This document shows, piece after piece, positions 1 to 64,000 of a DNA stretch of 64,000 bases (positions are counted from its first letter, which is position 1; each line of letters opens with the position of its first letter). Under the pieces are notes generated by a model, which ran no database searches, had not been told where the DNA came from, and worked only from the letters and a program-made list of their open reading frames with translations. A program made the position numbers and the translations under genes. The stretch is taken from positions 83,947 to 147,946 of the forward strand of contig JAVCDJ010000203.1 in assembly GCA_030765845.1 (NCBI GenBank), in the 5' to 3' direction. This DNA comes from Candidatus Stygibacter australis. GTDB lineage: Bacteria > Cloacimonadota > Cloacimonadia > Cloacimonadales > TCS61.

Positions 1-611
1 ACTTCAAATCCTCCCCGACGACCATTCATGTGTCCCGGGAAAGTACGGCACATGGTTTCTTTGCCGTTACTGGCAAGCACATACATGGTTGGCAGAGTAT
101 CATAAACCAGGGTATCCACAAAAGTGCCTTCGGTATTGGCATAAACCTTATACTGACGATAGAAAGACACATAAGTATAAGAAAAAACAATCTTCTTATC
201 CAGTGTAAGTTTTGTGGCAATACTTTCCATAAGGTTAAGTTTGGTTTGATCATCCATCAGGAAGGGGTCTTCTTCGGGCTGATAGATATAACTTGCCTGC
301 ACTGCTTTAGAAGGGGTATATTTGATCTTCTGGTTACGGAATTTTGCTCCGAGCTTTGCATTTGTAACTGCAAGTTTTATAGTTTTATCTATCTCGCTAG
401 TATTCAGGATATCAGTTCCGGCAAAACCCCAGCAACCATCAATCAGCACGCGAACACCAATAGCCTGAGCGTCCATCGCTCTGCCATAATACTTCAAACT
501 GCCTTTCTGGAAATAGATGGTTTCATCATCAGTGGATGTATAGCGGACGTCAGCGAAAGTAACGCCCATTGCCTTTGTTTTGTTGAGTATATCATTTACT
601 AATTTTTTCAT
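1..611 (-). CDS. tldD: TldD-family metallopeptidase, N-terminal ~203 codons (gene runs off the left window edge)
   Basis: Absent from the ORF track because it is open to the edge. My translation of the minus strand from ATG 611-609 (SD GGAGGGAG at 618-625) gives MKKLVNDILNKTKAMGVTFADVRYTSTDDETIYFQKGSL...GVRVLIDGCWGFAGT... with no stop down to nt 3. It lies directly downstream of a PmbA-like gene. Confidence 0.7.
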   Translation of the reverse strand, partial: MKKLVNDILNKTKAMGVTFADVRYTSTDDETIYFQKGSLKYYGRAMDAQAIGVRVLIDGCWGFAGTDILNTSEIDKTIKLAVTNAKLGAKFRNQKIKYTPSKAVQASYIYQPEEDPFLMDDQTKLNLMESIATKLTLDKKIVFSYTYVSFYRQYKVYANTEGTFVDTLVYDTLPTMYVLASNGKETMCRTFPGHMNGRRGGFE

Positions 612-625
612 AATTTTCTCCCTCC

Positions 626-1957
626 TTAGATGGTTCCGGTTGACGATGTGATGTTAAATGAGCTGATTGTCACATGCGGCATGCGATAACTGTCGATTCC
701 AAAGTGTCCATAATTCTGGGAAAATGGAATTGTGACCGCTTTATTTTCTATCTCAGTGATATTTTCAATGATGCGCACTATCTTTTCTGTGAAACGGAGA
801 TTATTGATCACCTTGGTGATCTTGCCATCTTCGATGAGGAATGTGCCGTCACGGGTGAGACCGGTAACTGAAGTTTCTTTAGGATTAATGAAATTCATGT
901 AGTGCAAAGAAGAAACATAAATTCCTTTCTTAATGCCGGCTATCATCTCAGCGAGTGTTTTATCTCCAGTATCCATAATAAGCGCAGATGCTTCGGAGCC
1001 GGTTTCTTTCATTTTGAGTTTATGAGCATAATAATTACTGACCATAAAGTTACGGAACACACCATTTTCAATGATCTTAAGATTTTCATAAGGATGCCCG
1101 GAATTTGTGTAATCAAACTGCATCATATCAGGATGTTGAGGATTATCGGTAATGCTGACATTCTCCGGGAATAGTTTTTGGTCGAGTTTGCCTTCAAAAA
1201 AGCTGTTTTTGCTGTCCAGGCTGCGAGCAGAAACGCTGTTCATCAGATACATGAAATATTCTGCAATACAGCGGGGTGCAAGAACCACGGGGTATTTGCC
1301 AGGTTCCAGATCCACAATTTCATTATTTCCGGCTTCAGCCTTTTTCACCAGGCTGTCTCGGAAATCAGGCAGGTCAAAGCTCTTAAAATTTTCACCACCG
1401 AATGTCTCCAGTACGGTAACTTCTGTTTTCTGGTTAACAGCCTTCACTTCCAGGGCAATTGGTGAATTCATTTCATGTTTATCCACGCCATTGCTGTTTA
1501 CTATGTAAAGGTCATTGTAATTACAGATAAAAGTACCATAGATCTTATAATCAAAGGGTGCTACTGCCTTGGCAAGTTGCTGCAGGATTTCGATCTTTTT
1601 CTCCAGATCTACTGTCTCTCTGTTATCAGGCTTTGGCTTTTCAGCAGTCTTGTTGATATTAGCTTCGATATCTACGTAGTCAGGGTCTTCAGGCAGATCA
1701 TCAATGAATTTTACTACTTCATTGATCTTTTCACGCAGAGCTTCTTCGGTGGGATTATCAAGGGAGAAGTCATAATACCTTTTGCCCTTGTGGACTGTGG
1801 CGCTCAGAGCCAATGAGCTTTTGGAAATATTATAATTGGTTTGACTCTGATAAAATCTCAAAAAGTCCGTATGCCATTTTCTGAGATGGAATTGAAACTT
1901 GAGATCAGTGAATTCGTTACAGATGTTTACCAGTTTTTCTTTAAATTTTAAGATCAT
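626..1957 (-). CDS. pmbA: PmbA/TldE-family protein (TldD/PmbA fold)
   Basis: 443-aa ORF. The C-terminal half (GLTRDGTFLIEDGKITKVINNLRF...MPHVTISSFNITS) has the PmbA_TldD family pattern. It is tightly packed between the TetR gene and tldD. Confidence 0.7.
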   Translation of the reverse strand: MILKFKEKLVNICNEFTDLKFQFHLRKWHTDFLRFYQSQTNYNISKSSLALSATVHKGKRYYDFSLDNPTEEALREKINEVVKFIDDLPEDPDYVDIEANINKTAEKPKPDNRETVDLEKKIEILQQLAKAVAPFDYKIYGTFICNYNDLYIVNSNGVDKHEMNSPIALEVKAVNQKTEVTVLETFGGENFKSFDLPDFRDSLVKKAEAGNNEIVDLEPGKYPVVLAPRCIAEYFMYLMNSVSARSLDSKNSFFEGKLDQKLFPENVSITDNPQHPDMMQFDYTNSGHPYENLKIIENGVFRNFMVSNYYAHKLKMKETGSEASALIMDTGDKTLAEMIAGIKKGIYVSSLHYMNFINPKETSVTGLTRDGTFLIEDGKITKVINNLRFTEKIVRIIENITEIENKAVTIPFSQNYGHFGIDSYRMPHVTISSFNITSSTGTI

Positions 1958-1959
1958 AT

Positions 1960-2703
1960 TTACTCCTCATTTTCTTCTGCTTCTGGCAGATATTTAAATT
2001 TGATTATTTTCTCTGGCTGGGATGAAATTCCACGGAGATAAAAATTTAGAAAGTAATAAAAATACTCATGAGCAAATTTCTTTTTCTCAGCTTCTGTTTT
2101 ATGCTCTGCATTATTCCAGATGGCATTATGGGTGATAGCTCTCAGGCAATGGATAAATTGACTGTAAACTATTTCCGGCTGGATGTCAGGATTGATGCTG
2201 CCATCTTCAATGCCCTGCGTAAAAGCTGAAAGATGCTTGATATTTGCTTCCTTATTGATATTGATAAATTTATTGACTACTTTTTCTTCCACTTTGTCAT
2301 ATTCAATACCACGATAATCAAAATATTGCACCAGAAGCAGCATTTGAGGATTCTCTTCAAAAAACTCAAAGTATGCTGTTCCCAGTGCCTTGATCTTATC
2401 TATTCCGGTTTCGGCATTATCCATTGATTCTTCTATGAATATGCGGCGCTTTTCTAATCCACGGCAATAAACCTCTAAATATAATTCTCCTTTGCCAGTT
2501 ATGTATGAATACAGGGTCTTCTTAGTGTAATCCGCTGCCCTGGCAATATCACCGAGTGTAACATTCTCATATCCCCGTTCATAGAAAAGCTGCTCTGATA
2601 CATCTATTATCAGTTCTCTGCGCAACTGATATTCGCGCTCTTTTCGGTTTACTTTCATAGCTGCTAATTTCTTTGTGCTACGAAACCTGATGTCTTCCGA
2701 CAT
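1960..2703 (-). CDS. TetR/AcrR-family transcriptional regulator
   Basis: 247-aa ORF. The N-terminal HTH LFYERGYENVTLGDIARAADYTKKTLYSYITGKGELY is the TetR_N signature. The start is uncertain: ATG 2703 has no SD, and an in-frame ATG at 2658 is an alternative. Confidence 0.8.
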   Translation of the reverse strand: MSEDIRFRSTKKLAAMKVNRKEREYQLRRELIIDVSEQLFYERGYENVTLGDIARAADYTKKTLYSYITGKGELYLEVYCRGLEKRRIFIEESMDNAETGIDKIKALGTAYFEFFEENPQMLLLVQYFDYRGIEYDKVEEKVVNKFININKEANIKHLSAFTQGIEDGSINPDIQPEIVYSQFIHCLRAITHNAIWNNAEHKTEAEKKKFAHEYFYYFLNFYLRGISSQPEKIIKFKYLPEAEENEE

Positions 2704-2796
2704 CAGTATATCTGGTACGTCTCTCGTTCCACGTCTGGGTGAAATTCTTAGTCATCACAATCCTCCTAACAAATTTAACAATTAAAACCACATCTA

Positions 2797-2813
2797 TTAC
2801 ACTCATGGTGTAA
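2797..2813 (-). promoter_or_regulatory. Candidate TetR operator palindrome TTACAC-TCATG-GTGTAA
   Basis: Perfect 6+5+6 inverted repeat lying between a minus-strand TTGACA box (2835-2840) and the SD/start region of the TetR operon. Confidence 0.35.
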
Positions 2814-2853
2814 ATAACTAAAACGGGGTTTTCTTGTCAAATCTTTTTTTTGT

Positions 2854-2909
2854 CACTAAGTTAATTGTGCACCGCCGGGTATTTCCAGGTGGGGTGCAGT
2901 TAACGACCG
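2854..2909 (+). repeat. Family-B intergenic repeat, copy B1 (CACTAAGTTA..GTGCACCGCCGGGTATTTCCAGGTGGGG.GCAG.TAACGACC)
   Basis: About 85-90% identical by eye to 60562-60618 (reverse) and about 70% to 9452-9508. Its CTTAGTGAC end is 11 nt from the minus-strand TTGACA of the TetR operon. Confidence 0.8.
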
Positions 2910-3073
2910 TTTTCAAACCATCTCTGGTAGGGGGTGTTCTTTATCAGGGTAATTGCAGCGAATTTGATAAAATCGTTAACACCGTTCACTGTGTTAACCA
3001 TGTCCAAAAGGATCTTCAACTTTTTTAGAATTTTATGTCAAATTTGTCAAAACTGTTAAAAGTTCTTCTAATT

Positions 3074-4135
3074 TTAACCCAGTCTAAACTTTACTCTTAG
3101 ATCATGAAATTGATTGAAATCAATTATTTTATCATGCATGAGTCGACCTACAATAATACCTTTGTGTATTTTGATCTCATTTGAGAATTCTTCTATACTT
3201 TGTCGTGATACACCAGGTGATATAAATTTAGAATATTCATTTTCAGGGATCAATGTGCTTTTAGCAAAATTATCAGCTTCTATTTCCATTTCAGAATTTA
3301 CATCAGGAATATCAATAAATGTCCCTTTTTTATAATGTCCAAAGTAAATATGCCCGATTTCATGAAAGAGACTAAACCAGAATATGTCAGAATATTTTCC
3401 TTTCAGGCTTAACTGAAGCATTATTTTATCAGGAGAAATCCATTTAATAGCACCATTTACATGGGTTTGGGAAATATGAGGAACAATGGCTAAAGCTATA
3501 CCACAATCAGCAAGTAGATGAGTGAGTGTATCTATAGTTTCTTCAAGAGGTTTTAGTGTAAGTTTTCTAATCTCAGGAATAGCTTTTTTAAGTTTTGATT
3601 TCAAATACCTGTCAGTTTGTACTTCCTGAGCTGCGATTTCTCCTTTTCTTAGCCAAGTTGCTAAAGCATATTCTGAAGAAGTGTATTTTTCTGATTTTCT
3701 GAATGCTATGGGAATCAACAGAGGAGTGTAATTAAGGTTTGCTATCCCAAAGAAAGCCCGTAGATTATCTATTTTCTTTTTAATTGCTCGCGTTTTTTCC
3801 ACCCAGCCAAATTTTGCAATTTCAGCATAATTGATTGAATTAGCAATTTCCTTCTCCTTTTCATCAATTAGCAGGTGATTTGATCTTGTTACTGCTTCTT
3901 GATATGAAGCCTCTAATCCCACCCAGAAAGATGCAGGTAATCCTAATACACACTCTAATTTTAGAGCGGTTTCAATTGTTATAGGAGATTTACCATTTAT
4001 GATCTCGTTTAAGTGCTTAGTGGACATTCCAAGCCTTAGAGACAATTCTTTTTGCGTCATATCCCATATTTCTATCTGTTCCAATAGAGTTGCGCCTGGT
4101 GGCACTGGGATAGGGGCTACCTTTCTATTTGCCAT
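3074..4135 (-). CDS. Antitoxin-like XRE-family HTH protein fused to an ImmA/IrrE-type zinc metallopeptidase domain
   Basis: 353-aa ORF. N-terminal HTH (MTQKELSLRLGMSTKHLNEIINGKSPIT) and a C-terminal HExxH motif (FHEIGHIYFGH). It overlaps the upstream toxin gene by 11 nt. Confidence 0.75.
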   Translation of the reverse strand: MANRKVAPIPVPPGATLLEQIEIWDMTQKELSLRLGMSTKHLNEIINGKSPITIETALKLECVLGLPASFWVGLEASYQEAVTRSNHLLIDEKEKEIANSINYAEIAKFGWVEKTRAIKKKIDNLRAFFGIANLNYTPLLIPIAFRKSEKYTSSEYALATWLRKGEIAAQEVQTDRYLKSKLKKAIPEIRKLTLKPLEETIDTLTHLLADCGIALAIVPHISQTHVNGAIKWISPDKIMLQLSLKGKYSDIFWFSLFHEIGHIYFGHYKKGTFIDIPDVNSEMEIEADNFAKSTLIPENEYSKFISPGVSRQSIEEFSNEIKIHKGIIVGRLMHDKIIDFNQFHDLRVKFRLG

Positions 4136-4448
4136 GATAATCCTCCATTTTTACTATACTAACAAATACTACTTCATTTATATCTTTATTTTCAGATTCA
4201 AAAACAGGTTTAATTATCATCCTCAATGGATGCTCCAGATCTAAAGCATATTTTCCTTTTAAATTACCCGTTAACGAGTGACATCGTCCTACTTTACATT
4301 TTACCATCGTACCAAGATCAGAAATATTACTTAGCTCATTATAACGCTGAATAATAAGTCTTGCATTCCTATTACCGTATTCTATTGTTAATTTACGGGC
4401 ATCTGATATGACTTTCTTCAGCTTTCTGTCCAGAATCTGTATCTTCAC
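4125..4448 (-). CDS. higB: HigB/RelE-superfamily (plasmid-maintenance killer type) toxin
   Basis: 107-aa ORF with a GTG start 6 nt after AAGGAG. The motif GRCHSLTGNLKGKYALDLEHPLRMIIKP resembles the HigB/killer-protein core. The toxin-first gene order is typical of higBA. Confidence 0.6.
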   Translation of the reverse strand: MKIQILDRKLKKVISDARKLTIEYGNRNARLIIQRYNELSNISDLGTMVKCKVGRCHSLTGNLKGKYALDLEHPLRMIIKPVFESENKDINEVVFVSIVKMEDYHGK

Positions 4449-4482
4449 ACCTCACTCCTTGATCAAAAACATAATTATTTCA

Positions 4483-4522
4483 TGACAGATAACTGTCAAT
4501 AAAATTAACCTGACAGGTTAAT
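4483..4522 (-). promoter_or_regulatory. higBA promoter/operator region with two palindromes sharing TGACAG
   Basis: TGACAG-ATAA-CTGTCA (4483-4498) overlaps a minus-strand TTGACA (4494-4499). ATTAACCTG-A-CAGGTTAAT (4504-4522) is a perfect 9+1+9 palindrome immediately upstream. Confidence 0.5.
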
Positions 4523-4607
4523 GATTTAACAAATAAAATTTCATGATATAATGTTATCTCAATAATATTTATGTAATTACGAGCTTCTGATTATTTTTTT
4601 AACTGAA

Positions 4608-6899
4608 CTATTTCTCTGTAGGAACCACTATCCCCCTGATAATGATATTCTGGAAGAATACAAATACGACAAATGTAGGGATAGAAGCAACAACCAGGGC
4701 AGCAAACCCTACTCCGGCACTTGTGCGCTGCATCATTTGATAGATATTCACCATCATCGTCCACATGGATTTATCCTGGCAGACAATAAAGGCGAACATA
4801 AAATTGCGGTAGGCAGCATTAAAGGCACTGAGTGCTATCACAGCCATAATGGGTTTGGAGAGGCTCATGGCAATGCGCCAGAATATCGTCCACTCACTGG
4901 CACCATCTATGGTGGCAGATTCAAAAAGTTCTTTTGGCAGTGAGTCAAAGAAGCCTTTGAGCAGGAAGATGAAATATCCGTCGGCGAGTCCGGGCAGGAT
5001 AAGTGCCCAGAAGGTGTTCAGCATCCCGAACTTTTTCATGATCAAAAAGTTAGGAATACCCATCACCATTGCCGGGAATGCCATGGTCAGCATCAAAACA
5101 AGGATGATCTTATAAGTAGCAGGCAGTTTATAACGGCTCATGGCGTAGGCAGCCAGAGGATTGACAATCAGTGCGGAGATGATCGCCAGCAGACAGTAAA
5201 TAACGGTATTGAGCATGGCTCTGCCATTATATAGCATCTCGTCCAGCACCATCACATAATTACGCCTGGTGAATTCCCAGAAGATACTTGTTTTGTGTTC
5301 TTTATAAATAGAATAGTCTATCTGGTAATGATCAATAGGCACTTCGCTGAAATCCCGCCAGCTCAAATGCCAGGCCTGGTTCAAAAGCTTCACATGCCCA
5401 TATTTATAGGTAAGATAGCTGAGCCATCTGCCTTCCTCATCAGGGGTCAGTTCCAGAAAGCGGTTTGACGTATAATTTTGCACAAAACTAAGCCAGTCCC
5501 TTTGATAATTACCGTTTTCCGGTATTTTGCGGGGCGGATAGATGAATATTTCCTGCTCATAATTTGTGTTATACTCGGTATTGAAGCTTGCCAGATCAAG
5601 CGAGCCGTCTGTGCCCGGATGCAGTTCGCGCATATAGGTTAAGAACTGCTGCTGACTTAAGGGCTTTAGTCTGATAGACCGCGAATCAGCTTCCTGGCGC
5701 ACAAACCAGCTCCAGTCAAATTCCTTAGCCAGATTGAATTTCGGATTGGTCAAGGGCAGCTCAATTTCCTTGAATTCATTATATCCCCGCTCAAAAGTGG
5801 TATTCAAATCTTCTATATCACCATATTTCTTTGCCAGCCATCTGCGGTAATCAAGCTCAACTGAGGTAACTTTCAGCCATTGCGGCTGAGCCATATTTTC
5901 AATGAAAAATGTATAATCAACAGGCAATGCCCCGCTGCGTGGCAATTCTGCAGGAATCGTGATAGAGCTGAACTGCGAATAATCAGTTTTCCAGGTCTTA
6001 TTCAGCAGGCTGATATCATCATATTTTTCTTGAACAAAATCCTGCCAGGCTCCCAACGCTTCAGGCAATAATTGAATATGGTGGATATTCAAGCGCTGCT
6101 TCACATAGTTAACCCAGAATGGCTGCAAAGTGCCATCAGGTATCGTTTCAGCCAGCTTGATCTCTTCCCAGTTCATAAAATTAGTCTGTAAACTGTCATT
6201 TATTAACCGGATCTCATTCTTGAAAAGCGGACGTAATTCAGAATTAATAAAATTACCATCCAGACTTACATATACTCTTTGCCATAACGGCAGATCATGC
6301 CTGAAATCACTATATTCAGTCAAAAAGCCGGTATAATCACCATTAAAATTTCTGCCTGTTATCCCTGTTTCTTCCAGTCGTACCTCATCCCAATTGAGCG
6401 TGGAAGTTTCATAGAGCTCATTCAAGCGGTTAAGACTGCTTCCGGTTTTCTTTTTCATATAATTACGGAATTTCCGCTCATTGCGTGGATATATCCCTCT
6501 GCCATACTGTTCCGAGATATAATAATCAAAAATATCATGTCTTTGATGATTTTCATTCAGAAATTCAAACCAGTCGTCATGAACCTGCGGTATCAGTTTT
6601 GCCGGAGGATCAAGCAATGTGAAACTGAGAGCACGGTTTTTATATTGCTCAGCCATCCTGTCGCCCAGTTCATCCATTCTGGCTTCAATATATTTGCGAT
6701 ACAGCATCTCATCATCAAAAAAGAATTGCGGATAAATCGAGAAGGTCTGGGCGTCAACATTGCTTTTAAATGAAGCAGATATCATCACCATAAAAGGATA
6801 GATCATTGTGACGGCTCCCAGCAGCAGCACGATATGTATTATCAGACTCAAAATTCTTACTTTTAAGGTTTTGCGTCCCACTTTTCCTATAATTGGCAT
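4608..6899 (-). CDS. MalG-type ABC transporter permease with a ~480-aa periplasmic insertion after TM1
   Basis: 763-aa ORF. N-terminal TM1 (IYPFMVMISASFK). The C-terminal 230 aa is a standard permease core with the EAA loop (ESATIDGASEWTIFWRIAMSLSKP). The region between carries 5 copies of an LNxxW/FxxxY/WxxFxEIxLP-like motif. Confidence 0.8.
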   Translation of the reverse strand: MPIIGKVGRKTLKVRILSLIIHIVLLLGAVTMIYPFMVMISASFKSNVDAQTFSIYPQFFFDDEMLYRKYIEARMDELGDRMAEQYKNRALSFTLLDPPAKLIPQVHDDWFEFLNENHQRHDIFDYYISEQYGRGIYPRNERKFRNYMKKKTGSSLNRLNELYETSTLNWDEVRLEETGITGRNFNGDYTGFLTEYSDFRHDLPLWQRVYVSLDGNFINSELRPLFKNEIRLINDSLQTNFMNWEEIKLAETIPDGTLQPFWVNYVKQRLNIHHIQLLPEALGAWQDFVQEKYDDISLLNKTWKTDYSQFSSITIPAELPRSGALPVDYTFFIENMAQPQWLKVTSVELDYRRWLAKKYGDIEDLNTTFERGYNEFKEIELPLTNPKFNLAKEFDWSWFVRQEADSRSIRLKPLSQQQFLTYMRELHPGTDGSLDLASFNTEYNTNYEQEIFIYPPRKIPENGNYQRDWLSFVQNYTSNRFLELTPDEEGRWLSYLTYKYGHVKLLNQAWHLSWRDFSEVPIDHYQIDYSIYKEHKTSIFWEFTRRNYVMVLDEMLYNGRAMLNTVIYCLLAIISALIVNPLAAYAMSRYKLPATYKIILVLMLTMAFPAMVMGIPNFLIMKKFGMLNTFWALILPGLADGYFIFLLKGFFDSLPKELFESATIDGASEWTIFWRIAMSLSKPIMAVIALSAFNAAYRNFMFAFIVCQDKSMWTMMVNIYQMMQRTSAGVGFAALVVASIPTFVVFVFFQNIIIRGIVVPTEK

Positions 6900-6912
6900 A
6901 TCATATATCCTT

Positions 6913-9363
6913 TTATTCAGCAGAAGCTGTCTTAAATTCCATTTTATTAAGCCTGCGCAATTGGATTACCGTAAAGCCCATCATCATCATACCCAGCATC
7001 CATGCCATCGTGGTAGCAACGCCAAATTTGAGAAAGAGATATGCTTTTTCAAAGATCAGCAGATTCGCCACCCGCGTAGCTTCATTAGGACCTCCAAAGG
7101 TCATTACCAGGATAAACCCGCTTTGCTGACTGGATGCTATGAAAGCAGCAATGAACTGGATAATGATCAGAGCTTTCAGATTAGGGACCACGATGTAGCG
7201 TATCTTATGAAAGAAGTTTGCCCCGTCAATATCGGCAGCTTCATAATTTTCATCCGGGATTCCCTTGAGCGCTGCCAGATAGATCAGGCAGCCAGGTCCC
7301 ACACCTGCCCACACTGTGGGTAATATGCAGCAGAGCATTGCCAGGTTTTCATCCCGTATCCAGCGGCTTTTTTCCATACCCAGCGCCATCAGTATCTGAT
7401 TAAGTCCACCAGCATCAGACGGGTCGTAGAGCAGTTTCCATAGATAGATCACGATCACTCCGCTGATCACTGCCGGCAGGTAATAAATAACACGATAAAC
7501 CAGTTTTCCATGCGATACTTCCTGCAGCAGAATAGCCAGAATAATTGGAGGGAAGAATCCCAGGGAGAGTGATAATGCCATGTAATACAAAGTTTTTCCA
7601 AGAGATGACCACCACACTGTGTCAAACAGCACATCCGCAAAATTCTGCAAACCGATGAATTGACTGTCTCCCACGATCTGATAATCCTGAAATGCCATTA
7701 CAGAGCCCATCAGCATAGGCACATATTTCCATAATATGATCGAGCCTAAGGCAGGAACTATCATCATCCACGCCCAGAAATAACTCTTTTTCTTCAGATT
7801 GGATCTATTATTGACCAGAGTCTTGGGTGTGAATATCTTCCAGACTTTGATCAGTGCAACTGCAAAAGCCAGGAAAATGAAAACCGCCACCAGAAATGCG
7901 ATACTATTACGTTTTTTGCGTTCGGCATCGCTTACTTTCCCGATCATTTTCTCATTAGTCCGCTGCACACCACCATCAAGTATACTTTTGATATTCTCCC
8001 GTTTTTCCTCTCTGGTTTCACCCAGTTCGCCTTCCCGCTCCATTGAGATACAGGTCTCAATGGGATAGGTCATGAAATAATATATTTTCTGGCAATTATG
8101 CCCATAAGGCTCAGGATTTCCATTGGCAACGGCTTCTTCAAAGGTTTCCAGCCAGCCCGGAGGTACGTATTTCAAGTATTCATCATAGCCGTAACGCTGA
8201 AGATAAATAGGGTTCTGCATCTTGCCATAACCGGCTTCTATCATCACCTTCATTCTGATCTGACGCGCTTCTTCGGAATCATAAAACCAGATATAATTCC
8301 AGGCAGCTTCCTTCACTTTTTGCGGATCACGATCACCCAACCCGGCATTATTGGTCTCTCCAGCTTGAGAAAAAATCCCCATCATGCGAGAATTTATCTC
8401 TGACCCCCGCTCTCCTGTGGGTCCATAAGGTGGAGGAGCAGCACCATATAGATTAGGATCTATCTGTCCTCCCAGATTGCGCTGATCCATATACATCATC
8501 CGCATCCCTATCTTGCCTTCATCCCACATCCTGCCCCAGTCTCCTTCGCGGATCACAAAGCCTTCCTGATTATTACCTTCAGCATCTATCCAGGGAGTAG
8601 TGATAAGATCCAGATAAAATTCCATGGCATCCACGCCAGCTTCACTATTAAAAGCTGCATACCATTCTTCTGTATATGGATCCTGCTGCACTGCCTTGCC
8701 ACCGGCTGACCACAGATAGGTTATCCAGTCATAAGCCATTTCCGGACCACTGGCAAGAAACAAGCCATATACACCTTCAGAGGGGATAGTGAGCCTGCGT
8801 GCATAATCAAGCAGTTCTTCCCAGTTCCGGGGTGGCTGCTCAGGATCAATGCCAGCCTTGTGAAAAAGGTCTTTGCGATACATCAGCACCCGCACCAGAG
8901 TTTCATAGGGAAGACACCACACATGCTCCTGGGACTCTCCAACTTTTTTCCGCTTGATCACGGGCATCACTGGCTTTTCTATGCGATAATCTATTTCCTG
9001 CTGGCTTTGAAGTGCCAGAAATTTATCCATGGGATATAAAAAGTCATTCTCTATATAAGTGTCAGACTGCCGGAAATTTACATAGATCACATCAGGAGAT
9101 ACTCCTCCTGCAATTGCCATCAAGGGACCGGCATCCAATTCCATATTCTCGATCTGAATTCCCGAAAATGAACGCAGTTCTATCCCGGGATATTTTTTCT
9201 TAAATGCCTTGATCACTTCCATGTCTGCTCGATTAAAAGCATCAGTAGCTTTCGGATCAGGAAGTGAAAATACTTTTAAGATGACTTTCTCTTCGCCATG
9301 CAGACTTGTTATTATAAGGATAAATATTAAAAAAAGTAAAATCTTCCGAGCTATTTTTTTCAA
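6913..9363 (-). CDS. Fusion of a family-1 extracellular solute-binding protein (aa 1-~490) and a MalF-type ABC permease (aa ~490-816)
   Basis: 816-aa ORF with a TTG start 6 nt after AGGAG and a signal peptide. The SBP-like body is followed by a TM segment (SIAFLVAVFIFLAFAVALI) and a permease core with the EAA loop (YEAADIDGANFFHKIRYIVVPN). Confidence 0.8.
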   Translation of the reverse strand: MKKIARKILLFLIFILIITSLHGEEKVILKVFSLPDPKATDAFNRADMEVIKAFKKKYPGIELRSFSGIQIENMELDAGPLMAIAGGVSPDVIYVNFRQSDTYIENDFLYPMDKFLALQSQQEIDYRIEKPVMPVIKRKKVGESQEHVWCLPYETLVRVLMYRKDLFHKAGIDPEQPPRNWEELLDYARRLTIPSEGVYGLFLASGPEMAYDWITYLWSAGGKAVQQDPYTEEWYAAFNSEAGVDAMEFYLDLITTPWIDAEGNNQEGFVIREGDWGRMWDEGKIGMRMMYMDQRNLGGQIDPNLYGAAPPPYGPTGERGSEINSRMMGIFSQAGETNNAGLGDRDPQKVKEAAWNYIWFYDSEEARQIRMKVMIEAGYGKMQNPIYLQRYGYDEYLKYVPPGWLETFEEAVANGNPEPYGHNCQKIYYFMTYPIETCISMEREGELGETREEKRENIKSILDGGVQRTNEKMIGKVSDAERKKRNSIAFLVAVFIFLAFAVALIKVWKIFTPKTLVNNRSNLKKKSYFWAWMMIVPALGSIILWKYVPMLMGSVMAFQDYQIVGDSQFIGLQNFADVLFDTVWWSSLGKTLYYMALSLSLGFFPPIILAILLQEVSHGKLVYRVIYYLPAVISGVIVIYLWKLLYDPSDAGGLNQILMALGMEKSRWIRDENLAMLCCILPTVWAGVGPGCLIYLAALKGIPDENYEAADIDGANFFHKIRYIVVPNLKALIIIQFIAAFIASSQQSGFILVMTFGGPNEATRVANLLIFEKAYLFLKFGVATTMAWMLGMMMMGFTVIQLRRLNKMEFKTASAE

Positions 9364-9451
9364 TCAATACTCCTGAAATCTATTTAAACCCTTTACGAAG
9401 TAAATTCTATTTCCGGTCAAGAAATTTCCCCCTTGCCAGAAAGATCATCAG

Positions 9452-9508
9452 CAACTAAGTTAGATGTGCATCGCTGGTGTACCCACAAGTGAGGCGCAAA
9501 TAACGACC
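9452..9508 (+). repeat. Family-B intergenic repeat, copy B2 (diverged)
   Basis: CAACTAAGTTAGATGTGCATCGCTGGTGTACCCACAAGTGAGGCGCAAATAACGACC. Its CTTAG end faces a minus-strand TTGACC (9415-9420) upstream of the SBP-permease gene. Confidence 0.65.
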
Positions 9509-9759
9509 TCTATCAAGCGATTACTGAATAGAAAATATCATCTCATCAGCCTATGATAACCAGTTTTCTTCCCAAAATGTTAAAAACCGATAAAATCATA
9601 GAGTATCAATACACATGTTATAGTATAATAATAATGAATTATAAGCTCAAAACACTAAAATCAAAACCTAATCCATATTTTGCATAGATTTTGCTATACT
9701 TTCATAATATAACCACCTGATAATAAACTATTTAACAACTATAACCTGCCCTTAAACCA

Positions 9760-9811
9760 GAACAACAAGGCACAATCTAACATAAAAATGTCAGTACGTG
9801 CTTTGTTGTTC
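9760..9811 (+). repeat. Family-H hairpin element, copy H1
   Basis: GAACAACAAGGCAC-AATCTAACATAAAAATGTCAGTAC-GTGCTTTGTTGTTC, 233 nt upstream of nrdJ. Confidence 0.85.
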
Positions 9812-9940
9812 AATTTATAATCCTGTCAAAATATATGAAGATACGGGCGTACCACATGGGAAAATGTGAAATATAGGTTATATTGAGCGTGATGTCTGAT
9901 AATTTGTTATTATCGACTCGGAAAAAGGGAAAAAATTGGT

Positions 9941-9970
9941 TTGACACATGGACAGGCTGGCAGAATTTAA
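9941..9970 (+). promoter_or_regulatory. Possible nrdJ promoter (TTGACA at 9941-9946, weak A/T-rich -10 near 9964)
   Basis: Consensus -35 preceded by a GAAAAAGGGAAAAAAT purine motif. The -10 is poor, so this is tentative. Confidence 0.25.
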
Positions 9971-10043
9971 CCTGAAATCGCTTGGATAATGGGAGATCAA
10001 ATAGACATTTTATTAGCGATTTAAGATAAAATTAAAAGGCTGG

Positions 10044-12299
10044 ATGGCACTTATGAATATTAGCGAAAATGCACTTAAAGTATTGGAGAGAAGATATTTC
10101 CAAAAAAATGAAAATGGGGAATGTATTGAAAACTGGCAGGACATGGTTTTACGTGTTGCTTCCAATATAGCCGGTGGTGATAAAGAGAAAACTCAAAGGT
10201 ATATCAACCTGCTGGACTCTGGTTATTTTCTGCCAAATTCTCCTACTTTGATGAATGCTGGCAATGATTTGCAGCAGCTAAGTGCCTGCTTTGTTTTACC
10301 GGTTGAGGATAGTATTGAGGGTATTTTCGAAAGTGTAAAAAATGCTGCCTTGATCCATAAATCAGGAGGCGGGACTGGCTTCAGTTTCAGCCGTCTACGT
10401 GAGCAGAATGCCCGGGTGAGATCAACTAATGGAGTTTCTTCCGGACCGATAAGTTTTTTGAGTGTATTTAATGCTGCCACTGATGCTGTGAAGCAGGGCG
10501 GTACCCGCAGGGGTGCTAATATGGCAATTTTGAATGTTGACCATCCCGATATTCTGGAATTTATCACCTGTAAAGAAGATATCAATAATCTTACGAATTT
10601 CAATATTTCTGTGGGCATAACGGAAGAATTTATGCAGGCTGTGCATGATGATCAGGAATATCCTCTTGTTTCTCCCCATTCAGGCGAGATCACTCAGAAA
10701 ATAAAGGCGACGGAAGTATTTAATCTTATCGTGGAAATGGCACATAAGAATGGTGAACCGGGAATTGTGTTCATAGACCGCATTAATGACTATAATCCGA
10801 CTCCTCAGGTGGGAGCTATGGAATCTACTAATCCCTGCGGTGAGCAGCCGCTATTGCCTAATGAAGCCTGCAATCTGGGCTCGATGAATCTGGCACTTTT
10901 ATGGGAAGATAATGAATTCAACTGGGATAGATTGCAGCAGGTGGTATATGACAGTGTAGATTTTCTGGATGATGTGATAAATAGATCGCAGTTCCCTCTG
11001 CAAGCGATCGATTACACTGTGAAGCAAAACCGGAAAATCGGACTTGGCGTGATGGGCTGGGCTGATCTGCTTTATGAGATGAAAATTCCCTATAATTCAG
11101 ATGAAGCCACGCTTCTGGCAGCAAAGCTGATGGAATTTATCGATTATCACTCCAAGCTGAAATCAATCAAGCTGGCAGAGCAGCAGGGTTCTTTCCCTAA
11201 TTTTAAAGGCAGTATATACAGTCAGGGCACTTTGCATCGCAAGGGTGAACTGGATTGGGATATGTTGCGGAATGATATCAGCAGCAAGGGCATCAGAAAT
11301 GCTACCACCACTACGATAGCACCTACAGGAACTATCAGCATGATAGCTAATACTTCCAGCGGTGTGGAACCACAATTCTCACTGGTTTACGTTAAAAATG
11401 TGATGGATGGAGAAAAACTGCTCTATGTGAATCCGCACTTTGAGAAAGCTATGCATGATGCCGGATTATATTCCGAAGAAATGATGATAAAAGTGGCTGA
11501 AACTGGCTCTATCCAGGAGATGTCAAAGATTCCTGCCGAGATCAGAGAAGTATTTGTTACCTCGCATGATATTACTCCCGAATGGCATATCAGGATGCAG
11601 GCAGCCTTCCAGAAATTTGTGGATAATGCCGTATCCAAAACTATTAATTTCACTAATGAAGCTTCAGTTGAAGATATCCGCATTTCTTATGAACTGGCGC
11701 ATGAACTGGGCTGCAAAGGTGTAACCGTCTATCGTGACGGCAGCAGGCAAAACCAGGTGCTGAATGTGGGCTCTTCGATCAAGGAAGATAAGGAAGTGCC
11801 CTGCACTCAATTGAAACCACGCCAAAGACCGGAATTCACCCAGGGCATGACGCGTAAAATTGAAACCGGCTGTGGACATCTCTATGTGACTATTAATTAT
11901 GACAGCGAGGGACCTTTTGAATTATTTACCACCATGGGGAAAGTAGGTGGCTGTGCTTCTGCTCAATTGGAAGCGATAGCCCGTCTGGTGTCCCTGTGCC
12001 TGCGCTCAAATATAGATAGTGATGAGATAGCCCGTCAATTGAAAGCTATTCGTTGCCCTTCACCAATGTGGAATAAAGGCGAAATGGTTACCTCCTGCGC
12101 TGATGCCATAGCCAGATCATTAGAGAAATTCAGTCAAATAGAACCGGTAAATATAGCTGGCATGGAATCAAATACCCAGACAACGGCAAAGCCACGACCC
12201 AGAAAGAAAATGAGCGGAACCTGCCCCGAATGCGGCAGCACCATCCAACACGTGGAAGGATGCCTCACCTGCCCCAATTGCGGCTGGTCTAAATGCTAA
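10044..12299 (+). CDS. nrdJ: Class II (adenosylcobalamin-dependent) ribonucleoside-triphosphate/diphosphate reductase
   Basis: 751-aa ORF. Contains the active-site motif TNPCGEQPLLPNEACNLGSMNL, ATTTTIAPTGTIS, and a C-terminal Cys4 zinc ribbon (CPECG...CLTCPNCGWSKC). Confidence 0.9.
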   Translation: MALMNISENALKVLERRYFQKNENGECIENWQDMVLRVASNIAGGDKEKTQRYINLLDSGYFLPNSPTLMNAGNDLQQLSACFVLPVEDSIEGIFESVKNAALIHKSGGGTGFSFSRLREQNARVRSTNGVSSGPISFLSVFNAATDAVKQGGTRRGANMAILNVDHPDILEFITCKEDINNLTNFNISVGITEEFMQAVHDDQEYPLVSPHSGEITQKIKATEVFNLIVEMAHKNGEPGIVFIDRINDYNPTPQVGAMESTNPCGEQPLLPNEACNLGSMNLALLWEDNEFNWDRLQQVVYDSVDFLDDVINRSQFPLQAIDYTVKQNRKIGLGVMGWADLLYEMKIPYNSDEATLLAAKLMEFIDYHSKLKSIKLAEQQGSFPNFKGSIYSQGTLHRKGELDWDMLRNDISSKGIRNATTTTIAPTGTISMIANTSSGVEPQFSLVYVKNVMDGEKLLYVNPHFEKAMHDAGLYSEEMMIKVAETGSIQEMSKIPAEIREVFVTSHDITPEWHIRMQAAFQKFVDNAVSKTINFTNEASVEDIRISYELAHELGCKGVTVYRDGSRQNQVLNVGSSIKEDKEVPCTQLKPRQRPEFTQGMTRKIETGCGHLYVTINYDSEGPFELFTTMGKVGGCASAQLEAIARLVSLCLRSNIDSDEIARQLKAIRCPSPMWNKGEMVTSCADAIARSLEKFSQIEPVNIAGMESNTQTTAKPRPRKKMSGTCPECGSTIQHVEGCLTCPNCGWSKC

Positions 12300-12315
12300 A
12301 AGATTACTTTCAAAA

Positions 12316-12349
12316 TTATTAGCCACCTGAATATTCAGATGGCTAATAA
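12316..12349. terminator. Bidirectional hairpin terminator between convergent nrdJ and the 1510-aa gene
   Basis: TTATTAGCCA-cctgaatattcaga-TGGCTAATAA. The stem is a perfect 10 bp and the loop is itself palindromic. Confidence 0.6.
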
Positions 12350-12402
12350 GAATTTTATGAAATATCATTTAGGATAATACATCACTCAAAACATCTACGT
12401 CT

Positions 12403-15400
12403 TTATTTCAACAATAAACATCTTTTCACTGCTTCCGTTTTGCCATCTACATTAAGCCTGTAGAAATATACTCCGGAACCTGCTAATTTCCCGTTTTCTT
12501 CTTCTCCATTCCAGATAACAGAATGAATTCCTTTATCGAAATCACCGCTTAGAAGTTTTTTCACTTTTTGCCCTTTGATATTATAAATGCTAAACTCAAT
12601 TACACTATTCTCAGGTAATGAAAATGATATTGTTGTAGTTGGATTAAAAGGATTAGGGAAATTTTGAAAGAGTTCAATTCCCGTTACTTCGGGTGAATAT
12701 ATGCCCCCGTCTTTCGACTGGTTATTTAGTAAACTCCATAGACTCTGCTCTTTTTCCTTTGCCTGCTCAATACTGTTCAATTGTCTTTCTAAATTAGTAA
12801 AATTGATAGCAGCCCTTGTTCCTCCAGATGATGCTTCCAGATAGGTATATACAATATCAAGCTCAGTATAAATAGAATCAATGAAAGTCAATTCATCATC
12901 CAGCAAAACTTCATACTCAGTTATTGCAGACTGATAATCTCCCATAAGTCTATTGCAAAATGTATTTTCCAGATTGATTGTTTCTGATAATTTAGTTTCA
13001 GGATACTGAGCGGAAAGCTCAGAAAAATAATCCTGTAATTCGATATATTCAGACTCAGTATCAAGACAGTTTATTAACCTGTTCGCAGACCAAATTGCCT
13101 CTATATCATCTGGATTTTCAGCTATGCTTTGCATATAGTAATCTTTGGCTGTCTCATAATCACCCTCTGATTCTGCAATCAGACCCAGGCTAAACAATCC
13201 GTCTCCTGCCAATGGATCATAACCTACCCAGGGAGATGTGTGTACTGGAAGATAGTTTACCTGCCAGTTAGCAGGAAAAAATGAATCTTCTACATCATTC
13301 TCAATTGTTGTACCCCACCATAAATCACGGCAGTAATATTCCAGCGTTACTGCATCTTGATTATAAAATGAGTAGCTGTTACCGAATATTATATCGTTAC
13401 ATCTTTTATCTACTACCGGATATGATGTTCCGCTGATCTTTATCTCAGGATAATCAGTGCCATCGTAATGGGTATAACTGATCGTTGATTTTGTAACAAC
13501 CGGATTTGATCCTCGATTTGCAAGAATACCGGCATATTTATTAGCATAAATGGTATCATTCAGAACAACTGCAGAAGCGTTATAAAACCATAATCCATAA
13601 TCATTCCCGGTAAATTTACTATACTTGATCTCTGAACGATAAATCGGTTCATGACTGTTCATCAATAAAATTCCAAATAATCCACAATTATGAATATAAG
13701 AGTTATTAATCTGGTATCTTTCAGGTTTTTCCAGATATATACCCCGATCATTATACAGAAATTCACAATTATCAACTATGATTTCTCCCTTACTGTTCAA
13801 AGGGAATTCAGCATTCTGAAATTCACAATATTCCAATTCGGCTGATCCTATTTCAGTAATCTCGATCTTATTCCAGTTATTAGTCAGATATTTATCAAAT
13901 ACAATCACGTTTTCTTCATTACCTATTGCAGTTAATACTCCATCTACGATCAGATGAAAATCCTCTGCTAATTCTGGATGAGCACTTGCCAGGAATATAA
14001 TTTCTGCTCCTGTCGGAACATAAATCTCATCCTTTAATATTATCTCGCCGCAACCAAATTGAACTATATCCTGAATGATAATCCCATTAAATACCCCGCT
14101 ATGTATAGTTAAATCCTCCGTAAGCATGTTTCCTGCAACCAGATCTGAATAATCATAATTAACATAAAAATATTCATCATCATAAGCCAGATAAGATATG
14201 TTATCTTCGATAGTACCACGTTCCCCACCAGGTTCTGTTCCCGGCTGATATGTTCCGAATTCGGTCTTAGAATGCAAATTCTCAGGTTCCACTCCGCAAC
14301 GCAATATTCTATATTGCGTTCTGTCATTTTCTTCGGTTTTATGGGTTACATATAACTCCCCATTATCCCATTCTGCCATTACTTCTTCCGCTTCATAGTC
14401 AGAATCATATAGTTCTACAGCAGTAAACCGTGATAATTGATCTCGTGCCCTGATATAGTTATCTCCATTAATGATCAGTTTTCTGATATCAGTAAAGCTT
14501 GAATTTGCTTCCACTAAAAAGAAATCAGCCGATGTTACAAACTGTAAACTTATCTGTGTAAACTCAAATTGTGAGTCACCAGAATAAACTGCTGCGTAAG
14601 TATCATAATCATCGCTTGTATCCAGATCATATCGCACACCGTATCCATAACTATGATCAGCAATGAGTTCTATCGGATCTGCAATATCTTCTGATGGAAT
14701 CAATAGAGTAATGAATTGTTCATTGATCATATTTTTTGTTGTAATTCTCAATCGGCTGTGACTCGTATCATCACCATCCCAACCGGTTGGTAAACCATTA
14801 TAATATGCACCATAATTAATATCTTTGTCTTCATAATTAGTATGGAAATTATTCACAGCTCCCATTACCCCATGTAAAAATATATTATTTACAGAAGAAC
14901 AGAAATGAGATTCATGATCATTATCAAATGTTTCTTCAGACACTGGATTGAAATGTATCTGGTTTCTGTAATTGTTTTCTTCGCCTTCAGTATTATCTAC
15001 TCGGTCATAAATGATGTAATAGTGATCATCAATCATGTAAAAACCCCTTGAAACTATGCAAGGGTGTTCTGTACCGTACATATCGGGTTTTTTATTATCG
15101 TAATTCACACTAACTTTTAAGTGTTGGATTTCATCATTTGTGATCAAAAATTCTTTTTGAGCTGGATTCGGAATATCGTTAACGGTGTGGTATTCAAACC
15201 TGTTAAGATGTGATATCGGATCTTTTTTATTCAGATCTTGAATTGGATGTGCAAAGATTTCTTCTGCCGAATAGTAACACCATTCAGTTAAATCTGAGAA
15301 TTCACCTACATAAGTACTCCCTTCAATATCAGTACTATCTGGATTAATTATAATCAAATTATGAGCATAGGGAGATTCAAACCATTCCATTGTTCTACCC

Positions 15401-16935
15401 CACTGACTATAGGAAATACCATTATGCTCTAAAGTATTATACCAGGTTTTATATCCTAAATCAATAATAAGATACTCCCCTTTATAGAATAATTGGAAGT
15501 GGGTTTTATCGCTATTCCAATGATTATGATCAAAAGAATTCTCATGATTTATAGACATCCAAGGTACATCAAGTACTTTGTCATCATTGATTGTAATTAT
15601 ATTATTAGCAGTTGCCTGAGGACGCAATATTGTCAACTCCCCATCTGAATATGAACCGGTTTCCAGATATGAAGGAAAATAATTATCTGTTGTGATAGGC
15701 ATTGAACTAACTGACTCTGGATCATAACACATAACAACATCAAAACTTTCTGTATTAGCTTCATTTGTCTCTAATGGATAGTCTCCATTATTATTTTCTT
15801 TTGCCCTGTGAACATACCACCTGATAGACTTTCTTAATTCAAGATTATTAGTATTGTTATAATAATACGGTAATAATCCCTTTTCGATATTATTGTTATC
15901 ATTAGGTGGATATTCATCTGCTCCTGCACTTCTATGCCTGAAATCATCTTCCTGGGTTATATGACAAAACTGTGGATCATTACGCATCATTATCTGAGTC
16001 ATCCAACCATTCATAAAATCCGTATCCCACATATTAAATTCAGTTACCCTTTTTAATGCTGTAAAAAATAAGGGAGTAAGATATATTGCTCGATTAGCGT
16101 AAGTATATCCACCAATATACATACCGGAATTTGTTACGCCATAATCCTGATAGCCATGTAAATCTGTTCCTTCAGGATAAAAATCTGTTGAGAAAAACTG
16201 CTCCATCACAAAATCTTTTAATCTGGTTCCCGGTGTTAAATCTTCCCCCGCTACAAGACAGCAATATCCCAGACCACTCAGATTTATCAAACGAAAACTG
16301 GATGCTCCTATTTCAGGTAAGCGACTATAATAATCATAACAATAACCTGGATTAGTAGTCCAAAGATCACTATTATAGATATCATCTATTGCCCAATCTA
16401 TCAGATCATCTAATTTGGCTTGTAATAAAGCTTGCTGTCCAGGGCTCATATAATAATATGCCATATCACACATGAATGCGATAAAATTGAGACCATAAGA
16501 CATATCCAGGGCTCTCGCATAAAAATCATCTGCTTGAGGTCCATCAGGATTATATATAGCCAGTTCAAATCCTTCCCAGTCAAATGAATCCTCTGACTCT
16601 ACTAATAAAAAGAATATAACCTCATTCATAAAATCTACATTATTATGAATTAATCCATTATATGCTTTCCTGCAATTGTACAATAGATCGAAAGGATCTG
16701 CATAATAACGATCACCTAATTCCTCAATTTCTTCAGGTGTTAACTCTCGTGTTTCTCTTGTTTCTTGATAATACAACCAAATTAACGGATCTTCAGTTTC
16801 GGATGGATCTGCTAAACATACATTCCTAATACCTTGTAATGTCGAAGATGAGATAGTAAATGTCTGATCAACGGCTGTTAGTGTAAAAGTAATTACACAA
16901 CAGATTACTACAAGCAAAGACTTTTTTGCTTTCAT
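12403..16935 (-). CDS. Very large secreted protein: heparinase II/III-like region (tentative), parallel beta-helix repeats, TPR-like segment, T9SS/FlgD-Ig-type C-terminal domain
   Basis: 1510-aa ORF with a signal peptide. Beta-helix-like repeats (NNSYIHNCGLFGILLMNS...FTGNDYGLWFYNAS). The C-terminus is FPNPFNPTTTISFSLP...GSGVYFYRLNVDGKTEAVKRCLLLK. Confidence 0.7.
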   Translation of the reverse strand: MKAKKSLLVVICCVITFTLTAVDQTFTISSSTLQGIRNVCLADPSETEDPLIWLYYQETRETRELTPEEIEELGDRYYADPFDLLYNCRKAYNGLIHNNVDFMNEVIFFLLVESEDSFDWEGFELAIYNPDGPQADDFYARALDMSYGLNFIAFMCDMAYYYMSPGQQALLQAKLDDLIDWAIDDIYNSDLWTTNPGYCYDYYSRLPEIGASSFRLINLSGLGYCCLVAGEDLTPGTRLKDFVMEQFFSTDFYPEGTDLHGYQDYGVTNSGMYIGGYTYANRAIYLTPLFFTALKRVTEFNMWDTDFMNGWMTQIMMRNDPQFCHITQEDDFRHRSAGADEYPPNDNNNIEKGLLPYYYNNTNNLELRKSIRWYVHRAKENNNGDYPLETNEANTESFDVVMCYDPESVSSMPITTDNYFPSYLETGSYSDGELTILRPQATANNIITINDDKVLDVPWMSINHENSFDHNHWNSDKTHFQLFYKGEYLIIDLGYKTWYNTLEHNGISYSQWGRTMEWFESPYAHNLIIINPDSTDIEGSTYVGEFSDLTEWCYYSAEEIFAHPIQDLNKKDPISHLNRFEYHTVNDIPNPAQKEFLITNDEIQHLKVSVNYDNKKPDMYGTEHPCIVSRGFYMIDDHYYIIYDRVDNTEGEENNYRNQIHFNPVSEETFDNDHESHFCSSVNNIFLHGVMGAVNNFHTNYEDKDINYGAYYNGLPTGWDGDDTSHSRLRITTKNMINEQFITLLIPSEDIADPIELIADHSYGYGVRYDLDTSDDYDTYAAVYSGDSQFEFTQISLQFVTSADFFLVEANSSFTDIRKLIINGDNYIRARDQLSRFTAVELYDSDYEAEEVMAEWDNGELYVTHKTEENDRTQYRILRCGVEPENLHSKTEFGTYQPGTEPGGERGTIEDNISYLAYDDEYFYVNYDYSDLVAGNMLTEDLTIHSGVFNGIIIQDIVQFGCGEIILKDEIYVPTGAEIIFLASAHPELAEDFHLIVDGVLTAIGNEENVIVFDKYLTNNWNKIEITEIGSAELEYCEFQNAEFPLNSKGEIIVDNCEFLYNDRGIYLEKPERYQINNSYIHNCGLFGILLMNSHEPIYRSEIKYSKFTGNDYGLWFYNASAVVLNDTIYANKYAGILANRGSNPVVTKSTISYTHYDGTDYPEIKISGTSYPVVDKRCNDIIFGNSYSFYNQDAVTLEYYCRDLWWGTTIENDVEDSFFPANWQVNYLPVHTSPWVGYDPLAGDGLFSLGLIAESEGDYETAKDYYMQSIAENPDDIEAIWSANRLINCLDTESEYIELQDYFSELSAQYPETKLSETINLENTFCNRLMGDYQSAITEYEVLLDDELTFIDSIYTELDIVYTYLEASSGGTRAAINFTNLERQLNSIEQAKEKEQSLWSLLNNQSKDGGIYSPEVTGIELFQNFPNPFNPTTTISFSLPENSVIEFSIYNIKGQKVKKLLSGDFDKGIHSVIWNGEEENGKLAGSGVYFYRLNVDGKTEAVKRCLLLK

Positions 16936-16944
16936 TTTTTCCTC

Positions 16945-18438
16945 CTATTTAATTAACAGCATTTTATTTGCTGCTTTTTTTTCTCCGTTTGTCATCAGTT
17001 GGTAATAATATACCCCGCTGCCAACTAATGCACCTGCTTGATTTTTCCCATCCCAAATGATTTCTCCTGATTTACCGTTTATTACTCCTTCGTGTGCTAT
17101 TTTTAATTCTCTAACTTTTTGCCCTTTAATATTTGATATTTCAATAATTGTGTTTTCTAAATTGCTATCTATTTCATACTTAATTGTGGTTATTGGATTG
17201 AAAGGATTAGGATAATTACTTAGTCTTTGTTTAATACCGGGTAATTCATTATTATCTACTATCAAATTTCCTTCTTCATCAACTCTTAGTAAAACAAATT
17301 CAGGAAAGAGACATTGTCTGTCCGTTGTTCCGCAATAAATAATATCTCCGTTTATATGTTCAAAGCCTTTCTTATCTTCCTTGCCAATCCAATCAGGATA
17401 GGCAGGACTATTTTCCAGATAATTCCTGCTCCACAATACTTCTCCATCAAATGTTACTTTATGAATTTCTCCTTCTTCTGCGTTGAAAGTTATTAATATA
17501 TTACTGTCGTTAAGTTTAAGAAGTCTTGATGTATTTGATTGATCATAAAATGGTGTCAAAATATCATATTCTTCTAACAGCATTCCAGAAATATTATACT
17601 TTAACAAAAAACCTCGACCTCGTACATAATCCGATTGCCAAGAGAAAGTAAATAAAGTATCTTCATCATACTCTAGCAGACTTGAAAACATTGCGTTTTC
17701 TCGCGTTTTTGTCCATAGAGTGTCTCCTTCTGAATTAAATTTCATCAATGTTCCCCAAAAGGGATTATATGTCTTGAAGCCGCATGTCAAAAATCCACCA
17801 TCTGATGTTTGAATTATTGTATTCATTTCAGGTGGATATTCTCCATTTATCATCAGGTCATAGCCACATTTATACCAGATGATATTACCATCAAAATCTG
17901 TTTTCATTATAGAAGGTGAGGGATAATTATCTGCCATACCTGCCATTATCAAGCCATCTTCTATTATCTGCATGGAATTTATTGTAACACGTAGTGAATC
18001 AATATCCCAATAATTATGTGTTGAAATCAAACCACAATTCTCATCAAGAATATAGAGCACTCTCGGGAAGGTGTATCCGCCTCCTCTTCCTCCTATAGCA
18101 TAATACCTGTCCACTTCGTTAGATACTAATGAACCGAAATAATTACTGAATATTGAAGCATCCTGAACCCGCCATTCCATTTCACCTTCTTCCGATATTT
18201 TCCAGAACATACTCTGTGGTTCTGAATAAAACTCATAGCCAGGTGTTACATAAGCATTTAATAAAAAGCCTCCACCAATTGCTGGTATCACATTGCAACT
18301 CCCGTCACGATAGGAATAAGCAAAATATTCTTCAAAAAGATCACGATACGGATAGCTGTTAAAAAAAGTCGGCTCAGCTTCTAAGAATAAAGTAACACAA
18401 AGTATTATAATTATAATAATAATGATATTTCTGGGCAT
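16945..18438 (-). CDS. Secreted protein (beta-propeller-like, function unknown) with T9SS/FlgD-Ig-type C-terminal domain
   Basis: The ORF track starts at 18483. I prefer ATG 18438 (GGAGGA 5 nt upstream; the product starts MPRNIIIIIIIILCVTLF). The C-terminus is YPNPFNPITTIKYEI...GSGVYYYQLMTNGEKKAANKMLLIK. Confidence 0.7.
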   Translation of the reverse strand: MPRNIIIIIIIILCVTLFLEAEPTFFNSYPYRDLFEEYFAYSYRDGSCNVIPAIGGGFLLNAYVTPGYEFYSEPQSMFWKISEEGEMEWRVQDASIFSNYFGSLVSNEVDRYYAIGGRGGGYTFPRVLYILDENCGLISTHNYWDIDSLRVTINSMQIIEDGLIMAGMADNYPSPSIMKTDFDGNIIWYKCGYDLMINGEYPPEMNTIIQTSDGGFLTCGFKTYNPFWGTLMKFNSEGDTLWTKTRENAMFSSLLEYDEDTLFTFSWQSDYVRGRGFLLKYNISGMLLEEYDILTPFYDQSNTSRLLKLNDSNILITFNAEEGEIHKVTFDGEVLWSRNYLENSPAYPDWIGKEDKKGFEHINGDIIYCGTTDRQCLFPEFVLLRVDEEGNLIVDNNELPGIKQRLSNYPNPFNPITTIKYEIDSNLENTIIEISNIKGQKVRELKIAHEGVINGKSGEIIWDGKNQAGALVGSGVYYYQLMTNGEKKAANKMLLIK

Positions 18439-18523
18439 AATGTTCCTCCTATTCATTTTGTTATTCATCATATCATAGTTCATTTGTTCACAATCTCCAT
18501 TTTCTTGTCAACATTTATTCAAC

Positions 18524-18580
18524 CTTACTAAGCAGGAGTTTTGCACAGTACCCCGGACAATGCTTCTGGCGACAGTTGAT
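18524..18580 (+). repeat. Family-C repeat (diverged relative of family B), copy C1
   Basis: CTTACTAAGCAGGAGTTTTGCACAGTACCCCGGACAATGCTTCTGGCGACAGTTGAT, about 80% identical to 38332-38390. The CTTAGTAAG end is 12 nt from the minus-strand TTGACA (18506-18511). Confidence 0.7.
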
Positions 18581-18590
18581 TTCCCATTCT

Positions 18591-18623
18591 GTCCATATTA
18601 TCCATTAAGTCCATCACGTCCAT
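18591..18623 (-). repeat. 9-bp-phased TGGAC array, copy D1
   Basis: Minus strand reads ATGGACgtgATGGACttaATGGATaatATGGAC. It lies upstream of C1 and the TTGACA box of the 16945-18438 gene. Confidence 0.85.
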
Positions 18624-18703
18624 AATCCAGTCTAGTAAATAATTCCCTTGACCTGAATATGATTCATTATTTATTTTAAATTAGACCTTAAGGAGGTGTA
18701 TCC

Positions 18704-19480
18704 ATGAAAATAAAGATGATATTATCCCTTATTTTATTTTTGCTTTTGATAATACCCCTGGTATCAGAAGAATTAGATGATCAGGAACTCTTCAAAAAGG
18801 TCGAAAAACTTGCTTTATCAGGTGATATTGAAGCTCAATATAACACGGGAAGATGCTATGAAGAAGGATTCGGAACCGAAAAGAATGGTGCTAAAGCCAT
18901 GAGCTGGTATAATACAGCAGCACAGCAGGGTCACATGGAAGCACAATTTCGGTTAGCTTGTCTTTACGATTTTGGAGAAAATGTACTTCATAATAACGTG
19001 CAAGCAGTTAAATGGTACACAATGGCAGCAGAGCAGGGGAAGATGGAAGCCCAATATAATCTGGCAATATGTTATGAAGATGGAAATGGTGTGGATCAGG
19101 ATGATGAAGCAGCTCTTAAATAGTACACAAGGGCGGCAGAACAGGGAGATGTCGATGCTCAGTTCATTGTGGGAGATTGTTACGATTTTGGCGAATTAGT
19201 TGCGAGAGATGCCGCAGAAGCATTTAAGTGGTACAAATTGGCAGGAGATCAGGGACATCCCGATGCTCTTTACAGTCTGGCAATATGTTATGAAGATGGA
19301 AATGGAGTAGAGCAGGATTTTCAAGAGGCATATAAATACTACTTGTTAACCTGCAATTTCGCTTCAGGAGGATTGTACGAGTCAGCAGAAGCAAATCTAA
19401 GCCTGGCAGCAGAACAACTGACCGCATCTCAGATAGAAGCCGCCACTGACGAAGTAAACAGTATTTTGGGTAACAGATAA
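18704..19480 (+). pseudogene. Sel1-repeat (TPR-like) secreted protein interrupted by an in-frame TAG at 19121-19123
   Basis: ORFs 18704-19123 and 19169-19480 are in the same frame. The TAG sits where every other repeat has Trp: AMSWYNTAAQQG, AVKWYTMAAEQG, ALK*YTRAAEQG, AFKWYKLAGDQG. Confidence 0.75.
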
Positions 19481-19531
19481 GGAATCGGTAGTACATATTT
19501 TTTGCTTTAAATATCAGAGAATATCTTCGCA

Positions 19532-20542
19532 TTAAATTATTCTCTTGAGAACAGGGATCTGCTTGATCAGCCAGGAGGATGCCAGGGAAAGGCAAAATAC
19601 AGCGATGGCAGTGAGTGGTATTGAAAAAGCAGGATTCATTATTGATACACCCAATCCCTTGAGATTAATAAGTTTCAGGAAAATCGGATGGATGAGATAA
19701 ACTCCTAGTGTAAGGCTCGCAATCTGGTGGATATTCGGTGAATTGAAAACCTTTATATGATAATATTTAAACCACATCATAATACAGGCAGCCATAATGA
19801 CCACAGCAAAACTAAAATATCCCTGGAAGTATATCCCTGATGAAGCATGCCGTATTTGCGCACTAAAATAATAGCCCGTAGCAATTATAACCCCGCTGCA
19901 AAAGAAAATAGCAAGTAAGGTGATCTTTGAGGGTTTATATTGAGTGCTTCTGATCAGGTAACCCAGAAAATAGTAGGGAATAAATGGGATAAATTTAGTG
20001 ATAAATAATGGAGGTATCCCGGGAAGAAGTTCTGTATATAAAAAACTGAAAGTGCTGATCAAGAACATAATCAGTACTAAAATTTGAAGTTCTTTGTGAG
20101 AAGAATTCTTGATTATCAGTCTGAAAAATGGGGTAAATAAATACAAACCGATGATCATGTATAAGAACCAGAGGTGGAAATGTGGTTTTCCTTCCAGCAG
20201 GTTAAGAAATATTTGCTGTTTTGATGTTTGAATTCCGTAAGTAGCAGCATAAAAATAATCCAGACAAAGATAGATAGCAGACCAGGCAAGAAGGGGTATA
20301 AATATCCTTGCAAACCTTTTTCTATAAAACAATCGAAAGGGTTCATTTTTACCTGGATCAAGCAGTAAAGCACCACTGATCATCACAAATACAGGAATTG
20401 CCCATCTTACCAGAGAGTTATAAATATTTCCTGACCACCAGTATTCTGAGCCGATCATGTTTGCAGACTGCACCAAAATTGCAGAATGCAAAACTACTAT
20501 TGCCAGAGTAGCAGATATTCTTGCCTTATCTATCCAGATCAT
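19532..20542 (-). CDS. Acyltransferase-3 family membrane protein (O-acyltransferase)
   Basis: About 10 hydrophobic helices; N-terminus IDKARISATLAIVVLHS. I favour ATG 20542, which overlaps the upstream stop as TAATG. The ORF track's first ATG is 20560. Confidence 0.65.
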   Translation of the reverse strand: MIWIDKARISATLAIVVLHSAILVQSANMIGSEYWWSGNIYNSLVRWAIPVFVMISGALLLDPGKNEPFRLFYRKRFARIFIPLLAWSAIYLCLDYFYAATYGIQTSKQQIFLNLLEGKPHFHLWFLYMIIGLYLFTPFFRLIIKNSSHKELQILVLIMFLISTFSFLYTELLPGIPPLFITKFIPFIPYYFLGYLIRSTQYKPSKITLLAIFFCSGVIIATGYYFSAQIRHASSGIYFQGYFSFAVVIMAACIMMWFKYYHIKVFNSPNIHQIASLTLGVYLIHPIFLKLINLKGLGVSIMNPAFSIPLTAIAVFCLSLASSWLIKQIPVLKRII

Positions 20543-22485
20543 TACTTCAGCAGCAGGCATTTATTTACGGCTTCAGTTTTGCCATTGATCGCCAGTTGAT
20601 AAAAATATATTCCTGAGCCTGCACGCTTACCATTTTCGTCATTGCCATCCCAGATCACTGAATGATCGCCCTGCTCCATTATACTAGATCTCAGCTTCTT
20701 AATCCTTTGTCCTTTAATGTTATAGATAGCCAGCTCCACGTTACAATCAACAGGAATTGAAAACGATATGGTTGTGGCTGGGTTAAAGGGATTGGGGAAG
20801 CAGGATAATTTGTCAAGTTCAGCAATATTGCCGTTATCTTCGTCATCAGGTTCAGGTATTTCTATATGATCAATTGCCACATTGCCTGAATCAGCAACAG
20901 GTTCAGGAAAGTTGAATTGCTCTGGTGCATTCATATTAATCAGATAACCCTGCAAAGGTTCCAGCATTGTCATAGAGCCATACCAGCCCACACCCTCATA
21001 ATAAATTGCGCTTTCAACCTGGCTTTTGATCGCAGCTCCATTTTCCAGATCAGCTAAGGCATAATTGATCTCCTGAGCTTCCTGAGGTGCAAAAGATATC
21101 CAGTTCCAGCCATCGGTTAGCTCATAAGTATTTAACCTCACATTTACAGGAACTCCAGAATATTCCAGAGTGGACGGATTTTCAACCTCCAGTTTGTATA
21201 AGGAGACATTATCAATATGAGTCAATGATCCAAACCAACCCGTGCCCTCATAATAAATAGAGCTTTGAGTTTGACTTTTTAAATTTGAGGCATTATTACC
21301 TATGGAAGCCAGAACTGCATTAGTGGACATATCATCCCCCCTCACATTGAGCGCAAACCAGTTCCAGCCGGATGTAAATTCTTTGCTGACCGTTACTGGG
21401 GGAGGATAAAAGACAAAATCGCTGATCACCACTTCCAGATTTTCACCTATATCAGCATCAGGAAGTAACCATAAATTCAATCTTGCCCGGGCATTTCCCG
21501 CAGGAGGAATGTCATTTCCAGAATATTCCCAGGCTTCGATGATGTCTGCTTCATCAGGTGGATAATCACCCGCATCACCAGACCAGGTAACAAAATTCAA
21601 CTGGTCTTCACTCCAGTTAAAGGCACAGGAAACTTCTCCCTCTGGATAGTAGTCAAATTGATACCGGTTATCATTTTCATACCAGGGCTGAACCACATAT
21701 TGAGCAAAGGGGGTATTGGAATCACCCCAATAAGATAATTCTACATCGATCTCGTGGTAAATATTATCTATATTAGGATTAAAAGTAATCGCTTCATCCC
21801 AGGAAAAGAGTCCCAATACTGCTTCTAAAGGGAAATCAGGGAATCCATCAGCCAGAGTAAAGATATATGTCCCGTAACCCAGTTTTTCTTCACACACTAT
21901 CTCACTGCAATGCCAGAAATCACCATCATCGATAATATTCAAATGCAGATCATCATTGTCATCCACAAAAACCATATTTAAAGCATCAGAAAAATAATTG
22001 TTACCAGGTCCTGCCTGAGCTGTGAAAGTTTTGCAGATCCAATCCAGATCACCAAAACTTATCTCACGATTTCCGGGTAATCGATCAGTAAAGGTATAGG
22101 GAAAGTCAGCAAATTCATCTGGCAGAAATTCATGCCACTGTCCCCATTCTCCTCCAGATTGCGGTGGAACGTAGTCAACGGGGGTCAAAAAAGCAAAATA
22201 ACGAGTTGCTTCCGTATCATATCCTCCCCCGGTCACATCACAAGTCCAGGTGAGATTATCACTTATCAAGCAATAACTCGATGCTGACGGCTTGGGGTAC
22301 CACCATCCGCCATAAAATAGAAATACATGCACTGCATACATTTCGGGCACCGTAATACCCGTCACATGACCATACATATCCTGATCCGACTGAAATTCCG
22401 GCATCTCATCAATAAATATATCCTGTCCTGATATAATACTGCAAAGCCCAATCAGAAATAACACAAACCATAGCTTTTTCATCAT
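20542..22485 (-). CDS. Secreted protein of unknown function with T9SS/FlgD-Ig-type C-terminal domain
   Basis: 647-aa ORF with a signal peptide. Internal duplicated segment (...SIYYEGTGWFGSLT... / ...AIYYEGVGWYGSMT...). The C-terminus is FPNPFNPATTISFSIP...GSGIYFYQLAINGKTEAVNKCLLLK. Confidence 0.7.
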   Translation of the reverse strand: MMKKLWFVLFLIGLCSIISGQDIFIDEMPEFQSDQDMYGHVTGITVPEMYAVHVFLFYGGWWYPKPSASSYCLISDNLTWTCDVTGGGYDTEATRYFAFLTPVDYVPPQSGGEWGQWHEFLPDEFADFPYTFTDRLPGNREISFGDLDWICKTFTAQAGPGNNYFSDALNMVFVDDNDDLHLNIIDDGDFWHCSEIVCEEKLGYGTYIFTLADGFPDFPLEAVLGLFSWDEAITFNPNIDNIYHEIDVELSYWGDSNTPFAQYVVQPWYENDNRYQFDYYPEGEVSCAFNWSEDQLNFVTWSGDAGDYPPDEADIIEAWEYSGNDIPPAGNARARLNLWLLPDADIGENLEVVISDFVFYPPPVTVSKEFTSGWNWFALNVRGDDMSTNAVLASIGNNASNLKSQTQSSIYYEGTGWFGSLTHIDNVSLYKLEVENPSTLEYSGVPVNVRLNTYELTDGWNWISFAPQEAQEINYALADLENGAAIKSQVESAIYYEGVGWYGSMTMLEPLQGYLINMNAPEQFNFPEPVADSGNVAIDHIEIPEPDDEDNGNIAELDKLSCFPNPFNPATTISFSIPVDCNVELAIYNIKGQRIKKLRSSIMEQGDHSVIWDGNDENGKRAGSGIYFYQLAINGKTEAVNKCLLLK

Positions 22486-22502
22486 TGATCCACCTCGGTT
22501 AT

Positions 22503-24578
22503 TTAGAAGTTAAAGAGTTTCTCCCGTTCGGAATACAGCCTTTCATAAGTTTTTTTAATTATCTTATTTTCATCGCTATCCAGCTCTGGATCAATATCAA
22601 GCACCCAGCCAGCTACAGCACGGGCATGGATCAAAAGCTGTCTGTCACGCACGATATTGGCATGACGAAAGATATTCATTCCACTTTGAGCAGTCCCAAA
22701 AAACTCTCCGGGACCGCGGAGTTCCAGGTCCTTTTCTGCAATCAAAAAGCCGTCATTAGTTTCCACCATTGTCCGCAGTCTTTCAGAACCTTCCTTTGAG
22801 AGCGGATAATAAGCAACCAGGTAGCAGAATGATGCTGCACTTCCTCTGCCCACTCTGCCGCGCAACTGATGCAATTGTGCCAGTCCAAAGCGTTCTGCAT
22901 GCTCAATGATCATCACTGAGGCATTTGGTATATCAATTCCTACTTCAATCACTGTAGTGGAAACCAGCACATCAAATTCATGGTTCTTAAAGCGCGACAT
23001 GATTTCATCTTTATCTTTATTTTTCATCCTGCCATGTAATATTTCTGCCCGGCATTCAGTCATCAAAGTTGACCTTATATCTTCATACAGCGTTTCTGCT
23101 GCCAGCAGGTCAGATTTCTCTGATTCCTCGATCAAGGGACACACAATATAGATCTGTCTGCCTTCACGTACTTCTGCGATTGCATGATTATAGGCATCTA
23201 TTCTTCTGCCTTCACCTTTCCAGATGGTGGTTATTTGCTTGCGTCCCGGCGGCATTTCATCAATCACACTAACTGTAAGATCACCATAAACGGTAAGTGC
23301 CAGTGAGCGGGGAATAGGAGTTGCTGACATATATAAAAGGTCTGGATTATCACCTTTTGAGGGTATCAATGACCTTTGCATTACGCCAAAACGGTGCTGC
23401 TCATCCACAGCCACAAAGCCAATTTTATGAAATTCCACATCCTTCTGCAAAAGCGCATGCGTGCCTACTATAATCTGGATATTGCCACTTTTGATCTCTT
23501 CCTTAGTTTTCTTTTTGCCTTTATAATTGCCACCTTTTAAGAGGGCTACTCGAATATCCATATCAGCCAGATAATTTGTAAAACTCAAAAAATGCTGCTC
23601 AGCCAATATCTCGGTCGGTGCCATAATAACAGCCTGACAGCCGTTTTCCACTGCCAGCAGCATGGCAAAAAGCGTCACGATTGTCTTGCCGGAGCCCACA
23701 TCACCCTGCAGCAGGCGGTTCATCTGATAAACGGAAGTCATATCCTCCACAATTTCTCTGATCACTTTCTTTTGGGCAGGGGTTAACTTGAATTGCAATG
23801 AATTCTTTAATCGAGTGGTATAAGTCCTTTTTAATTCAAAAGCTCTACCATTTTTCTCTTTCTCGTGTCCCCTTCGTACCTTTGCCAGCATCAACTGATT
23901 ATAAAAAAGCTCTTCGAAAGAATAGCGTTGTTTTATACCTGCAACTACAGCCGGCTGGTTAGAAAAATGGATTTTCTGCAGGCTGATGCTACGTGGTTCC
24001 CAGCCAAATTTTTCCAGTAATCCTTGGGAAAGGGTCTCTTCAATATCCTTGGCATAAAGCCTGAATAGGTTATAGATCATGTATCGCAACTGTCCGATTT
24101 TCAGTTTGTCTGTAAGTGGATAAACCGGTAAAACGGAGCGGGAATGCCAGAAATTAGTTGTATCCTCCCCTTTATCGAGCACTTCCAGTTCAGGATGAAT
24201 GATCTGAAACTGGTCTCTGAATGAGGTGATCATGCCGGATACCCACACTTTTTGCCCCTGCTGGAGCATATCAGTGAGCCAGGTGCCATATCTGAACCAG
24301 GTACATAAAAGGTTGTATTCACCGTCAGAAAGCACTACATTTAATTGCCTCTGTCTGCCTCGCTGAGTTTCGCGAATGCTCACGATCTCGGCTGTCAGTG
24401 ATGACCGTCTGCCAATTTCCAGGTCAGCAATGGAGCTTTTGGCATCACGTTGAATATAATCCCGCGGGAAAAATTCCAGCAGATCATTGAGTGTAAAAAC
24501 ACCCAGTTTATTCAATAGTTTTGCCCGGTGCTCACCAACACCTTTTAAGAATTTGATCTCAGTTGAAAATAAATCCAC
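22503..24578 (-). CDS. recG: ATP-dependent DNA helicase RecG
   Basis: 691-aa ORF with a GTG start after GAGGTG. Wedge/OB N-terminus, helicase motifs GDVGSGKT, DEQHRFG, QLRGRVGRG. Confidence 0.9.
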   Translation of the reverse strand: MDLFSTEIKFLKGVGEHRAKLLNKLGVFTLNDLLEFFPRDYIQRDAKSSIADLEIGRRSSLTAEIVSIRETQRGRQRQLNVVLSDGEYNLLCTWFRYGTWLTDMLQQGQKVWVSGMITSFRDQFQIIHPELEVLDKGEDTTNFWHSRSVLPVYPLTDKLKIGQLRYMIYNLFRLYAKDIEETLSQGLLEKFGWEPRSISLQKIHFSNQPAVVAGIKQRYSFEELFYNQLMLAKVRRGHEKEKNGRAFELKRTYTTRLKNSLQFKLTPAQKKVIREIVEDMTSVYQMNRLLQGDVGSGKTIVTLFAMLLAVENGCQAVIMAPTEILAEQHFLSFTNYLADMDIRVALLKGGNYKGKKKTKEEIKSGNIQIIVGTHALLQKDVEFHKIGFVAVDEQHRFGVMQRSLIPSKGDNPDLLYMSATPIPRSLALTVYGDLTVSVIDEMPPGRKQITTIWKGEGRRIDAYNHAIAEVREGRQIYIVCPLIEESEKSDLLAAETLYEDIRSTLMTECRAEILHGRMKNKDKDEIMSRFKNHEFDVLVSTTVIEVGIDIPNASVMIIEHAERFGLAQLHQLRGRVGRGSAASFCYLVAYYPLSKEGSERLRTMVETNDGFLIAEKDLELRGPGEFFGTAQSGMNIFRHANIVRDRQLLIHARAVAGWVLDIDPELDSDENKIIKKTYERLYSEREKLFNF

Positions 24579-24711
24579 TTTTCACCTCTATCGTATTTTC
24601 TTAAGATTATGTTTAAGTAGTCAAGTAAATTCAGTGTTCTGATTTTATCCTGAAATTTACTAATCAGCATTAGGTTAGAGCTACCTGAAATCAGCTTGCA
24701 ATCAGCAGGCA

Positions 24712-24764
24712 GAACAACTTAGCATAATCTAACAAAAAAATGTCAATATGTGCTTTGTTGTTCC
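24712..24764 (+). repeat. Family-H hairpin element, copy H2
   Basis: GAACAACTTAGCAT-AATCTAACAAAAAAATGTCAATA-TGTGCTTTGTTGTTCC, followed by TCCTGATAATTTTCC. Confidence 0.85.
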
Positions 24765-24875
24765 TCCTGATAATTTTCCGGAACTGGCACCTCTCGACTT
24801 CTACTAATACTACACTTTGTTAAAATAGATGATAAATTAAAGTGTTGGAATAAAGAAGATAGATTTACACTTTCT

Positions 24876-25240
24876 TCACGTATCCCCCCCCCCAAAAATT
24901 ACAAATACACCTCAATTAACCATATTTAACATAGTGAATTATGAAATTAGAAGCAAAAATAGAAATGTAGATCATTTAACTACGAAGATGAATTTTATGA
25001 TAGAAATAATAATATATCTGGTACAAAACTTAAGTAATAAAATGATATACAGGAATTTGGCAAAAGAATTGAATAAAAATTTGGCATATAGGTTATCGAA
25101 TATCGTATCAGAACTTTTTAGGGGATTCTTAGTTAGACCAAGAAATAGACATAAGGGTAAGTACAAGAAATATTATCTGGAAAAGCTACAGTATAGGCTG
25201 GTGTTAAATGATAATTAAAAAAGGGGGGGGGGATGCGTGA
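24876..25240. repeat. 365-bp element bounded by 18-bp inverted repeats TCACG(T/C)AT-C10 / G10-ATGCGTGA
   Basis: Left arm 24876-24893 (C10 at 24884-24893). Right arm 25223-25240 (G10 at 25223-25232). One mismatch. The 329-bp interior is extremely AT-rich. Possible MITE or invertible segment. Confidence 0.8.
24934..25218 (+). CDS. Hypothetical 94-aa Lys/Asn/Arg-rich protein inside the IR-bounded element (may be non-coding)
   Basis: ORF track only. GTG start, no convincing SD, very low GC. Confidence 0.2.
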   Translation: MNYEIRSKNRNVDHLTTKMNFMIEIIIYLVQNLSNKMIYRNLAKELNKNLAYRLSNIVSELFRGFLVRPRNRHKGKYKKYYLEKLQYRLVLNDN

Positions 25241-25305
25241 TCTAATATTTTAGTTGACAGATATAAGCATTTTCTTTAAAAGAAATCCAAATATAGGAGG
25301 TGCAT

Positions 25306-25830
25306 ATGAGAAAGCTGATCATTTTTGGATTATTATTATTTTTAACAGCAAGTGCTTATGCATTTGAAAAGGGAACTGTCAATGTCGGCGGAAACGTAAG
25401 TTATTCAAGTATAAAAGCTAATTCAGATGCTGATGCTTATACAATATTTTTGTTCTCTTCACAAGCAGGTTATTTTGTTAGAGATAATATCGCTCTTGAT
25501 ATCGGATTTGATTTATCAGTTGCGGATTATGATGGTAGTGAGACTTCATTGATATTTGATATTGGGAGTCGTTACTTTATTGGTGACATATTCTATTCTG
25601 GATTTAAGGTTATGGTACAAACGTATAGTGGTGGTGGATTTAAACTTTCACAGAATTTTGTACAATTAGGTGCTGGATATTTAGTTCCTTTAGTAAAAAA
25701 TGTTGTATATCTTAATCTTGATGTCAATTATACTATGGGTATTGGAGACTATGGTGGAGATATATCCGGGACAAATGAAGAGTCAAGGCTCAATTTTGGA
25801 GCAGGAATCGAGTATTTTATTAAGAAATAA
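25306..25830 (+). CDS. Small outer-membrane beta-barrel protein
   Basis: ATG 25306 lies 5 nt after AGGAGG (the track starts at GTG 25300). Signal peptide MRKLIIFGLLLFLTASAYA. Alternating hydrophobic beta-strand pattern. Confidence 0.7.
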   Translation: MRKLIIFGLLLFLTASAYAFEKGTVNVGGNVSYSSIKANSDADAYTIFLFSSQAGYFVRDNIALDIGFDLSVADYDGSETSLIFDIGSRYFIGDIFYSGFKVMVQTYSGGGFKLSQNFVQLGAGYLVPLVKNVVYLNLDVNYTMGIGDYGGDISGTNEESRLNFGAGIEYFIKK

Positions 25831-25851
25831 AGATTTTTTGTATAATGTAAA

Positions 25852-25874
25852 AGCTCTTCATTCGAAGGGTTTTT
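25852..25874 (+). terminator. Rho-independent terminator candidate 1 after the OMP gene
   Basis: CTCTTC-attc-GAAGGG followed by TTTTT. Confidence 0.5.
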
Positions 25875-25895
25875 ATTATATGTAAATAATTAAAA

Positions 25896-25924
25896 GATCC
25901 GCTCTTAATGGGCGGTTCTTTTTT
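25896..25924 (+). terminator. Rho-independent terminator candidate 2
   Basis: GATCCGC-tcttaatgg-GCGGTTC followed by TTTTTT. Confidence 0.55.
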
Positions 25925-26003
25925 ATAGGTTTTATACGTCCTATATGACCTATAATATAACCACTTATCTAATCAAACTCACCTATAGATCAGTGAGTGA
26001 GAA

Positions 26004-26055
26004 GAACAACAAAACACGCCCCATAAATAAATGTCAGTATGTGCTTCGTTGTTCC
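26004..26055 (+). repeat. Family-H hairpin element, copy H3 (most diverged)
   Basis: GAACAACAAAACAC-GCCCCATAAATAAATGTCAGTAT-GTGCTTCGTTGTTCC, followed by TCCTGATAATTTCC. Confidence 0.75.
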
Positions 26056-26272
26056 TCCTGATAATTTCCAAGAGGCTGAGAAATATGTGATCAGAGATAA
26101 TATGTTGACAAATAGAAGGTTAAGAGAAAAGGTGAATCATTGATGTAGAGATCAGTGAGAAAGGTGAAATGGAAAAAATCTGCAAAAGAGAAAAACAGAT
26201 TATATTATCTGCAGCAGAAAGCAGAAAAGGTGAGAGAAGAAGTTTAAAAGATGGTAATGAAAGAGAAAAAGC

Positions 26273-26302
26273 TTGACATTGGAATTGGTGGAAAGCAATT
26301 AA
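26273..26302 (+). promoter_or_regulatory. Possible tRNA-Leu promoter (TTGACA 26273-26278, A/T-rich -10 near 26296)
   Basis: Consensus -35 lies 45 nt upstream of the mature tRNA 5' end. It is preceded by a ~150-nt purine-rich tract with 3x GA(G)AAAGGTGA. Confidence 0.35.
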
Positions 26303-26322
26303 GTTCAGAAGTATTTGAGTGT

Positions 26323-26409
26323 GCCGAAGTGGTGAAACTGGTAGACGCAGTGGACTCAAAATCCTCCGAGCTTACGCTTGTGCCGGTTCGAGTCCGGCCT
26401 TCGGCACCA
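26323..26409 (+). tRNA. tRNA-Leu (anticodon CAA), class II with long variable arm, CCA encoded
   Basis: GCCGAAG pairs with CTTCGGC as a 7-bp acceptor stem. D-loop is TGGTAGAC. Anticodon loop is CTCAAAA. T-arm is CCGGTTCGAGTCCGG. The 3' end is ACCA. Confidence 0.88.
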
Positions 26410-26525
26410 ATAGAAAGAAATAAAATAAAGCCCATAATGGAGGGTCTTAATACTGAATTGTTATGGTCGCTTGACTATTACTTTTTTCATATTCAAAATT
26501 TTTGAAATTTATTCGGAGGATTAAC

Positions 26526-27656
26526 ATGAAACAGAGCTTAATTTTAATTGCCCTGGTGATATTATTACTTATACCAGTATTTTCATATGCAGTATCAGAA
26601 GCTGGATTGGTATATCTATTAATGGAACCGGGATCTCGTTCTGGCGGTATGGGTCAAGCATACGTGGCACAAGTGGATGATGCTTTTGCCGGATATTGGA
26701 ATACCGGAGCAATGGCATTTAACCGATCAACCCAGTTTGCATTAATGCATTCAAACTGGCTGGGTGATGTTTTTGATGACATTTATTATGAATATTTCGG
26801 GTTCAACACCTATCTGGAAGATACAGGTAACATTGGCTTTAATGTGATGTTCCTCACTTATGGTGAGCAGGATGCTTATGATGAAGATGCAAATTTCCTG
26901 AAGTCTTTTTCTTCATGGGAAGTGGCACCTTCAATAACTTACGGTTATCAGTTGAACAAATATCTAGGAGTTGGAGGCGCATTCAAATTTATCCATTCTG
27001 ATCTGGCACCTGAAGGTACAGGAGCTACAGAGGAAGGTTTGAAGGGACAGGGAAGTACATTTGCCTTTGATTTTGGCATAAATTTAAAAGATCTTCCATG
27101 GTCTTTAAGTGATATCTTTTATGTATTTTTCCCTAACTTACTATTAATTCGCGACTTATCACTTCCTAATATTCCTGATCTTCCCGGTTCCAGTATGAGT
27201 TTAGGGCTTAATATCCAGAATCTTGGTCCAAACATAGTTTATATAAATGAAGAGCAATCAGATCCGATACCTTTGAACTGGCGAATGGGTTTTTCCTGGC
27301 AGATGTGGGAAACAGAGATATCAAGATTAACCTTTAATGCTGATATGAATAAATTATTAGCTAATCGCGATCACGTCTGGTATGAAAGGATTTATAGAGA
27401 CTGGGTAGATCAACCTCTTGATGAAGAATGGGCAGATATTATCTGGGGTACCGGAGGAGAGTTTTCATATCTTAACCTTTTGAGTTTGCGATTGGGATAT
27501 ATATATGATCGTGTAGGTGAGATTGAAGGTATATCCTATGGTGCTGGACTCTTTTATGAGCAGGATAAATTCAGGGTTGATGTAGATTTTGCAATGCAAC
27601 CTGGGGGAGACCTTCAGGACTTCAATCGCACATTCTCTATTAAAGTATCCTTTTAG
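26526..27656 (+). CDS. porV: PorV/PorQ-family outer-membrane protein (T9SS-associated)
   Basis: ATG 26526 follows GGAGGA (the track starts at 26502). N-terminal motif GSRSGGMGQAYVAQVDDAFAGYWNTGAMAF. C-terminal beta-barrel ending in F. Confidence 0.7.
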   Translation: MKQSLILIALVILLLIPVFSYAVSEAGLVYLLMEPGSRSGGMGQAYVAQVDDAFAGYWNTGAMAFNRSTQFALMHSNWLGDVFDDIYYEYFGFNTYLEDTGNIGFNVMFLTYGEQDAYDEDANFLKSFSSWEVAPSITYGYQLNKYLGVGGAFKFIHSDLAPEGTGATEEGLKGQGSTFAFDFGINLKDLPWSLSDIFYVFFPNLLLIRDLSLPNIPDLPGSSMSLGLNIQNLGPNIVYINEEQSDPIPLNWRMGFSWQMWETEISRLTFNADMNKLLANRDHVWYERIYRDWVDQPLDEEWADIIWGTGGEFSYLNLLSLRLGYIYDRVGEIEGISYGAGLFYEQDKFRVDVDFAMQPGGDLQDFNRTFSIKVSF

Positions 27657-27663
27657 TTAGTCT

Positions 27664-30600
27664 ATGAATCTGCAGAAGCGAATATATATTTTCCTTCTGT
27701 TATTACCGATATTTCTATTTGGTGGAAAGATCGAATTACAGAAGGCTGTAGCACCAAATCCTACTCGTCAGGATATACATCCTCTCGAGCAGTATTTCAG
27801 CAAATCAATAGACCGCAGGGAACTTTCAGAGCAAAACCGGGTAGTAGATAACCGCTTGCTGGTGATGCTAATAGATTTTGTAGAAGATAGCGATTCCACA
27901 ACAACCGGCAATGGAAAATTTATCTTCTCTGATGATGATTATCCGATTGATCTGGGGAAAGCTCCACATGATCAGGAATATTTTGGATATGTGATGGAAA
28001 GTGTGCGTTACTATTATGAAGCAGCCAGTCTGGGAGCATTTGAACTCGATTATGATGTTTATCCCCAGCATGATTATACTGAAGCCGATACAGTAATTTT
28101 TGCCTATACATTACCGCATGAGATGAGTTATTACAATCCAATCGGAGTAGATACCGCAACCATGATAAGCCGCTTTGAGGAATATTTTAAAGATGTGTTT
28201 GAACGGGTTGATGATGATGATAACGTGGATTTTTCCCAGTATGGTCATTTTATGATAATCCATGCCGGCTCGGATTCTCAGCATGATATTGCCGGTGATT
28301 CCCGCAGTGATATACCATCATTTTTTATCAATGTAGGTGATGGAAAAGAAGCAATAGTTGATGATGGAATAGTGATCGATCATGCCTGCAATGTGCCTGA
28401 GACTATCAGTCAAGATGGACAATACGGTGTGACCACGGCGGTTACTGCCCATGAATTTGGTCATTCACTGGGATTTATAGATCTTTACAGTACATTGACC
28501 GGTTCTCCACAGGTAGGCTGGTTTGATATTATGGATTCCGGTGGTATGGGAGATTTGATAGTAGATGAGATTGATGGTGAACTGATCACTATTGAAGGTG
28601 GCTTACCAACTCTACCCAGTGCTTGGCACAGGATACTTGCCTGGGAAGATTATTTCCGCGAACATGGGATGCTGAAGGATATTGATGAACTTGACTGGAG
28701 TGAACCAATCGGTGTCGATCCGGCAGAGAAATTATTAAGTGGTATCAATTCAGGCAATCCCTATTTCATTAAAATACCACTGACTGATACAGAATATCTA
28801 TTAGTAGAGAACCGTCAGGTTGATCCTGATGGCGATAGTGGACTAAGTTTTAAGGGAGCACTACCACAATCTGATAATCCTAATGATAGAAAATATCGGA
28901 TACTGCTTTATCCCACTTTTCCGGCAGATGACCCTCGCGACTATCCTAACTGGGAATATGATCTTTTCATTCCGGGTTGGCAGAATGAAAATGAAATAGA
29001 TAATAAGATCTATAATTATGGTGGTGGACTGGTTATCTGGCATATAGATGATGAGATCATTTTTGAGACTGGAGATTGGGAAGATGGAGTATTTTATAGC
29101 AATTATGATCAGAACACCGTTAATGCCTTGCATTCAAAGCGTGGTATCAAAATTATAGAAGCAGATGGTTTTGATGATATTGGCAATTATAATGACGGCT
29201 ATAATATCATGGGTTCGGCTTATGATCCATTCTATTTATATAATCCGCTTTTCTCAGAAAATGGAAATTTCCTGGGCTGGGATGATTCAGGTATGGTACC
29301 TGGTTATCAGCCGGTAAATGAAGATAGATTTATTCATACCGTGGAATTCAATGGTTCTTCTTTCCCGCGTCTGGAGACTAATGATGGTGATCCATTTATG
29401 TTTGGATTCCGGGATATCAGTTCATATTCGATTGATGTAGATGTTGAGAGGAGTATGTCATTTAGCTGGGGTAGTCATCTATTTGATGATATTCAGGTTT
29501 TGGCAGAGTATGAAGAGATACAGGGATTATCTAATGTGACAGATGTATTGGGATTGCCATCGCTGGCGATAGTTACTTCAGATAAGATAGAGATGATGAC
29601 CCTGGTGGGAGATAGCTGGGATAATTATCTGGAGGTGCAGATCCCTTTTGAATATCGGCCGGATCAGCCGATCCTTAGTATGGATACTGATGCTGATGCT
29701 GAAGAAGAAATATTGATAGCTTCTGATAGTGTACTGACAATTCTGGATGGGGTAACGATTTCTCAGGAAATATACCCATCTCCACTGAGTGATCTTCCGA
29801 TGTATATCAGGCTGGATGAAGTGATCAATGTTTATCCGCTGACAGATAGATTGATCATTGGTGATGAAGAATTAGACGTGCCGGGAGCAAAAATAAGCTA
29901 TGACCAGCAGCATTTGATAGCTGCCAATCGGGATGGTATCTGGTTCATTGATCCTTTAGAGAAACAGATCATTAATAAATTTGAACTTGGTCACAGCGAT
30001 GTTGATTATTATCCTGTTGTATTGAAAACACTGTCAGGTAATAATGAGTACTGTTTCCAGGCAGTTTCCAATGGTGAGATCTGGAGATTTGCCGGTGATG
30101 AAAAGAAATTAATATTCACAGCCAGTGATTATTGTGACACCGCACCCAGCCAGATATTATTATCACCACTTGAAGAAAATGGCAGGACGTGGCTTGTGTT
30201 TGCGGCAGGTGAATATTTATTTGCTATCACGAATGAAGGGACTCTTATGCAGGGGTATCCTGTTTACCTGGAAGATATAAACATCGAGTCAGGAAGTTGG
30301 CTGCAGGCATTAAAGCTCAATGGAGAATACCTGATCAGGCTGCAACGTGATAATGGCGCAAAATTTGCAGTTAATGGTAACGGAGATTATCGCCTTGATC
30401 TTTCAGCAGCTGCCGCGGGTCAGAAAAATTCTCAATACTGGTATGATGAAATATCACAGGAACTTGTCTGGTTTGGTGGAGATAAAGCATTATGGCAGGG
30501 TAGGAGATTTGAGGTTTCGGAATCACCATTGATCAACCGAGGTTATCGTAATGAAGAATATAATTCATTTACTACAATAGGATACGATCAACCACAGGAA

Positions 30601-30864
30601 GCAGGGACTTTCAGGGGCTATGCCTTTCCCAATCCTGCTAAAAGTGATTATGCAAAAGTCCGTGTATTTTATGCTGAGGCAAAGATCAGTCTTAAGTTGT
30701 ATGATATCGCGGGAAATCTGGTGCTAATTCAGTATGAAGAAAAAGAAGATAATTCCCATCAAGACATTGATCTCGATATAACCGGGATTTCCAGTGGTGT
30801 ATATTATGCCCGTATCAAGAGCGGTAATAAATCATTGACAGTACCATTAGGAATAGAAAAGTGA
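27664..30864 (+). CDS. M6 (immune inhibitor A-like) family secreted metalloprotease with divergent T9SS-type C-terminal domain
   Basis: 1066-aa ORF with a signal peptide. Zinc site VTAHEFGHSLGFIDLY. C-terminus YAFPNPAKSDYAKVRVFY...SGVYYARIKSGNKSLTVPLGIEK. Confidence 0.7.
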   Translation: MNLQKRIYIFLLLLPIFLFGGKIELQKAVAPNPTRQDIHPLEQYFSKSIDRRELSEQNRVVDNRLLVMLIDFVEDSDSTTTGNGKFIFSDDDYPIDLGKAPHDQEYFGYVMESVRYYYEAASLGAFELDYDVYPQHDYTEADTVIFAYTLPHEMSYYNPIGVDTATMISRFEEYFKDVFERVDDDDNVDFSQYGHFMIIHAGSDSQHDIAGDSRSDIPSFFINVGDGKEAIVDDGIVIDHACNVPETISQDGQYGVTTAVTAHEFGHSLGFIDLYSTLTGSPQVGWFDIMDSGGMGDLIVDEIDGELITIEGGLPTLPSAWHRILAWEDYFREHGMLKDIDELDWSEPIGVDPAEKLLSGINSGNPYFIKIPLTDTEYLLVENRQVDPDGDSGLSFKGALPQSDNPNDRKYRILLYPTFPADDPRDYPNWEYDLFIPGWQNENEIDNKIYNYGGGLVIWHIDDEIIFETGDWEDGVFYSNYDQNTVNALHSKRGIKIIEADGFDDIGNYNDGYNIMGSAYDPFYLYNPLFSENGNFLGWDDSGMVPGYQPVNEDRFIHTVEFNGSSFPRLETNDGDPFMFGFRDISSYSIDVDVERSMSFSWGSHLFDDIQVLAEYEEIQGLSNVTDVLGLPSLAIVTSDKIEMMTLVGDSWDNYLEVQIPFEYRPDQPILSMDTDADAEEEILIASDSVLTILDGVTISQEIYPSPLSDLPMYIRLDEVINVYPLTDRLIIGDEELDVPGAKISYDQQHLIAANRDGIWFIDPLEKQIINKFELGHSDVDYYPVVLKTLSGNNEYCFQAVSNGEIWRFAGDEKKLIFTASDYCDTAPSQILLSPLEENGRTWLVFAAGEYLFAITNEGTLMQGYPVYLEDINIESGSWLQALKLNGEYLIRLQRDNGAKFAVNGNGDYRLDLSAAAAGQKNSQYWYDEISQELVWFGGDKALWQGRRFEVSESPLINRGYRNEEYNSFTTIGYDQPQEAGTFRGYAFPNPAKSDYAKVRVFYAEAKISLKLYDIAGNLVLIQYEEKEDNSHQDIDLDITGISSGVYYARIKSGNKSLTVPLGIEK

Positions 30865-30891
30865 AAAATAAGAAATAATGGGGGGTAAATA

Positions 30892-31800
30892 ATGAGAACA
30901 AAAGTGATAATAATTTTATTATCATTACTGATATCAGTAATGATTTTTGGAGAAGAGATCACTAATGATATTTTTCAGGTGGAATACAGTCAAAAGAGTG
31001 CTCAAAAAGCCATGCTGTTTTCAGCAATAGTCCCTGGTGTTGGACAATTTTATGCGAACCCCAACACAATTACAGCTTACATTTTCCCAGTTCTGGAATT
31101 TGGACTCTGGTATGGTTATTTCTATTTTCAAAGTGAAGGTGATGATATCACCGATCAGTATGAAGAATATGCCGATCAGCACTACAGCCGTGAAAATCAA
31201 TGGAGTGCTCAGAGATCTTTGATCGATGACCCCTTAAGTTATAATGGTTTCTATGCTCCAGATGATTATGATCCCAACGATCCAGACGAATTAGGAGAAG
31301 GTGGACATTTCCGCCTTGATCATGAAGATACTCAGCATTTTTATGAAGACATCGGGAAATATGATAAATATATCTTTGGCTGGGAAGACTGGACAGATAT
31401 ATATGCAACTATTGACGGCACATTTTGGACAAACCCTCAGTGGATCATTGAAAATAATGAGTATGGTCAAGGGATGTGGGTTGGAAATGACGTTCAGTAT
31501 GAAGATTCTGATTATTACCTTGGACCCGAAAGTTTATATGGTAGTAAACGCGGAATATATAGCGGTATGAGGCAACATTACATAGATATGCGCTGGGAAG
31601 CAGAAGAAAATTATGATAAAAAAAGATACTGCTCTTTTGGTTTGATCTTTAACCATCTGCTGGCAACTATTGATGCTGTGAGAGTTACGCGTAAGTATAA
31701 TATTGAGCACCTTACTTCGAATCCTGTTGATTTAAAATTTGCTCCTTCTTATGCTGACGGAACAGTTACTCCCAGATTGCTGCTGAGTTATCATTTCTAA
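30892..31800 (+). CDS. DUF5683-like membrane protein, paralog 1
   Basis: 302 aa. Signal/TM, then KSAQKAMLFSAIVPGVGQFYANP, an acidic Trp/Tyr-rich middle, and C-terminal FNHLLATIDAVRV. Confidence 0.6.
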   Translation: MRTKVIIILLSLLISVMIFGEEITNDIFQVEYSQKSAQKAMLFSAIVPGVGQFYANPNTITAYIFPVLEFGLWYGYFYFQSEGDDITDQYEEYADQHYSRENQWSAQRSLIDDPLSYNGFYAPDDYDPNDPDELGEGGHFRLDHEDTQHFYEDIGKYDKYIFGWEDWTDIYATIDGTFWTNPQWIIENNEYGQGMWVGNDVQYEDSDYYLGPESLYGSKRGIYSGMRQHYIDMRWEAEENYDKKRYCSFGLIFNHLLATIDAVRVTRKYNIEHLTSNPVDLKFAPSYADGTVTPRLLLSYHF

Positions 31801-31814
31801 AAAAAAGGATACTT

Positions 31815-32492
31815 ATGAAAAGATACATAATAATACTGTTGTTATTAGCTTTGACAACTTTCCATCTGTTAGGTGAAGAAAATAAATCTGCCGTCAAAGC
31901 CATGCTGTTTTCGGCCCTTGTGCCAGGAAGCGGTCAAGCATATCTGGGCTCTTATACCAAGGCGGGGATTTTTATATCATCAGAAATTCTGCTAATTGGA
32001 ACTGCATTAAGGTTAGATAGTGAAGTTGACTGGGCAATTGATACATATCAGCAGTATGCCTACTCCATGGTAGACATTCCCATTGGCAGTGATAAAGAGA
32101 TTTACCAGAATATCCAGAATTACATTTCAAGTGATGAATATAATGCCGATATGTCCCATGATGCCTGGCGTTATTTTGTTCTGGGTTACAACGATCTACA
32201 AGCTTATTATACCTATGTGGAAGCAAACCAGATCACTGGGGATCAATCCTGGGACTGGGGTGATGATAAAACCTGGAAAAATTATAAATCATATAGAATT
32301 GATAAACAAAATCTGGAAATGTACAGCAATCTGGCTGTAGCCGCAGTAGTTCTCAATCACCTGGTGGGAATAATCGATACTGCCTTAACGAGCAAAAGGA
32401 TGAAAAAGAATTCCCAGAGAGTGGGAAATTTGTATATTAACCCGGATTTAGAAAAGAAAGGGATAATCGTAGGCTATGAATATAAATTTTAA
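31815..32492 (+). CDS. DUF5683-like membrane protein, paralog 2
   Basis: 225 aa. KSAVKAMLFSALVPGSGQAYLGSY ... LNHLVGIIDTALTS. Confidence 0.6.
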   Translation: MKRYIIILLLLALTTFHLLGEENKSAVKAMLFSALVPGSGQAYLGSYTKAGIFISSEILLIGTALRLDSEVDWAIDTYQQYAYSMVDIPIGSDKEIYQNIQNYISSDEYNADMSHDAWRYFVLGYNDLQAYYTYVEANQITGDQSWDWGDDKTWKNYKSYRIDKQNLEMYSNLAVAAVVLNHLVGIIDTALTSKRMKKNSQRVGNLYINPDLEKKGIIVGYEYKF

Positions 32493-33150
32493 AATAATAA
32501 TTGTAGTAATATTGATTTTTATATCAGTATCTATTCAGGCAGATGGCACTATCAATCCGGGAGTAAATTTCCTTAAATCAGCAGTTGTGCCTGGCTGGGG
32601 TCAATTATCACTGGATAAAAATTATGGATATGGCTTTTTGCTGGCAGAGGCATCATTCTGGACAATGCGGTTTTATTATCTTCAGGAAACTGATAATAAT
32701 GCCCAGGCATCATATAATTATGCCCGGCAATTTGCCGATGTTGATCCTCAAGGACATTTCCCTAATCAGTTCTATGAGGACATGAGAAATTATTCAAGTT
32801 CCGGTTATAATACTGGCGGATATAATGCCCATATAGTAGCTGATGCGGTTGATCAATACCCTGATGATCCTTTGGCTCAGCAGGCATATATAGAAGCAAA
32901 TGTATATGATGAAGCCCACTACTGGAACTGGAGTTCTGATTACAATCAAAGCGAATACAGCGATTATCGGCGTAATATTGATCTGTATAAAGATTATTTG
33001 AAATTGGTGGGTGGAGTAATCGCTGCGAATCATATTATTGGGGCGATTGATGCTCTACGGCTTTCCAATCATCTCAAGCATGTGAGATTTGGAGTAGATA
33101 CAAATTCAGATCATGTGCCGCTTCTTACCTGCACAGTAAAATTTAAGTAG
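32476..33150 (+). CDS. DUF5683-like membrane protein, paralog 3
   Basis: 224 aa. FLKSAVVPGWGQLSLDKNYGYGF ... ANHIIGAIDALRLS. Overlaps paralog 2 by 17 nt. Confidence 0.6.
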   Translation: MNINFKIIIVVILIFISVSIQADGTINPGVNFLKSAVVPGWGQLSLDKNYGYGFLLAEASFWTMRFYYLQETDNNAQASYNYARQFADVDPQGHFPNQFYEDMRNYSSSGYNTGGYNAHIVADAVDQYPDDPLAQQAYIEANVYDEAHYWNWSSDYNQSEYSDYRRNIDLYKDYLKLVGGVIAANHIIGAIDALRLSNHLKHVRFGVDTNSDHVPLLTCTVKFK

Positions 33151-33168
33151 TTCAGGAATATGTAATTA

Positions 33169-34689
33169 ATGATCACAATTGATGGAAATAGTCTTAGTCT
33201 GGAAGACGTTTACCAGGTAGCCTGCAATTTTGAGAAAGTGCAACTCGCTGATGAAGCACTGTTAAAAGTTATCAAATGCAGAAAATATGTGGAAGATGTG
33301 ATTGATAAAGGCAGAATAGTCTATGGATTGACCACTGGATTTGGTAAATTTGCCACGATTACAATATCCAAAGAAGATACCAGTCAATTACAGGAAAACC
33401 TGATCCGCTCGCATGCAACAGGATTGGGATCAAACCTCTCTCAAGCGGAAACCCGTGCTATCACACTTTTAAGGCTTAATGTTCTGGCTAAAGGCAATTC
33501 CGGTATCAGAATAGAGACCTTAAATCTATTGTTTGAATTGTTGAATAGAGGTATTCATCCATTAATTCCTGAAAAAGGTTCTGTAGGTGCAAGTGGAGAT
33601 CTCGCTCCCCTATCACATCTGGCATTAGTTCTAATCGGAGAAGGCTGGGCTGAATATAAAAACGAGATTATGACCGGTGCGGAAGCCTTGGAGAAAGCAG
33701 GATTACAACCCGTGAAGCTTCAGGCAAAAGAAGGTCTGGCACTTAATAATGGCACTCAGGTAATGACTGGGATAATGGCATTAAATCTACTGATGGCAGA
33801 GAATATGTGCCGAATAGCCGATGTGAGTGCCGCAGCAAGTATTGATGCCCAGTTAGGCTCACCCACAGCATTTGATCCGGATATTCATCTCCTTCGTCCT
33901 CATCCGGGGCAGATAATTTCTGCTGCTAATCTTTATAAATTATTAGAAAATTCTTCTCTGCGTGATACGCATATAAACTGTGAACATGTTCAGGATGCCT
34001 ATAGCCTTCGCTGTACTCCGCAGGTTCATGGTGGTATCCGCGCAAATCTTGCTTATGTACGCTCTGTGCTGGAAGTGGAGATAAATTCTGCTACGGATAA
34101 TCCTTTGATCTTTCCTGATCAGGATAAAGTTATCTCAGGAGGAAATTTTCATGGTGAACCGGTAGCAATTGCTGCTGATAGCTTTGGGATAGCAGTTGCG
34201 GAATTGGCCAACCTGTCTGAGCGAAGGGTAGAGCGAATTATGAATCCAGCACTCAGTCGTGGATTAAAACCCTTTCTGGCTCATAAACCGGGTATTGATT
34301 CCGGTTTCATGATCGTCCAGTATTCTGCTGCGGCATTAGTTTCTGAAAACAAAGTTCTTGCTCATCCAGCCTCTGTGGATTCAATTCCCACTTCAGCGAA
34401 TCAGGAAGATCATGTAAGTATGGGTACTATCGGTGCAGTGAAAGCCCGAACAATTATTCAGAATACTGCCTGGGTACTGGGTATTGAACTGATGATAGCA
34501 GTTCAGGCATTAGAAGACCGTGAAGTAAAAAGTTCAACACAGCTTGAACTGGTAAAAAACTACATTCGCACCAAGGTCGATAGACTCGAAGGTGACCGTT
34601 ATATTAAAGATGATATTGATACCATGCAAAAGATAATATTGAATAATGAATTAATTAACTTCCTCAACGATAACCTTGAATTAAATTAA
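33169..34689 (+). CDS. hutH: Histidine ammonia-lyase (HAL/PAL family, MIO cofactor)
   Basis: 506 aa. Ala-Ser-Gly MIO triad in SVGASGDLAPLSHLAL. NGTQ and FHGEP motifs. Confidence 0.88.
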   Translation: MITIDGNSLSLEDVYQVACNFEKVQLADEALLKVIKCRKYVEDVIDKGRIVYGLTTGFGKFATITISKEDTSQLQENLIRSHATGLGSNLSQAETRAITLLRLNVLAKGNSGIRIETLNLLFELLNRGIHPLIPEKGSVGASGDLAPLSHLALVLIGEGWAEYKNEIMTGAEALEKAGLQPVKLQAKEGLALNNGTQVMTGIMALNLLMAENMCRIADVSAAASIDAQLGSPTAFDPDIHLLRPHPGQIISAANLYKLLENSSLRDTHINCEHVQDAYSLRCTPQVHGGIRANLAYVRSVLEVEINSATDNPLIFPDQDKVISGGNFHGEPVAIAADSFGIAVAELANLSERRVERIMNPALSRGLKPFLAHKPGIDSGFMIVQYSAAALVSENKVLAHPASVDSIPTSANQEDHVSMGTIGAVKARTIIQNTAWVLGIELMIAVQALEDREVKSSTQLELVKNYIRTKVDRLEGDRYIKDDIDTMQKIILNNELINFLNDNLELN

Positions 34690-34690
34690 T

Positions 34691-36775
34691 ATGAAAAAAC
34701 TAATACTGGCAATATTCGTGATACTCCTGCTTACCGGATGTGTATATTACAACACTTTTTTCAATGCCGAGCAGTATTTCAAATCTGCCCAGAATGAATC
34801 TCTTTCAGCAGATGGCAAACCTTCCCGTAATGCTGTGCAGAATTATAATAAAGCAATGAAGAAGTGTGGCATTATTCTTACTGATTATAAGGACACCAAA
34901 TGGTCTGATGATGCCCTTTTTATGCTCGCTCAATGCCTTTATTACAAGCAAAAAAACTATTTGCAGGCAAAGCAGAAATTTGAAGAGGTTATCCAGTTCT
35001 ATCCTGACACCGAATTTGCCCAGCGCTCTCATATTTATATTGCCCGTTGTGAATGGGAACTCGATAAAGATACTGCTTATAAAAAACTGCGGGATTTCCT
35101 GGTTACCGGTACTTCAAAAAAATTCCTTGTGGAAGCTACTAATCTCCTGGCTGAATATTATCTGGAAGATGAAGTATATTCTCAGGCGGAATTTTATTAC
35201 AAAAAGATCATTGATAATTACCCCAAAAGTGATATTTATGAAGATGCTTTTTTCTCTTTGGGGTTATTGTACCATAAAAATAAACATTATGAACTCTCCA
35301 GTGAGATTTTCAATGATTTTCTGAAGATCCGGACTGACAAAAAGAACAAGCTTAATGCCCGTTACTATATAACTTATAATAGTTTATTGCAGGAAGAATA
35401 TGAACCTGTTTTGACTCAAGTGACATCCCTGATGAAACAGGAATACCGTGATCAGGAGATTTCAGCATTATTGATCTTAAAAGCCAGAGCTTTGGCGCAA
35501 CTGGGTGATACTGATCAGGCAGATATAATCTTTGAGCAGGTGATCAATGAAAATGATAAGACTTATCTCTCTGCTGAAGCTTCTTACTGGCGAGGAGAGA
35601 TGCATTTCAGGATTCTCAATAATTATGAGCTTGCCATTGAGTATTTCAATAATGTCCGCACCCAGAAAGCAGATTCTCCCTTTTTGGAAAATGCTGTCAG
35701 TCATAGTGCAGTTGCCAGCCAGATCGTGCAGTATAACACCTCACGTGATAATATTGAATTGCAGCAATTGGTCTCTGAGCAGATGAAACTGGCAGAATAT
35801 TATCTAGAAGTACTTCAGCTGCCTGATTCGGCTATGGTGGTTTATGATAATATTATCAATTACCGTGACACCATGGCAGTGAGACTTGATTCCCTCAGAT
35901 ATCAGCTTAATTATCTTGATACATTAACCGTAGTGGACAGCATTGAGCAGGTAGTAGATTCATTATCTGTTCCCGCTGACACTCTGATCATACCCACTGA
36001 TTCTCTCACTATTGTCCTGGAAGACAGCACTGCTACAGAAGAGACTATACCTGAAATTATACTACCCACCAGACGCGATACTCTCCAGCAGGAAATTACT
36101 GTTCTGCAATCTGATATTGAACTTTATGACCATGAATTTATCCCTTATGTGAAATTTGTTAAATTGTGGCTTTTGAAAAATACTTATCAGGACAGTAGCA
36201 GAACAGAGCAGTTTTATCAGGAATTCGTAAGTGACTATCCGGATAATAAATATTCTTATGGTGCGGAATCGCTGATGCAGGGCAAGGAAGTGGAATTTAT
36301 CACTTATGCCGCAAAAAGACAGCGTGATGATCTTAATTATGCCATATCAATTTTAGACCAGAAACCCGATTCTGCTCAGGTCGTTCTGCAGCAGATCGCT
36401 GTTGATACCACTTCTCAATTCTATCCTGATGCTATCTTCACACTCGGGTATATGGAATATTTTATTTATCAGGATACAACGGCTGCCCGTCCCTATTTTG
36501 AAGAAGTATTAAGCTGGGATAATCAAAACGAAAGAAAAGAAACTGTGAATTCATTATATTTTGATGGAAAATTTCTCCAGCTGGATAGATTACCTGCGCT
36601 GGTGGAAATGGAACAGAGACTGGCAGAAGAAGCAGAACAGCTTGAAGCAGAAGCAGCAGCACAAGACAGCACTGATGATGAAATGATCATAGAACTGGAA
36701 GAGCTGGATAAAACTAAATCAAATGCTATGCCAGGACCTGCTCCAGAGCGGAGTTTGCGTCCCAAAAAGCCATGA
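34691..36775 (+). CDS. TPR-repeat lipoprotein
   Basis: 694 aa. Lipobox LLLTGC. Multiple TPR-like helices. Acidic, low-complexity C-terminal tail. Confidence 0.65.
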   Translation: MKKLILAIFVILLLTGCVYYNTFFNAEQYFKSAQNESLSADGKPSRNAVQNYNKAMKKCGIILTDYKDTKWSDDALFMLAQCLYYKQKNYLQAKQKFEEVIQFYPDTEFAQRSHIYIARCEWELDKDTAYKKLRDFLVTGTSKKFLVEATNLLAEYYLEDEVYSQAEFYYKKIIDNYPKSDIYEDAFFSLGLLYHKNKHYELSSEIFNDFLKIRTDKKNKLNARYYITYNSLLQEEYEPVLTQVTSLMKQEYRDQEISALLILKARALAQLGDTDQADIIFEQVINENDKTYLSAEASYWRGEMHFRILNNYELAIEYFNNVRTQKADSPFLENAVSHSAVASQIVQYNTSRDNIELQQLVSEQMKLAEYYLEVLQLPDSAMVVYDNIINYRDTMAVRLDSLRYQLNYLDTLTVVDSIEQVVDSLSVPADTLIIPTDSLTIVLEDSTATEETIPEIILPTRRDTLQQEITVLQSDIELYDHEFIPYVKFVKLWLLKNTYQDSSRTEQFYQEFVSDYPDNKYSYGAESLMQGKEVEFITYAAKRQRDDLNYAISILDQKPDSAQVVLQQIAVDTTSQFYPDAIFTLGYMEYFIYQDTTAARPYFEEVLSWDNQNERKETVNSLYFDGKFLQLDRLPALVEMEQRLAEEAEQLEAEAAAQDSTDDEMIIELEELDKTKSNAMPGPAPERSLRPKKP

Positions 36776-37383
36776 TCCTGGCTAAAGATATATTATTTAA
36801 ACAACACCCCCTCTTCAAATGGTTTTTTTGCCTGACATTATCCTTATTCATTGTAATTGCTACCTCGATTAAACTACTCTTATTATTTGCTGTAGTACTG
36901 CTTTATTTGCTGCTCTATCCTGAAATTTATAAATTCTGGCTCAATGCTCTGATGCGGATATTACCCCTGATAATTGCTATCCTCATCTTTTCACTGCTTA
37001 GTAGAAATGATTTTTATAATGATCTGCTGCTTATCGCCAGAATTGCTTTTCTGCTCCTCATATCAGTTTTTTTGATTAAAACTTCCTCTCTCACTGAGCT
37101 TTTCGCGTTTCTACCGGAAAAAATGAATCCCTTCAAAGAATTCCTTACTGCTACCCTGCTTTTTATCCCGATTTTCTTTGAAAGTTTCGCTCAGGCTAAA
37201 AAGCAGTCAAATAACCTTTCAAAGATCATCACGATCTGCCTGGAATTTACCCATAACCACATTGAAAACATCAGGCAGCAAATAGAAAATCCTGATAATC
37301 ATATAAAATTGCAATATTCCTGGGCTGCAGATATTACGGGAACGGTGATGCTCATGATCACTGGTTTCATCTGCTTTTATTAA
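36772..37383 (+). CDS. Polytopic membrane protein, function unknown
   Basis: 203 aa with 4-5 hydrophobic helices. ATGA start/stop overlap with the upstream gene. Confidence 0.55.
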   Translation: MILAKDILFKQHPLFKWFFCLTLSLFIVIATSIKLLLLFAVVLLYLLLYPEIYKFWLNALMRILPLIIAILIFSLLSRNDFYNDLLLIARIAFLLLISVFLIKTSSLTELFAFLPEKMNPFKEFLTATLLFIPIFFESFAQAKKQSNNLSKIITICLEFTHNHIENIRQQIENPDNHIKLQYSWAADITGTVMLMITGFICFY

Positions 37384-37395
37384 AAAGGACGCCAG

Positions 37396-38142
37396 ATGTC
37401 ACGTTATCTTATTTGTCTTAGTTATGATGGTACTGATTTCCATGGCTGGCAAATCCAGTCTCAAGGCAGAACTGTTCAAGCCTCTCTGGAAAATATACTC
37501 TCAGAAATTGCTGGAAGCCATATAGCTGTTACCGGCTCCGGCAGAACGGATGCCAGAGTGCATGCCCAAAACCAGTATGCACACTTTGATCTGGATACCA
37601 GAATGAATACAAATCAGATCGTTGCTGCATTAAACAGCAGAGTCCCTGCCGATATCAAAATACAAAACTGCCAGCAGGTTCCAGATGATTTCAGTGCCCG
37701 ATATAATGCCACTTCACGCACCTATCAATATCATATTGCCCTGGATTATTCACCATTTCAGAGACATTTTTCCGTAAATTTTCCCCGCTTCAATTTCACC
37801 CAGGAGTCTATTTCAAACTGCCTGCCCAAATTTCTCAGTGAACATGATTTCACTGCCTTTGCCAAACATAATCCTGACCTGAATCATCATCGCTGCACCA
37901 TCAAAGCATTTGAAATCCACAAAAAAGAATCCCAGCTTATCCTCACCATCCAGGCAAACCGCTTTTTACATAATATGGTGCGCCGAATAGTAGGTACCTG
38001 CCTGAGAATCTCCCACACAAAATCAGATCCCGCTATAATCACAAAACTAATAAATGACTGTGACCCCACAAATAACCTGATCTACACCGCCCCCCCGCAA
38101 GGCTTATTCCTCACTCATGTAGAATATCCACCCTCTAAGTAA
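37396..38142 (+). CDS. truA: tRNA pseudouridine(38-40) synthase TruA
   Basis: 248 aa. LSYDGTDFHGWQIQ and the catalytic GSGRTDARVHA motif. Confidence 0.9.
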   Translation: MSRYLICLSYDGTDFHGWQIQSQGRTVQASLENILSEIAGSHIAVTGSGRTDARVHAQNQYAHFDLDTRMNTNQIVAALNSRVPADIKIQNCQQVPDDFSARYNATSRTYQYHIALDYSPFQRHFSVNFPRFNFTQESISNCLPKFLSEHDFTAFAKHNPDLNHHRCTIKAFEIHKKESQLILTIQANRFLHNMVRRIVGTCLRISHTKSDPAIITKLINDCDPTNNLIYTAPPQGLFLTHVEYPPSK

Positions 38143-38214
38143 GGGCTCTGATTTAGTCTCTTTTTATTTCCTCGTAGAGGATATCTATTTGTAGTATAGT
38201 TAATAACACGATCT

Positions 38215-38261
38215 CCCACCTTTTCCTATCAACGGCGTAGCCGTTGATAGGAAAAGGTGGG
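38215..38261. repeat. 47-bp perfect palindrome (22-bp arms, 3-nt centre) inside a ~110-bp imperfect palindrome
   Basis: CCCACCTTTTCCTATCAACGGC-gta-GCCGTTGATAGGAAAAGGTGGG. The flanks ATTTGTAGTA (38187-38196) and TACTACAAAT (38283-38292) extend the symmetry. Possible truA terminator or a REP/MITE-like element. Confidence 0.8.
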
Positions 38262-38331
38262 GGTGGAAATCTGATTCGTTTTTACTACAAATAAATAAGC
38301 ACTACGTGCTAAAATAAACCACATTTCACCC

Positions 38332-38390
38332 CACTTAGCAGGAGTTTTGGCTGGTATTCCAGACAAGACTTCTGGGGGCGACCGTTATCA
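38332..38390 (+). repeat. Family-C repeat, copy C2
   Basis: CACTTAGCAGGAGTTTTGGCTGGTATTCCAGACAAGACTTCTGGGGGCGACCGTTATCA, about 80% identical to C1. No gene or TTGACA box faces its CTTAG end. Confidence 0.7.
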
Positions 38391-38525
38391 CTATAAACTG
38401 TCGTCCAGGACTCCTAGAGTACGGTTCATCCCGATGAATCGGGACTGACTTAATGGGTAGTCAAGGCTAACAAATTGACAGGAATATTAATAAAATTATC
38501 TTAGGCTCAGATTCAGGAGGTTAAT

Positions 38526-39080
38526 ATGAAATTCGTGATATTGCTTGTAATTATCTTTATATCTGCCCTGCTGGTGGCAGATGAACCACCGGCTCAAACA
38601 GAACCGGATAATAATGCCAATGCTGAGCAGAATGATCCAGTAATGCAGGCACACCGTTTCTTTGCTGCTGACTATTTTAATAAGTGCTGGGACTATATCG
38701 ACAAAACTGACCGTACCCCCGAGGATGATCTGATGATGATCCATTATGCTCACGCGTCCCGTGCACACTGGGAAGCCATAGGCAACCCTTCAAATCTTGC
38801 TGTTGGTGAATGGCAGATCTCTCATGTGTATGCTATTTTAATTAATCCTTTGGAAGCTGCTACTTATGCTCAAGCCTGTTTGGATATATGCCAGAAGAAT
38901 CAATTAGAGGGTTTTAATAAGGGATTCGCTTATGAAGCACTTGCCAGAGCAGAGACGCTAACGGGCAATGTTACTGCCGCCCAGGAATACATTGATCTTG
39001 GTAAAAAAGAAGCCGAAAAAGTGGAAGAAAAGGAAGACCGCGAATATCTCCTGAATGAACTGAATAATATTATTGAATAA
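38526..39080 (+). CDS. Secreted protein of unknown function
   Basis: 184 aa. SD AGGAGG. Signal peptide MKFVILLVIIFISALLVA. Helical, TPR-like C-terminal part. Confidence 0.6.
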   Translation: MKFVILLVIIFISALLVADEPPAQTEPDNNANAEQNDPVMQAHRFFAADYFNKCWDYIDKTDRTPEDDLMMIHYAHASRAHWEAIGNPSNLAVGEWQISHVYAILINPLEAATYAQACLDICQKNQLEGFNKGFAYEALARAETLTGNVTAAQEYIDLGKKEAEKVEEKEDREYLLNELNNIIE

Positions 39081-39108
39081 AATCTAAATTTCCCAAAATA
39101 AACCTATT

Positions 39109-39153
39109 GCGGGAATTATATCCAGATTACTTACGTCTGAATATAATTCCCGC
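39109..39153 (+). terminator. Long hairpin after the 184-aa gene
   Basis: GCGGGAATTATATCCAGA-ttacttacg-TCTGAATATAATTCCCGC (18-bp stem, 1 mismatch). No clear U-tract. Confidence 0.45.
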
Positions 39154-39237
39154 ATAATTTATAATTAAATACCTCTAAGAATCCCTCTATTGATATCAAT
39201 GATCCACCTCAGACCACCCTGCTTCTGCCATTGAGGA

Positions 39238-39290
39238 GGAACAACAAAGAACTATCTAACATAAAAATGTCACTATGTGCTAAGTTGTTC
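39238..39290 (+). repeat. Family-H hairpin element, copy H4
   Basis: GGAACAACAAAGAAC-TATCTAACATAAAAATGTCACTAT-GTGCTAAGTTGTTC. Confidence 0.85.
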
Positions 39291-39396
39291 TAGTTATATA
39301 CTGGATATATGCCTAAAGAAATGGTGTATAGGGATTTATCTATATTTTGAGGGTTTGGGGGTGGAAAAGCAGGATAAAAACTATAAATTGTAAATA

Positions 39397-39426
39397 TTGA
39401 CAGATATTTAGGAAATAATATATATA
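39397..39426 (+). promoter_or_regulatory. Sigma-70-type promoter candidate for the 501-aa gene
   Basis: TTGACA (39397-39402), 18-nt spacer, then TATATA (39421-39426). Confidence 0.4.
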
Positions 39427-39452
39427 GGGCTATAAAATATAAGGAACAGGAA

Positions 39453-40958
39453 ATGCAAAATAAAATAATGTTCAGTTTACTGATTTTTCTCGTTTTTGTG
39501 CTCAATGCTCAGATAAATGATATTCCAGTGACTCGAAATCTTATGCCGGATGAACATCCTGTGGAATCTTATGAGGATTATATTTCAAATCTGGTACAGG
39601 TAGAAACATCCTATCAGGAAGTGATCAATAGAACTGGTAGGGAAAGAGGCAGTTGGCTGGCATTTGTGGAAAGCGGTTTGTATGACAGTCTGGAAACAGA
39701 GCTTGCAGTGTGGAATTTTGATCTTGAGCAGGAAGGCTATAATCTTATCCTGATCGAGTGGGCGGGGACTTCCGCTGAAGACCTTAAAGATGTTATCATT
39801 AATTATTACAATTTTTATAATATCAATGGAGTGTTTTTACTTGGCAATCTACCGGTTGCCTGGTTTGAATTATGGGAGGATTGGGATGGAGATAATGTTC
39901 AGGGACCAGGTGAAGAGTGGGTAGAATTTCCCATTGATCAGTATTTTGCTGACCTGGATGGTCTTTGGGATGATCTTGATGGAGATGGGGTTTATGATCT
40001 GCATGAAGAAGAACTGGATGCCGAATTGGCAATAAGTCGTTTACGGGCAGATAATTTGAGCTATGCCGGGGCAGAAGTGGAAATCCTTCGCAACTGGTTT
40101 GAGCGTAATAATCTGTATCGTAATGGTGTTCTGGAAGACAGCGATCAGGCATTGGGATATATAGATGATGACTGGGCTTACTGGGATTATGAATATCAGG
40201 CGGCACTGGAGCTATGCTATACCAATGTGGAAATGATATCTGAGGTAAACAGCACTACAGCAGATGATTATCGGGAAAACAGGTGGAGCGGGACTTATGA
40301 ATGGATCCAGGTGCACGTTCACTCAGGACCAGATGCGCATTATTTTTATCAGAATAATGGCAGTAATTACTACCTGGTGCATAATAACGAGATAGCACCT
40401 TATAATCCAGATGCTTTATTTTATAACCTGTTCTGCTGCTCAAATGCCAGATTTACTCAGGCAAACAGTATGGGCAGTCTTTATGTGTTGGGAAACGAGC
40501 ATGGTCTGGCTTCGATAGGCTCAACTAAAACTGGTTCAATGCTGGATTTTGAGTATTTCTACGGTCCCTTAGGTAATGGGGAAGTGATGGGTGAAGCTTT
40601 GAGGCAATGGTGGAATGATACCATGGTGGAATACGAATCTACAGAATATCGGCAGTGCTACAGAAGCTGGTTTTATGGCATGGCACTGATTGGTGATCCG
40701 ACTTTGGTTACAGAATATGAGCCAGTCAGCGTGCTGGGAGATATAGATTATAACGGGCAGATCGAGGCGTTTGATGCATCTATGATCATGAGATATTGCG
40801 TGGGATATGAGCCGGGAATTTCTGCTCCACTACCCTGGGGTGCTGCCAGACGATATTTTGCTGATGTGGATGGCACAGAAGAATTGACCTCTTATGATGC
40901 TGCCTTGATCTTACAATATTTTGTGGGCATAATTACGGAATTCCCCGTAAATGAATAA
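39453..40958 (+). CDS. Secreted protein with C-terminal dockerin-type repeats; N-terminal region gingipain/C25-like (tentative)
   Basis: 501 aa with a signal peptide. Asp-rich calcium-type loops (DLDGLWDDLDGDGVYD). C-terminal pair GDIDYNGQIEAFDASMIMRY / ADVDGTEELTSYDAALILQY. Confidence 0.55.
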   Translation: MQNKIMFSLLIFLVFVLNAQINDIPVTRNLMPDEHPVESYEDYISNLVQVETSYQEVINRTGRERGSWLAFVESGLYDSLETELAVWNFDLEQEGYNLILIEWAGTSAEDLKDVIINYYNFYNINGVFLLGNLPVAWFELWEDWDGDNVQGPGEEWVEFPIDQYFADLDGLWDDLDGDGVYDLHEEELDAELAISRLRADNLSYAGAEVEILRNWFERNNLYRNGVLEDSDQALGYIDDDWAYWDYEYQAALELCYTNVEMISEVNSTTADDYRENRWSGTYEWIQVHVHSGPDAHYFYQNNGSNYYLVHNNEIAPYNPDALFYNLFCCSNARFTQANSMGSLYVLGNEHGLASIGSTKTGSMLDFEYFYGPLGNGEVMGEALRQWWNDTMVEYESTEYRQCYRSWFYGMALIGDPTLVTEYEPVSVLGDIDYNGQIEAFDASMIMRYCVGYEPGISAPLPWGAARRYFADVDGTEELTSYDAALILQYFVGIITEFPVNE

Positions 40959-40989
40959 TAAATAATCATTTTTTTGAGGAGGTGATAGA

Positions 40990-42138
40990 ATGAAGAGATT
41001 ATCTGGGATATTAATAATTTTACTATTAACAGGCTTATGCCTGGCACAGGACTCATATCAGGACTATTTGAATGAGCAGAACCAGCAGCAGGAAGATTAT
41101 ATCAATCAGCAGAACACTGCCTTTGCCAACTATCATAATCAACAGGATTCATTATTTATTCAATATAAGGATGATATTGAGAAATTGTGGAATGAATTCA
41201 GGGAGTCTACTCCCAAAGACTGGGTTAGTTATAATGAGGATTTTTCCGGTCGCAGTGAGGTTTCCTTTGAGACAGGGGAAATCAAAGTTGATGCAGTAGT
41301 GGAAAGCACTTCTGGTCAAGATGAGGTAAAAGCCCAGGAAATCATAAAAAACCAGATAGTGAGTATTTTACAGGAGAAAGACGCGACAGAAGAGCCAATT
41401 CTGGCTGATCAGGTGAAAAATCCACTTGGTTCCGGCAAAGCAATCAGTGAGAAGGATGTTAATGAACTGGCAGAGCAGATCGCTAAGCAGGCGGTTAAGA
41501 AGGAAATTATCGGATCAGATAATCAGATCAGGATGAAATATACAATTTCTCTGGAATTGATGCCAGACCATATTCGCAAACGGGCAGAAAAATATAAACC
41601 CATAATTGAAAACTTCTGTCAGGAATATCAGATCGATCCCCGACTGGCACTGGCGATTGCTCACACAGAGTCATATTTTAATCCCAAGGCCTATAACCGC
41701 CATGGCAATGCTTATGGCATGATGCAGATCGTACCTAAATATGCCGGAATAAATATGAATAATGTGATCTTTCACAAAAACCAGAAACCTTCTTCGGAGG
41801 AACTATTTAATCCAGACATCAATCTGCACATGGGAATTGCTTATCTCCGCTGGTTGGCTGATAATAAATGGCAAAAAGTTACTAATCCGACAAACCAGAT
41901 ATATTGCATGATCTGCAGCTATAATGGTGGACCGGGTACTATTTATAAAGCTATGACCGGTAAGATGAATAAGATTGGACAGGAAAAATGGGATAAAATG
42001 ATCAACGACCTTTCTACCATGGACAGCAAGAAACTCTATAATAAACTCCGCAAAGATGTACCCTTTGAGGAAACCAGAAATTACATAGAAAAAGTAGTAG
42101 GTAAAATGAGCAATGAATACGCCATGGGGAGAGAGTAA
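40990..42138 (+). CDS. mltC: MltC-like membrane-bound lytic murein transglycosylase (SLT domain)
   Basis: 382 aa. SLT motifs AHTESYFNPKA, GMMQIVP, YNGGPG. Confidence 0.75.
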   Translation: MKRLSGILIILLLTGLCLAQDSYQDYLNEQNQQQEDYINQQNTAFANYHNQQDSLFIQYKDDIEKLWNEFRESTPKDWVSYNEDFSGRSEVSFETGEIKVDAVVESTSGQDEVKAQEIIKNQIVSILQEKDATEEPILADQVKNPLGSGKAISEKDVNELAEQIAKQAVKKEIIGSDNQIRMKYTISLELMPDHIRKRAEKYKPIIENFCQEYQIDPRLALAIAHTESYFNPKAYNRHGNAYGMMQIVPKYAGINMNNVIFHKNQKPSSEELFNPDINLHMGIAYLRWLADNKWQKVTNPTNQIYCMICSYNGGPGTIYKAMTGKMNKIGQEKWDKMINDLSTMDSKKLYNKLRKDVPFEETRNYIEKVVGKMSNEYAMGRE

Positions 42139-42346
42139 CAGCTAAACTAATTTATCCCTATACATCGGAAGAGCTGAATTTTGGACAGGAGTTTAAAGTG
42201 TCTTGAGCTAATTTAATATTACTTGTATAGTTGAATTATATCTATAGCTCTTTCTTCATGCTGCATAAATTTCTGGATTACTGCTAATTTTGAGAAAAAA
42301 CTTGATTTCTATGATAAGGTATTAACATCTTGTCTAAGGAGTAAAA

Positions 42347-44086
42347 ATGATAAGCAAAATCATTGTAGAGAATTTTAAAGGATTTGAGAGAATTGAATTA
42401 GATTTAGATAAATCAGTCCTTTTCATAGGACCAAATAATTCTGGTAAAACAACAGCCTTACAAGCCTTTGCCCTTTGGGATATTGGTTTAAAAAACTGGT
42501 TAATTAAAAAAGGAAATAAAAATCCAACCCAGCAAAAATCAGGCATTGCCATCAATCGCAAAGACTTAATTAATCTGCCAGTTCCTCAGTCAAAACTTTT
42601 ATGGAATGACCTGCATGTGAGAATGCAGAATAACACTGGTAAACAAATTACAAGTAATATCATGATCAATATATTAGTAGAAGGAAACACAAATGATAAA
42701 TACTGGCAGGTGGGACTGGAATTTGATTACTTCAATGAAGAATCACTTTATTGCCGCCCGTTGAGGAAAAGCAATCAAAAGAATTTTGTACGCTATTCAA
42801 TAGATAATTCTATTACCTATCCGATTTTTGCCTACTTACCTCCTATGTCTGGATTAACTATCAATGAATTTCAGAAACAACCAGGAGAGATTAACTATTT
42901 AATTGGTCAAGGTCAAACAGCTCAAGTACTTAGAAATCTCTGTTATAATTTATTCACTAACAAAACTGAGAAATGGTATAAGCTAAAAAAACATGTCAAA
43001 GAACTATTTGGCATAGATATTTTAGAGCCTACCTGCAATAATATTACTAATGAATTAGAATTGCAATATGATGATAAATCCAAGATCAGACTTGATATTT
43101 CTTGTGCAGGAAGAGGAGTGCAGCAAGTGCTATTGTTGCTCTCATATATTTATTTTAATCCGGGAAGCATATTATTACTTGATGAGCCTGATGCCCACCT
43201 TGAAGTCCTCAAACAACGAGAAATTTATAATTTACTGCTTGATATCGCTTTGGAAAATAAGTCGCAAATTATTGCTGCCAGTCACTCGGAGGTCTTACTG
43301 AATGAAGCTGCTCAATCTTCACAGGTAATCGCTTTCCTGGGCAAACCACATGTAATTAATAATAAGTCACAGGTGGCAAAATCACTAACGACAATTGGCT
43401 GGGAAAATTATTACCAGGCAGAACAAAAAGGTTGGATATTATACCTTGAGAATAATACAGACCTCAAAATTTTGCAGGCATTTGCCCAGAAATTAGATCA
43501 TCCTGCTTTGGTCTATTTAAGAAATCCTTTTGTGAAATATGTAGAAACGAATATTCCTCAAAAAGCCAGAAATCATTTTTATGCTATTAAAGAAGCTAAA
43601 GATAATCTTAATGGTATTGCTGTTTTTGACCATCTGGAAAAGCAGTTGAATAGTGAAGGAGTCTTAGTTGAACGCATGTGGGCACAAAATGAAATTGAAA
43701 ATTATATAACATTTCTGGAACCACTTCGAGAGTTCATTAAATCACAATTTACCATCCAGACAGACAGTTCTCAATTAGATTTTATGAATAAAATCAATAT
43801 AGATAGACCGTTGCAAGTTCTTGATGAAACTATTAAAGAAATATCGTCAGCTTTGAAAATTTTAGGTGAAGATAACGGTGATCTTTGGGGTTCAAAGATA
43901 AAAGCTTCAGAGAAAGTCCTGGATAAAATATTTAAAAATTTCTCTCAGAAAATGAATATCCCCTTAATTCTCAGGAAAAGCGATTATTATCTGCTTGTGA
44001 AATTTCTTCCTCTGGAATTGATAGATAAAGAAATCATTCAAATACTGGATATCATTAATGAAGTAGCAATCAAATCACAAAGTTGA
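42347..44086 (+). CDS. Fused ABC/AAA_15-type ATPase + TOPRIM-like (DUF4435/OLD-type) domain protein; OLD-family / merged PARIS-like candidate defence gene
   Basis: 579 aa. Walker A GPNNSGKTT, Walker B/D-loop ILLLDEPDAHLE, H-loop ASHSE. The C-terminal 250 aa carry ILYLENNTDLKILQAF, GIAVFDHLEK and WAQNEIENYI, patterns I associate with OLD/DUF4435 Toprim domains. Monocistronic and AT-rich. Confidence 0.6.
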   Translation: MISKIIVENFKGFERIELDLDKSVLFIGPNNSGKTTALQAFALWDIGLKNWLIKKGNKNPTQQKSGIAINRKDLINLPVPQSKLLWNDLHVRMQNNTGKQITSNIMINILVEGNTNDKYWQVGLEFDYFNEESLYCRPLRKSNQKNFVRYSIDNSITYPIFAYLPPMSGLTINEFQKQPGEINYLIGQGQTAQVLRNLCYNLFTNKTEKWYKLKKHVKELFGIDILEPTCNNITNELELQYDDKSKIRLDISCAGRGVQQVLLLLSYIYFNPGSILLLDEPDAHLEVLKQREIYNLLLDIALENKSQIIAASHSEVLLNEAAQSSQVIAFLGKPHVINNKSQVAKSLTTIGWENYYQAEQKGWILYLENNTDLKILQAFAQKLDHPALVYLRNPFVKYVETNIPQKARNHFYAIKEAKDNLNGIAVFDHLEKQLNSEGVLVERMWAQNEIENYITFLEPLREFIKSQFTIQTDSSQLDFMNKINIDRPLQVLDETIKEISSALKILGEDNGDLWGSKIKASEKVLDKIFKNFSQKMNIPLILRKSDYYLLVKFLPLELIDKEIIQILDIINEVAIKSQS

Positions 44087-44144
44087 CTTAAAAATTAAAT
44101 CAAGCTGTGTTTTGCTATCTGACAATTATTTTAGATACTGAATT

Positions 44145-45179
44145 TCAGTTCTTAAGCTCCTGTTTTAATGCTTTTATAAAATGATCAATATCTTCTTCAG
44201 TGGTATCAAAGGTTGTCATGAAACGTACCTCGTGAGTGTCCTCATCCCAGACGTAGAAGAAATATATTTCTTGCAGGCGAGGGATCAGCTCTGCTGGCAA
44301 TATGGCAAACACGGAATTAACTTCGCAGGGTCGGGTAATCGTGATACCTTTCACTTTTAATAATTCATTATAAAGCTTTTTTGCCATATTATTGGAGTGT
44401 AAGGCATTATCATACCAGAGATCATCTGTAAGCAGGGCAGAAAACTGGGCTGAGATATAACGCATCTTGGAATGCAACTGCATACCCTGCTTGCGGAAAT
44501 ATTTAAAATCTACTGCCAGTTCTGGTCGGAAAAATACTGCTGCTTCGCCAAACATCATCCCGTTTTTTGTTCCGCCAAAGGACATCAGATCAATACCTGT
44601 CTCAGTGGTCATTTGCCTGATAGTGCAGTTTAATGCCACTGCTGCATTGGCAATTCTGGCTCCATCAAGATGCAAAAGCAGGTTATTGGCATGGCAGAAA
44701 TCAGCTAAGATTTTCAGCTCCTGGAGTGAGTACAGAGTACCTAATTCCGTGGACTGGGTGATAGAAACCACTTTAGGCTGGGAATGATGTTCAAAACCAA
44801 TTCCATGCATCATGGTCTTGATAAGTTCAGGAGTCAATTTCCCATCTGGAGTAGAAATAAATTCCATTTTACAGCCCGTTATTGCACTGGGAGCACCGCA
44901 TTCATCCACGTTGATATGGGCAGATTCCGGGCAGATAATGGAATGATAACTGCGGGTTACAGTATTAAGCAGCACGGTATTAGCACCAGTGCCGTTATAC
45001 ATAAAAAAGACTTCGATATCATCACCCAGTAGTAGTTTGAATTTATCGACAGCTTCCTGAGTGTAGGGGTCATCACCATAGCCAACATAATGTCCCTGAT
45101 TGACTTCGTGAAGAGCTCTCATCACGGCGGGATGTACGCCAGAATTATTGTCACTGGCAAATGATTTTGGTATTTTCAT
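44145..45179 (-). CDS. ltaE: Threonine aldolase family (PLP-dependent beta-eliminating lyase fold) protein
   Basis: 344 aa. N-terminus FASDNNSGVHPAVMRAL...GYGDDPYT and GGTKNG around the expected PLP-Lys region. Confidence 0.7.
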   Translation of the reverse strand: MKIPKSFASDNNSGVHPAVMRALHEVNQGHYVGYGDDPYTQEAVDKFKLLLGDDIEVFFMYNGTGANTVLLNTVTRSYHSIICPESAHINVDECGAPSAITGCKMEFISTPDGKLTPELIKTMMHGIGFEHHSQPKVVSITQSTELGTLYSLQELKILADFCHANNLLLHLDGARIANAAVALNCTIRQMTTETGIDLMSFGGTKNGMMFGEAAVFFRPELAVDFKYFRKQGMQLHSKMRYISAQFSALLTDDLWYDNALHSNNMAKKLYNELLKVKGITITRPCEVNSVFAILPAELIPRLQEIYFFYVWDEDTHEVRFMTTFDTTEEDIDHFIKALKQELKN

Positions 45180-45200
45180 ATATTTATCCTCTTTTGGTTT

Positions 45201-46283
45201 TTATGGTTTTAATTTCGAGATTGTGCCATCCGGGGCAAGAACAAAAAAACTGTTATCCTGGTATAAAAGTGCCTGACCAGATTCCTGATATTTAAGTCCT
45301 GCATCAATTGCAATTATCCTGCCTTCCTGGGCATATTGGATATTCTTAAAAGTTGTATGCCCTACGATAATATTTTCCAGGCTGTATTCATTCAGGATAC
45401 CGTCTATGATCTCAGGACTGGCAGTGTCCCATTTATCTTCTGAATAAAAATAACCACGATACCAGAAAGGTCCGTTAGTGCGGAATAGATAATCAAGGTT
45501 CGTATCCTGAATTGCTTCACTGTCATGATAATAATCCCAGATCATTGTATTCACCTTATCAAGGTCTTTATATTTTTGGGCAAATCCAGTAGAAATCCCT
45601 CCATGAACAAAAAGCAGATCATCAAGCTTAAGTATAGTCTGCCAATTGCGAATCCAACTGCCAAACAGGGTGTTTTCACCATAAAGTTCATTATAGGTCA
45701 TATCCAGCAATTCGCAGGTTCGCCCATATTTGCCATCCATTTCATGAGTTCTTTTTCTGATGGTCATGGTCTCATGATTGCCAAGGATAGGGATGAGTTT
45801 ATTTTGAGGATTATCAACTGTTTGTGAATAGAGATGATATAGCAGCCACAGGCATTCCGTAGTATATTCACCGCGATCTAAAACATCTCCCACCATGATC
45901 AGGCAGCCATCATAGATCCAGTTATAATTTTCGTCCATCACTCCCGCAGCCAGAAGCAGTTCTATTGTGCCATCCAGATTGCCGTGCATATCACTGAGAG
46001 CCAGGAATTTATCAGGTTTTGGCGGGCTGGTTGCCGGCTGCTCAAAGTTCTTTGTTAAAACTATGGGTTCTGCTTTACCATCTGACCAGTCCAGAAGGAA
46101 TTCACCCTGATCATCTGCTGATAAGGTGTCACGGAAAACCTGAGAATCCTGGATAGTAACAGCTACAGGCAGCCCATCTTCCCAGAATATATAGGGTCCA
46201 TCTGAAAAATTATCTGCTGACCTTGCTTCATTGAAGCAGATCAGGACAATTATCAGAACAAAATATCTTATTATACTTTTCAT
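45201..46283 (-). CDS. Secreted calcineurin-like metallophosphoesterase
   Basis: 360 aa with a signal peptide. Motifs LSDMHGN, GDVLDRG, GNHE, VHGG. Confidence 0.75.
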   Translation of the reverse strand: MKSIIRYFVLIIVLICFNEARSADNFSDGPYIFWEDGLPVAVTIQDSQVFRDTLSADDQGEFLLDWSDGKAEPIVLTKNFEQPATSPPKPDKFLALSDMHGNLDGTIELLLAAGVMDENYNWIYDGCLIMVGDVLDRGEYTTECLWLLYHLYSQTVDNPQNKLIPILGNHETMTIRKRTHEMDGKYGRTCELLDMTYNELYGENTLFGSWIRNWQTILKLDDLLFVHGGISTGFAQKYKDLDKVNTMIWDYYHDSEAIQDTNLDYLFRTNGPFWYRGYFYSEDKWDTASPEIIDGILNEYSLENIIVGHTTFKNIQYAQEGRIIAIDAGLKYQESGQALLYQDNSFFVLAPDGTISKLKP

Positions 46284-46386
46284 AAAGTAAGAGGAAATAT
46301 ATCGCGGATTATGGTCAAGTTAGAAATATAAGTAAATAATTGTTGACAATGATAGCCAACAAAATAGACAATCGCTCTCAAGTGAG

Positions 46387-47508
46387 GTGATTATGCTGGA
46401 TTTAATTAAAGTCAGAAAGGAATTACACCAGATCCCAGAGCTGGCATATAAGGAAATCAAGACTCAAGAATATATTCTGGGAAAACTGAAAGCTTATCCC
46501 GGACTGAAAATTCATCGTTTTAAACCTACTGGAATATTAGTTGATTATCAGGGTGGAAAGGGCAAATATCTGCTATTCAGAGCGGATATGGATGCGCTGC
46601 CAATCAGCGAAAATACCGACTGCGATTTCAAATCATTGCATTCCGGAATGATGCATGCCTGTGGTCATGATATTCATATGACAATATTACTGGGATTGAT
46701 AGACCAGGTGATCAAAGATCAGCCGGCAAAAAATCTGGTATTTCTATTTCAACCAGCAGAAGAAGGTCAATCAGGTGCTGAAGCAGTTCTGAAAGATAAT
46801 ATCTGGGATAATTATGATATTGCAGCCGCCTTTGCATTACATGTGAGCCCTGATCTACAAGTGGGAACTATCAGCAGCCGGGCTGGAAATTTCTTTGCTG
46901 CCACAGCAGAATTTGATATTTCCATTCAAGGAATATCTTCTCATATTGCCATGCCACAGGATGGAAAAAATGCTTTACAGGCAGGTATAGAAGTGTATCA
47001 GTCAGTGCAGCAGTTACAGCATATTGTAAAATCAAATGAGCGCTTTATTTGTGATTTTGGTTTAATGACTGCTGGTTCTGTTCGCAATGCCATACCTGCG
47101 CATTGTCTGCTTTCAGGAACTATCAGAGCTGCCGATAGAGACAGGATAGCTGATCTTAAAAAATCTCTAAGTGCTATCTGCCATGCTGTTTCAGCTGCTT
47201 ATGAAGTAGAGATTTCCACGGAATTCCTGGCAGAATATCAGGAAGTGTATAATTCTAATGCCCTGCTGGAAGACCTCAAAATCGCTGCCAGTCAAACCGG
47301 AGTGAACTATCAGCAGGCAGAAATGACGATGGCAGGTGAAGATTTTGGTTTTATTGCTGGTCGTTGGGGAGGTATATTATTCTGGCTGGGTGCCCGGGGA
47401 AAGGAAGTATATCCTCTGCACAGTGACAGGTTTTTACCCTCGGAAAAATCTATTGATCTTGGGATAAAATTATTTTATCAAGTAATAAATAACAAAATAG
47501 GAACATAA
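46387..47508 (+). CDS. M20D-family amidohydrolase (N-acyl-amino-acid / acetyl-diaminopimelate deacetylase type)
   Basis: 373 aa. Motifs HQIPELAYKE, RADMDALP, MHACGHDIH. Start ambiguous (GTG 46387 or ATG 46393). Confidence 0.75.
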   Translation: MIMLDLIKVRKELHQIPELAYKEIKTQEYILGKLKAYPGLKIHRFKPTGILVDYQGGKGKYLLFRADMDALPISENTDCDFKSLHSGMMHACGHDIHMTILLGLIDQVIKDQPAKNLVFLFQPAEEGQSGAEAVLKDNIWDNYDIAAAFALHVSPDLQVGTISSRAGNFFAATAEFDISIQGISSHIAMPQDGKNALQAGIEVYQSVQQLQHIVKSNERFICDFGLMTAGSVRNAIPAHCLLSGTIRAADRDRIADLKKSLSAICHAVSAAYEVEISTEFLAEYQEVYNSNALLEDLKIAASQTGVNYQQAEMTMAGEDFGFIAGRWGGILFWLGARGKEVYPLHSDRFLPSEKSIDLGIKLFYQVINNKIGT

Positions 47509-47535
47509 TTTGCTATAAAATTCGCGGAGGATACT

Positions 47536-48786
47536 ATGAAAAGAATCTTATCAGCCACATTATTGGTCTTTTTAATTATTTTGCTCGTTAGTGGGTGTGA
47601 TGGCCGTAATCCTACCTCAACCAGCACAAGTCTTATTATCAGCACTAATCTCGATACGCTGCATATTGGTTCATCAACAAATAGTTGTAATATCAGAGCA
47701 GCAATTACAAGAGATGGTGAAGCTATAGAAGGGGCACAGGTAAATTTCAGTACTAATTTTGGTAAGATCTTTGTTAGTGGAAATTCAAATATTTATGGTG
47801 TTGCTGAAACTACTTTCTGGTATGATGGAAACGAAACCGGAGTTGCCACAATTCGCGCTTCTTATTCCGGGGCTGAAGATCAACTGCAAATCCAAATCGT
47901 TGATGATCTGCCATTTCTCCTGAATATCTGGGCAGATCCGGATACAATATATCTGGGTTCAGGCCAATACAGCACAGACGTGCATGCCCGGCTCACAGAC
48001 AGAGATGGAGTGGCAATATCAAACCAGAACCTGTATTTTGATTCATCCGGGGGATATGTCACCCCAAACGGTATGACCAATGCCAGCGGGTATGCGGAAG
48101 CTGTATATATTCATTCCGGCAATGTAGAAGATGAGATAGAGATTTTAGTTACATACCAGGGAGTTACGGCTGTTAATTTTATTCAGATCTATCAGCTTGA
48201 TATTATTAATCTGGATGTCTGGGCTGATCCAGATACAGTATATGTAGGAACGAGTGCAAATTCAGCAGAAATTTATGCTGAATTAACGGATGCTTTTAAT
48301 AATCCAATTGTTGACGAGCAGATAAGTTTTACCACTAATATCGGTTCCATTCTCGGCTTTGCCGACACAAATAGTAATGGCATCGCCAATTCCACTTTCT
48401 GGTATAATGAAAGACCAGATATCACTGCTGTGATCACCGCTGAGTATCTGGGAATCACAAAAACTGTGAATGTTATTATATTAGAGGATCAGGCTCAGAT
48501 AGTTTTTCTGGAAGCAGACCCATTGATCATATATGCTGATAATAATGTGGAAACATATTCCCTGATCACCACGAGGGTACTGGATAGTGCCGGCTCTCCC
48601 GCGGAAGGTCTGCTTGTAACTTTTGTTACTACAATAGGCTATATGCAGCAGCCTTATGCTGAAACAGATGCCAATGGATATGCTACAAGTCGTCTTCAGG
48701 ATAATGGAATTTATGGAGTGGCTACAGTATATGTAAGTTGTGAAAATGACCAGTCCCAGATTGATGTTCATATTCTTCCGCAATAA
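47536..48786 (+). CDS. Lipoprotein made of tandem bacterial Ig-like (Big_1/invasin-type) domains, paralog 1
   Basis: 416 aa. Lipobox LLVSGC. About four ~95-aa repeats (DPDTIY.G...S..V.A.LTD..G.P...). Confidence 0.7.
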   Translation: MKRILSATLLVFLIILLVSGCDGRNPTSTSTSLIISTNLDTLHIGSSTNSCNIRAAITRDGEAIEGAQVNFSTNFGKIFVSGNSNIYGVAETTFWYDGNETGVATIRASYSGAEDQLQIQIVDDLPFLLNIWADPDTIYLGSGQYSTDVHARLTDRDGVAISNQNLYFDSSGGYVTPNGMTNASGYAEAVYIHSGNVEDEIEILVTYQGVTAVNFIQIYQLDIINLDVWADPDTVYVGTSANSAEIYAELTDAFNNPIVDEQISFTTNIGSILGFADTNSNGIANSTFWYNERPDITAVITAEYLGITKTVNVIILEDQAQIVFLEADPLIIYADNNVETYSLITTRVLDSAGSPAEGLLVTFVTTIGYMQQPYAETDANGYATSRLQDNGIYGVATVYVSCENDQSQIDVHILPQ

Positions 48787-48807
48787 TCTTGAACCGAAGG
48801 AGACATT

Positions 48808-50622
48808 ATGAAGTTCAAATGGATATATCTCTTATTGCTTATAGTTTTTCTCAATAGTTGCCAGAATGATACTACTACCACTTCAGGAGGATATACTCTC
48901 ACCCTGAATTCGATACCGGATACTTTATTCACACACACGGCTCCTAATTCGGCTGAGGTTACTGCCATGCTGATCAATGATAATTATCCTGTTTCGGGTG
49001 TAGAGATCCAATTTGCTGCCGATACGGGTGAATTAGCCGGTTCAGCAATAACAAATAATAATGGAATTGCTACATCAATTTATCATGCAAATACCGCCCA
49101 GCCCGGAACTGCCACTATAACTGCCAGTTATGATGATATTGAAGCTGCTACTGAGATCACAATTATCAGCAGTGGTGTTACTCTGACCCTCATCTCATCT
49201 GCAGAAACCCTGTTTGTGGGCTCGGGAGAAAATACCTGCCAGATCACGGCAATATATACTGAGAATGATCAACCTGTACCGGATGCTCAAGTTTTCTTTA
49301 CTACTGACCTGGGGGAGATCACTGCTTTTAACGTAACTGATGAAAATGGCATGGCAACTGCTACATATCTGAACAGCAATCTGGATACCGGTATTGTCAA
49401 TATTAGTGCCACCTGCAATGGACTTGAAGCATTTACTAATATTATGCTGGATTTGGACCCTGCTTTGCAAATGAACATCTCAACAACAGCAGATACCCTG
49501 TTTCTGGGTTCTGGTATTGATACTTGCCAGATCAGAGCTGAATTAACCCGAAATGGCGCCCCTGTAGCCGGAGCTCCAGTCAGTTTCACTTCTGATATTG
49601 GAAGTATCACTGCCAGTGATATTACAGATAATGATGGTATTGCAGAAGCCACTTTCACTTATGATGGTTCTGAGCCAGCAATAGCTACTTGTCAGGTTGC
49701 TTTTTCCTCCCTGCAGGATGAAATTGTCATCAATATTGTGGAGGATGCCATAAATGACTTGGAAGTCTGGGCTGATCCCAATATGATATTTCTGGATTCT
49801 GGTAATTATGACACAGATGTGTTTGCCAGCTTAACCGATCATGATGGAAATCCCATTTCTGATGAAGTCATCAATTTTGAAGTGAGTTCAGGATTTATAC
49901 CCTCGAGCTCGATCACTAATTCCCAGGGATTAGCAGAAGTAGTATATGTCTTTTCTGGTGATGAGGAAGAAATTATCCAGATCACAGCAACACATCAGAA
50001 TCAATCAGCGATCGGTTATATTTATGCCCTGCAGCCTGAGATAGTACTTACTGCCTGGGCTGAGCCTGACACTATTTATCAGGGCACAAGTGCCAATTAT
50101 GCCGATGTCTATGCTCAATTGACCACGGAGTTCGGATCACCGATTACGGGTGTCCAGATCAATTTTTCTACTACTGTAGGCTCTATCCTGGGGTATGGTT
50201 CCACAAATAGCCAGGGAATAGCGAACACCACTTTCTGGTACAATGAAAGACCTGATATCATTGCTGATATCACTGCTACTTATCAGGGACTTGCTGCCAC
50301 CACCAGTGTGACCATACTGGAAGATCAGCTCGAAATTGTTGCTCTGGAAGCTGATCCGCTCATCATCTATGCTGATAACGACCCGGAAACATATTCCACT
50401 GTCCGTGCCAGAGTTTATGATAGTGCCGGTTTGCCTGTTGAAGATGCAATTGTCACTTTTGAAACCAATCTCGGCTATATGACTTTAGATACCGCCCAGA
50501 CCAATTTCTCCGGCTGGGCAACCAATATGCTGCATGATAACGGTGTTTCTGGTGTGGCAACTATATATATAACCTGTGATAATGACTATTCACAAATAGA
50601 TGTTCAGATTATTGATGAATAA
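48808..50622 (+). CDS. Big-domain lipoprotein, paralog 2
   Basis: 604 aa. Lipobox FLNSC. About six Ig-like repeats. The C-terminal 190 aa are ~60-65% identical to paralog 1. Confidence 0.7.
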   Translation: MKFKWIYLLLLIVFLNSCQNDTTTTSGGYTLTLNSIPDTLFTHTAPNSAEVTAMLINDNYPVSGVEIQFAADTGELAGSAITNNNGIATSIYHANTAQPGTATITASYDDIEAATEITIISSGVTLTLISSAETLFVGSGENTCQITAIYTENDQPVPDAQVFFTTDLGEITAFNVTDENGMATATYLNSNLDTGIVNISATCNGLEAFTNIMLDLDPALQMNISTTADTLFLGSGIDTCQIRAELTRNGAPVAGAPVSFTSDIGSITASDITDNDGIAEATFTYDGSEPAIATCQVAFSSLQDEIVINIVEDAINDLEVWADPNMIFLDSGNYDTDVFASLTDHDGNPISDEVINFEVSSGFIPSSSITNSQGLAEVVYVFSGDEEEIIQITATHQNQSAIGYIYALQPEIVLTAWAEPDTIYQGTSANYADVYAQLTTEFGSPITGVQINFSTTVGSILGYGSTNSQGIANTTFWYNERPDIIADITATYQGLAATTSVTILEDQLEIVALEADPLIIYADNDPETYSTVRARVYDSAGLPVEDAIVTFETNLGYMTLDTAQTNFSGWATNMLHDNGVSGVATIYITCDNDYSQIDVQIIDE

Positions 50623-50640
50623 AAAATAGTAAGGAATAAA

Positions 50641-52095
50641 ATGAAATACACCCAAATAATCATATTAGCCTGTATTTTACTCATAATCACTTCATGTGAT
50701 TCACGAAATGTGGAACCGGAATCTTTTCAATTGACACTTCATGCTAACCCTGAGACCATCTTCAGAGATAATAATGAAACCTATTCCATTATTTCTGCTA
50801 TCGTTAAAGACGATAATGATTTCGGTATCTCAGGTACTGAAGTGAAATTCCGTACTAATATCGGCAGCATTATCGGTGCAGTCTCAACTGACAGCTCAGG
50901 TGTGGCAGAATCAACCTTCTGGGACAGCAATGACCTGGGAGTTGCTACCATCGAAGCTTTTGTAGGGGATGTTTCTGCTTCTACTCAGGTTACTATTCAG
51001 GAGCTGGTTAATAATGAAGTTGCTTCCATCGCCTTTGATAATGCCCCGCTGAATATTCAGGTGCAGGGTACTGGTGGTCAGGAAAGCGGTGTTCTGAGAG
51101 CTTATCTCCATGACCTTAATGGCAATATTATAGATACTAATCAGGGAGTATTTTTTCAGCTGCTAAGCCATCCTCTTGGTGCTTTGATCAATGGGCAAAC
51201 AGAATCGGACACTGTATCTGCTCAGAACGGCTCAGCTGCTGTGATCATCTCCAGCGGTACTGCTTCTGGTATTGTGAGTGTGAGAGCTTCTACATACACT
51301 GAAGAAGGTATACTGATCAGTGCCGAAAAATCAAATATTATTATCCATTCCGGACCGCCTAATTCAGTTGATTTCTCCATCAGCGGTGATGACAGTGGTG
51401 AAGATATGGGTGGCGGACTCTGGGTCGTGGAAGTGAGTGCACTGCTTACTGATAGTTATGGAAATCCCGTAGATTCAGGCACAGCAGTATTTTTCTCTCT
51501 GCCGGAAGATCCTGATTTTGCCTCAGTTCAAGCCAATTCATATGTGGGTAATGAAAATGCCAATGGTGATACTCTGCAAGGAACCGCCTACACAAACCTC
51601 ATCTACGAAGGCACAATGACCAATAACTTTGTGATGGTGCAGGTAGATACCGGTGAATTCAGCGACAATGACTCCCTGCGTTTACCTCTCCAGGCTCCGC
51701 ATCTGGATATCACTGTTACTCCCGCTCATATTGACTGGGATGAAAGCAGTCCCAATAATCCTCCTGATGATCAGTCAACAACTGTACGGGTAATAGTGAA
51801 GGATGGTCAAAATAATCCTATTAATAACCAGAGAGTGATATTCTCATCTTCTTTGGGGGACCCAGTGGATATGGGTACTGATGAAGATAATGATGATTTT
51901 ACTGAGATAACAGGACAGCAGGGTGAAGCTGGACTCGTGCTCAAAGATATTGAGTTTCACCGTTATGAATGCCCCGCTCCAGGTCCCGGAGGGCCCGGAT
52001 TCGCAACCTGCACGATAACAGCCACGCTTCTGGGAAATGTAGTCTCAGGCTCATCAGTTATCTCCCTTTTCCGCTACGAAGATTTCAATCCCTGA
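50641..52095 (+). CDS. Big-domain lipoprotein, paralog 3 (more diverged)
   Basis: 484 aa. Lipobox IITSC. Ig-like repeats. Confidence 0.65.
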   Translation: MKYTQIIILACILLIITSCDSRNVEPESFQLTLHANPETIFRDNNETYSIISAIVKDDNDFGISGTEVKFRTNIGSIIGAVSTDSSGVAESTFWDSNDLGVATIEAFVGDVSASTQVTIQELVNNEVASIAFDNAPLNIQVQGTGGQESGVLRAYLHDLNGNIIDTNQGVFFQLLSHPLGALINGQTESDTVSAQNGSAAVIISSGTASGIVSVRASTYTEEGILISAEKSNIIIHSGPPNSVDFSISGDDSGEDMGGGLWVVEVSALLTDSYGNPVDSGTAVFFSLPEDPDFASVQANSYVGNENANGDTLQGTAYTNLIYEGTMTNNFVMVQVDTGEFSDNDSLRLPLQAPHLDITVTPAHIDWDESSPNNPPDDQSTTVRVIVKDGQNNPINNQRVIFSSSLGDPVDMGTDEDNDDFTEITGQQGEAGLVLKDIEFHRYECPAPGPGGPGFATCTITATLLGNVVSGSSVISLFRYEDFNP

Positions 52096-52266
52096 TCCCT
52101 CAAAAGTTAGATTTACCAGAACAACTGTTTCCTAATTAAATAGTTGAATTTTATCCAAAAATACCCACTAACCCGAAATTTCCCTGATTCCTCCCATTTC
52201 CCCCGTATTTTAACCCTAAAATATCCCTATTCCCCCTATCTACAAACAATTTACAGGATTTAAGGA

Positions 52267-52320
52267 GGAACAACTTAGCACTATCTAACAAAAAAATGTC
52301 ACTATGTGCTTTGTTGTTCC
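52267..52320 (+). repeat. Family-H hairpin element, copy H5
   Basis: GGAACAACTTAGCAC-TATCTAACAAAAAAATGTCACTAT-GTGCTTTGTTGTTCC. Confidence 0.85.
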
Positions 52321-52333
52321 ACTTCCAAGTGGC

Positions 52334-52384
52334 TTCATAATTAGTATAAAATATACGTTAATCATCGGAAAAAGTGAAAAATGG
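52334..52384 (+). repeat. 51-nt module TTCATAATTAGTATAAAA.A.ACGTTAA.CATC.GAAAAAGT.AAA, copy 1
   Basis: About 85% identical to 60406-60455 in the same orientation. The two copies bracket the 52-60 kb island. Confidence 0.8.
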
Positions 52385-52415
52385 AATTTCAGGGGAATTA
52401 CTCAGATTGAGAATT

Positions 52416-52448
52416 ATGGACAATATGGACGGAATGGACATGATGGAT
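52416..52448 (+). repeat. 9-bp-phased TGGAC array, copy D2
   Basis: ATGGACaatATGGACggaATGGACatgATGGAT, 21 nt upstream of TTGACA (52470-52475). Confidence 0.85.
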
Positions 52449-52469
52449 GAAAAGTGAAAAATAAAAACA

Positions 52470-52499
52470 TTGACAGGCGGCTTAAGTTTTAGCTATTTG
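52470..52499 (+). promoter_or_regulatory. Promoter candidate for the AbiL-like operon
   Basis: TTGACA (52470-52475), 18-nt spacer, then TATTTG (52494-52499), 40 nt before the ATG. Confidence 0.35.
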
Positions 52500-52538
52500 C
52501 AATTATTATGCAGATAGTTCAAAAAGAAGGTAATAAAA

Positions 52539-53915
52539 ATGATAATTAGTTTTTCTGTCAGCAATTTTCTTTCCATAAAGGAAGAGCAGGTTTTAAGTTT
52601 TGAGGCAAGCAGTGATGAGAGTTATAATGAATACTTTATCCGGGAAATCGGCAAATACAGGCTTCTTAAGATGGGAATCATTTATGGGGCAAATGCCTCT
52701 GGCAAGACCAATATTTTAAAAGCACTCGATGTTCTAAGACAGCTTGTGACAAGATCACGTGATGCAGATAAGGATATATATTACACTCCGTTTTTATTTG
52801 ATGATGAATATAAGACGGGAAACTGCAAAATGAAGCTTGAGTTTCTGGTAGGGGATGAGGGTAAATATGTAAAACACATTTATGAACTGGAATTTAATGC
52901 CAAAGAAATAGTAAATGAGTCTTTGAAATATTATCCAGGCCAGCAGCCGGCTATGATTTATAATAGGGTAAAAAATACAAATCTGGAGAGGGGGTACACG
53001 TTAAAATTTAGTAATGGTTCAAAACCTAAATCAGAGGAGCAGAATATTCTGGAAAGCAGTACTTTGATCAATAATACAATATTATCAGCTTTTAATAAAG
53101 TGAATCCCATAATTCCCAAAACGAAACGTGTGAGAAAATGGTTTGATTACTACATGACACGGTTGTTATCACAGGAAAATAAAGCTGATGAGAAAACAGC
53201 TGATGTTTTTTTTAAGAAATCCATACAGAGACAGGGAATTTTAAATGAATTTATAAAAAAAGCTGACTATAATGTTTCTAAATTTATTATTTCAGAAGGA
53301 AATTGGAAATTTACAGAAGATAGAAAAGATTTTGCATTAAAATTTGGTGAATTAATTTATTCCTTAGATGAGTCAAACTCTGCGATGTCAAATTGGAAAA
53401 ACCAAATTGATAAAATAACTCAATTACCAATTACAAAAAAAGAACTTAGTCATGTTTACAAGGTTAAGGGAGAATTAAAGGAGGGTAATTTACCATATCT
53501 GCTGGAGTCAAATGGGACTAAACGGAGTTTTGAATTGGCAGCGCCACTTATAGAGAATTTAATGAAGGGTAAAATAATGATATTAGATGAGATAGAATCT
53601 TCACTTCATTTTGATTTAGTGAAATATATCATATTAGTATTTCTGGCAAATTCTGAGAATTCGCAGATGCTTTTTACTACCCATAATCTTCTTTTGCTGG
53701 ACTGGGATATCTTACGTCATGATGTTATCTGGTTTACAGAGAAGAAAGAAGATGGCTCAACAGACTTATATTCTCTGGCAGACTTTAAGGAATTGAATCG
53801 TAGTAATATATTGAAAAGATACTTAAGTGGTCAGTTTGGAGCAAAACCAGACATCTATGATTATAAGCTGAATCTGCAGGATCTGAAAGAGGATAGCAGT
53901 GGCAAGAAAAATTAA
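52539..53915 (+). CDS. AAA_21/ABC-type ATPase (AbiLi/RloA-like)
   Basis: 458 aa. Walker A GANASGKTN, Walker B IMILDEIESSLH, H-loop TTHN. Overlaps the downstream RloB-like gene by 17 nt. Confidence 0.7.
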   Translation: MIISFSVSNFLSIKEEQVLSFEASSDESYNEYFIREIGKYRLLKMGIIYGANASGKTNILKALDVLRQLVTRSRDADKDIYYTPFLFDDEYKTGNCKMKLEFLVGDEGKYVKHIYELEFNAKEIVNESLKYYPGQQPAMIYNRVKNTNLERGYTLKFSNGSKPKSEEQNILESSTLINNTILSAFNKVNPIIPKTKRVRKWFDYYMTRLLSQENKADEKTADVFFKKSIQRQGILNEFIKKADYNVSKFIISEGNWKFTEDRKDFALKFGELIYSLDESNSAMSNWKNQIDKITQLPITKKELSHVYKVKGELKEGNLPYLLESNGTKRSFELAAPLIENLMKGKIMILDEIESSLHFDLVKYIILVFLANSENSQMLFTTHNLLLLDWDILRHDVIWFTEKKEDGSTDLYSLADFKELNRSNILKRYLSGQFGAKPDIYDYKLNLQDLKEDSSGKKN

Positions 53916-54513
53916 AAAGCGGAAATTAGAGAAAAAAATTTTGATCCTGGGCGAAGGAACCAGTGAGCAATCGTATTTTATAGAAATGAAAGAATCAGAG
54001 CATCTCAGTTATACTATTAAACCTGAATTGCCTAAGAACTCCAATTATGATACTATTTTCAAAAAGGCGGAAAACGAAGCAGAATATTACTTAAAGGTAT
54101 TTTGTCTAATAGACTTAGATTATATCATCAGGGATGGATTGTATTCAGAATATAATAATTATAAGCAGAAATTACAAAGAGAAAATAAGAATGTACAGAT
54201 ATTTGAGAATTATCCCTGCCTGGAAACCTGGTTTGCCTTTCACTATGCGTATTTCAGCAGAGAATTTGCATCCTGTAAAGACCTGATAAATGAATTTTTA
54301 AATATCAAAAATCGCTTAATGGATTATAAAAAGGGAGCCAGTTCCAGGAAATATTATAATCAACTAAAACCGTATCAAAATGAAGCAATTATAAGAGCTG
54401 AAAGAACTTTTCAAAATAGATCGAATGGGATTGCTGAAAATCTCTACCGAGTGAACGATTGCCAGGTGGCATTTACCGAAATATATCTGATTATCAGGGA
54501 ATTATTGAGCTAA
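53899..54513 (+). CDS. RloB-like (TOPRIM-related) protein (AbiLii-like)
   Basis: 204 aa. GTG start 5 nt after AAGAGGA. N-terminal ILILGEGTSEQSYF and internal CLIDLDY match the RloB family pattern as I know it. Confidence 0.65.
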   Translation: MARKIKKRKLEKKILILGEGTSEQSYFIEMKESEHLSYTIKPELPKNSNYDTIFKKAENEAEYYLKVFCLIDLDYIIRDGLYSEYNNYKQKLQRENKNVQIFENYPCLETWFAFHYAYFSREFASCKDLINEFLNIKNRLMDYKKGASSRKYYNQLKPYQNEAIIRAERTFQNRSNGIAENLYRVNDCQVAFTEIYLIIRELLS

Positions 54514-54572
54514 TAGGATAATTACATAATAGATAAAAAACCGATTATTATTTTTGTAATTTTTCGCGCTAT

Positions 54573-54595
54573 TTAGTGGATTTAGTGGTTGATAA
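54573..54595 (+). repeat. TTAGTG(N3)TTAGTGGTT(G/A)AT(A/G)A motif, copy 1
   Basis: TTAGTGGATTTAGTGGTTGATAA, compared with 60611-60633 TTAGTGACATTAGTGGTTAATGA. In both places TTTGTTTTGTGGACGGA and ATACTTGACT follow downstream. Confidence 0.7.
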
Positions 54596-55105
54596 ACTTT
54601 TTTTTAGAACCACGAAAAACGCGAAAGGACGGGAATAATAATCAGTTATTTTTATAAGATGATTTGTCTTTACATTTTTTTTGTTTTGTGGACGGAGTGC
54701 CAATAATAATTACCTGTATTAAAAAAAATACTTGACTGGGAATATTTTTTATATTCGTTTGTCTCTGGTTAGACAAAGAGTTGGCTTATTGGGAATGTAA
54801 TATTTTGAATCAATGTTGTTTTAAAGATTGAAATTACATGATGTGGAGTCTATACTATATGAAATAACATAATTGTAATTTACGTGATTCAGAGAATATG
54901 AGAGTCATCTAGGATATAATAAAGATAAATCCAAAGTACTAATTGAGATTTATGGATGTTGTTTCCCCGTTATATAGCTAGATATTTCAAAGATTTGAGG
55001 AGGGTTTTATTGATACTTTCACAAATCTTTGAAAGTAGCTTTATTAGCATTAATTAAGTACTAAAAAAATAGGTGAAACAAAAAAGAAAGAAAAGGAGTT
55101 GAACG

Positions 55106-55813
55106 ATGGAAAACACTGATTTAAAAATCGGATTAGCAATGTTAGAGGATGTTGAAAATGACTTAGAAGCAACATATGGTAATGTTCTTGCCTGGGGACC
55201 TATTACAAGTATCGAAGGCTTTAATGGAAGAGGAGCAACACAAAGGCTGACAAAAGATTTGAAAGTTGCTAAAAAGAAAATTGGCGATTTCCAACAAGGT
55301 CAAGCAAAAGCAGCCTTTTTAATGGGAAGAATTTGTGCTGTTGGTGTGGGTAGAGATTTTAGCCATCGGATACACCTTAAATGTATGAAATATTATGAAG
55401 AAGCAATTGAATTAGGTTATGATGAAGCGATAGTGAAGTATTGTATGGCTAAACATAAAGATGCCTGGGATAAAAAGAAGGCATCTATTGAACTTTACGA
55501 GAGAGTTGTAGAATTAATGGGGATTGATAATCCCAATGGAATGGATTCAGCAAAGCAAATAGAAAAACTTAAATCAAAAAAAGGTTGTTTCATTGCGACA
55601 GCAGTATATGGTTCCTATTCTGCACCTGAAGTCATAGTGTTAAGAAGATTTAGAGATGACATTTTATTACCTTCGCAAATTGGAAGTATTTTTGTAAAAT
55701 TCTATTATCTTACTTCACCGCCTATTGCGAGGTTTTTAGAGAAACATAAACTTCTGCAGAAATTTGTCCGAGATTTTATAATTCAGCCTATTGTGAATTT
55801 GTGTAAAAAATAA
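55106..55813 (+). CDS. Hypothetical protein: Sel1/TPR-like N-terminal part and a C-terminal GCFIATAxYGS-type conserved domain
   Basis: 235 aa. SD AAGGAG. No signal peptide. C-terminus KKGCFIATAVYGSYSAPEVIVLRRFRDDILL...FVKFYYLTSPPIARFL is a recurrent domain of unknown function that I recognise by motif only. Confidence 0.6.
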   Translation: MENTDLKIGLAMLEDVENDLEATYGNVLAWGPITSIEGFNGRGATQRLTKDLKVAKKKIGDFQQGQAKAAFLMGRICAVGVGRDFSHRIHLKCMKYYEEAIELGYDEAIVKYCMAKHKDAWDKKKASIELYERVVELMGIDNPNGMDSAKQIEKLKSKKGCFIATAVYGSYSAPEVIVLRRFRDDILLPSQIGSIFVKFYYLTSPPIARFLEKHKLLQKFVRDFIIQPIVNLCKK

Positions 55814-55838
55814 TAATTAATCTATTTATGGAGGGAAA

Positions 55839-56696
55839 ATGGATAAAATTCAAGAAGTGATCGATGAGATTATAGAAGAACCATATACGATGGCATTTTG
55901 CTATAATTGTGGAACAGAAAATCAAGATGCAGAAGAAAATGATATATGTAAAAACTGTGGGGAAAAAATATCACTATCAATTAATGAATTAAAAGGAAAA
56001 ATCAAGCGATATTGCCGAGAATGCGGAGAGCAAATTAATGAATCAGAGGATTATTGTTTAGCTTGTGGTATGGATATAGAATTGTCTACTGAAGATTTGC
56101 TCTGCATGGTATTGTTAGAACTTATTGAAGAAGAAGACCGTAAAGATGCTCTTGAATTCGGTAAGAATTTACTTGAATATCTAGAAGGTCATTATCAAAG
56201 GTTTGTGGCTTCAGGTTTTATGAAATCAATATACGGTGAATTATTTGTAGAGAAGTTTGGAAATTCATCTCCTGATCTTACTTTTGCACAAATACCTGAT
56301 AGTGAGTTAAATGATGATATTTTCGCAAGCATACTAGAATATTCTCAAATTACAATCGAAGAATTTAACCAACTTCCATCAAAAAGAAAGCAGATTCTTG
56401 AAAAATTTCCATTAAGAAGGAAAATGATTCAAGATATGAAGACAATTTGTTATGAAGGACCAATTGAGTTGGCTAAACGTGGTTTAACTAATAAATCAAA
56501 CAATCCCCAAGCTACAAAAAAAACTTATAAATATTCATCACATGGTTCATTTCAGGGTTCAAAAGGTATACTTATACTTTGGGGAAGTTTAACATTAATT
56601 TCTTTAATTTGCTTAATTGCTGGTTTGGGGGGGCTCTTCTCTATGATATTGTTTGGTGCAATAACTTACTATTATTGGAAATCGAAAACAATATAA
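55839..56696 (+). CDS. Double zinc-ribbon protein with a C-terminal two-helix membrane anchor
   Basis: 285 aa. SD GGAGGG. CYNCG...CKNCG and CRECG...CLACG. C-terminus GILILWGSLTLISLICLIAGLGGLFSMILFGAITYYYW. Confidence 0.6.
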   Translation: MDKIQEVIDEIIEEPYTMAFCYNCGTENQDAEENDICKNCGEKISLSINELKGKIKRYCRECGEQINESEDYCLACGMDIELSTEDLLCMVLLELIEEEDRKDALEFGKNLLEYLEGHYQRFVASGFMKSIYGELFVEKFGNSSPDLTFAQIPDSELNDDIFASILEYSQITIEEFNQLPSKRKQILEKFPLRRKMIQDMKTICYEGPIELAKRGLTNKSNNPQATKKTYKYSSHGSFQGSKGILILWGSLTLISLICLIAGLGGLFSMILFGAITYYYWKSKTI

Positions 56697-56752
56697 TTAT
56701 TTAGAGGAGTTTAAATAACATTTATCAAATCAGGTGATAGATGTAAAATTGT

Positions 56753-56781
56753 AAGAATTGCAGAATATTTCTGCAATTCTT
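56753..56781 (+). terminator. Perfect 13-bp-stem hairpin after the zinc-ribbon gene
   Basis: AAGAATTGCAGAA-tat-TTCTGCAATTCTT. No strong U-tract. Confidence 0.45.
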
Positions 56782-56906
56782 CGCAAAATAACTTACACAG
56801 TGTATTTGAGCAAGGATTTAATCCTGACAGGTCAATTCCATCAAAATGTGTGGGCAAGGTAAGTTAAGTGTATTAAGTGAAAAATTATTAACAAGGAGAA
56901 ATTATT

Positions 56907-57077
56907 TTGAGCAAACCAAAATCCAAAACAACAAATTATAGTGGCATCTCAGATGCACTTTCCGGAACCAAAACCTATAAGACGAAAATTTCCGATGGGA
57001 AAAAAAGTGTATCTGCATTAGGATCGCCAAAGACTTCACAAAAGCGAGCTTCAGATAAGTGGAATAAAAAGAAGTAG
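56907..57077 (+). CDS. Small basic Lys/Ser/Thr-rich protein (56 aa), not in the ORF track
   Basis: TTG start 7 nt after AAGGAGA. My translation: MSKPKSKTTNYSGISDALSGTKTYKTKISDGKKSVSALGSPKTSQKRASDKWNKKK. Confidence 0.35.
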   Translation: MSKPKSKTTNYSGISDALSGTKTYKTKISDGKKSVSALGSPKTSQKRASDKWNKKK

Positions 57078-57253
57078 AACAAAATTACTTATGAAAACGA
57101 GTTAAAATAAGTTTAATCGAATAATAGACTAAATTAACTGATTTATTTTCTGCATGAAGAATTTGAATATTGATCATAATATTCTCATAGTATAATCCTG
57201 ATTATCGGGAATTAAGATTTGGGATTAATCAGTTTGGCATGTAAAAATGAAAC

Positions 57254-57811
57254 ATGGAGGGTATCTTGAAAAGAAAGATTTATTGTTTATTGGTGCTTGT
57301 GTTATTAATCTTAGGTTGCACAGAAGATACTACAACCGAAGTAACAGTTCAAGATAATAATGCAGATCAAGTATATAATATATCACCACAATCCGGATTG
57401 ATTGGAAACGTGGATCTGTATTTAATACCGGAAACTATACAAGGATCTGCAATAGTTATTATTAATGGACCAGGCAGTGCAATAGGATATGATATCCGTG
57501 ATGCTGAAGACCAGGCATTTATATATTTTGCGGATAGTTATATTGCAGCTGGAGGTTCATCGTTGCAATCAGGGACAATTTTACCAACAAACAGGTGGGT
57601 AAAAATAAGATTAGTCCTTTATGAATCCGGGCTTGCTGGTTGGATTGTCACGTTTTTACAGTATCTTGGATTAGATTTCTTCGATAGTCTGGAAGATTAT
57701 ATGATTGCTGAAGTATATGAGATAGATGTAATGCTCGAAGATAATAGAGGAGGGCAGAAAATCATAAAAGGTGTTTGGCAGGAAATAACAGATCAAATAA
57801 AAAACAAATAG
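57254..57811 (+). CDS. Lipoprotein of unknown function
   Basis: 185 aa. Lipobox LLILGC. An in-frame TTG at 57266 (4 nt after GGAGGG) is an alternative start. Confidence 0.6.
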   Translation: MEGILKRKIYCLLVLVLLILGCTEDTTTEVTVQDNNADQVYNISPQSGLIGNVDLYLIPETIQGSAIVIINGPGSAIGYDIRDAEDQAFIYFADSYIAAGGSSLQSGTILPTNRWVKIRLVLYESGLAGWIVTFLQYLGLDFFDSLEDYMIAEVYEIDVMLEDNRGGQKIIKGVWQEITDQIKNK

Positions 57812-57820
57812 GAGGGAATG

Positions 57821-57997
57821 ATGTCAGCTACAGTTATTGGGAGAGTAAAATCCGGAAGTTATAAGTCTTATGAAGTGAAATGGGATTCAGCAAGCAAGGA
57901 TACTTATGTGTCTTATGCTGGCTGGACAAGCGTAGGAAAAGCTTATTCTGCCGGTGAAGCTATGAATAAAGCTGAAGCTTTTTTGTATAATAAATAA
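57821..57997 (+). CDS. 58-aa hypothetical protein, not in the ORF track
   Basis: ATG 4 nt after GGAGGG, which overlaps the upstream stop. MSATVIGRVKSGSYKSYEVKWDSASKDTYVSYAGWTSVGKAYSAGEAMNKAEAFLYNK. Confidence 0.45.
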   Translation: MSATVIGRVKSGSYKSYEVKWDSASKDTYVSYAGWTSVGKAYSAGEAMNKAEAFLYNK

Positions 57998-58007
57998 GGA
58001 GAATAAA

Positions 58008-58106
58008 ATGCTATATGTATTGATAATAATAAATATTATTGTTGTAAATTATGTGACTATTTTCAAGAAGATATCTCCACAAAAAGAGCAGAAAATGATT
58101 TCGTAG
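58008..58106 (+). CDS. 32-aa single-TM micro-protein, not in the ORF track
   Basis: ATG 4 nt after AAGGAGA. MLYVLIIINIIVVNYVTIFKKISPQKEQKMIS. Confidence 0.35.
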   Translation: MLYVLIIINIIVVNYVTIFKKISPQKEQKMIS

Positions 58107-58196
58107 AATAAGCAGACAAGGCACGAATTGACCTTTCTCTGGAGAGGATTTAGCGAATAATCATAATAGTGAATTAAGTCAAATAGGATTGTTTAA

Positions 58197-58529
58197 ATGA
58201 TAAATGTTTATAAACCGTTTGGTGGTCATCTGGGTTTCAGGAAAGATAATGATGTCTTCATATCCGGTGGATTATTTGGTCAGGGGCGCAAAATAGGGGA
58301 GATAAAAGGCAATGATATTTACTCAATAGGTGTATTATTTGGTAAAACAAAACTTGGTTATGTTTCAGGAAATTACGTCTATACAACCTTCGGGAGCCTG
58401 TTTGGTGCAAGTAAGGTTGGGGTTATAGTTGGAAAAGATATATATGATACAAATAGAAATCACTTAGCTCATATGGATGCTGCTGACCCGCAATTAGGGG
58501 CAGCAACTATTTTGTTACTGATAAAATAA
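58197..58529 (+). CDS. 110-aa protein with three internal ~20-aa Gly-rich repeats
   Basis: LFGQGRKIGEIKGNDIYS / LFGKTKLGYVSGNYVYT / LFGASKVGVIVGKDIYD. Weak SD. Confidence 0.5.
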   Translation: MINVYKPFGGHLGFRKDNDVFISGGLFGQGRKIGEIKGNDIYSIGVLFGKTKLGYVSGNYVYTTFGSLFGASKVGVIVGKDIYDTNRNHLAHMDAADPQLGAATILLLIK

Positions 58530-58547
58530 CCAATTTAGGGAGATTGA

Positions 58548-60371
58548 ATGGAAAATACCGATAAGATTAAATCTTTGTATGAAAAAGGAAGCAAGCTGGT
58601 TGAGGAAGATCAAACAGAGGAAGCTATTGCGATTTTTAATGAAATAATATCTTTGGATCCAGGATTTTACAAAGCATATTTTCAAAGAGCACATTTGTAT
58701 ATGTCTTCGGGTGATATTGATAATGCTATCAGTGATTTTAGTGCTGGGCTAGAAATTAAACAAGATGCTTATGCCTATTTGTTAAGAGCATCTGCATACG
58801 ATACCAAAGAAATGTTTGAGCAGTCATCAAGAGATTATAGCAAGGTAATTAAACTTGAATCTGATCCTGGCATCCTGTATTTTGCCCATTTGAATCGCGG
58901 GTCAGCATTCAATTATTTAGAGAGATATTCGGAAGCTGTTGAAGATTTCACAAAAGCTATGGAAATAAATCCGGAAGATCCCAAAGCATTTAGAGGAAGA
59001 GCCATTGCTTACTTTCATCTTAACCAGATTGATAAATCAATAGATGACTGGTCAACCGTGATAAAGCTAACGCCTGATGACGCAGAACCTTATAAAAAGA
59101 GAGCTTCCTTATATTTTCAGATTGATAGATCTATAGATGCAATTAAGGACTCTACTAAATCAATTGAGCTTGATCATAATGATATTGAGTCCTATATAAT
59201 CCGGGGTTCCTCCTATCTTAAAGAAAGTGATGTCATAAAAGCAAAAACAGATCTGCAATTCGCTAAAAATAAGGGAAATGAAGCAGCAGCTCAACTTTTA
59301 ATAGAGATCGATATGATGTTTGATGTAGATACTTTGCTCGAAAAGGGTAATAAGGCTCTGCTGGAAAAAGATTATGAAAGTGCCTTCAATCATCTATCCA
59401 AGGCACAGGCGGTCTCTAATGCGCCCAATGTTCTAACGTCATTAGCAACTGCCTTAAAGCACCTTGGCAGATTTGAAGATGCCATATTCTGTTTAGAAAA
59501 AGCTTTAAACGAAACTTCAGATCCGGAAACACTGGGTTCGGTCACTTATAATTTAGGGAATATTTTCCGGGAAACAGACAGATTTGAGGATGCCATCAAG
59601 TGGTATATCAAATCAATTAAATTCCGCCCTGATCATATAGGCGTACACTATAATCTTGGAATGTCTTATGAAGCAATCGAAGAACATGACCTCGCTATAA
59701 AAGAATTGGAGACAGTTTTACAGATAGATCCCAAACTGAATGACGTAAGAAGCCGGATTGAACTCATCAAAGAAACCGGGAATGATATCCGAAGTGAAAA
59801 AATACCGGATAGTGCGGGTGATTCACATTTTCTGCCGGAAAATAAAGAGCTTAGAGAAAATATAGCTCGTGCTACAGAAATGTGTGCCAGGGACGATGAA
59901 TTCGAAGAGATAATTTTCCATTTAGAAAAGATATTGAAAATTGATCCTGAGTGCAGTGATCCTGAGTTTTTACTTGTTGCTTGTATTGTATATAGCGGAA
60001 TTGCCTTGAAGTTGAAGGATTTTTCGCCAGAAGCTAAAAATGCCGTAAAATTTGGCAGAAAATTGCTGGCTATTGAAGAAAAGAAATCCAATCCATCTGA
60101 TGATATATTATTTTCAGCTTATCGAGCTCTATTATTGGGTTATTTTAGACTTAATGAATATGATCAGGCAAAGGAATTTGGCACAAAAGCATTAAAGATT
60201 ATACCGGATTCTGAAGTCATAATAAAATTGATGGAGTGGCTGCAGGCAAATAGGACCAGTGAAGATACTATCCCCTCAATTCAAACTCCTGCCAAGCCCA
60301 AAGCAGGATGTCTCGGGACAATATTTTTGATGTTGTTTTATTGCTCATGTTTTTTATATTTGTTATTATAA
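58548..60371 (+). CDS. TPR-repeat protein with a C-terminal Cys + hydrophobic tail anchor
   Basis: 607 aa with more than 10 TPR units. C-terminus PAKPKAGCLGTIFLMLFYCSCFLYLLL. The N-terminus MENTDKIK resembles that of the 235-aa protein (MENTDLKI). Confidence 0.7.
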   Translation: MENTDKIKSLYEKGSKLVEEDQTEEAIAIFNEIISLDPGFYKAYFQRAHLYMSSGDIDNAISDFSAGLEIKQDAYAYLLRASAYDTKEMFEQSSRDYSKVIKLESDPGILYFAHLNRGSAFNYLERYSEAVEDFTKAMEINPEDPKAFRGRAIAYFHLNQIDKSIDDWSTVIKLTPDDAEPYKKRASLYFQIDRSIDAIKDSTKSIELDHNDIESYIIRGSSYLKESDVIKAKTDLQFAKNKGNEAAAQLLIEIDMMFDVDTLLEKGNKALLEKDYESAFNHLSKAQAVSNAPNVLTSLATALKHLGRFEDAIFCLEKALNETSDPETLGSVTYNLGNIFRETDRFEDAIKWYIKSIKFRPDHIGVHYNLGMSYEAIEEHDLAIKELETVLQIDPKLNDVRSRIELIKETGNDIRSEKIPDSAGDSHFLPENKELRENIARATEMCARDDEFEEIIFHLEKILKIDPECSDPEFLLVACIVYSGIALKLKDFSPEAKNAVKFGRKLLAIEEKKSNPSDDILFSAYRALLLGYFRLNEYDQAKEFGTKALKIIPDSEVIIKLMEWLQANRTSEDTIPSIQTPAKPKAGCLGTIFLMLFYCSCFLYLLL

Positions 60372-60405
60372 GAAATCACTGTCATCCAGTTAAGCATTAA
60401 GTAGG

Positions 60406-60455
60406 TTCATAATTAGTATAAAACTTACGTTAAGCATCAGAAAAAGTAAAAGAAG
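60406..60455 (+). repeat. 51-nt module TTCATAATTAGTATAAAA..., copy 2
   Basis: TTCATAATTAGTATAAAACTTACGTTAAGCATCAGAAAAAGTAAAAGAAG, compared with 52334-52384. Confidence 0.8.
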
Positions 60456-60466
60456 AACTTGCACAG

Positions 60467-60510
60467 CTAACGGTACTCCGGAAGTGGGGCGAGAACTACG
60501 TGCAGTTATC
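60467..60510 (+). repeat. Partial family-B repeat (inverted relative to B3)
   Basis: CTAACGGTACTCCGGAAGTGGGGCGAGAACTACGTGCAGTTATC shares GGTA.T.C.GGAAGTGGGGCG with the family-B core. Confidence 0.5.
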
Positions 60511-60561
60511 AGCAGCAATTCATATTATTACCTTCTTCTTTTTCAGGGATTTGTTGGTAGC

Positions 60562-60618
60562 GGTCGTTATCTGCGCCCCACCTGGAAATACCCGGCGGTG
60601 CACATATAACTTAGTGAC
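60562..60618 (-). repeat. Family-B intergenic repeat, copy B3
   Basis: Reverse complement is GTCACTAAGTTATATGTGCACCGCCGGGTATTTCCAGGTGGGGCGCAGATAACGACC. Its CTTAGTGAC end points toward the 60782 gene. Confidence 0.8.
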
Positions 60619-60646
60619 ATTAGTGGTTAATGATCTTCTTTGTTTT

Positions 60647-60679
60647 GTGGACGGAATGGACAGGGTGGACGGTGTAGGA
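60647..60679 (+). repeat. 9-bp-phased TGGAC array, copy D3
   Basis: GTGGACggaATGGACaggGTGGACggtGTAGGA, 32 nt upstream of TTGACT (60712-60717). Confidence 0.8.
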
Positions 60680-60781
60680 AGACTTAAAAAAGCTGATGGA
60701 TAAGATTATACTTGACTAATTATCACACATAAATCTAATTTATAAAGAGTATTAAAAATAAACGATTAAACGAAGGGAAAA

Positions 60782-63163
60782 ATGTTATTACGATGTGTGC
60801 TGACTGTTATTTTTTTAAATGCAATAAATGTACTATTTTGCCAGGTAGTGATAAATGAGCTGTATTATGATCATCCAGGTGGTGATGATGGTGAGGAATG
60901 GGTGGAATTATATAATACCAGCAGTGAAGCGATCAATCTTGAGTATTGGAGAATCGAAAAGGGAGGGAGTGAGTTTGAAACTGTTTTGTTTCTTCCGTTT
61001 ATCATAATCGAAGGAAATGGATATTTACTTATTGGTGAATCTAATGTGCCGGGTGCAGATATTTACGCTGAACTGGTTTTTCAAAACGGAGGTAGCACTA
61101 CGGATGGGGTAAGGTTGGTATCTGGTTTCGGTCCCTGGACAGATACAGTTCTTTATGATTCACCAAATTCTAATGAGCTTATCGATGATACGGGGTTTGC
61201 CGGGGTCAGTTTTGCTCCAGATGTGACAGCAGGACATTCGCTGGGTAGAATCCCCAATGGATATGACAGCAATCAGGGAAGTGACTGGCAGGAATGTGAA
61301 AATCTTAGTCCCGGGACAGCTAATATAATCAGCATTGATCTGGAGATCAGCGAGGCGGAGTTAACGTTAATTGATGGCAATATTTGCTTATACACAGTGG
61401 TCCATAATCTATCCACAGGGGGTGTGGATAACTCTGTAGGCAGCCTTGATATTTACTTTAATAATCAACCATTTGAGAGTTTGCCGATAAACGAAATATC
61501 AGGAAATGAGAGTCTGGAATACAGTTATGAATTAGGCGAATCAGTAGCTGGATACTCTCAGACAGAATTAATCATTAACTCCATATATGACAATAACTTG
61601 GAAAACAATATATCAGGATGCTCGATCCTTATTGAAATGAGTCCCTTGTGGTATAATGAATTGATGATCAAGCCTTTAGGAAATGACTGTGAATGGGTGG
61701 AGATAATTGTTGATAACTATGTGGATAACTTTGTGGATAACTTGTATATTCGTGATGCTGTGGGCAATACAGGGAGTTTTGCTGCTGCTGATCTGGGGGA
61801 AGGATTTCTGGTGATATGTGATGAGCCGGAAAGTTTGATAGCTAATTATGGACTTACTGCAAGTCAGGTGATAGAGAGTGAACAATTGCCTGGAATGAAT
61901 AATGAAGGAGATATACTATATCTGGAAGATGAGTGGGGAACGCTGCTGGATATGGTGGAATATGGTGCCCTAGCAGGAAATGAAGAGGGAATAAGCTGGG
62001 AAAGGATCAATCCTCTATCAGATGATAGCGACTGGGGGCATTGCATTAGTGAATCTGGTCAAACTGCGGGATATGCTAACAGTCTGATGCAGGGAATGAT
62101 CGATCTGGCGCTGGATTTGAAGGGGGTTAATCTGCAGGAAGAATATCTGGAGCATCATCTGCTGGTGACCAGTGCGGGAATTGAACAAGTGGATGATGCT
62201 GAGCTGGTGATAAGCTGGCAGGTGTTTTCAGGCGGAAATTATGGAAGCTATTCAGAGAATATAATAATTGATTCTGACAGTTTGGAAATTGTAATAAACA
62301 CAGAACTGCCGGGCAGTGGGTTTTATGAATACACCTATCAGCTGGAGGTAGAGGGCGATACAGATCTGAGCAATAATGTAGTAGTGAATTATTTTAATCA
62401 GGGTAGTCTGGGCTGGGTGATCAATGAGATCATGTATCACCCGAAAGCCGGGGAGCCGGAATGGCTGGAACTTAAGAGGAATGTGGGATATGGCATGGCA
62501 GATAATTTATGGGTAATAGTGGATGATGACAGCTGTGAGATCGCTGCTGCGGGAGAATATGTAATTGTAACCGGATCAGAATCTGATGTGGAGGAGATGT
62601 GGGGATTATATGGAGAGGATCTGGAAATATCTGAGGGATTGAAGAGGCTAACTGATAGTGGCTGTGAGATAGGTATAAAAGATATGTATGGCAATATAAT
62701 AGAATTATTCAGCTATGATCCAGACTGGAACCAGTCAATTCAGGGAGTATCCATTGAACGGGTAAATCCGCTTTTACCGGCGAGTGAAGACAACTGGAGC
62801 CGCAGTGTGTCAGAATGCACTCCCGGAGAAGCAAACAGCATTTATACAGAATTACCAGTGACAGGATCGAAATTGACTATCACTCCAGAGGTATTTTGTC
62901 CGAGGGATGGTGAACATACAGTGATCAGTTATCAAAACAGCGAGAATCTTAATCTGGTGAGAATAGCTATCTATGATCTGAAAGGGCGAAAGATATGTAA
63001 ATTAGTTGATCATGAATACCAGGGAGCCAATGGGTATTACATCTGGGACGGAAGAAATGAAGCAGGTAAAATCGTAAAAATGGGAATTTACATAATCCTT
63101 TTTGAGACTTCAGCAGCAGGTAATATAAAAGTAGAGAAAAAGACGGTAGTAGTAAAAAGATAG
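60782..63163 (+). CDS. Secreted protein with three lamin-tail domains (LTD) and a FlgD-Ig/T9SS-type C-terminal domain
   Basis: 793 aa. LTD signatures VVINELYYDHPGGDDGEEWVELYNTS, LWYNELMIKPLGNDCEWVEII and WVINEIMYHPKAGEPEWLELKRN. C-terminus VRIAIYDLKGRKICKL...YIWDGRNEAGKIVKMGIYIILFE. Confidence 0.7.
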   Translation: MLLRCVLTVIFLNAINVLFCQVVINELYYDHPGGDDGEEWVELYNTSSEAINLEYWRIEKGGSEFETVLFLPFIIIEGNGYLLIGESNVPGADIYAELVFQNGGSTTDGVRLVSGFGPWTDTVLYDSPNSNELIDDTGFAGVSFAPDVTAGHSLGRIPNGYDSNQGSDWQECENLSPGTANIISIDLEISEAELTLIDGNICLYTVVHNLSTGGVDNSVGSLDIYFNNQPFESLPINEISGNESLEYSYELGESVAGYSQTELIINSIYDNNLENNISGCSILIEMSPLWYNELMIKPLGNDCEWVEIIVDNYVDNFVDNLYIRDAVGNTGSFAAADLGEGFLVICDEPESLIANYGLTASQVIESEQLPGMNNEGDILYLEDEWGTLLDMVEYGALAGNEEGISWERINPLSDDSDWGHCISESGQTAGYANSLMQGMIDLALDLKGVNLQEEYLEHHLLVTSAGIEQVDDAELVISWQVFSGGNYGSYSENIIIDSDSLEIVINTELPGSGFYEYTYQLEVEGDTDLSNNVVVNYFNQGSLGWVINEIMYHPKAGEPEWLELKRNVGYGMADNLWVIVDDDSCEIAAAGEYVIVTGSESDVEEMWGLYGEDLEISEGLKRLTDSGCEIGIKDMYGNIIELFSYDPDWNQSIQGVSIERVNPLLPASEDNWSRSVSECTPGEANSIYTELPVTGSKLTITPEVFCPRDGEHTVISYQNSENLNLVRIAIYDLKGRKICKLVDHEYQGANGYYIWDGRNEAGKIVKMGIYIILFETSAAGNIKVEKKTVVVKR

Positions 63164-63171
63164 GAGCTAAT

Positions 63172-64000
63172 ATGTATGGAAAAACAGTGTCTTATGCTAT
63201 CCAGGGCATAAATGCCAAACCGGTAGTGGTGGAAGCTGATATTAAGGGAGGGACCAATAAATTCAGCATAGTAGGTTTACCTTCCAATTCCATCAAGGAA
63301 AGTAAAGACCGCGTCTGGTCAGCAATCAAAAATTCAGGGTTCAGATTTGGTTCTCATAATTACACAGTGAATCTGGCACCGGCAGATGTGAAGAAGGAAG
63401 GTGTTTCATTAGACCTGCCTATAGCCGTATCAGTATTATTGGCTGAGCATCAGATAAGGATCTCGCGCAAAGGGGTATATGTGCTGGTGGGAGAGCTGTC
63501 ACTTGATGGGGAGCTAAGGGCAGTACGGGGAGTGTTATCCATTGCCACTGCATGTTTTGCAGATAAGGTGGAAGGTATCATAGTGCCCTGGGAAAATGCC
63601 AGAGAAGCAGCAATAATAGATGGGCTGCGCGTTTATCCGGGAACTCATTTGCGAGAGGTAACGGAATTTCTGGAAGGTAAAATAGAAATAGAACCCTATC
63701 AGATAGATCGTGATAAGATATTTGCAGAGGAATCAGAAAATATTCTTGATATGTATGACGTGAAGGGTCAATATCATGTAAAACGAGCTCTGGAGGTGGC
63801 AGCAGCAGGAGGGCACAATATTTTGATGATAGGACCTCCGGGTTCAGGAAAAACCATGCTGGCAAAGTGCTTTCCCACCATACTGCCTGATCTGACTATT
63901 AATGAAGCTCTGGAAACAACCAAGATCCACTCCGTGAGTGGTCTGGTTGATAGTAAAACTGGTATCATCAGGCGAAGACCTTATAGATCTCCTCACCACA
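63172..64000 (+). CDS. comM: YifB/ComM-family Mg-chelatase-like AAA+ ATPase (5' part; continues past the window end)
   Basis: Absent from the ORF track (open-ended). ATG lies 5 nt after AGGAG. My translation: MYGKTVSYAIQGINAKPVVVEADI...VNLAPADVKKEG...VKGQYHVKRALEVAAAGGHNILMIGPPGSGKTMLAK. Confidence 0.85.
   Translation, partial: MYGKTVSYAIQGINAKPVVVEADIKGGTNKFSIVGLPSNSIKESKDRVWSAIKNSGFRFGSHNYTVNLAPADVKKEGVSLDLPIAVSVLLAEHQIRISRKGVYVLVGELSLDGELRAVRGVLSIATACFADKVEGIIVPWENAREAAIIDGLRVYPGTHLREVTEFLEGKIEIEPYQIDRDKIFAEESENILDMYDVKGQYHVKRALEVAAAGGHNILMIGPPGSGKTMLAKCFPTILPDLTINEALETTKIHSVSGLVDSKTGIIRRRPYRSPHH

Follow-up and report, generated by a model that had tools for sequence, protein, structure and literature searches.

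In Candidatus Stygibacter australis, an uncultivated member of the Cloacimonadota from the Antarctic Ace Lake, the segment that separates the Big-lipoprotein operon from the LTD gene is in our judgment quite probably a strain-variable accessory island that arose by two nested insertions at a recombination hotspot, within one conserved intergenic region. The first insertion would be an AbiL abortive-infection defence operon, block (i), and the second a 6-kb set of genes, block (ii) (Table 1). Islands of this kind, hotspots for defence and accessory genes flanked by core genes, are ordinary, but the insertion junctions can be resolved here unusually well. Positions refer to the window, i.e., the whole stretch of 64,000 nucleotides that was analysed.

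Table 1 Features of the island and its surroundings (window positions)
Feature	Position	Strand	Description
Third TGGAC array	18591..18622	-	Outside the island; ~100 nt 5' of a gene for a 497/512-aa protein
Big_1/Invasin_D3 lipoprotein operon	47536..52095	+	Conserved left flank; three genes (416, 604, 484 aa)
Island	52096-60781		~8.7 kb, from the end of the Big-lipoprotein operon to the start of the LTD gene
hp1	52262..52326	+	65-nt palindromic element; GGAACAAC..AGCAC / conserved loop TATCTAACAAAAAAATGTCAC / GTGCT..GTTGTTCC
Module A	52327..52391	+	Native copy of the 51-nt module; 65-nt repeat; same-position orthologues in L140, L143, L267, L142
Left part of split array	52417..52448	+	9-bp-phased (A/G)TGGAC; contains the 14-nt core TGGACGGAATGGAC at 52426-52439
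5' end of AbiL insert	52449..52538	+	TTGACAG box at 52471, 68 nt before the start codon
AbiLi	52539..53915	+	AAA_21/OLD-type ATPase, 458 aa; PADLOC AbiLi 3e-80; Pfam AAA_21 6.7e-31
AbiLii	53899..54513	+	RloB (TOPRIM/OLD-related) effector, 204 aa; Pfam RloB 2.9e-21; PADLOC AbiLii 5.2e-17
3' flank of AbiL insert ("partial third module")	54573..54738	+	Holds TTAGTGGATTTAGTGGTT (54573-54590), TTGTTTTGTGGACGGA (54681-54696), ATACTTGACT (54728-54737)
Block (ii), gene 1	55106..55813	+	235 aa; N-terminal helical domain, CFI-box-CTERM membrane-associated tail; NCBIfam NF041770 6.6e-26
Block (ii), gene 2	55839..56696	+	285 aa; double zinc-ribbon, C-terminal transmembrane segment; Pfam Zn_Ribbon_1 3.3e-08, DZR
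Block (ii), small genes	56907..58529	+	56 aa (basic), 185/181-aa lipoprotein (lipobox LILGC), 59 aa, 110 aa
Block (ii), gene 7	58548..60371	+	607-aa TPR protein, C-terminal hydrophobic anchor; Pfam TPR_1 2.8e-60, TPR-S 3.9e-10
Module A'	60399..60463	+	Second copy, 3' end of block (ii); 82% identity to A
hp2 repeat	60561..60628	+	Imperfect hairpin ending in TTAGTGACA, then TTAGTGACATTAGTGGTT
Right junction	60640..60679	+	TTGTTTTGTGGACGGA 60640-60655, 14-nt core 60648-60661, rest of ancestral TGGAC array
Conserved box ATACTTGACTAATTATCACAC + leader	60708..60781	+	5' of the LTD gene
LTD gene	60782..63163	+	Conserved right flank; 793-aa lamin-tail-domain surface protein; Pfam LTD 3.6e-20

The composition of the island is foreign to the genome. 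Its GC content of 0.335, against 0.395 in the remaining window, is below that of all 174 equal-sized windows taken elsewhere (lowest 0.357, mean 0.391, sd 0.013), in agreement with the AT-richness ascribed to it in an earlier note on this DNA, and its tetranucleotide distance to the rest (0.263) is about twice that of any other segment (0.08-0.15). The sequence features listed in that note were all found again, a few bases away at most. Its account of the gene content also held, with an AAA_21 ATPase and an RloB gene followed by genes with generic domains or none, as did the absence of mobility functions: the precomputed Pfam lists for 40.6-64 kb of the window hold no integrase or transposase, and the sole tRNA of the window is at 26.3 kb. 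No phage or plasmid similarity was detected for the island. Smaller low-GC patches also occur in the window at 3-4 kb, 12-18 kb and 42-44 kb.

The genes on either side are conserved among relatives. The Big three-gene set, whose third gene matches Pfam Big_1 (6.3e-17) and Invasin_D3, lies 5' of the LTD gene also in L140-L143, and the genes 3' of LTD, where a ComM-type Mg-chelatase-like gene is found, are identical in kind around the orthologues in L140-L144. What lies between varies. The Big operon abuts the LTD gene in L140 (LTD 85% identical in amino acids, 465 bp between) and L141 (62%, 254 bp), and a different single gene of 272 aa occupies the same spot in L142 (61%). AbiL without block (ii) is present in the sister lineages L144/L267 and in a co-occurring allele of the same species, allele B (L019, L005, L006, L008); block (ii) is carried by only one of the two alleles that coexist in the Ace Lake population. 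In L143/L266, what comes after AbiL is another cassette, together with a 75-nt duplicate of AbiLii 3'-end sequence. The two flanks thus adjoin each other in relatives, as the synteny comparison suggested earlier had envisaged, and these alternative contents, with insertion junctions that fall within the repeated module, support the idea of an accretion site.

The "modules" themselves call for a different interpretation. Rather than portable heads of each cassette, as first proposed, they are pieces of an ancestral intergenic region between Big and LTD that the insertions split and in part duplicated. At the empty site L140 this region is unbroken; it consists of the hp1 palindrome followed by module A, the 9-bp-phased TGGAC array and the LTD promoter box. 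hp1 belongs to the ancestral region; it is kept in L140, L142 and L143, has a folding energy of -22.1 kcal/mol (z = -5.7 vs shuffles), and is part of a dispersed repeat family with more copies at 24709, 26001 and 39236 (4-5 in 64 kb). Module A showed no stable fold. The module pair described as bracketing the island is real and extends from 51 to 65 nt, and a 33-nt degenerate module pattern matched these two copies alone across the 64 kb, with no match in any of 100 shuffles. In the identity matrix, A' scores 0.82 with its own A and 0.85 with A of L267, and the orthologues score 0.80-0.86 among themselves. A' is as far from its own A as sister-species orthologues are from each other, which would point to import from a related lineage instead of a recent duplication within the genome.

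The TGGAC arrays are phased at period 9 alone, with zero found at periods 6-8 and 10-13. They do bracket the island (52417-52447 and 60648-60669), but they are not confined to it, as a third array is found on the minus strand at 18.6 kb, 5' of the gene for a protein with an FlgD_ig-type C-terminal domain, a probable type IX secretion cargo. No strain polymorphism was seen at this third array, arguing that the arrays are not generally unstable. TGGAC-type arrays are found in many phyla. The ordered elements of the partial third copy were also confirmed, with TTAGTGnnnTTAGTGGTT at 54573 and 60611, TTGTTTTGTGGACGGA at 54681 and 60640 (0 mismatches, 0.03 chance matches expected) and ATACTTGACT at 54728 and 60708. 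However, the copy of TTAGTG...TGGACGGA does not head each inserted block but lies at its 3' end, and AbiL has its own TTGACAG box. The "promoter-type" label is unproven, because a sigma-70 consensus scan of the region gave no excess of promoter-like sites (41 vs 39.7 in shuffles). A homologue of the AbiL 3' flank is present as a single copy, joined to a full array, in L019, L143, L144 and L267. hp2 is 93% identical over 59 nt to window positions 2851-2909 on the minus strand; its fold was not significant relative to shuffles.

Short intergenic repeat families in mosaics, here hp1, the TGGAC arrays (three) and hp2 (two), are reminiscent of REP/BIME elements, as are the TGGAC arrays of other phyla, often paired with inverted copies. 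In contrast with the single imperfect palindromes of REP/BIME, the arrays consist of head-to-tail 9-bp units with a conserved hexamer and free 3-nt spacers.

Both insertions map inside the TGGAC array, judging from the alignments. The empty site L140 aligns with the left junction as far as TGGACGGAATGGAC and with the right junction from that point onwards. This 14-nt core is invariant, with one copy in L140 and one at each window junction, so that the whole island is flanked by a 14-nt direct repeat; the insert sequence departs from L140 at ~52445. Block (ii) is in turn flanked by the 16-nt direct repeat TTGTTTTGTGGACGGA, whose copy at 54681-54696 is the left junction; this 16-mer occurs twice in the window and once each in L143 and L144. 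Both flanking repeats are single-copy in unoccupied sites. That two junctions fall within one 45-bp array of the 465-bp spacer has a chance of ~1% if positions are uniform and independent, a suggestive figure, but selection against disruption of the terminator or promoter shrinks the usable target.

The two alleles of the lake population inform on how contents change. Over 50094-54400, only 4 positions distinguish L019 from the window; between 54435 and 60684 the two diverge, and further on they are again near-identical, allele B and the window being collinear once more from 60643. Such a pattern is that of an exchanged tract. An island ancestral to the genus, with the empty and AbiL-only states produced by deletions between the flanking direct repeats of a deletion-prone region, appears very improbable to us. 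The 14-16-nt direct repeats and the 65-nt A/A' pair would be good deletion substrates, the difference between alleles B and A is exactly the DNA between two TTGTTTTGTGGACGGA copies, and loss by deletion between direct repeats rather than gain is possible for allele B. However, the allele B junction is ~15-20% diverged from allele A over 54435-54700 while the flanks are 99.9% identical, arguing that it is not a recent simple deletion product. In addition, the two most distant relatives (61-62% identity) have neither AbiL nor block (ii), the block (ii) genes have no counterpart in other recovered lineages, and both the foreign composition and the similarity of A' to a sister-species orthologue speak against an ancestral island.

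With no recombinase, transposase or tRNA nearby, short-repeat recombination followed by allelic exchange through the conserved flanks would be the likeliest mechanism for two nested insertions, as judged from junction anatomy. DNA of a related lineage would be joined by recombination at short repeated array units, with one end anchored by ordinary homology in a conserved flank and the other joined at microhomology. Homologous recombination across the near-identical flanks would then swap these alleles between strains or remove them, and a dedicated recombinase would play no part.

A recombinase encoded elsewhere might instead recognise the TGGAC array and/or TTAGTGnnnTTAGTGGTT...TTTTGTGGACGGA and insert cassettes with a 3' motif by an integron-like logic, which we deem quite unlikely. 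The ordered motif, TTAGTG twice and then TTGTTTTGTGGACGGA, ends both inserted blocks, both junctions hit the same array unit (GTGGACGGA / ATGGAC), the 14-16-nt direct repeats look like att cores, and hp2 with TTAGTGACA recurs on the 3' side of a further low-GC pair of defence-like genes at 2.85-4.6 kb. Nevertheless, the nearest 10 kb or more to either side hold no tyrosine recombinase, serine recombinase or transposase, arrays and TTAGTG motif are both missing from the AbiL pair of L145, which is at another locus, and the length of the TTAGTGGTT-TTGTTTTG spacer varies between 6 and 86 nt, which is not typical of a defined recombination site. In many phyla, the genes next to arrays are not enriched for recombinases, and in the available sequence the motif is found at this locus only. 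Serial accretion of blocks at one site, with a similar short 3' motif per block and a resident promoter region adjacent, does resemble integrons and CALINs. Unlike those, the locus has no IntI, its motif differs from attC, an imperfect palindrome with RYYYAAC/GTTRRRY cores, AbiL brings a promoter-like box of its own, and the blocks are multi-gene and only two in number.

The repeats could instead be regulatory and not recombinational, the TGGAC arrays and module A being transcription-factor sites or UP-like elements that co-regulate surface-protein genes, and their duplication around the island would then reflect recruitment of the same control region by each block. The native arrays lie ~90-110 nt 5' of start codons on the coding strand, for LTD and for another probable secreted protein. 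A degenerate 9-bp GGAC array is retained 5' of LTD in a relative with 62% protein identity, and the box ATACTTGACT is conserved in five lineages. The box ATACTTGACTAATTATCACAC is kept with 0-4 mismatches in L019, L140, L141, L142 and L144, and this conservation indicates that box and leader are probably the LTD promoter. We nonetheless consider this regulatory reading unlikely. Module A' and the right-hand array serve LTD alone, which had them already, and the left-hand array precedes AbiL only because the island split the original. Elsewhere, arrays lie just 3' of genes as often as 5' at other Cloacimonadota loci, and in many phyla they sit next to unrelated housekeeping genes. The distance from array to putative -35 box ranges from ~22 to 70 nt, and the presence/absence states are left unexplained.

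Block (i), going by its sequence matches, is an AbiL abortive-infection system made up of AbiLi and AbiLii (for the family, see PMC10440598). The two genes overlap by 17 nt. AbiLi contains Walker A (GANASGKT) and Walker B (MILDEIE) motifs, and AbiLii contains GEGTSE and DLD. By family membership, AbiLii, a RloB/TOPRIM-like nuclease, would kill or arrest the infected cell, and by analogy with Lactococcus AbiL and OLD-type ATPase/TOPRIM pairs, the ABC/OLD-type ATPase AbiLi would be expected to restrain it or sense for it. The overlapping operon, an AAA_21-type ATPase gene and then RloB (TOPRIM_OLD-related), the strong matches to the PADLOC AbiLi and AbiLii models, and the Walker A/B and TOPRIM-type acidic motifs place it with Lactococcus AbiL and the related OLD-family ATPase+TOPRIM pairs (PARIS AriAB, Gabija GajA). 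Lactococcus AbiL is plasmid-borne in a Firmicute, whereas the operon here is chromosomal in a member of the Cloacimonadota and is known from its genes alone. The TTGACAG box region is probably AbiL's own promoter; CATTGACAG is kept 5' of AbiLi in L143 and also in L145, where the AbiL pair, 61% identical, is at a different locus. Relatives with more than 60% identity were found only in Cloacimonadota-type metagenome contigs.

Block (ii) consists of seven same-strand genes for membrane-tethered or small proteins, orphan or poorly characterised. The earlier note saw in them, next to known defence-type genes, the context of an undescribed defence or conflict system; block (ii) as a defence system gained no support: there were zero PADLOC matches and zero informative PHROG matches, the 285-aa protein found no homologue but itself among 5.8 billion proteins, and the 235-aa protein, with 20,810 relatives, falls into the CFI-box-CTERM group, which is very large. 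Among the best 150 of these relatives, ~25 cluster representatives align nearly full length at 29-51% identity. The small genes had no matches in PADLOC, PHROG or NCBIfam; the 110-aa protein gave a weak match to a 5-fold beta-flower-like structure, and the AlphaFold model of the 185/181-aa lipoprotein was unusable (pLDDT 42). For the 607-aa protein, NCBIfam, PADLOC and PHROG otherwise gave generic TPR matches only. On a defence role for the block the evidence is neutral and favours neither side. No donor was found for these genes, which are orphan or have distant relatives only, and metagenome scans revealed no second genomic context for the block.

The locus is a defence/accessory hotspot between core genes, an already known kind, exemplified by the core defence hotspots cDHS1/2 of Pseudomonas aeruginosa, located between conserved genes (PMC10250203), and by those of Escherichia coli, whose cargo is reported to be overwhelmingly on identifiable mobile elements (PMC10121019). 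It shares with them a chromosomal location that is fixed and has conserved genes on both sides, a recognised defence system with genes of no known function as neighbours, an atypical composition and at least five contents: empty, another gene, AbiL, AbiL with cassette X, and AbiL with block (ii). In contrast with the E. coli hotspots, neither an integrase, a transposase or a tRNA nor any similarity to phages or plasmids could be detected here. A further difference is that the junctions lie within a short array of 9-bp repeats and carry direct repeats of 14-16 nt, and the island is small (8.7 kb), in an uncultivated Cloacimonadota host.

Candidatus Stygibacter australis is a member of the Cloacimonadota from Ace Lake, Antarctica, whose description mentions neither defence genes nor CRISPR (PMC8542988). 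The island of about 8.7 kb studied here separates its Big-lipoprotein operon from a 793-aa lamin-tail-domain (LTD) gene. For the synteny comparison that the earlier note had proposed, we used orthologues of two proteins, LTD and AbiLi, to reach the corresponding loci of relatives (L140-L144, L266 and L267). In all of them the flanks are syntenic (left, Big operon; right, LTD-ComM-SpoIIE), and the site occurs in at least five states. Empty sites were found in L140 (465 bp between the Big operon and an 85% identical LTD) and in L141 (254 bp, LTD 62% identical), and L142 (LTD 61% identical) carries a different 272-aa gene. AbiL alone is present in a sister lineage that also lives in Ace Lake (L144/L267) and in an allele of S. 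australis itself, allele B (L019, L005, L006 and L008). In L143/L266, AbiL is accompanied by a duplicated 75-nt 3' fragment of AbiLii and another cassette, and AbiL together with block ii fills the site in the window and in L001-L003, L010, L011 and L014.

The island is a defence or accessory hotspot between core genes, carrying AbiL, and as such is of a kind already known. It shares with other core-gene defence hotspots the conserved syntenic flanks and the variable content, including empty sites, but differs from them in having no recognisable mobile element. Carriage of a mobile element is usual, yet optional, for hotspots. The earlier note had seen no integrase, transposase or tRNA flank, and we found none within about 10 kb of the island: the neighbourhood lists contain no integrase or transposase Pfam family, no tRNA lies nearby, and the island region has no meaningful phage or plasmid similarity. 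The locus extends the core-gene hotspot picture to Cloacimonadota and offers a base-pair-resolved case of island formation without mobile-element machinery at the site, with empty, intermediate and fully occupied states all drawn from natural populations of an uncultivated phylum.

The first two genes of the island are predicted from profiles and motifs to encode a two-gene abortive-infection system, AbiL. The product of the first matches the PADLOC model PDLC02335 AbiLi (3e-80, residues 1-450) and, above cut-off, Pfam AAA_21, an OLD-type ABC ATPase (6.7e-31); that of the second matches Pfam RloB (2.9e-21, 77 bits versus a cut-off of 31.5) and the PADLOC AbiLii model (5.2e-17). The AbiL family pairs an OLD-type ATPase with an effector related to TOPRIM_OLD (PMC10440598). 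Inspection of the translations by eye showed intact Walker A (GANASGKT) and Walker B (MILDEIE) motifs in AbiLi and an intact TOPRIM Glu and DxD (GEGTSE, LIDLD) in AbiLii. The genes are adjacent on the same strand with a 17-nt overlap and form an operon, and the pairing is repeated in L143, L144 and L145, the last being another Cloacimonadota MAG, where the AbiL pair is 61% identical and lies at an unrelated locus.

Positions of the island's components and of other features in the window
Feature	Position	Strand	Remark
Predicted AbiLi gene	52539-53915		
Predicted AbiLii gene	53899-54513		
Block ii	55106-60371		seven genes
Module A	52327-52391		native copy
Module A'	60399-60463		3' end of block ii
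TGGAC arrays at island edges	52417-52448, 60648-60679		
Third TGGAC array	18591-18622	-	upstream of unrelated secreted-protein gene
TTAGTGnnnTTAGTGGTT	54573 and 60611		
TTGTTTTGTGGACGGA	54681 and 60640		16-mer
ATACTTGACT	54728 and 60708		
hp1	24709-24768, 26001-26058, 39236-39292, 52262-52326		all in same orientation
hp1, weaker copy	near 9760-9811		
hp2	60561-60619		
hp2, second copy	2851-2909	-	93% identical
Low-GC two-gene unit	3074-4579	-	
ATPase islet	42347-44086	+	GC 0.331
Spacer adjoining recG	24579-25299		720 bp, GC ~0.31
DnaA-box-like 9-mers in LTD gene	61388-61748		six within 350 bp

Comparison with the empty site resolved both insertions. The intergenic region of L140 is contiguous and reads hp1 (a strong palindrome), module A, a five-unit array (ATGGACAAT ATGGACGGA ATGGACATA TTGGACGGA GTGGGAGAA) and, directly upstream of LTD, the box ATACTTGACTAAT. 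In alignment A2, the left junction of the window is collinear with L140 until the 14-mer TGGACGGAATGGAC and the right junction from the same 14-mer on, so that a sequence single at the empty site stands in two copies around the island. The 16-mer TTGTTTTGTGGACGGA is found at both ends of block ii, and in a single copy in L143 and L144. The left junction of block ii falls directly after the first array unit (GTGGACGGA / GTGCC...), and therefore both insertions used the same few array bases. The insertion site, the direct repeats and the nested order are established at this locus, AbiL, which is shared, being the older insertion and block ii, which is allele-specific, the younger. In L143/L266, the last 75 nt of AbiLii (7375-7449) are repeated about 300 bp downstream (7754-7828, 98.7% identical), directly before the different cassette, and GTAGGTCAATCATCCCGGA occurs once inside the left array, which is split, and once following the duplicate (5290-5310 and 7841-7860), which is further evidence of repeated recombination at the hotspot.

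Allele B shows how the younger block is distributed within the species. Over 50094-54400, there are 4 differences between L019 and the window. From 54435 on and through the module the two sequences are 15-20% diverged; L019 then has no counterpart of 54.6-60.64 kb, and identity returns to ~99.7% at 60643, the residual differences being clustered before 60684. This pattern indicates allelic replacement via the conserved flanks and not a newly formed deletion. Several assemblies break in the divergent interval (MAG contigs stop at 54434 and begin again at 60684), as one would expect at a site with two co-occurring alleles.

The repeats at the island edges turned out to be pieces of this ancestral spacer. 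The 51-nt module of the earlier note is real and extends to a 65-nt direct repeat of 82% identity (modules A and A'), with no further match in the window (0 of 100 shuffles). Module A orthologues of sister species are 0.80-0.86 identical, a range that includes the identity of A' to its own module A, and the L267 lineage has the marginally best match to A' (0.85); A' looks as if it had been imported as an orthologue rather than recently duplicated within the genome. The internal partial copy was confirmed by TTAGTGnnnTTAGTGGTT, TTGTTTTGTGGACGGA and ATACTTGACT, each present at two positions. The TGGAC arrays are also where the note placed them, but they are not specific brackets of the island because a third array lies elsewhere in the window. 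The arrays keep a strict 9-bp phase; the other periods from 6 to 13 gave zero arrays in the window. The AT-richness holds as well, with a GC of 0.335 in the island versus 0.395, the minimum of equal-sized windows elsewhere being 0.357, and no other segment of the window has more than about half the island's tetranucleotide distance. Overall, an accretion site is supported in substance, whereas the "promoter cassette" framing has to be corrected, the modules being ancestral intergenic pieces.

These short phased arrays are possible recombination substrates. The blocks would have been joined through recombination at short repeated array units, probably with one side anchored by homology and the other mediated by microhomology, and may later have spread or been lost via homologous recombination. 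Insertion of the blocks by a site-specific recombinase acting in trans is a minority alternative. The 3' motif TTAGTG x2 ... TTGTTTTGTGGACGGA is common to both blocks and the junction unit to both insertions, as this alternative would have it, but the motif spacer varies from 6 to 86 nt, the motif is missing around AbiL in L145, and no recombinase was found. Integrons differ in their IntI-type tyrosine recombinase, which is absent from 40.6-64 kb of the window and from the related loci. Their attC sites are imperfect palindromes of the form RYYYAAC...GTTRRRY; hp2, compared by inspection and not by covariance model, reads GTT...AAC, the opposite arrangement. An attC-like structure is unlikely for hp2, as its core orientation is wrong and it folds no better than shuffles (z = +0.5 and -1.55).

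A purely regulatory role of the repeats, in turn, leaves the presence/absence states unexplained. Five lineages have kept the LTD-proximal box, which from this conservation is probably the promoter of LTD. The modules do not stand upstream of most genes in the window, as generic promoter sequence would, a refutation that the earlier note had named: 64 kb contain two copies of module A, three arrays and two TTAGTG x2 motifs. A sigma-70 consensus scan was not above background (41 sites versus 39.7 in shuffles), with a consensus that may not fit Cloacimonadota.

We surveyed the four-unit TGGAC pattern in one genome per species and retrieved at least 120 loci (L020-L139). Among the matches listed, about 70 of 120 are of a non-coding type, (A/G)TGGAC with free 3-nt spacers, some of them stop codons. 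In the same matches, this type is concentrated in Lentisphaerae, Chlamydiae, Verrucomicrobia, Planctomycetota, Cloacimonadota, Hydrogenedentota, Sumerlaeota, Nitrospirota, Chlorobi and Desulfobacterota, with one Clostridia MAG, and is often paired with an inverted GTCCA array downstream. Among viral contigs, ~3 of 120 matches are non-coding-type, the others being acidic or collagen-like coding repeats. No gene family is enriched beside the arrays: 107 flanking ORFs from many phyla gave each family at most twice, all of them housekeeping. Rfam returned nothing in 16 array-bearing loci and tRNA-Leu alone in the window, a permissive RNA-family search of 52100-52540 gave a single chance-level match (RsaE, E = 0.44), and a literature search on GTGGAC/ATGGAC repeat arrays found nothing relevant. 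We rejected a small upstream ORF encoding a Met-Asp-X repeat (ATGGACNNN = MDx), because equivalent arrays elsewhere have TAA, TAG or TGA spacers and the frame shifts in allele B right after the array. DnaA boxes were also considered (TGTGGATAA versus RTGGACNNN); there is no DnaA-box cluster at the GC-skew switch. That (A/G)TGGAC-NNN arrays form an undescribed intergenic repeat class across phyla (PVC group, Cloacimonadota, Hydrogenedentota, Sumerlaeota, Nitrospirota, Chlorobi, Desulfobacterota), bound by a conserved DNA-binding protein and serving as favoured sites of landing or recombination for the integrase-free accretion of accessory and defence cassettes, is a speculative and rather improbable reading; the cross-phylum distribution, if functional, would carry more general interest than the island. 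Neither the third array nor the hp2 copy at 2.9 kb showed strain polymorphism.

Two array-bearing loci have unusual contexts. In L035 (Candidatus Sumerlaeia ACE_SUM1, Ace Lake), positions 4860-5390 hold about five tandem units of ~87 bp; in each, a GTCCAC run in inverted orientation precedes a GTGGAC run, and together they make up a "super-array" of this hexamer. In L151 (IMG/VR contig 3300034686_000251), a 32-nt TGGAC array (ATGGACTGAATGGACCGGATGGACGGAATGGA) at ~4877-4907 lies between two CRISPR-like repeats (GTATTCCCCACGCACGTGGGGGTGAACCG) and appears to be a CRISPR spacer.

Among the seven products of block ii, one is a CFI-box-CTERM protein (NCBIfam, 6.6e-26), one a lipoprotein and three are small proteins; the other two are a double zinc-ribbon protein, which has a C-terminal transmembrane segment, and a TPR protein, which has a C-terminal anchor. 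The zinc-ribbon protein has zero relatives among 5.8 billion proteins. The CFI-box protein has ~25 near-full-length relatives in the best 150 (29-51% identity), and thousands more match by the tail alone. The predicted structure of the 185-aa lipoprotein is unusable (pLDDT 42). The earlier note's suggestion of a new defence system is as yet without support for block ii, none of whose proteins has a PADLOC or informative PHROG match. AbiL and seven orphan envelope-associated genes that are polymorphic in one lake population make tractable phage-host candidates for Ace Lake. Three independent assemblies (L012, L013 and L015), all from samples in which allele B is present too, have their ends within 12 bp inside the 285-aa gene (56446-56458), which suggests a further population breakpoint or variant within block ii.

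Short repeat families form a mosaic in the intergenic DNA of the window. hp1 is a ~60-nt palindrome (fold z = -5.7) whose loop, TATCTAACAAAAAAATGTCAC, is conserved; it has 4-5 copies in the 64 kb and is also kept in the Big-LTD spacer of relatives. The second hp2 copy, with TTAGTGACA, lies directly 3' of the low-GC unit, which consists of a 107-aa gene and a 353-aa HTH/ImmA-type peptidase gene (PADLOC PD-Lambda-2_B, 2.4e-37); a degenerate 9-bp array (TGGAC/TTAAC/TGAAC/TTAAC) separates the two. The spacer adjoining recG coincides with a switch in GC skew and gene orientation, mostly minus before and plus after, and contains an hp1 copy and C10 and G10 runs ~330 bp apart; possible interpretations are a replication origin and the boundary of a rearrangement. 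The DnaA-box-like 9-mers in the LTD gene (TTATCCACA, at most 1 mismatch) include three at 12-bp spacing over VDN(Y/F) coding repeats and are probably a coding coincidence. Finally, a stand-alone gene encodes a 579-aa OLD/GajA/AriA-like ATPase (AAA_15/AAA_21; PADLOC NsnB 1e-21, AriA 5e-21), and L141 has a different 374-aa gene on the opposite strand at the equivalent position; this is a second small variable defence-like islet.

Follow-up and report, generated by a model that had tools for sequence, protein, structure and literature searches.

Strictly phased RTGGAC hexamer arrays in Candidatus Stygibacter australis belong to a dispersed repeat family found across bacterial phyla and phages

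Introduction

What do short hexamer arrays in strict 9-bp phase represent when they occur in the intergenic DNA of a member of the Cloacimonadota, and do they concern only the genes next to them? This question is raised by a stretch of 64,000 nucleotides from Candidatus Stygibacter australis (GenBank assembly GCA_030765845.1, contig JAVCDJ010000203.1, positions 83,947 to 147,946), which is referred to as the window. An earlier note on this DNA had described three arrays of (A/G)TGGAC units, each pointing toward a gene and each located upstream of a TTGAC(A/T) box. The arrays had been interpreted as iterated protein-binding sites, with a CsrA/Rsm-type RNA leader or a tiny in-phase ORF as alternatives. 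We have followed up these interpretations in the window, in reference genomes and in viral contigs. The features of the window are listed in Table 1.

Table 1. Coordinates of the arrays and associated features in the window
Feature	Position	Strand	Description
Array 1	52416-52448	+	four units, ATGGAC/ATGGAC/ATGGAC/ATGGAT; spacers aat, gga, atg; ATGGACaatATGGACggaATGGACatgATGGAT
Array 2	60647-60679	+	three intact units, GTGGAC/ATGGAC/GTGGAC, and a degenerate fourth, GTAGGA; GTGGACggaATGGACaggGTGGACggtGTAGGA
Array 3	18591-18623 (18582-18623 with the fifth unit)	-	four units, ATGGAC/ATGGAC/ATGGAT/ATGGAC; ATGGACgtgATGGACttaATGGATaatATGGAC
Truncated array	54688-54699	+	about 1.3 units; GTGGACGGAGTG
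TTGACA box, array 1	52470-52475	+	21 nt downstream of array 1; putative -35 element
TTGACT box, array 2	60712-60717	+	32 nt downstream of array 2; putative -35 element
TTGACA box, array 3	18506-18511	-	79 nt downstream of the last intact unit of array 3
Left copy of the array 2 module, upstream part	54573-54590	+	TTAGTGGATTTAGTGGTT
Right copy of the array 2 module, upstream part	60611-60628	+	TTAGTGACATTAGTGGTT
Strain-variable segment	54700-60646		about 6 kb, 31-36% GC; in the window, absent from strain variant L006

Results

Arrays and their surroundings in the window

The three arrays are present, they are in exact 9-bp phase, and all of them point toward genes, as had been described. Each contains 3-5 RTGGAC units. 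All are intergenic (outside ORFs), sense to the downstream gene and single, that is, without an inverted partner. Phased dimers (RTGGAYN3RTGGAY) occur 8 times in the window, whereas shuffles predict 0.12 +/- 0.33; the hexamer by itself shows no enrichment (146 observed, 163 expected). When hexamer spacings from 0 to 21 are counted, N3, N12 and N21 have 8, 5 and 2 matches, respectively, and every other spacing has at most one. The family to which we assign these arrays (see below) is defined by at least three RTGGA(C/T) units in an exact 9-nt register, with unrelated spacers and no ORF in the matching frame, and this is what is found in all three. Array 3 has a fifth, degenerate unit (ATGGGA, 18582-18587) that had not been listed before. 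The truncated unit reported at 54688 was confirmed; it represents the end at which a further copy of the module that carries array 2 is cut.

Array 1 is located 90 nt upstream of the start of an AAA_21 gene (52539), which forms a pair with an RloB gene. Array 2 is located 102 nt upstream of the start of an LTD-domain (lamin-tail-domain) gene (60782). Array 3 is placed between divergent genes and points to the one (16945-18483, minus strand) that codes for a protein with a FlgD_ig tail, which is of the type IX secretion (T9SS) kind. The arrays are surrounded by intergenic DNA that is a mosaic of other small dispersed modules. A flank common to arrays 1 and 3 (GGGAATTA) was used for a metagenome scan, but the 37 matches are mostly attributable to chance and do not include the window loci, so that this flank is not a general feature. 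The scanned window ORFs near the arrays contain no match to a DNA-binding domain of Pfam or NCBIfam, and the only Rfam match in the window is a tRNA. The in-frame ATG and GTG codons of the arrays confuse ORF callers.

The distances between the arrays and the TTGAC(A/T) boxes are as the earlier note gave them, and the longer distance at array 3 is due to a 53-nt dispersed module (18517-18569) that intervenes between array and box. As promoter elements, however, the boxes are only putative. A promoter scan of the window resulted in 41 sites, compared with 39.7 in shuffles, and did not pick any TTGAC(A/T) box near an array; near array 2, it proposes TTAAAA-17-TATACT ending at 60712 instead of TTGACT. 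In the window, the boxes are only consensus look-alikes. A possible action of the arrays on adjacent promoters would have to be based on these three cases and their putative -35 boxes, and it is the weakest of the inferences considered here.

It is highly improbable that the arrays are a CsrA/Rsm-type GGA leader or a translated mini-ORF (MDxMDx...). The units contain GGA, they can be read in frame as Met/Val-Asp-X, and no stop codon occurs inside the arrays. Nevertheless, the tiny in-phase ORF is refuted by codon usage and by the unrelated tails of the putative peptides. GAC accounts for 18% of the Asp codons in the genome but for 9 of the 11 GAY units in the arrays (P = 8e-6), and the three putative mini-ORFs, which are devoid of a Shine-Dalgarno sequence, end after 13, 18 and 31 codons. 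The CsrA/Rsm leader lacks support, although it is not disproved. When folded together with 20-nt flanks, the arrays do not surpass shuffled sequences (z from -1.1 to +1.2), and presentation of GGA in a hairpin loop is absent in the window arrays (z about 0). There is no CsrA match in the window, which represents only part of the genome. In addition, bacterial arrays occur in both orientations and they are present in Chlorobi, which are not known to have the FliW-CsrA module.

A repeat family across phyla and phages

Reference genomes (one-genome-per-species contigs) were scanned with RTGGACGGARTGGACNNNRTGGAY, a pattern biased toward arrays with a GGA spacer. This resulted in at least 120 loci, compared with about 4 expected by chance according to our own estimate, which assumes uniform base composition. 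The matches listed are almost all from a restricted set of taxa, namely Verrucomicrobiota, Planctomycetota, Lentisphaerae/Victivallales, Kiritimatiellales, Omnitrophota, Hydrogenedentota, Sumerlaeota, Chlorobi/Kapaibacteria, Latescibacterota, Zixibacteria, Nitrospirota, Nitrospinota, Acidobacteriota, Desulfobacterota and Polyangia. Proteobacteria, Firmicutes, Actinobacteria and Bacteroidia are nearly absent among the matches listed, even though they are heavily sampled. The GC content at these matches is 42-72%, and the family as a whole spans 37-72% GC. A few matches from Streptomyces and similar organisms look like coding coincidences. When only the bare four-unit pattern is applied to viral contigs, there are at least 119 matches, most of which are coding repeats (collagen-like, acidic Met-Asp or perfect tandem repeats), and the GGA spacer was added to the pattern for this reason. 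Some matches of the bare pattern in high-GC contigs are non-coding arrays whose spacers are unrelated. For the window arrays, a collagen-like (Gly-X-Y) or acidic Met-Asp coding repeat was considered and rejected: they are intergenic and have stops in the Gly-X-Y frame.

The anatomy of the family was analyzed in 195 arrays. Positions 1-6 of the hexamer (R, T, G, G, A, C) are about 98% conserved, with A (41%) or G (58%) at position 1, where C and T each account for about 1% or less. The commonest base at the spacer positions reaches only 47-57%; spacers are purine-rich (GGA > GGG > GAA > AGA), with GGA inflated by the search pattern. The phase is strict, with N3 found 664 times versus N2 6 times and N4 18 times. 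The number of units is typically 3-6, with a range from 3 to 51 and a peak at 4 (77 arrays); there are 3 units in 44 arrays and 5 in 41. The longest arrays (34 and 51 units) are from Chlorobi and have uniform spacers, which indicates that slippage expands arrays and that part of the pattern originates from repeat dynamics. Arrays of the same genome have different spacers and numbers of units and are thus not recent copies of a master element. Neither a flank nor a target-site duplication is conserved across phyla among the array loci compared. Rfam has no match to the arrays; in 20 array-bearing loci, only 6S RNA was detected, and this is elsewhere in the locus.

The window arrays are thus firmly placed as local members of a widespread dispersed repeat family that extends across phyla and phages. 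The family is apparently undescribed: a literature search in open-access text found no description of the arrays, although an earlier one is possible. A BLAST search with an array against plasmid and phage records had no match, probably because of low-complexity filtering. The earlier observation that hexamer and phase are kept while the spacers are free, made on three arrays, thus applies to the family at large, and it also holds between orthologous arrays (see below). This conservation points firmly to sequence-specific constraint on the hexamer and its register.

Orientation, inverted pairs and neighboring genes

About 40% of the arrays are found in convergent inverted pairs, in which a forward array is followed by a reverse array within 1-90 nt. 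All 36 pairs are convergent and none is divergent (P = 3e-11). Two or more GTCCAY occur within 150 nt downstream of 76 of the 195 arrays but upstream of only 4. As single strands, the inverted pairs fold into long hairpins (mean z = -7.8 versus shuffled sequences). Spacer complementarity between paired arms is 100/297, with 99.5 +/- 7.3 expected from composition; the spacers do not covary, and the two arms differ in unit number. The non-complementary spacers and the unequal arms argue that it is the hexamers that matter and not a precise stem. Most arrays are outside confident ORF cores.

Single arrays between same-strand genes are co-directional with these genes in 14 bacterial cases and anti-directional in 11, based on codon-position-based gene calls that reproduce the window genes but are heuristic and crude for high-GC loci. 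In other genomes, TTGAC is not enriched near arrays (11 downstream versus 14 upstream). The genes beside bacterial arrays are unrelated, with a single exception, which is described below. In the array-bearing loci examined, there is no transposase and no recurrent transposase-like neighbor, no RAYT-like gene and no target-site duplication beside the arrays.

These data do not support the view that the arrays are operators of a local regulon on TTGAC promoters: TTGAC is not enriched elsewhere, bacterial arrays have no preferred orientation, a large fraction consists of convergent pairs, and the neighboring genes are, apart from the exception, unrelated. The notion of iterated protein-binding sites is supported by a pattern that recurs far beyond the window, whereas its TTGAC-linked local version is not.

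Array modules at the ends of a strain-variable segment

The module that contains array 2 is duplicated in the window. It consists of TTAGTGrnATTAGTGGTTrAT and a T-rich stretch, followed by GTGGACGGARTG. In the left copy (54573-54699), the module breaks off after GTGGACGGAGTG; the right copy is array 2. Between them is the strain-variable segment, which carries genes for a CFI-box-CTERM protein, a zinc-ribbon protein and a TPR protein. Its left junction is the truncated array and its right junction is array 2. In strain variant L006, there is only one copy of the module, a hybrid, and the low-GC 6 kb are missing. With one hybrid copy in L006 and two copies flanking the segment in the window, the array module is the recombination junction of a variable gene cassette. 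Arrays are also landmarks of such junctions in the genome under study. When array 2 is compared between the window and L006, none of the 18 hexamer positions differs, as opposed to 5 of the next 19 positions. The ortholog of array 3 in a second strain is identical and is thus uninformative with respect to constraint. The earlier note had considered that the arrays might only be part of one larger mobile repeat with no promoter association. A dispersed family and a duplicated module at a junction agree with this in part.

An inverted array pair inside a gene for a four-helix-bundle protein

The exception among the neighboring genes codes for a protein with a four-helix bundle (TIGR02436) and a suffix domain (TIGR04258), here called the four-helix-bundle-suffix protein. 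It is a recurrent neighbor of the arrays (about 15 of the 120 loci, among the matches listed). In this gene, an inverted array pair encodes the stretch between the two homology regions of the protein, which reads (G-x-x)n ... (S-T-x)n. Further arrays are often located just upstream of the gene (forward) and at or after the C-terminus (reverse). The array-encoded linker is present in 114 of the 120 best homologs (95%) of a family that has at least 8000 clusters. Homologs from Kiritimatiellia, Desulfobacterales and other taxa are 65-76% identical to the query, which is from Chthoniobacterales. Four loci (34-62% GC) were fetched by protein identity alone. In all four, the linker DNA contains GTGGAC ... 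GTCCAC, and both hexamers are kept even at 34-42% GC. In three of them, the gene is located directly upstream of hsdR in a type I restriction-modification operon, and in the fourth it is located between HsdS- and HsdR-like fragments. An inverted array pair is thus built into a horizontally spread gene.

In the AlphaFold model, linker residues 134-151 have a pLDDT below 50, and the rest of the protein is confidently helical. The protein thus apparently has little need of this loop, and yet the hexamers are kept in the DNA. A sequence search of the PDB with the four-helix-bundle-suffix protein had no match. A fold search retrieved only uncharacterized family members and the DGR accessory protein Avd, with 2GSC, 2RLD and Avd as the nearest structures. 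For the closest relatives of known structure, the deposited entries contain at least five chains.

It is tempting to speculate, although we consider this quite unlikely, that the RTGGAC arrays and this relative of Avd and of the "23S rRNA intervening-sequence protein" are a cis/trans pair. An oligomer of the protein would read about 4-5 hexamers, in DNA or in RNA, and the gene would carry its own sites in the disordered loop and in its flanks. The dispersed arrays would then be landing pads for an element that is carried along with restriction-modification systems and by which DNA is marked, regulated or recombined across phyla. If this were true, it would be the first function attributed to a very large orphan protein family.

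Arrays in phages and in a CRISPR spacer

True phage contigs, as judged by portal, terminase or Mu-like transposase genes, contain 4-6 arrays each. These arrays are single and located between genes. They are co-directional with both neighboring genes in 24 cases and anti-directional in only one, which differs from the bacterial arrays (P = 0.002), and they often end 1-60 nt before a start codon. There is no protein common to all array-bearing phage contigs compared, and a common phage-encoded array binder was thus rejected as a candidate. In four related phage contigs, 0 of 18 hexamer positions are variable, versus 4 of 12 spacer positions. A CRISPR spacer (L008) consists entirely of array, as expected for a sequence that is carried by invading elements.

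Discussion

A proposed reader of the hexamers

The same hexamer is found in the same 9-nt register over a wide range of GC contents, in a dozen phyla and in phages, and this implies a conserved, so far unnamed reader. Our preferred explanation, which we would place a little short of an even call, is that the hexamers are iterated recognition sites for a conserved, oligomerizing protein that is predicted to bind nucleic acids. A conserved hexamer with free spacers and a fixed phase is the signature expected when iterated sites are read sequence-specifically. The putative reader would bind one hexamer per subunit and would form a polar, cooperative row. On duplex DNA, subunits spaced by 9 bp would follow a spiral path around the helix, similar to ribbon-helix-helix proteins on repeats of 7-8 bp. 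The random orientation in bacteria, the non-complementary spacers and the unequal arms favor duplex DNA over a hairpin, whereas the co-directionality in phages and the proximity to start codons fit better with a role at the RNA level. In the window, where the arrays are 21-79 nt upstream of the -35-like boxes, a bound protein could occlude or insulate promoters, and no part of the proposed mechanism is weaker than this one. The Avd-like four-helix-bundle family, with arrays in its own gene, is a speculative candidate for the reader. It should be noted that no binder was found in the scanned window ORFs and that none is common to the array-bearing phages.

Two other explanations have to be weighed against a conserved reader of iterated sites. 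The arrays may be a selfish or neutral dispersed repeat, similar to REP/BIME or to the Rickettsia palindromic element (RPE), by which adjacent genes are not regulated; we regard this as doubtful, though a serious contender. Such a repeat would persist in intergenic DNA and in tolerant protein loops, it would cross phyla on phages and restriction-modification cassettes, and its hexamer would be kept as a word recognized by a propagation or recombination machinery. In the genome under study, the arrays would then mainly be recombination-prone junctions. Unrelated neighboring genes, random orientation in bacteria, the mostly extragenic location and the frequent palindromic pairs are consistent with this, and so are the widely variable unit number, the CRISPR spacer, and an in-frame pair that is tolerated in a loop predicted to be disordered, in a gene that is 65-76% identical across phyla and resides in type I restriction-modification operons. 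Both junctions of the polymorphism between the window and L006 are, in addition, located in array modules. However, neither a transposase nor a RAYT-like gene nor a target-site duplication accompanies the arrays in the loci examined, and the copies in one genome are too different in spacers and unit number to be recent master copies. Moreover, old, diverged arrays still have their hexamers, and this calls for ongoing selection or a reader. As a selfish repeat also requires a hexamer-reading protein, this explanation overlaps with the preferred one.

Alternatively, the arrays might act in RNA, which we consider unlikely. In this case, sense (A/G)UGGACnnn in 5' leaders or between cistrons would bind a protein or would provide sites that resemble ribosome standby or initiation sites, and the convergent pairs would form long, bubbled hairpins that signal processing or termination. 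An AUG or GUG is contained in every unit, the first position is A or G, and the GGA of a unit occurs 4 nt before the next start codon. The strong co-directionality of phage arrays and their position shortly before start codons point in the same direction, as do the forward arrays directly upstream of several four-helix-bundle-suffix genes, the folding of the pairs and the sense orientation of all three window arrays. On the other hand, bacterial single arrays are antisense nearly as often as they are sense, the spacers of paired arms do not covary, single arrays are unstructured, and no Rfam family matches. The window arrays, which precede the only -35-like boxes, may not be part of the mRNA. 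The bias in phages could also have arisen if the C-rich antisense orientation, or hairpins in operons, were selected against.

Comparison with known systems

Ribbon-helix-helix (RHH) proteins bind iterated sites such as the 7-bp heptads of omega, the 8-bp metboxes of MetJ and the ACTC boxes of ParG, which have an 8-bp period. By analogy, the arrays would work most like such sites. Like RHH operators and centromeres, they have a short conserved core in contiguous repeats with a fixed sub-helical period and free spacers. RHH sites consist of 2-10 units, direct or inverted, with omega favoring convergent over divergent ones, and they adjoin promoters. In contrast, the arrays have a 9-bp period and a 6-bp core, they occur several times per 100 kb, and the core is the same across phyla. 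Their association with promoters is not family-wide, and no cognate RHH gene was found near them.

The resemblance to other repeats is more partial. REP/BIME elements with RAYT are also dispersed, extragenic and frequently present as inverted pairs able to form hairpins, and they have a short motif that is read by a protein. However, REP units are palindromic and specific for a species or genus, and the array unit is a non-palindromic tandem hexamer that is found across phyla. RPEs are palindromic repeats that can be part of a coding sequence, in frame and at places where insertions are tolerated. Unlike the arrays, they are 100-150 bp long, confined to one lineage and not composed of phased hexamers, and the arrays occur in one known host gene family at a fixed position. 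The (G/U)AG repeats bound by TRAP in Bacillus trp leaders are short and have free spacers, with one repeat per subunit of a ring-shaped oligomer and a repeat number that is comparable with the subunit number. They are, however, triplets with a 5-6-nt period, function only in RNA and belong to one regulon, whereas bacterial arrays occur in both orientations. The DNA uptake sequences (DUS) of Neisseria are short, oriented words that are abundant in intergenic regions and often paired head to head downstream of genes, but they are single 10-12-mers from one bacterial family and are not tandem.

Plasmid iterons are direct repeats that are bound by a protein, as is predicted for the arrays. They are, however, 17-22 bp long and belong to a replication origin with an adjacent rep gene, and nothing of this applies to the arrays. 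In the window, a plasmid iteron was rejected as a candidate: the units are 9 bp, and the flanking genes code for AAA_21/RloB, an LTD protein and a protein with a T9SS tail.

Identification of the reader would explain a set of intergenic repeats in little-studied lineages, among them PVC phyla, Cloacimonadota-like organisms, Hydrogenedentota, Chlorobi and Acidobacteriota, and it would show why phages place arrays between genes in a single orientation. It might also give a function to the four-helix-bundle family of "23S rRNA IVS proteins", which has thousands of members.

Two resemblances to well-known sequences were noticed. We take GTCCAC to match the core of the DnaA-box consensus TTGTCCACA. 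A DnaA-box cluster (TTATCCACA, or TTGTCCACA in high-GC taxa) was nevertheless rejected as an identity of the arrays. The position with an obligatory A is A in only about 13% of the units, ATGGAC units break CAC, and the sites abut without a gap (DnaA boxes are usually at least 2 bp apart). There is also no DnaA-box cluster at the GC-skew minimum, and a replication origin at this position was rejected on these grounds. The other is a possible resemblance of GGAGUGGAC to the part of 23S rRNA next to the sarcin-ricin loop, on which no conclusion is based here.

Arrays and hexamers in other contigs

In one contig, a four-unit array of (A/G)TGGAC hexamers by itself makes up a complete CRISPR spacer, which is bounded by the CRISPR repeats GTATTCCCCACGCACGTGGGGGTGAACCG. 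The longest arrays in the table, from two Chlorobiaceae contigs, are bordered by a lineage-specific GAATGTAAGA motif; their high unit numbers and their nearly uniform gga spacers show a recent expansion of slippage type. In four related phage contigs, a hairpin that includes one hexamer and a near-complement of that hexamer is located about 60 nt downstream of an array. Its stem arms are invariant in all four (L261 has a single loop substitution), and the surrounding coding DNA differs among them.

Within the window, only four perfect copies of the 9-mer TTATCCACA occur, three of them within the lamin-tail-domain gene, which holds three more copies with one mismatch each.

Positions of the features (window positions unless a contig is named)
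Feature	Position	Remark
Array as CRISPR spacer (ATGGACTGAATGGACCGGATGGACGGAATGGAC)	L008 4876-4908	high-GC contig
34-unit array	L127 1635-1940	Chlorobiaceae
51-unit array	L138 about 1530-1990	Chlorobiaceae
Hairpin ACGACGGAATGGACGCG-loop-CGCGTCCCATTCCGTCGT	L253 about 4960-5020	also L260, L261, L262
Perfect TTATCCACA 9-mers	61423, 61720, 61732	minus strand; with the one-mismatch copies at 61388-61740, inside the lamin-tail-domain gene
AAA_21 ATPase and RloB pair	52539-54513	adjoins variable segment
First gene of variable segment	55106-55813	CFI-box-CTERM domain protein
Four-helix-bundle-suffix genes	L247 10001-10651; L248 3544-4194; L250 10001-10669; L249 10001-10654	
65-nt direct repeat	52327-52391, 60399-60463	82% identical
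53-nt repeat	18517-18569, 38323-38375	74% identical
58-nt element	9755-9812, 24707-24764, 25998-26055, 39234-39291, 52263-52320	intergenic; one orientation
C10 tract	24884-24893	beside 329-nt AT-rich stretch
G10 tract	25223-25232	other side of that stretch

Defence-related genes

The genes for an AAA_21 ATPase and RloB form a putative defence module of the 'restriction-linked ORF' type, next to the segment that varies between strains. In three type I restriction-modification operons, the four-helix-bundle-suffix gene (TIGR02436 and TIGR04258) overlaps the 5' end of hsdR, and at a fourth locus it is flanked by HsdS-like and HsdR-like fragments. At two further loci (L161 and L210), the product of the gene downstream of it resembles, as judged by eye, the N-terminus of HsdM.

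Repeats and strand asymmetry in the window

A copy of the 65-nt direct repeat (AAGTrGsTTCATAATTAGTATAAAA..TACGTTAA.CATC.GAAAAAGT.AAA) is found upstream of array 1 and of array 2, and the two copies flank a block of about 8 kb that contains both the AAA_21/RloB pair and the segment that varies between strains. One copy of the 53-nt repeat (18517-18569) separates array 3 from its TTGACA box; the other (38323-38375) has no adjoining array.

Cumulative GC skew is lowest at 24579-25299, and in the same place the genes switch from the minus strand to the plus strand, a pattern like that of a replication origin; this region contains no DnaA-box cluster. The 58-nt element, which has no match in Rfam, consists of a stem (GAACAAC...GTTGTTC) enclosing a conserved loop (ATCTAACAnAAAAATGTCAnTAnGTGCT). 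One of its copies precedes array 1 by about 95 nt.

Follow-up and report, generated by a model that had tools for sequence, protein, structure and literature searches.

The window analyzed here, a 64-kb stretch of DNA from Candidatus Stygibacter australis (Cloacimonadota), carries five co-directional frames that are an accessory-gene patchwork on a defense-type island and not a fixed operon. The last frame encodes a TPR protein whose C terminus, judged by its sequence, behaves as a putative tail anchor and not as a sorting signal.

A low-GC accessory block 3' of an AbiL pair

A preliminary description had proposed a five-gene operon for a lipoprotein, a 58-aa protein, a 32-aa microprotein, a Gly-repeat protein, and a TPR protein. 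An ORF check of the window confirmed all five ORFs (Table 1), and their co-directional, tight spacing held up: most of the genes keep the same order in the Cloacimonadota contigs L005, L010, L017, L074, and L077. The operon itself had to be abandoned, since a sixth conserved gene lies upstream, the lipoprotein and 58-aa families occur mostly elsewhere with quite different neighbors, and L077 has no 58-aa gene. The interval is a co-directional gene cluster in a low-GC accessory block (about 52.5 to 60.4 kb), directly 3' of an AbiL pair; the GC content is 0.31 to 0.36 over 52 to 60 kb versus about 0.40 to 0.44 on either side.

The AbiLi/AbiLii abortive-infection pair (52539..54513; Pfam matches AAA_21 and RloB) lies on the same strand and forms the upstream edge of the same block, as context outside the operon first described. 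In Candidatus Tenebribacter (L018), the 58-aa gene is directly followed by a related AAA_21/AbiLi-like gene. However, none of the five cluster genes resembles an AbiL component, and the link is one of neighborhood alone. AbiL aside, PADLOC matched no component of the cluster except for generic TPR.

Table 1. Features of the accessory block and their positions in the window
Feature	Position	Strand	Characteristics
AbiLi	52539-53915	+	PADLOC AbiLi, E=3e-80
AbiLii	53899-54513	+	PADLOC AbiLii, E=5e-17
235-aa protein	55106..55813	+	helical N-terminal domain and CFI-box-CTERM domain (residues 161-226, first letters KKGCFIATAVYGS)
285-aa double zinc-ribbon protein	55839..56696	+	Pfam Zn_Ribbon_1 and DZR
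56-aa Lys-rich protein	56907..57077	+	TTG start; AAGGAG 8 nt upstream
Lipoprotein, 185 aa	57254..57811	+	signal peptide and lipobox Cys; N terminus MKRKIYCLLVLVLLILGC
58-aa cytoplasmic protein	57821..57997	+	TAGGAGG overlapping the lipoprotein stop
32-aa ORF	58008..58106	+	single hydrophobic helix; AAGGAGA upstream
Gene remnant	58124..58153	+	RIDLSLERI and stop (last nine codons + stop) of a 97/98-aa gene, intact in L010 and L077
110-aa Gly-repeat protein	58197..58529	+	probable five-petal beta-flower (Tubby clan) and C-terminal hydrophobic helix
607-aa TPR protein	58548..60371	+	N terminus MENTDKIKSLYEKGSK, not a signal peptide

The 56-aa, lipoprotein, and 58-aa families

The sixth conserved gene, overlooked in the preliminary description and present as a gene call in L001 to L003, encodes a Lys-rich, probably disordered protein of 56 aa. 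It lies 5' of the lipoprotein gene in 5/5 readable loci. L005, L074, and L077 have orthologs (for L005, 73% identity over 55 aligned codons), and the copy in L017 is frameshifted. Codon-position identity to the L005 ortholog is 0.82/0.89/0.55. No family match was found in Pfam (with the L005 ortholog as the query), NCBIfam, PHROGs, or PADLOC.

The lipoprotein, which in some gene calls starts at TTG 57266 (181 aa), belongs to an uncharacterized, Cloacimonadota-wide family (100 homolog clusters, 45 to 100% identity; a Pfam domain in 0/100 clusters). The signal peptide is conserved, and every homolog read keeps the Cys following the hydrophobic segment. Elsewhere the gene is solitary or CRISPR-linked: type III CRISPR-Cas effector genes adjoin it in 4 of the 11 sampled loci (L012, L079, L080, L082). 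Its other neighbors are BrxC/D and restriction-modification genes (L014), AbiEii (L081), and housekeeping genes (L016, L083).

The conservation check proposed for the micro-ORFs showed that the 58-aa ORF is a true gene and that purifying selection on it is strong, and its Shine-Dalgarno sequence indeed overlaps the upstream stop, as described earlier. An alignment of 117 homologs places the start at MSAT (57821) and not at the ATG upstream (57818). The uncharacterized family is pan-bacterial (228 clusters; 57 species genomes, more than 12 phyla), with a mean amino acid identity of 72% and codon-position identity of 0.77/0.81/0.39 at GC contents from 35 to 69%; the window and L005 genes differ by 18 synonymous and 3 nonsynonymous codons. 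AlphaFold2 predicted four beta-strands and a C-terminal helix (pLDDT 88.6). This model had no significant fold match in PDB or BFVD, and the protein matched no family in the libraries searched, among them Pfam, NCBIfam, PHROGs, and PADLOC.

Neighbors of the 58-aa gene that recur are TPR-type proteins (10 loci), CFI-box proteins (6 loci, all matches within 2 kb in flanks searched to 6 kb), and Hsp70 together with J-domain-TPR proteins (4 loci). Others are mixed (PPDK-like, TraG-like, ankyrin, caspase, ClpB-like), and only a handful of the 105 neighbors are defense-like; in other phyla, these maps are based on greedy ORF calling and not on gene-finder calls.

A variable slot, decayed in the window

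In relatives, the slot after the 58-aa gene holds 0 to 2 unrelated genes: one of 176-178 aa in L005, two of 156 and 97 aa in L010, two of 157 and 98 aa in L077, and none in L074. In the window the slot is decayed to a 32-aa stump and the nine-codon tail of a gene lost from the lineage. Of the 32-aa microprotein proposed earlier, the ORF, the transmembrane helix, and the AAGGAGA are present, but it is found only in the near-identical contigs L001 to L004 and is not conserved. Most likely, it is what a deletion left of the 5' end of a gene for a single-pass membrane protein: it shares position and spacing with the gene for an 88-aa membrane protein in L017, and the N termini are similar (MLYVLIIINIIVV.. 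versus MGYLIIIVIFIVI..). The remnant is 86% identical over 44 nt to positions 808-851 of L010 (blastn, E=1e-11), and the intact counterparts end, before the stop, in ..RIELYLERI (L010) and ..ERIDLYLERI (L077).

The Gly-repeat protein is a probable beta-flower protein

In agreement with the preliminary description, the 110-aa protein contains three clear LFGxxKxGxxxGxxxY units, which are preceded by a degenerate one. Short beta-hairpins repeat over about 100 residues and are followed by a hydrophobic C-terminal helix with a conserved end (GAATILLLIK), an arrangement that resembles the beta-flower fold (PMC10584680, 2023). The protein weakly matches PF21784 and PF21785 (the latter with E=0.005 and 17.2 bits against a cutoff of 38), while relatives, both close and distant, score high enough for Pfam (P0002, PF21784; P0106, PF21786). 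It differs from established members in being sub-cutoff itself, in its low-confidence AlphaFold2 model (9 strands and a helix, pLDDT just 50), and in the very small size of its subfamily (6 relatives at E<=1e-3 in a search of 1.84 billion representatives). Furthermore, a tail-anchored TPR gene always comes next here, a link not found in the part of PMC10584680 examined. On the sequence evidence, it is a probable five-petal member of the beta-flower/Tubby clan and, by analogy to Tubby, is taken here as a likely lipid- or membrane-binding barrel. Thus, the earlier statement that no component matches a family needs revision: the TPR and CFI-box-CTERM proteins score above cutoff, and the Gly-repeat protein joins the beta-flower clan via its relatives.

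Gene order in relatives

The six related loci have a mosaic gene content and no fixed operon. The order K56-lipoprotein ... beta-flower-TPR (K56, the 56-aa gene) is common to the window, L005, L074, and L077; L017 keeps it, but with a CFI-like protein in place of the TPR protein, and the L010 contig spans the 3' part of the cluster only. This order is kept at 61 to 97% amino acid identity across the loci, with many synonymous differences, and the beta-flower and TPR genes are adjacent in 5/5 loci having both.

Such an arrangement could also be no functional unit at all, if unrelated accessory genes had built up by chance at an island or hot spot and the order shared with a few relatives reflected nothing but recent common descent. 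In line with this, the distribution differs from family to family (the lipoprotein is found by itself or beside CRISPR-Cas), the neighbors of the 58-aa gene are mostly different across 57 genomes, the slot content is variable and decaying in the window, the 58-aa gene is missing from L077, and gaps of 176-210 nt flank the 56-aa gene on both sides. We nevertheless consider a chance buildup unlikely, if well short of negligible, because the order is maintained at 61 to 75% amino acid identity with saturating synonymous change, the gap between the beta-flower and TPR genes is constant (16-22 nt in five loci) with both families being rare, and the 58-aa gene has, in several phyla, come together again with TPR, J-domain-TPR, and CFI-box proteins.

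The C-terminal tail of the TPR protein

The TPR protein has 34 TPR-type Pfam matches (TPR_1, E=3e-60), and residues 275-369 match PF20308 (TPR-S; 40.7 bits, cutoff 27.6). Its first approximately 250 residues are conserved, residues approximately 255-580 are lineage-specific, and the tail reads PAKPKAGCLGTIFLMLFYCSCFLYLLL. The putative anchor G587-L607 is encoded at 60306-60368, with G587 and C588 at 60306-60311. The orthologs in L005 (422 aa) and L077 (420-424 aa) show 61 to 68% identity over the first approximately 254 residues and diverge thereafter; in this N-terminal part, the window and L005 differ by 66 synonymous and 99 nonsynonymous codons. Three orthologs keep a K/KK/KKK-G-C-L motif that is followed by hydrophobic residues up to the stop (KKGCLASIVFVLSFLILIIVYLV in L005 and KKKGCLTSIIMILSIIISVIAYII in L077), while the middle 170-330 residues differ. 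The last 19 residues have a hydropathy of 2.2; no other real gene in the window ends in a hydrophobic 19-mer. Two further hits with such endings were approximately 100-codon frames within or antisense to longer ORFs and were rejected. The absence of an N-terminal signal peptide, noted before, was confirmed. Between the sorting signal and the tail anchor that the preliminary description had considered, the ending kept despite differing middles and the missing signal peptide argue for the anchor.

If the Gly-Cys and hydrophobic tail were instead a Cys-type signal for sorting or lipidation, comparable to MYXO-CTERM or exosortase/rhombosortase signals, a dedicated enzyme would cleave or lipidate at the Cys, and the TPR protein would be processed, not merely anchored. 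Like PEP-CTERM/exosortase, GlyGly-CTERM/rhombosortase, and MYXO-CTERM signals, the tail combines a short conserved motif with a hydrophobic helix at the extreme C terminus, and its Cys matches the conserved Cys that is a feature of MYXO-CTERM. The G-C junction is invariant in three orthologs. J-domain-TPR proteins from two MAGs, one of Cloacimonas (L041) and one of Pirellulaceae (L053), have it as well, there in a tripartite arrangement between the first predicted membrane helix and a second helix with a short basic end; CFI-box domains start with G-C-F-I-A. Two Myxococcota neighbors of the 58-aa gene end in GGC...hydrophobic...Arg-rich, which we take to resemble MYXO-CTERM, a likeness for which no HMM confirmation was obtained. 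However, a sorting signal is improbable, given the missing signal peptide and the J domains at the N termini of relatives, which imply a cytoplasmic location. Moreover, Lys precedes the helix with no basic residue or cluster after it, none of the four tails matched NCBIfam even at E<=10, and Pfam labels revealed no sortase-like gene within 10 kb.

The 235-aa neighbor is a bona fide CFI-box-CTERM protein (NCBIfam NF041770; 89.9 bits, cutoff 40), and an identical protein carries the same name at NCBI. It had been suspected to be a paralog of the TPR protein. The literal matches are there (the MENTD..KI N terminus and the K-x-G-C ahead of the C-terminal module), but paralogy was not supported (best BLASTP E = 5.2). 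The shared junction is still a useful lead: G-C-[FL] recurs in TPR, J-domain-TPR, and CFI-box proteins adjoining the 58-aa gene in other phyla. The TPR tail has the same basic-G-C-[FL] start as the CFI box, CFI-box proteins are encoded beside the 58-aa gene in several phyla, and the CFI-like protein of L017, a degenerate one, sits where the window has the TPR protein. In contrast, the TPR tail comprises 21 residues versus 69 model positions and does not match the model. We found no literature description of the CFI box. The 285-aa protein next to it ends in a two-helix membrane hairpin (...YYYWKSKTI), which is homologous to the same-position protein of L017 (36% identity, E=2e-10) and similar to the C-terminal hairpin in L074.

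Comparison with co-chaperone modules

In Escherichia coli, DjlC with HscC represents a tail-anchored J-domain co-chaperone with a specialized Hsp70. The TPR protein likewise combines a cytoplasmic helical domain with a putative C-terminal membrane anchor, and partners of the 58-aa gene in other phyla are J-domain-TPR membrane proteins and a short DnaK-like Hsp70. The cluster could be a membrane-proteostasis or co-chaperone module. In this reading, the TPR protein would be related to the membrane-anchored J-domain-TPR co-chaperones that act with a dedicated Hsp70, though lacking a J domain, and these co-chaperones would have the 58-aa protein as a cofactor or client. Indeed, L041 (Cloacimonas sp.) has the order 58-aa gene, Hsp70 (1-nt gap), and J-domain-TPR with a GCF tail; three Bacteroidota loci have Hsp70, J-domain-TPR, and the 58-aa gene; L053 has J-domain-TPR and the 58-aa gene; and a ClpB-like AAA+ protein adjoins the 58-aa gene in L032. 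We give this explanation little credence, because the window cluster has neither a J domain nor an Hsp70, the Hsp70/J-domain link is seen in just 5/57 loci, and beyond generic repeats the TPR proteins resemble each other weakly (E=2e-5).

Immunity arrays usually combine small cytosolic proteins with lipoproteins and membrane-anchored proteins and differ between strains, but an array of orphan immunity genes directed at polymorphic toxins or phage effectors is very improbable here: the small, diverse, co-directional genes, their strain-variable content and decay, and the low-GC island beside defense genes would fit, whereas no Pfam immunity family matched, no toxin gene is nearby, and the 58-aa protein, extremely conserved across phyla, is no match for the fast evolution of immunity proteins.

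A possible membrane-tethered scaffold in a conflict island

What the analysis establishes is that the genes are real, their synteny, the selection acting on them, their family assignments, and the conservation of the tail. The best model, a weakly supported one, is a membrane-tethered scaffold in a conflict island. We tentatively propose a mosaic of submodules whose tethered TPR scaffold works in a conflict/defense-island function, a possibility we rate somewhat below an even chance. Counting against it are the largely independent distributions of the families, the heterogeneous neighbors of the 58-aa gene, and the sub-cutoff beta-flower call with its poor structure model.

The first submodule would comprise the 56-aa protein and the exported lipoprotein, whose family elsewhere lies beside type III CRISPR-Cas and other defense islands. 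The second would be the cross-phylum 58-aa protein, recurrently encoded near putatively membrane-anchored helical-repeat proteins, namely TPR, J-domain-TPR with dedicated Hsp70, and CFI-box-CTERM proteins. The variable cargo slot, apparently decayed in this genome, would be the third, and the conserved pair of tightly spaced beta-flower and TPR genes the fourth.

Lacking a signal peptide, the TPR protein would be made in the cytoplasm. Its last 21 residues may anchor it at the inner membrane; for the topology, we infer that the Lys and the conserved Gly-Cys are cytoplasmic and that the hydrophobic end spans the bilayer. Physical interaction and biological role are likewise conditional: the tethered TPR scaffold would bring the beta-flower protein together with soluble partners (the 58-aa protein, for example) at the cytoplasmic membrane face, and this gathering may be part of a conflict/defense-island function.

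Gene content of the cluster

Direct reading of the window, which comes from Candidatus Stygibacter australis (phylum Cloacimonadota), confirmed the five co-directional ORFs of the preliminary description and revealed a sixth, overlooked gene, K56, which encodes a Lys-rich protein of 56 aa with a TTG start. K56 is called by gene finders in public contigs, is conserved, and its substitutions show a coding pattern. Between the window and the related locus L005, every conserved gene showed an identity of 0.49 to 0.67 at codon position 3 and of 0.69 to 1.00 at positions 1 and 2. The conserved cluster genes are protein-coding, under purifying selection, and not recent identical copies.

The lipoprotein ORF, for which some gene calls use an alternative start at 57266, begins with a basic stretch followed by a hydrophobic stretch and LILGC. 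The lipobox Cys ending the signal peptide (MKRKIYCLLVLVLLILGC) was read by eye from the sequence, and the homologues keep a Cys following the hydrophobic segment. The start of the 58-aa gene (57821, MSAT...) was set by 117 homologues, and its ribosome-binding site overlaps the stop of the lipoprotein gene. A good AAGGAGA site precedes the 32-aa ORF, which encodes a single hydrophobic helix. The 110-aa Gly-repeat protein contains three clear LFGxxKxGxxxGxxxY units, one degenerate unit and a conserved hydrophobic C-terminus. In contrast to the earlier statement that no component matches a nameable family, three products fall into named families (TPR, CFI-box-CTERM and, through its relatives, beta-flower).

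Coordinates of the features in the window and at numbered comparison loci (L)
Feature	Locus	Position	Strand
55-nt palindrome (approximate length)	Window	9760-9811, 24712-24764, 26025-26055, 39231-39290, 52268-52320	+
60-nt GC-rich element (approximate length)	Window	60561-60619 (+), 2851-2909 (-), 9454-9516 (-)	
Domains akin to the 793-aa C-terminal domain	Window	16951-17247, 20545-20811, 12463-12657 (- strand)	
Direct repeats	Window	52327-52391, 60399-60463	
53-nt repeat within them	Window	52327-52379, 60399-60451	
AbiLi/AbiLii	Window	52539-54513	
235-aa protein (CFI-box)	Window	55106-55813	
Zinc-ribbon/2-TM protein	Window	55839-56696	
K56	Window	56907-57077	
Lipoprotein	Window	57254-57811	+
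58-aa protein	Window	57821-57997	+
32-aa ORF	Window	58008-58106	+
Beta-flower-related (110 aa)	Window	58197-58529	+
TPR protein (607 aa)	Window	58548-60371	+
GC-rich spacer	Window	60440-60700	
793-aa protein	Window	60782-63163	
Lipoprotein paralogue	L012	7001-7552	
Lipoprotein region at type III loci	L079	34-2915	
	L080	4251-6546	
	L082	4561-6549	
Broken 58-aa copy and insert	L019	4131-4859, 6640-7002	
1,300-aa protein (approximate length)	L034	2053-5997	
	L046	5590-9564	
115-137-aa family	L077	5094-5441	
	L027	5572-5985	
	L036	5765-5980	
	L047	5449-5796	
	L052	4677-5294	

Synteny and the 32-aa ORF

Gene order was compared at six loci comprising exact and near relatives; a metagenome scan with the TPR N-terminus contributed only L074.

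Gene order at the six loci
Locus	Genes
Window	CFI-box, zinc-ribbon/2-TM, K56, lipoprotein, 58-aa, [32-aa], beta-flower, TPR (607 aa)
L005	684-aa tail-anchored protein, K56, lipoprotein, membrane protein (135 aa as called; 144-aa ORF), 58-aa, 176-178-aa gene, beta-flower, TPR (422 aa)
L017	2-TM helical protein, K56 (frameshifted), lipoprotein, 58-aa, 88-aa membrane protein, beta-flower, degenerate CFI-like protein, second beta-flower-like protein
L074	2-TM helical protein, K56, lipoprotein, 98-aa membrane protein, 58-aa, beta-flower, TPR
L077	K56-like, lipoprotein, 157-aa zinc-ribbon membrane protein, 98-aa gene, beta-flower, TPR (420-424 aa); 58-aa gene absent
L010	58-aa, 156-aa gene, 97-aa gene, beta-flower, TPR

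These gene orders show that K56-lipoprotein and beta-flower-TPR (separated by 16 to 22 nt) are constant pairs, that the 58-aa gene is usual yet dispensable, and that the content between the 58-aa and beta-flower genes is variable. Of the five-gene operon proposed earlier, the common direction, the tight spacing and most of the order held, but the sixth gene, the variable slot and the mosaic make-up across the six loci did not fit it. The data support a mosaic accessory cluster in which beta-flower and tail-anchored TPR are the only tightly conserved functional pair. That the cluster contains no functional unit at all, as its variable content might suggest, is in our view only slightly less likely than the scaffold model discussed below.

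The 32-aa ORF was rejected as a conserved micro-protein, since it was found only in near-identical contigs and is accompanied by a gene remnant. It occupies the position of the gene for an 88-aa single-pass membrane protein in L017, with a similar N-terminus. In another frame, 18 nt downstream, CGAATTGACCTTTCTCTGGAGAGGATTTAG encodes RIDLSLERI and a stop; these are the final nine codons and the stop codon of a 97/98-aa gene, of which L010 and L077 have intact copies (identity of 86% over 44 nt; E=1e-11). The simplest reading of these sequences is that a deletion removed cargo genes and left a 5' stump, the 32-aa ORF, which may still be translated, and a 3' remnant.

The TPR protein ends in a putative tail anchor

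Pfam analysis revealed that the 607-aa protein is a TPR protein (TPR_1, 198 bits in seven stretches; TPR_2, 161 bits). TPR-S (PF20308) also scored above cutoff, but since this match sits beneath the much stronger generic TPR matches, no functional conclusion was drawn from it. The N-terminus is hydrophilic (MENTDKIKSLYEKGSKLVEEDQ) and a signal peptide is absent, while the C-terminal end is PAKPKAGCLGTIFLMLFYCSCFLYLLL. Residues 585-607 exceed the Kyte-Doolittle threshold used (1.6), with a mean hydropathy of 2.2 for the C-terminal 19 residues; a further stretch, weakly hydrophobic (residues 474-492), lies within the helical-repeat region. Among the real genes of the window, only that of the TPR protein closes with a hydrophobic 19-mer. 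A tail anchor was defined operationally as one hydrophobic helix in the last ~30 residues of a protein without signal peptide, and the TPR protein shows both features. The tail is kept in the orthologues of L005 (KKGCLASIVFVLSFLILIIVYLV) and L077 (KKKGCLTSIIMILSIIISVIAYII).

The preliminary description had considered a sorting signal or a tail anchor. Substrates of exosortase, rhombosortase and the MYXO-CTERM type have an N-terminal signal peptide and a C-terminal motif-helix-basic cluster. In contrast, the TPR tail terminates in ...CFLYLLL with no basic residue after the helix, its Lys residues preceding the helix. Furthermore, no NCBIfam model, curated CTERM or CFI-box-CTERM, matched the 38 C-terminal residues at a threshold as loose as E<=10, and no sortase-like Pfam family was detected within 10 kb on either side. 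J-domain-bearing analogues of the protein must act in the cytoplasm. Taken together, these features lead us to read the tail as a tail anchor that would hold the TPR scaffold on the cytoplasmic side, insertion and topology being deduced from the sequence. In partners of the 58-aa gene at L041 and L053, however, G-C lies between two predicted helices, the second of them followed by a basic end, a layout that resembles a tripartite sorting signal. For this reason, Cys-dependent processing or lipidation in place of a plain anchor is kept as an alternative, albeit a very unlikely one.

The Gly-repeat protein is a probable relative of beta-flower families

The beta-flower families correspond to Pfam PF21784-6 in clan CL0395 (Tubby clan). 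The 110-aa protein itself matched PF21785 below threshold (17.2 bits, E=0.005; cutoff 38). Its relative P0002 (66-67% identical) reached 25.3 with PF21784 (cutoff 25), and the distant relative P0106, linked by profile (E=2.4e-6), reached 35.9 with PF21786 (cutoff 34). These matches suggest kinship between the Gly-repeat protein, whose own score is subthreshold, and the beta-flower families. According to the accessible text of PMC10584680, the fold consists of 8, 10 or 12 short antiparallel strands arranged as hairpin "petals", often with a C-terminal hydrophobic helix, and no function is proposed there. Both the sequence and the predicted secondary structure fit this description; the AlphaFold2 model that gives the latter (three-sequence alignment; nine strands, helix predicted at residues 98-108) is of low confidence (mean pLDDT 50), and Foldseek matches to it carry no meaning. 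The C-terminal hydrophobic alpha-helix typical of many members is present: the motif GAAT(I/L)LLL(I/L)K is invariant among close relatives, and GAAALLLLL is retained in the distant relatives P0106 and P0108. The subfamily is tiny: in a search of 1.84 billion representatives, only six relatives reached E<=1e-3, and a metagenome scan with the beta-flower alignment gave no match.

The 58-aa protein is the most conserved element

The 58-aa family comprises 228 clusters in the protein database and was found in 57 species genomes of Cloacimonadota, Bacteroidota, Ignavibacteria, Calditrichota, Desulfobacterota, Myxococcota, Planctomycetota, Acidobacteriota, Nitrospirota, Chloroflexota, Actinomycetota, Zixibacteria, KSB1 and others, in every case as a free-standing protein of ~58 residues. 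Among 36 full-length genes, the mean amino-acid identity was 72%, the nucleotide identity at codon positions 1/2/3 was 0.77/0.81/0.39, and the GC content ranged from 35 to 69%, which together indicate long residence in the hosts and strong purifying selection. Of the micro-ORFs reported previously, this one proved conserved, but the 32-aa ORF did not. The 58-aa protein is the most conserved element of the cluster.

No family match was found in Pfam, NCBIfam, PHROGs or PADLOC. AlphaFold2 predicted four strands and a helix with confidence (pLDDT 88.6), and the model had no significant fold match in PDB or BFVD. A DUF1508/YegP label carried by one UniRef relative was dismissed, since neither the window protein nor 25 relatives matched DUF1508 at E<=10 and no YegP structure appeared among PDB sequence or fold matches. 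Sso7d was dismissed at an hhalign probability of 0.1%. Sub-cutoff matches to Tudor_3 (best E 0.019) were found in 10 of 25 members, and to Chromo (best E 0.009) in 5. With hhalign, RVKSGSGKSYEVKWD aligned with RVRKGK-VEYYLKWK of an HP1 chromodomain at a probability of only 0.7%; in this local alignment, the hairpin RVKSG.GKSYEVKWD faces the RVRKGKVEYYLKWK hairpin. Kinship with Chromo/Tudor-like small beta-barrels is only a lead.

In a Cloacimonadota MAG (L019), an insertion, probably of a repeated or mobile kind, breaks one 58-aa copy after codon 20, and an intact copy lies close by. The inserted sequence is also present ~2 kb upstream (common ..PHFCQHQLVIKKLFKGITGF.. reading frame).

A Gly-Cys junction recurs among partners of the 58-aa gene

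In our own ORF maps, the neighbours of the 58-aa gene were mostly unannotated and heterogeneous, with three recurrent themes. TPR-type proteins were found at 10 loci. A short DnaK-like Hsp70 with a J-domain-TPR membrane protein was present in four MAGs, one of Cloacimonas and three of Bacteroidota, and a J-domain-TPR protein without Hsp70 in one Pirellulaceae MAG. CFI-box-CTERM proteins occurred at six loci in several lineages, all within 2 kb of the gene, in flanks examined up to 6 kb. One CFI protein is the 235-aa protein (NF041770, 89.9 bits, cutoff 40, residues 161-226). A literature search found no description of the CFI box.

C-terminal modules of the recurrent partner proteins, and the CFI box
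Source	Module
Window	AGCLGTIF...
L005	KKGCLASIV...
L077	KKKGCLTSII...
L041	GAGCFGMILG...
L053	DSGCLGPIVI...
CFI box	KKGCFIATAVYG...

A Gly-Cys dipeptide opens all these modules; the TPR tail and CFI-box-CTERM have only the G-C-[FL] start in common. Since the Gly-Cys start is common to them and a degenerate CFI-like protein takes the TPR slot in L017, the K-x-G-C junction is real and recurrent. The paralogy of the 235-aa and 607-aa proteins that had been proposed from it was not detectable (best BLASTP E = 5.2).

In two Myxococcota/"Deltaproteobacteria" MAGs (L034, L046), homologous ~1,300-aa proteins abut the 58-aa gene (3-nt gap in L034) and end in ..SGGC..hydrophobic..Arg-rich. We take these tails to recall MYXO-CTERM, but the assignment was rejected, since no NCBIfam model matched. 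In Desulfobacterota, Calditrichota and other phyla, the 58-aa gene has a further companion, a small uncharacterised family of 115-137 aa (MKLxIxKEQ..GGISF...SFKNYIEVM..FGGEE). The presence of this family in the Cloacimonadota cluster L077 as well suggests that a larger set of small genes travels together.

The lipoprotein family and its defence context

The lipoprotein family comprises 100 clusters, nearly all from Cloacimonadota MAGs and without any Pfam domain. In 4 of 11 sampled contexts, the gene was located beside type III CRISPR-Cas loci. At two of them (L080, L082) it lies between the CRISPR array and the type III effector genes, 10-13 nt upstream of a CorA-like or Cas10-palm gene; at L079 it adjoins the array, Cas6 and the Cmr operon; and a paralogue in the same species (L012) lies 1 kb from type III accessory (APE2256) and Cmr genes. 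Elsewhere, it was found beside BrxC/D-like ATPases and a restriction-modification system (L014), near AbiEii (L081), and among housekeeping genes (two contexts, L016 and L083). The window gene is located 2.7 kb downstream of the adjacent, overlapping AbiLi (E=3e-80) and AbiLii (E=5e-17) genes (PADLOC; AAA_21 and RloB), in a block where GC falls to 31-36%, compared with 40-44% for the genome. In Candidatus Tenebribacter davisii (L018), the gene immediately after the 58-aa gene is a related AbiLi-like one. A phage origin was rejected: IMG/VR contained no 58-aa or beta-flower relative, and PHROG matches concerned only generic TPR, zinc-ribbon or AbiL families.

Repeats and flanking features

Direct repeats bracket the low-GC block. 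They were rejected as att sites, since they are multi-copy upstream elements present elsewhere in the window, and their folding z-scores were unremarkable. A structured RNA in the GC-rich spacer was also dismissed (no Rfam match, unremarkable folding z-score). A dispersed palindrome (GAACAACAAAGCAC...GTGCTTTGTTGTTC) lies in every copy ~200-540 nt upstream of the next + strand gene and forms a strong hairpin (z = -6.5 and -4.9) with no Rfam family match. Three genes, one of them the LTD protein gene at 60782, are preceded at a distance of 90-220 nt by a conserved GC-rich element (GGTCGTTATCTGCGCCCCACCTGGAAATACCCGGCGGTGCAC...), which is not an att site and folds unremarkably by z-score. The LTD protein (793 aa) combines Lamin-tail domains with a C-terminal domain similar to the sorting domains of type IX secretion (FlgD-Ig/CHU_C); related C-terminal domains are encoded by three other genes in the window (32-33% identity).

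Discussion

No part of the cluster belongs to a characterised system. It unites known domain types in a combination that we did not find described, together with one uncharacterised, very widely conserved small protein. The data support a mosaic joined by this pan-bacterial 58-aa protein, with its neighbourhood affinity for G-C-anchored helical-repeat proteins, and by a defence-island lipoprotein module.

Based on protein anatomy and gene neighbourhood, we tentatively propose a possible model in which the TPR protein, tethered to the membrane, would act as a scaffold in the cytoplasm and recruit small partners as well as the beta-flower barrel, the assembly serving a conflict-island function. 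A broader reading, which we consider improbable, is a previously unrecognised cross-phylum system of the 58-aa protein and membrane-anchored helical-repeat proteins with a Gly-Cys-[Phe/Leu] module (tail-anchored TPR, J-domain-TPR with Hsp70, CFI-box-CTERM). Here, the juxtamembrane Cys would be functional as a site of lipidation, processing or a metal/disulfide switch, the adaptor common to all would be the 58-aa protein, which may be chromo/Tudor-like, and a beta-flower protein would have been recruited in Cloacimonadota as a membrane-acting effector in defence islands.

The cluster offers testable leads rather than a solved system, and the component roles are putative. The Cloacimonadota lipoprotein family is a candidate accessory gene of type III CRISPR-Cas, and the CFI-box-CTERM domain is tied by neighbourhood to the 58-aa gene. 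For the beta-flower fold, for which the accessible text of PMC10584680 proposes no function, the conserved pairing with a putatively membrane-tethered TPR scaffold provides a genomic-context clue. Finally, the 58-aa family, absent from Pfam, NCBIfam, PHROGs and PADLOC, is ~72% identical across more than 12 phyla.
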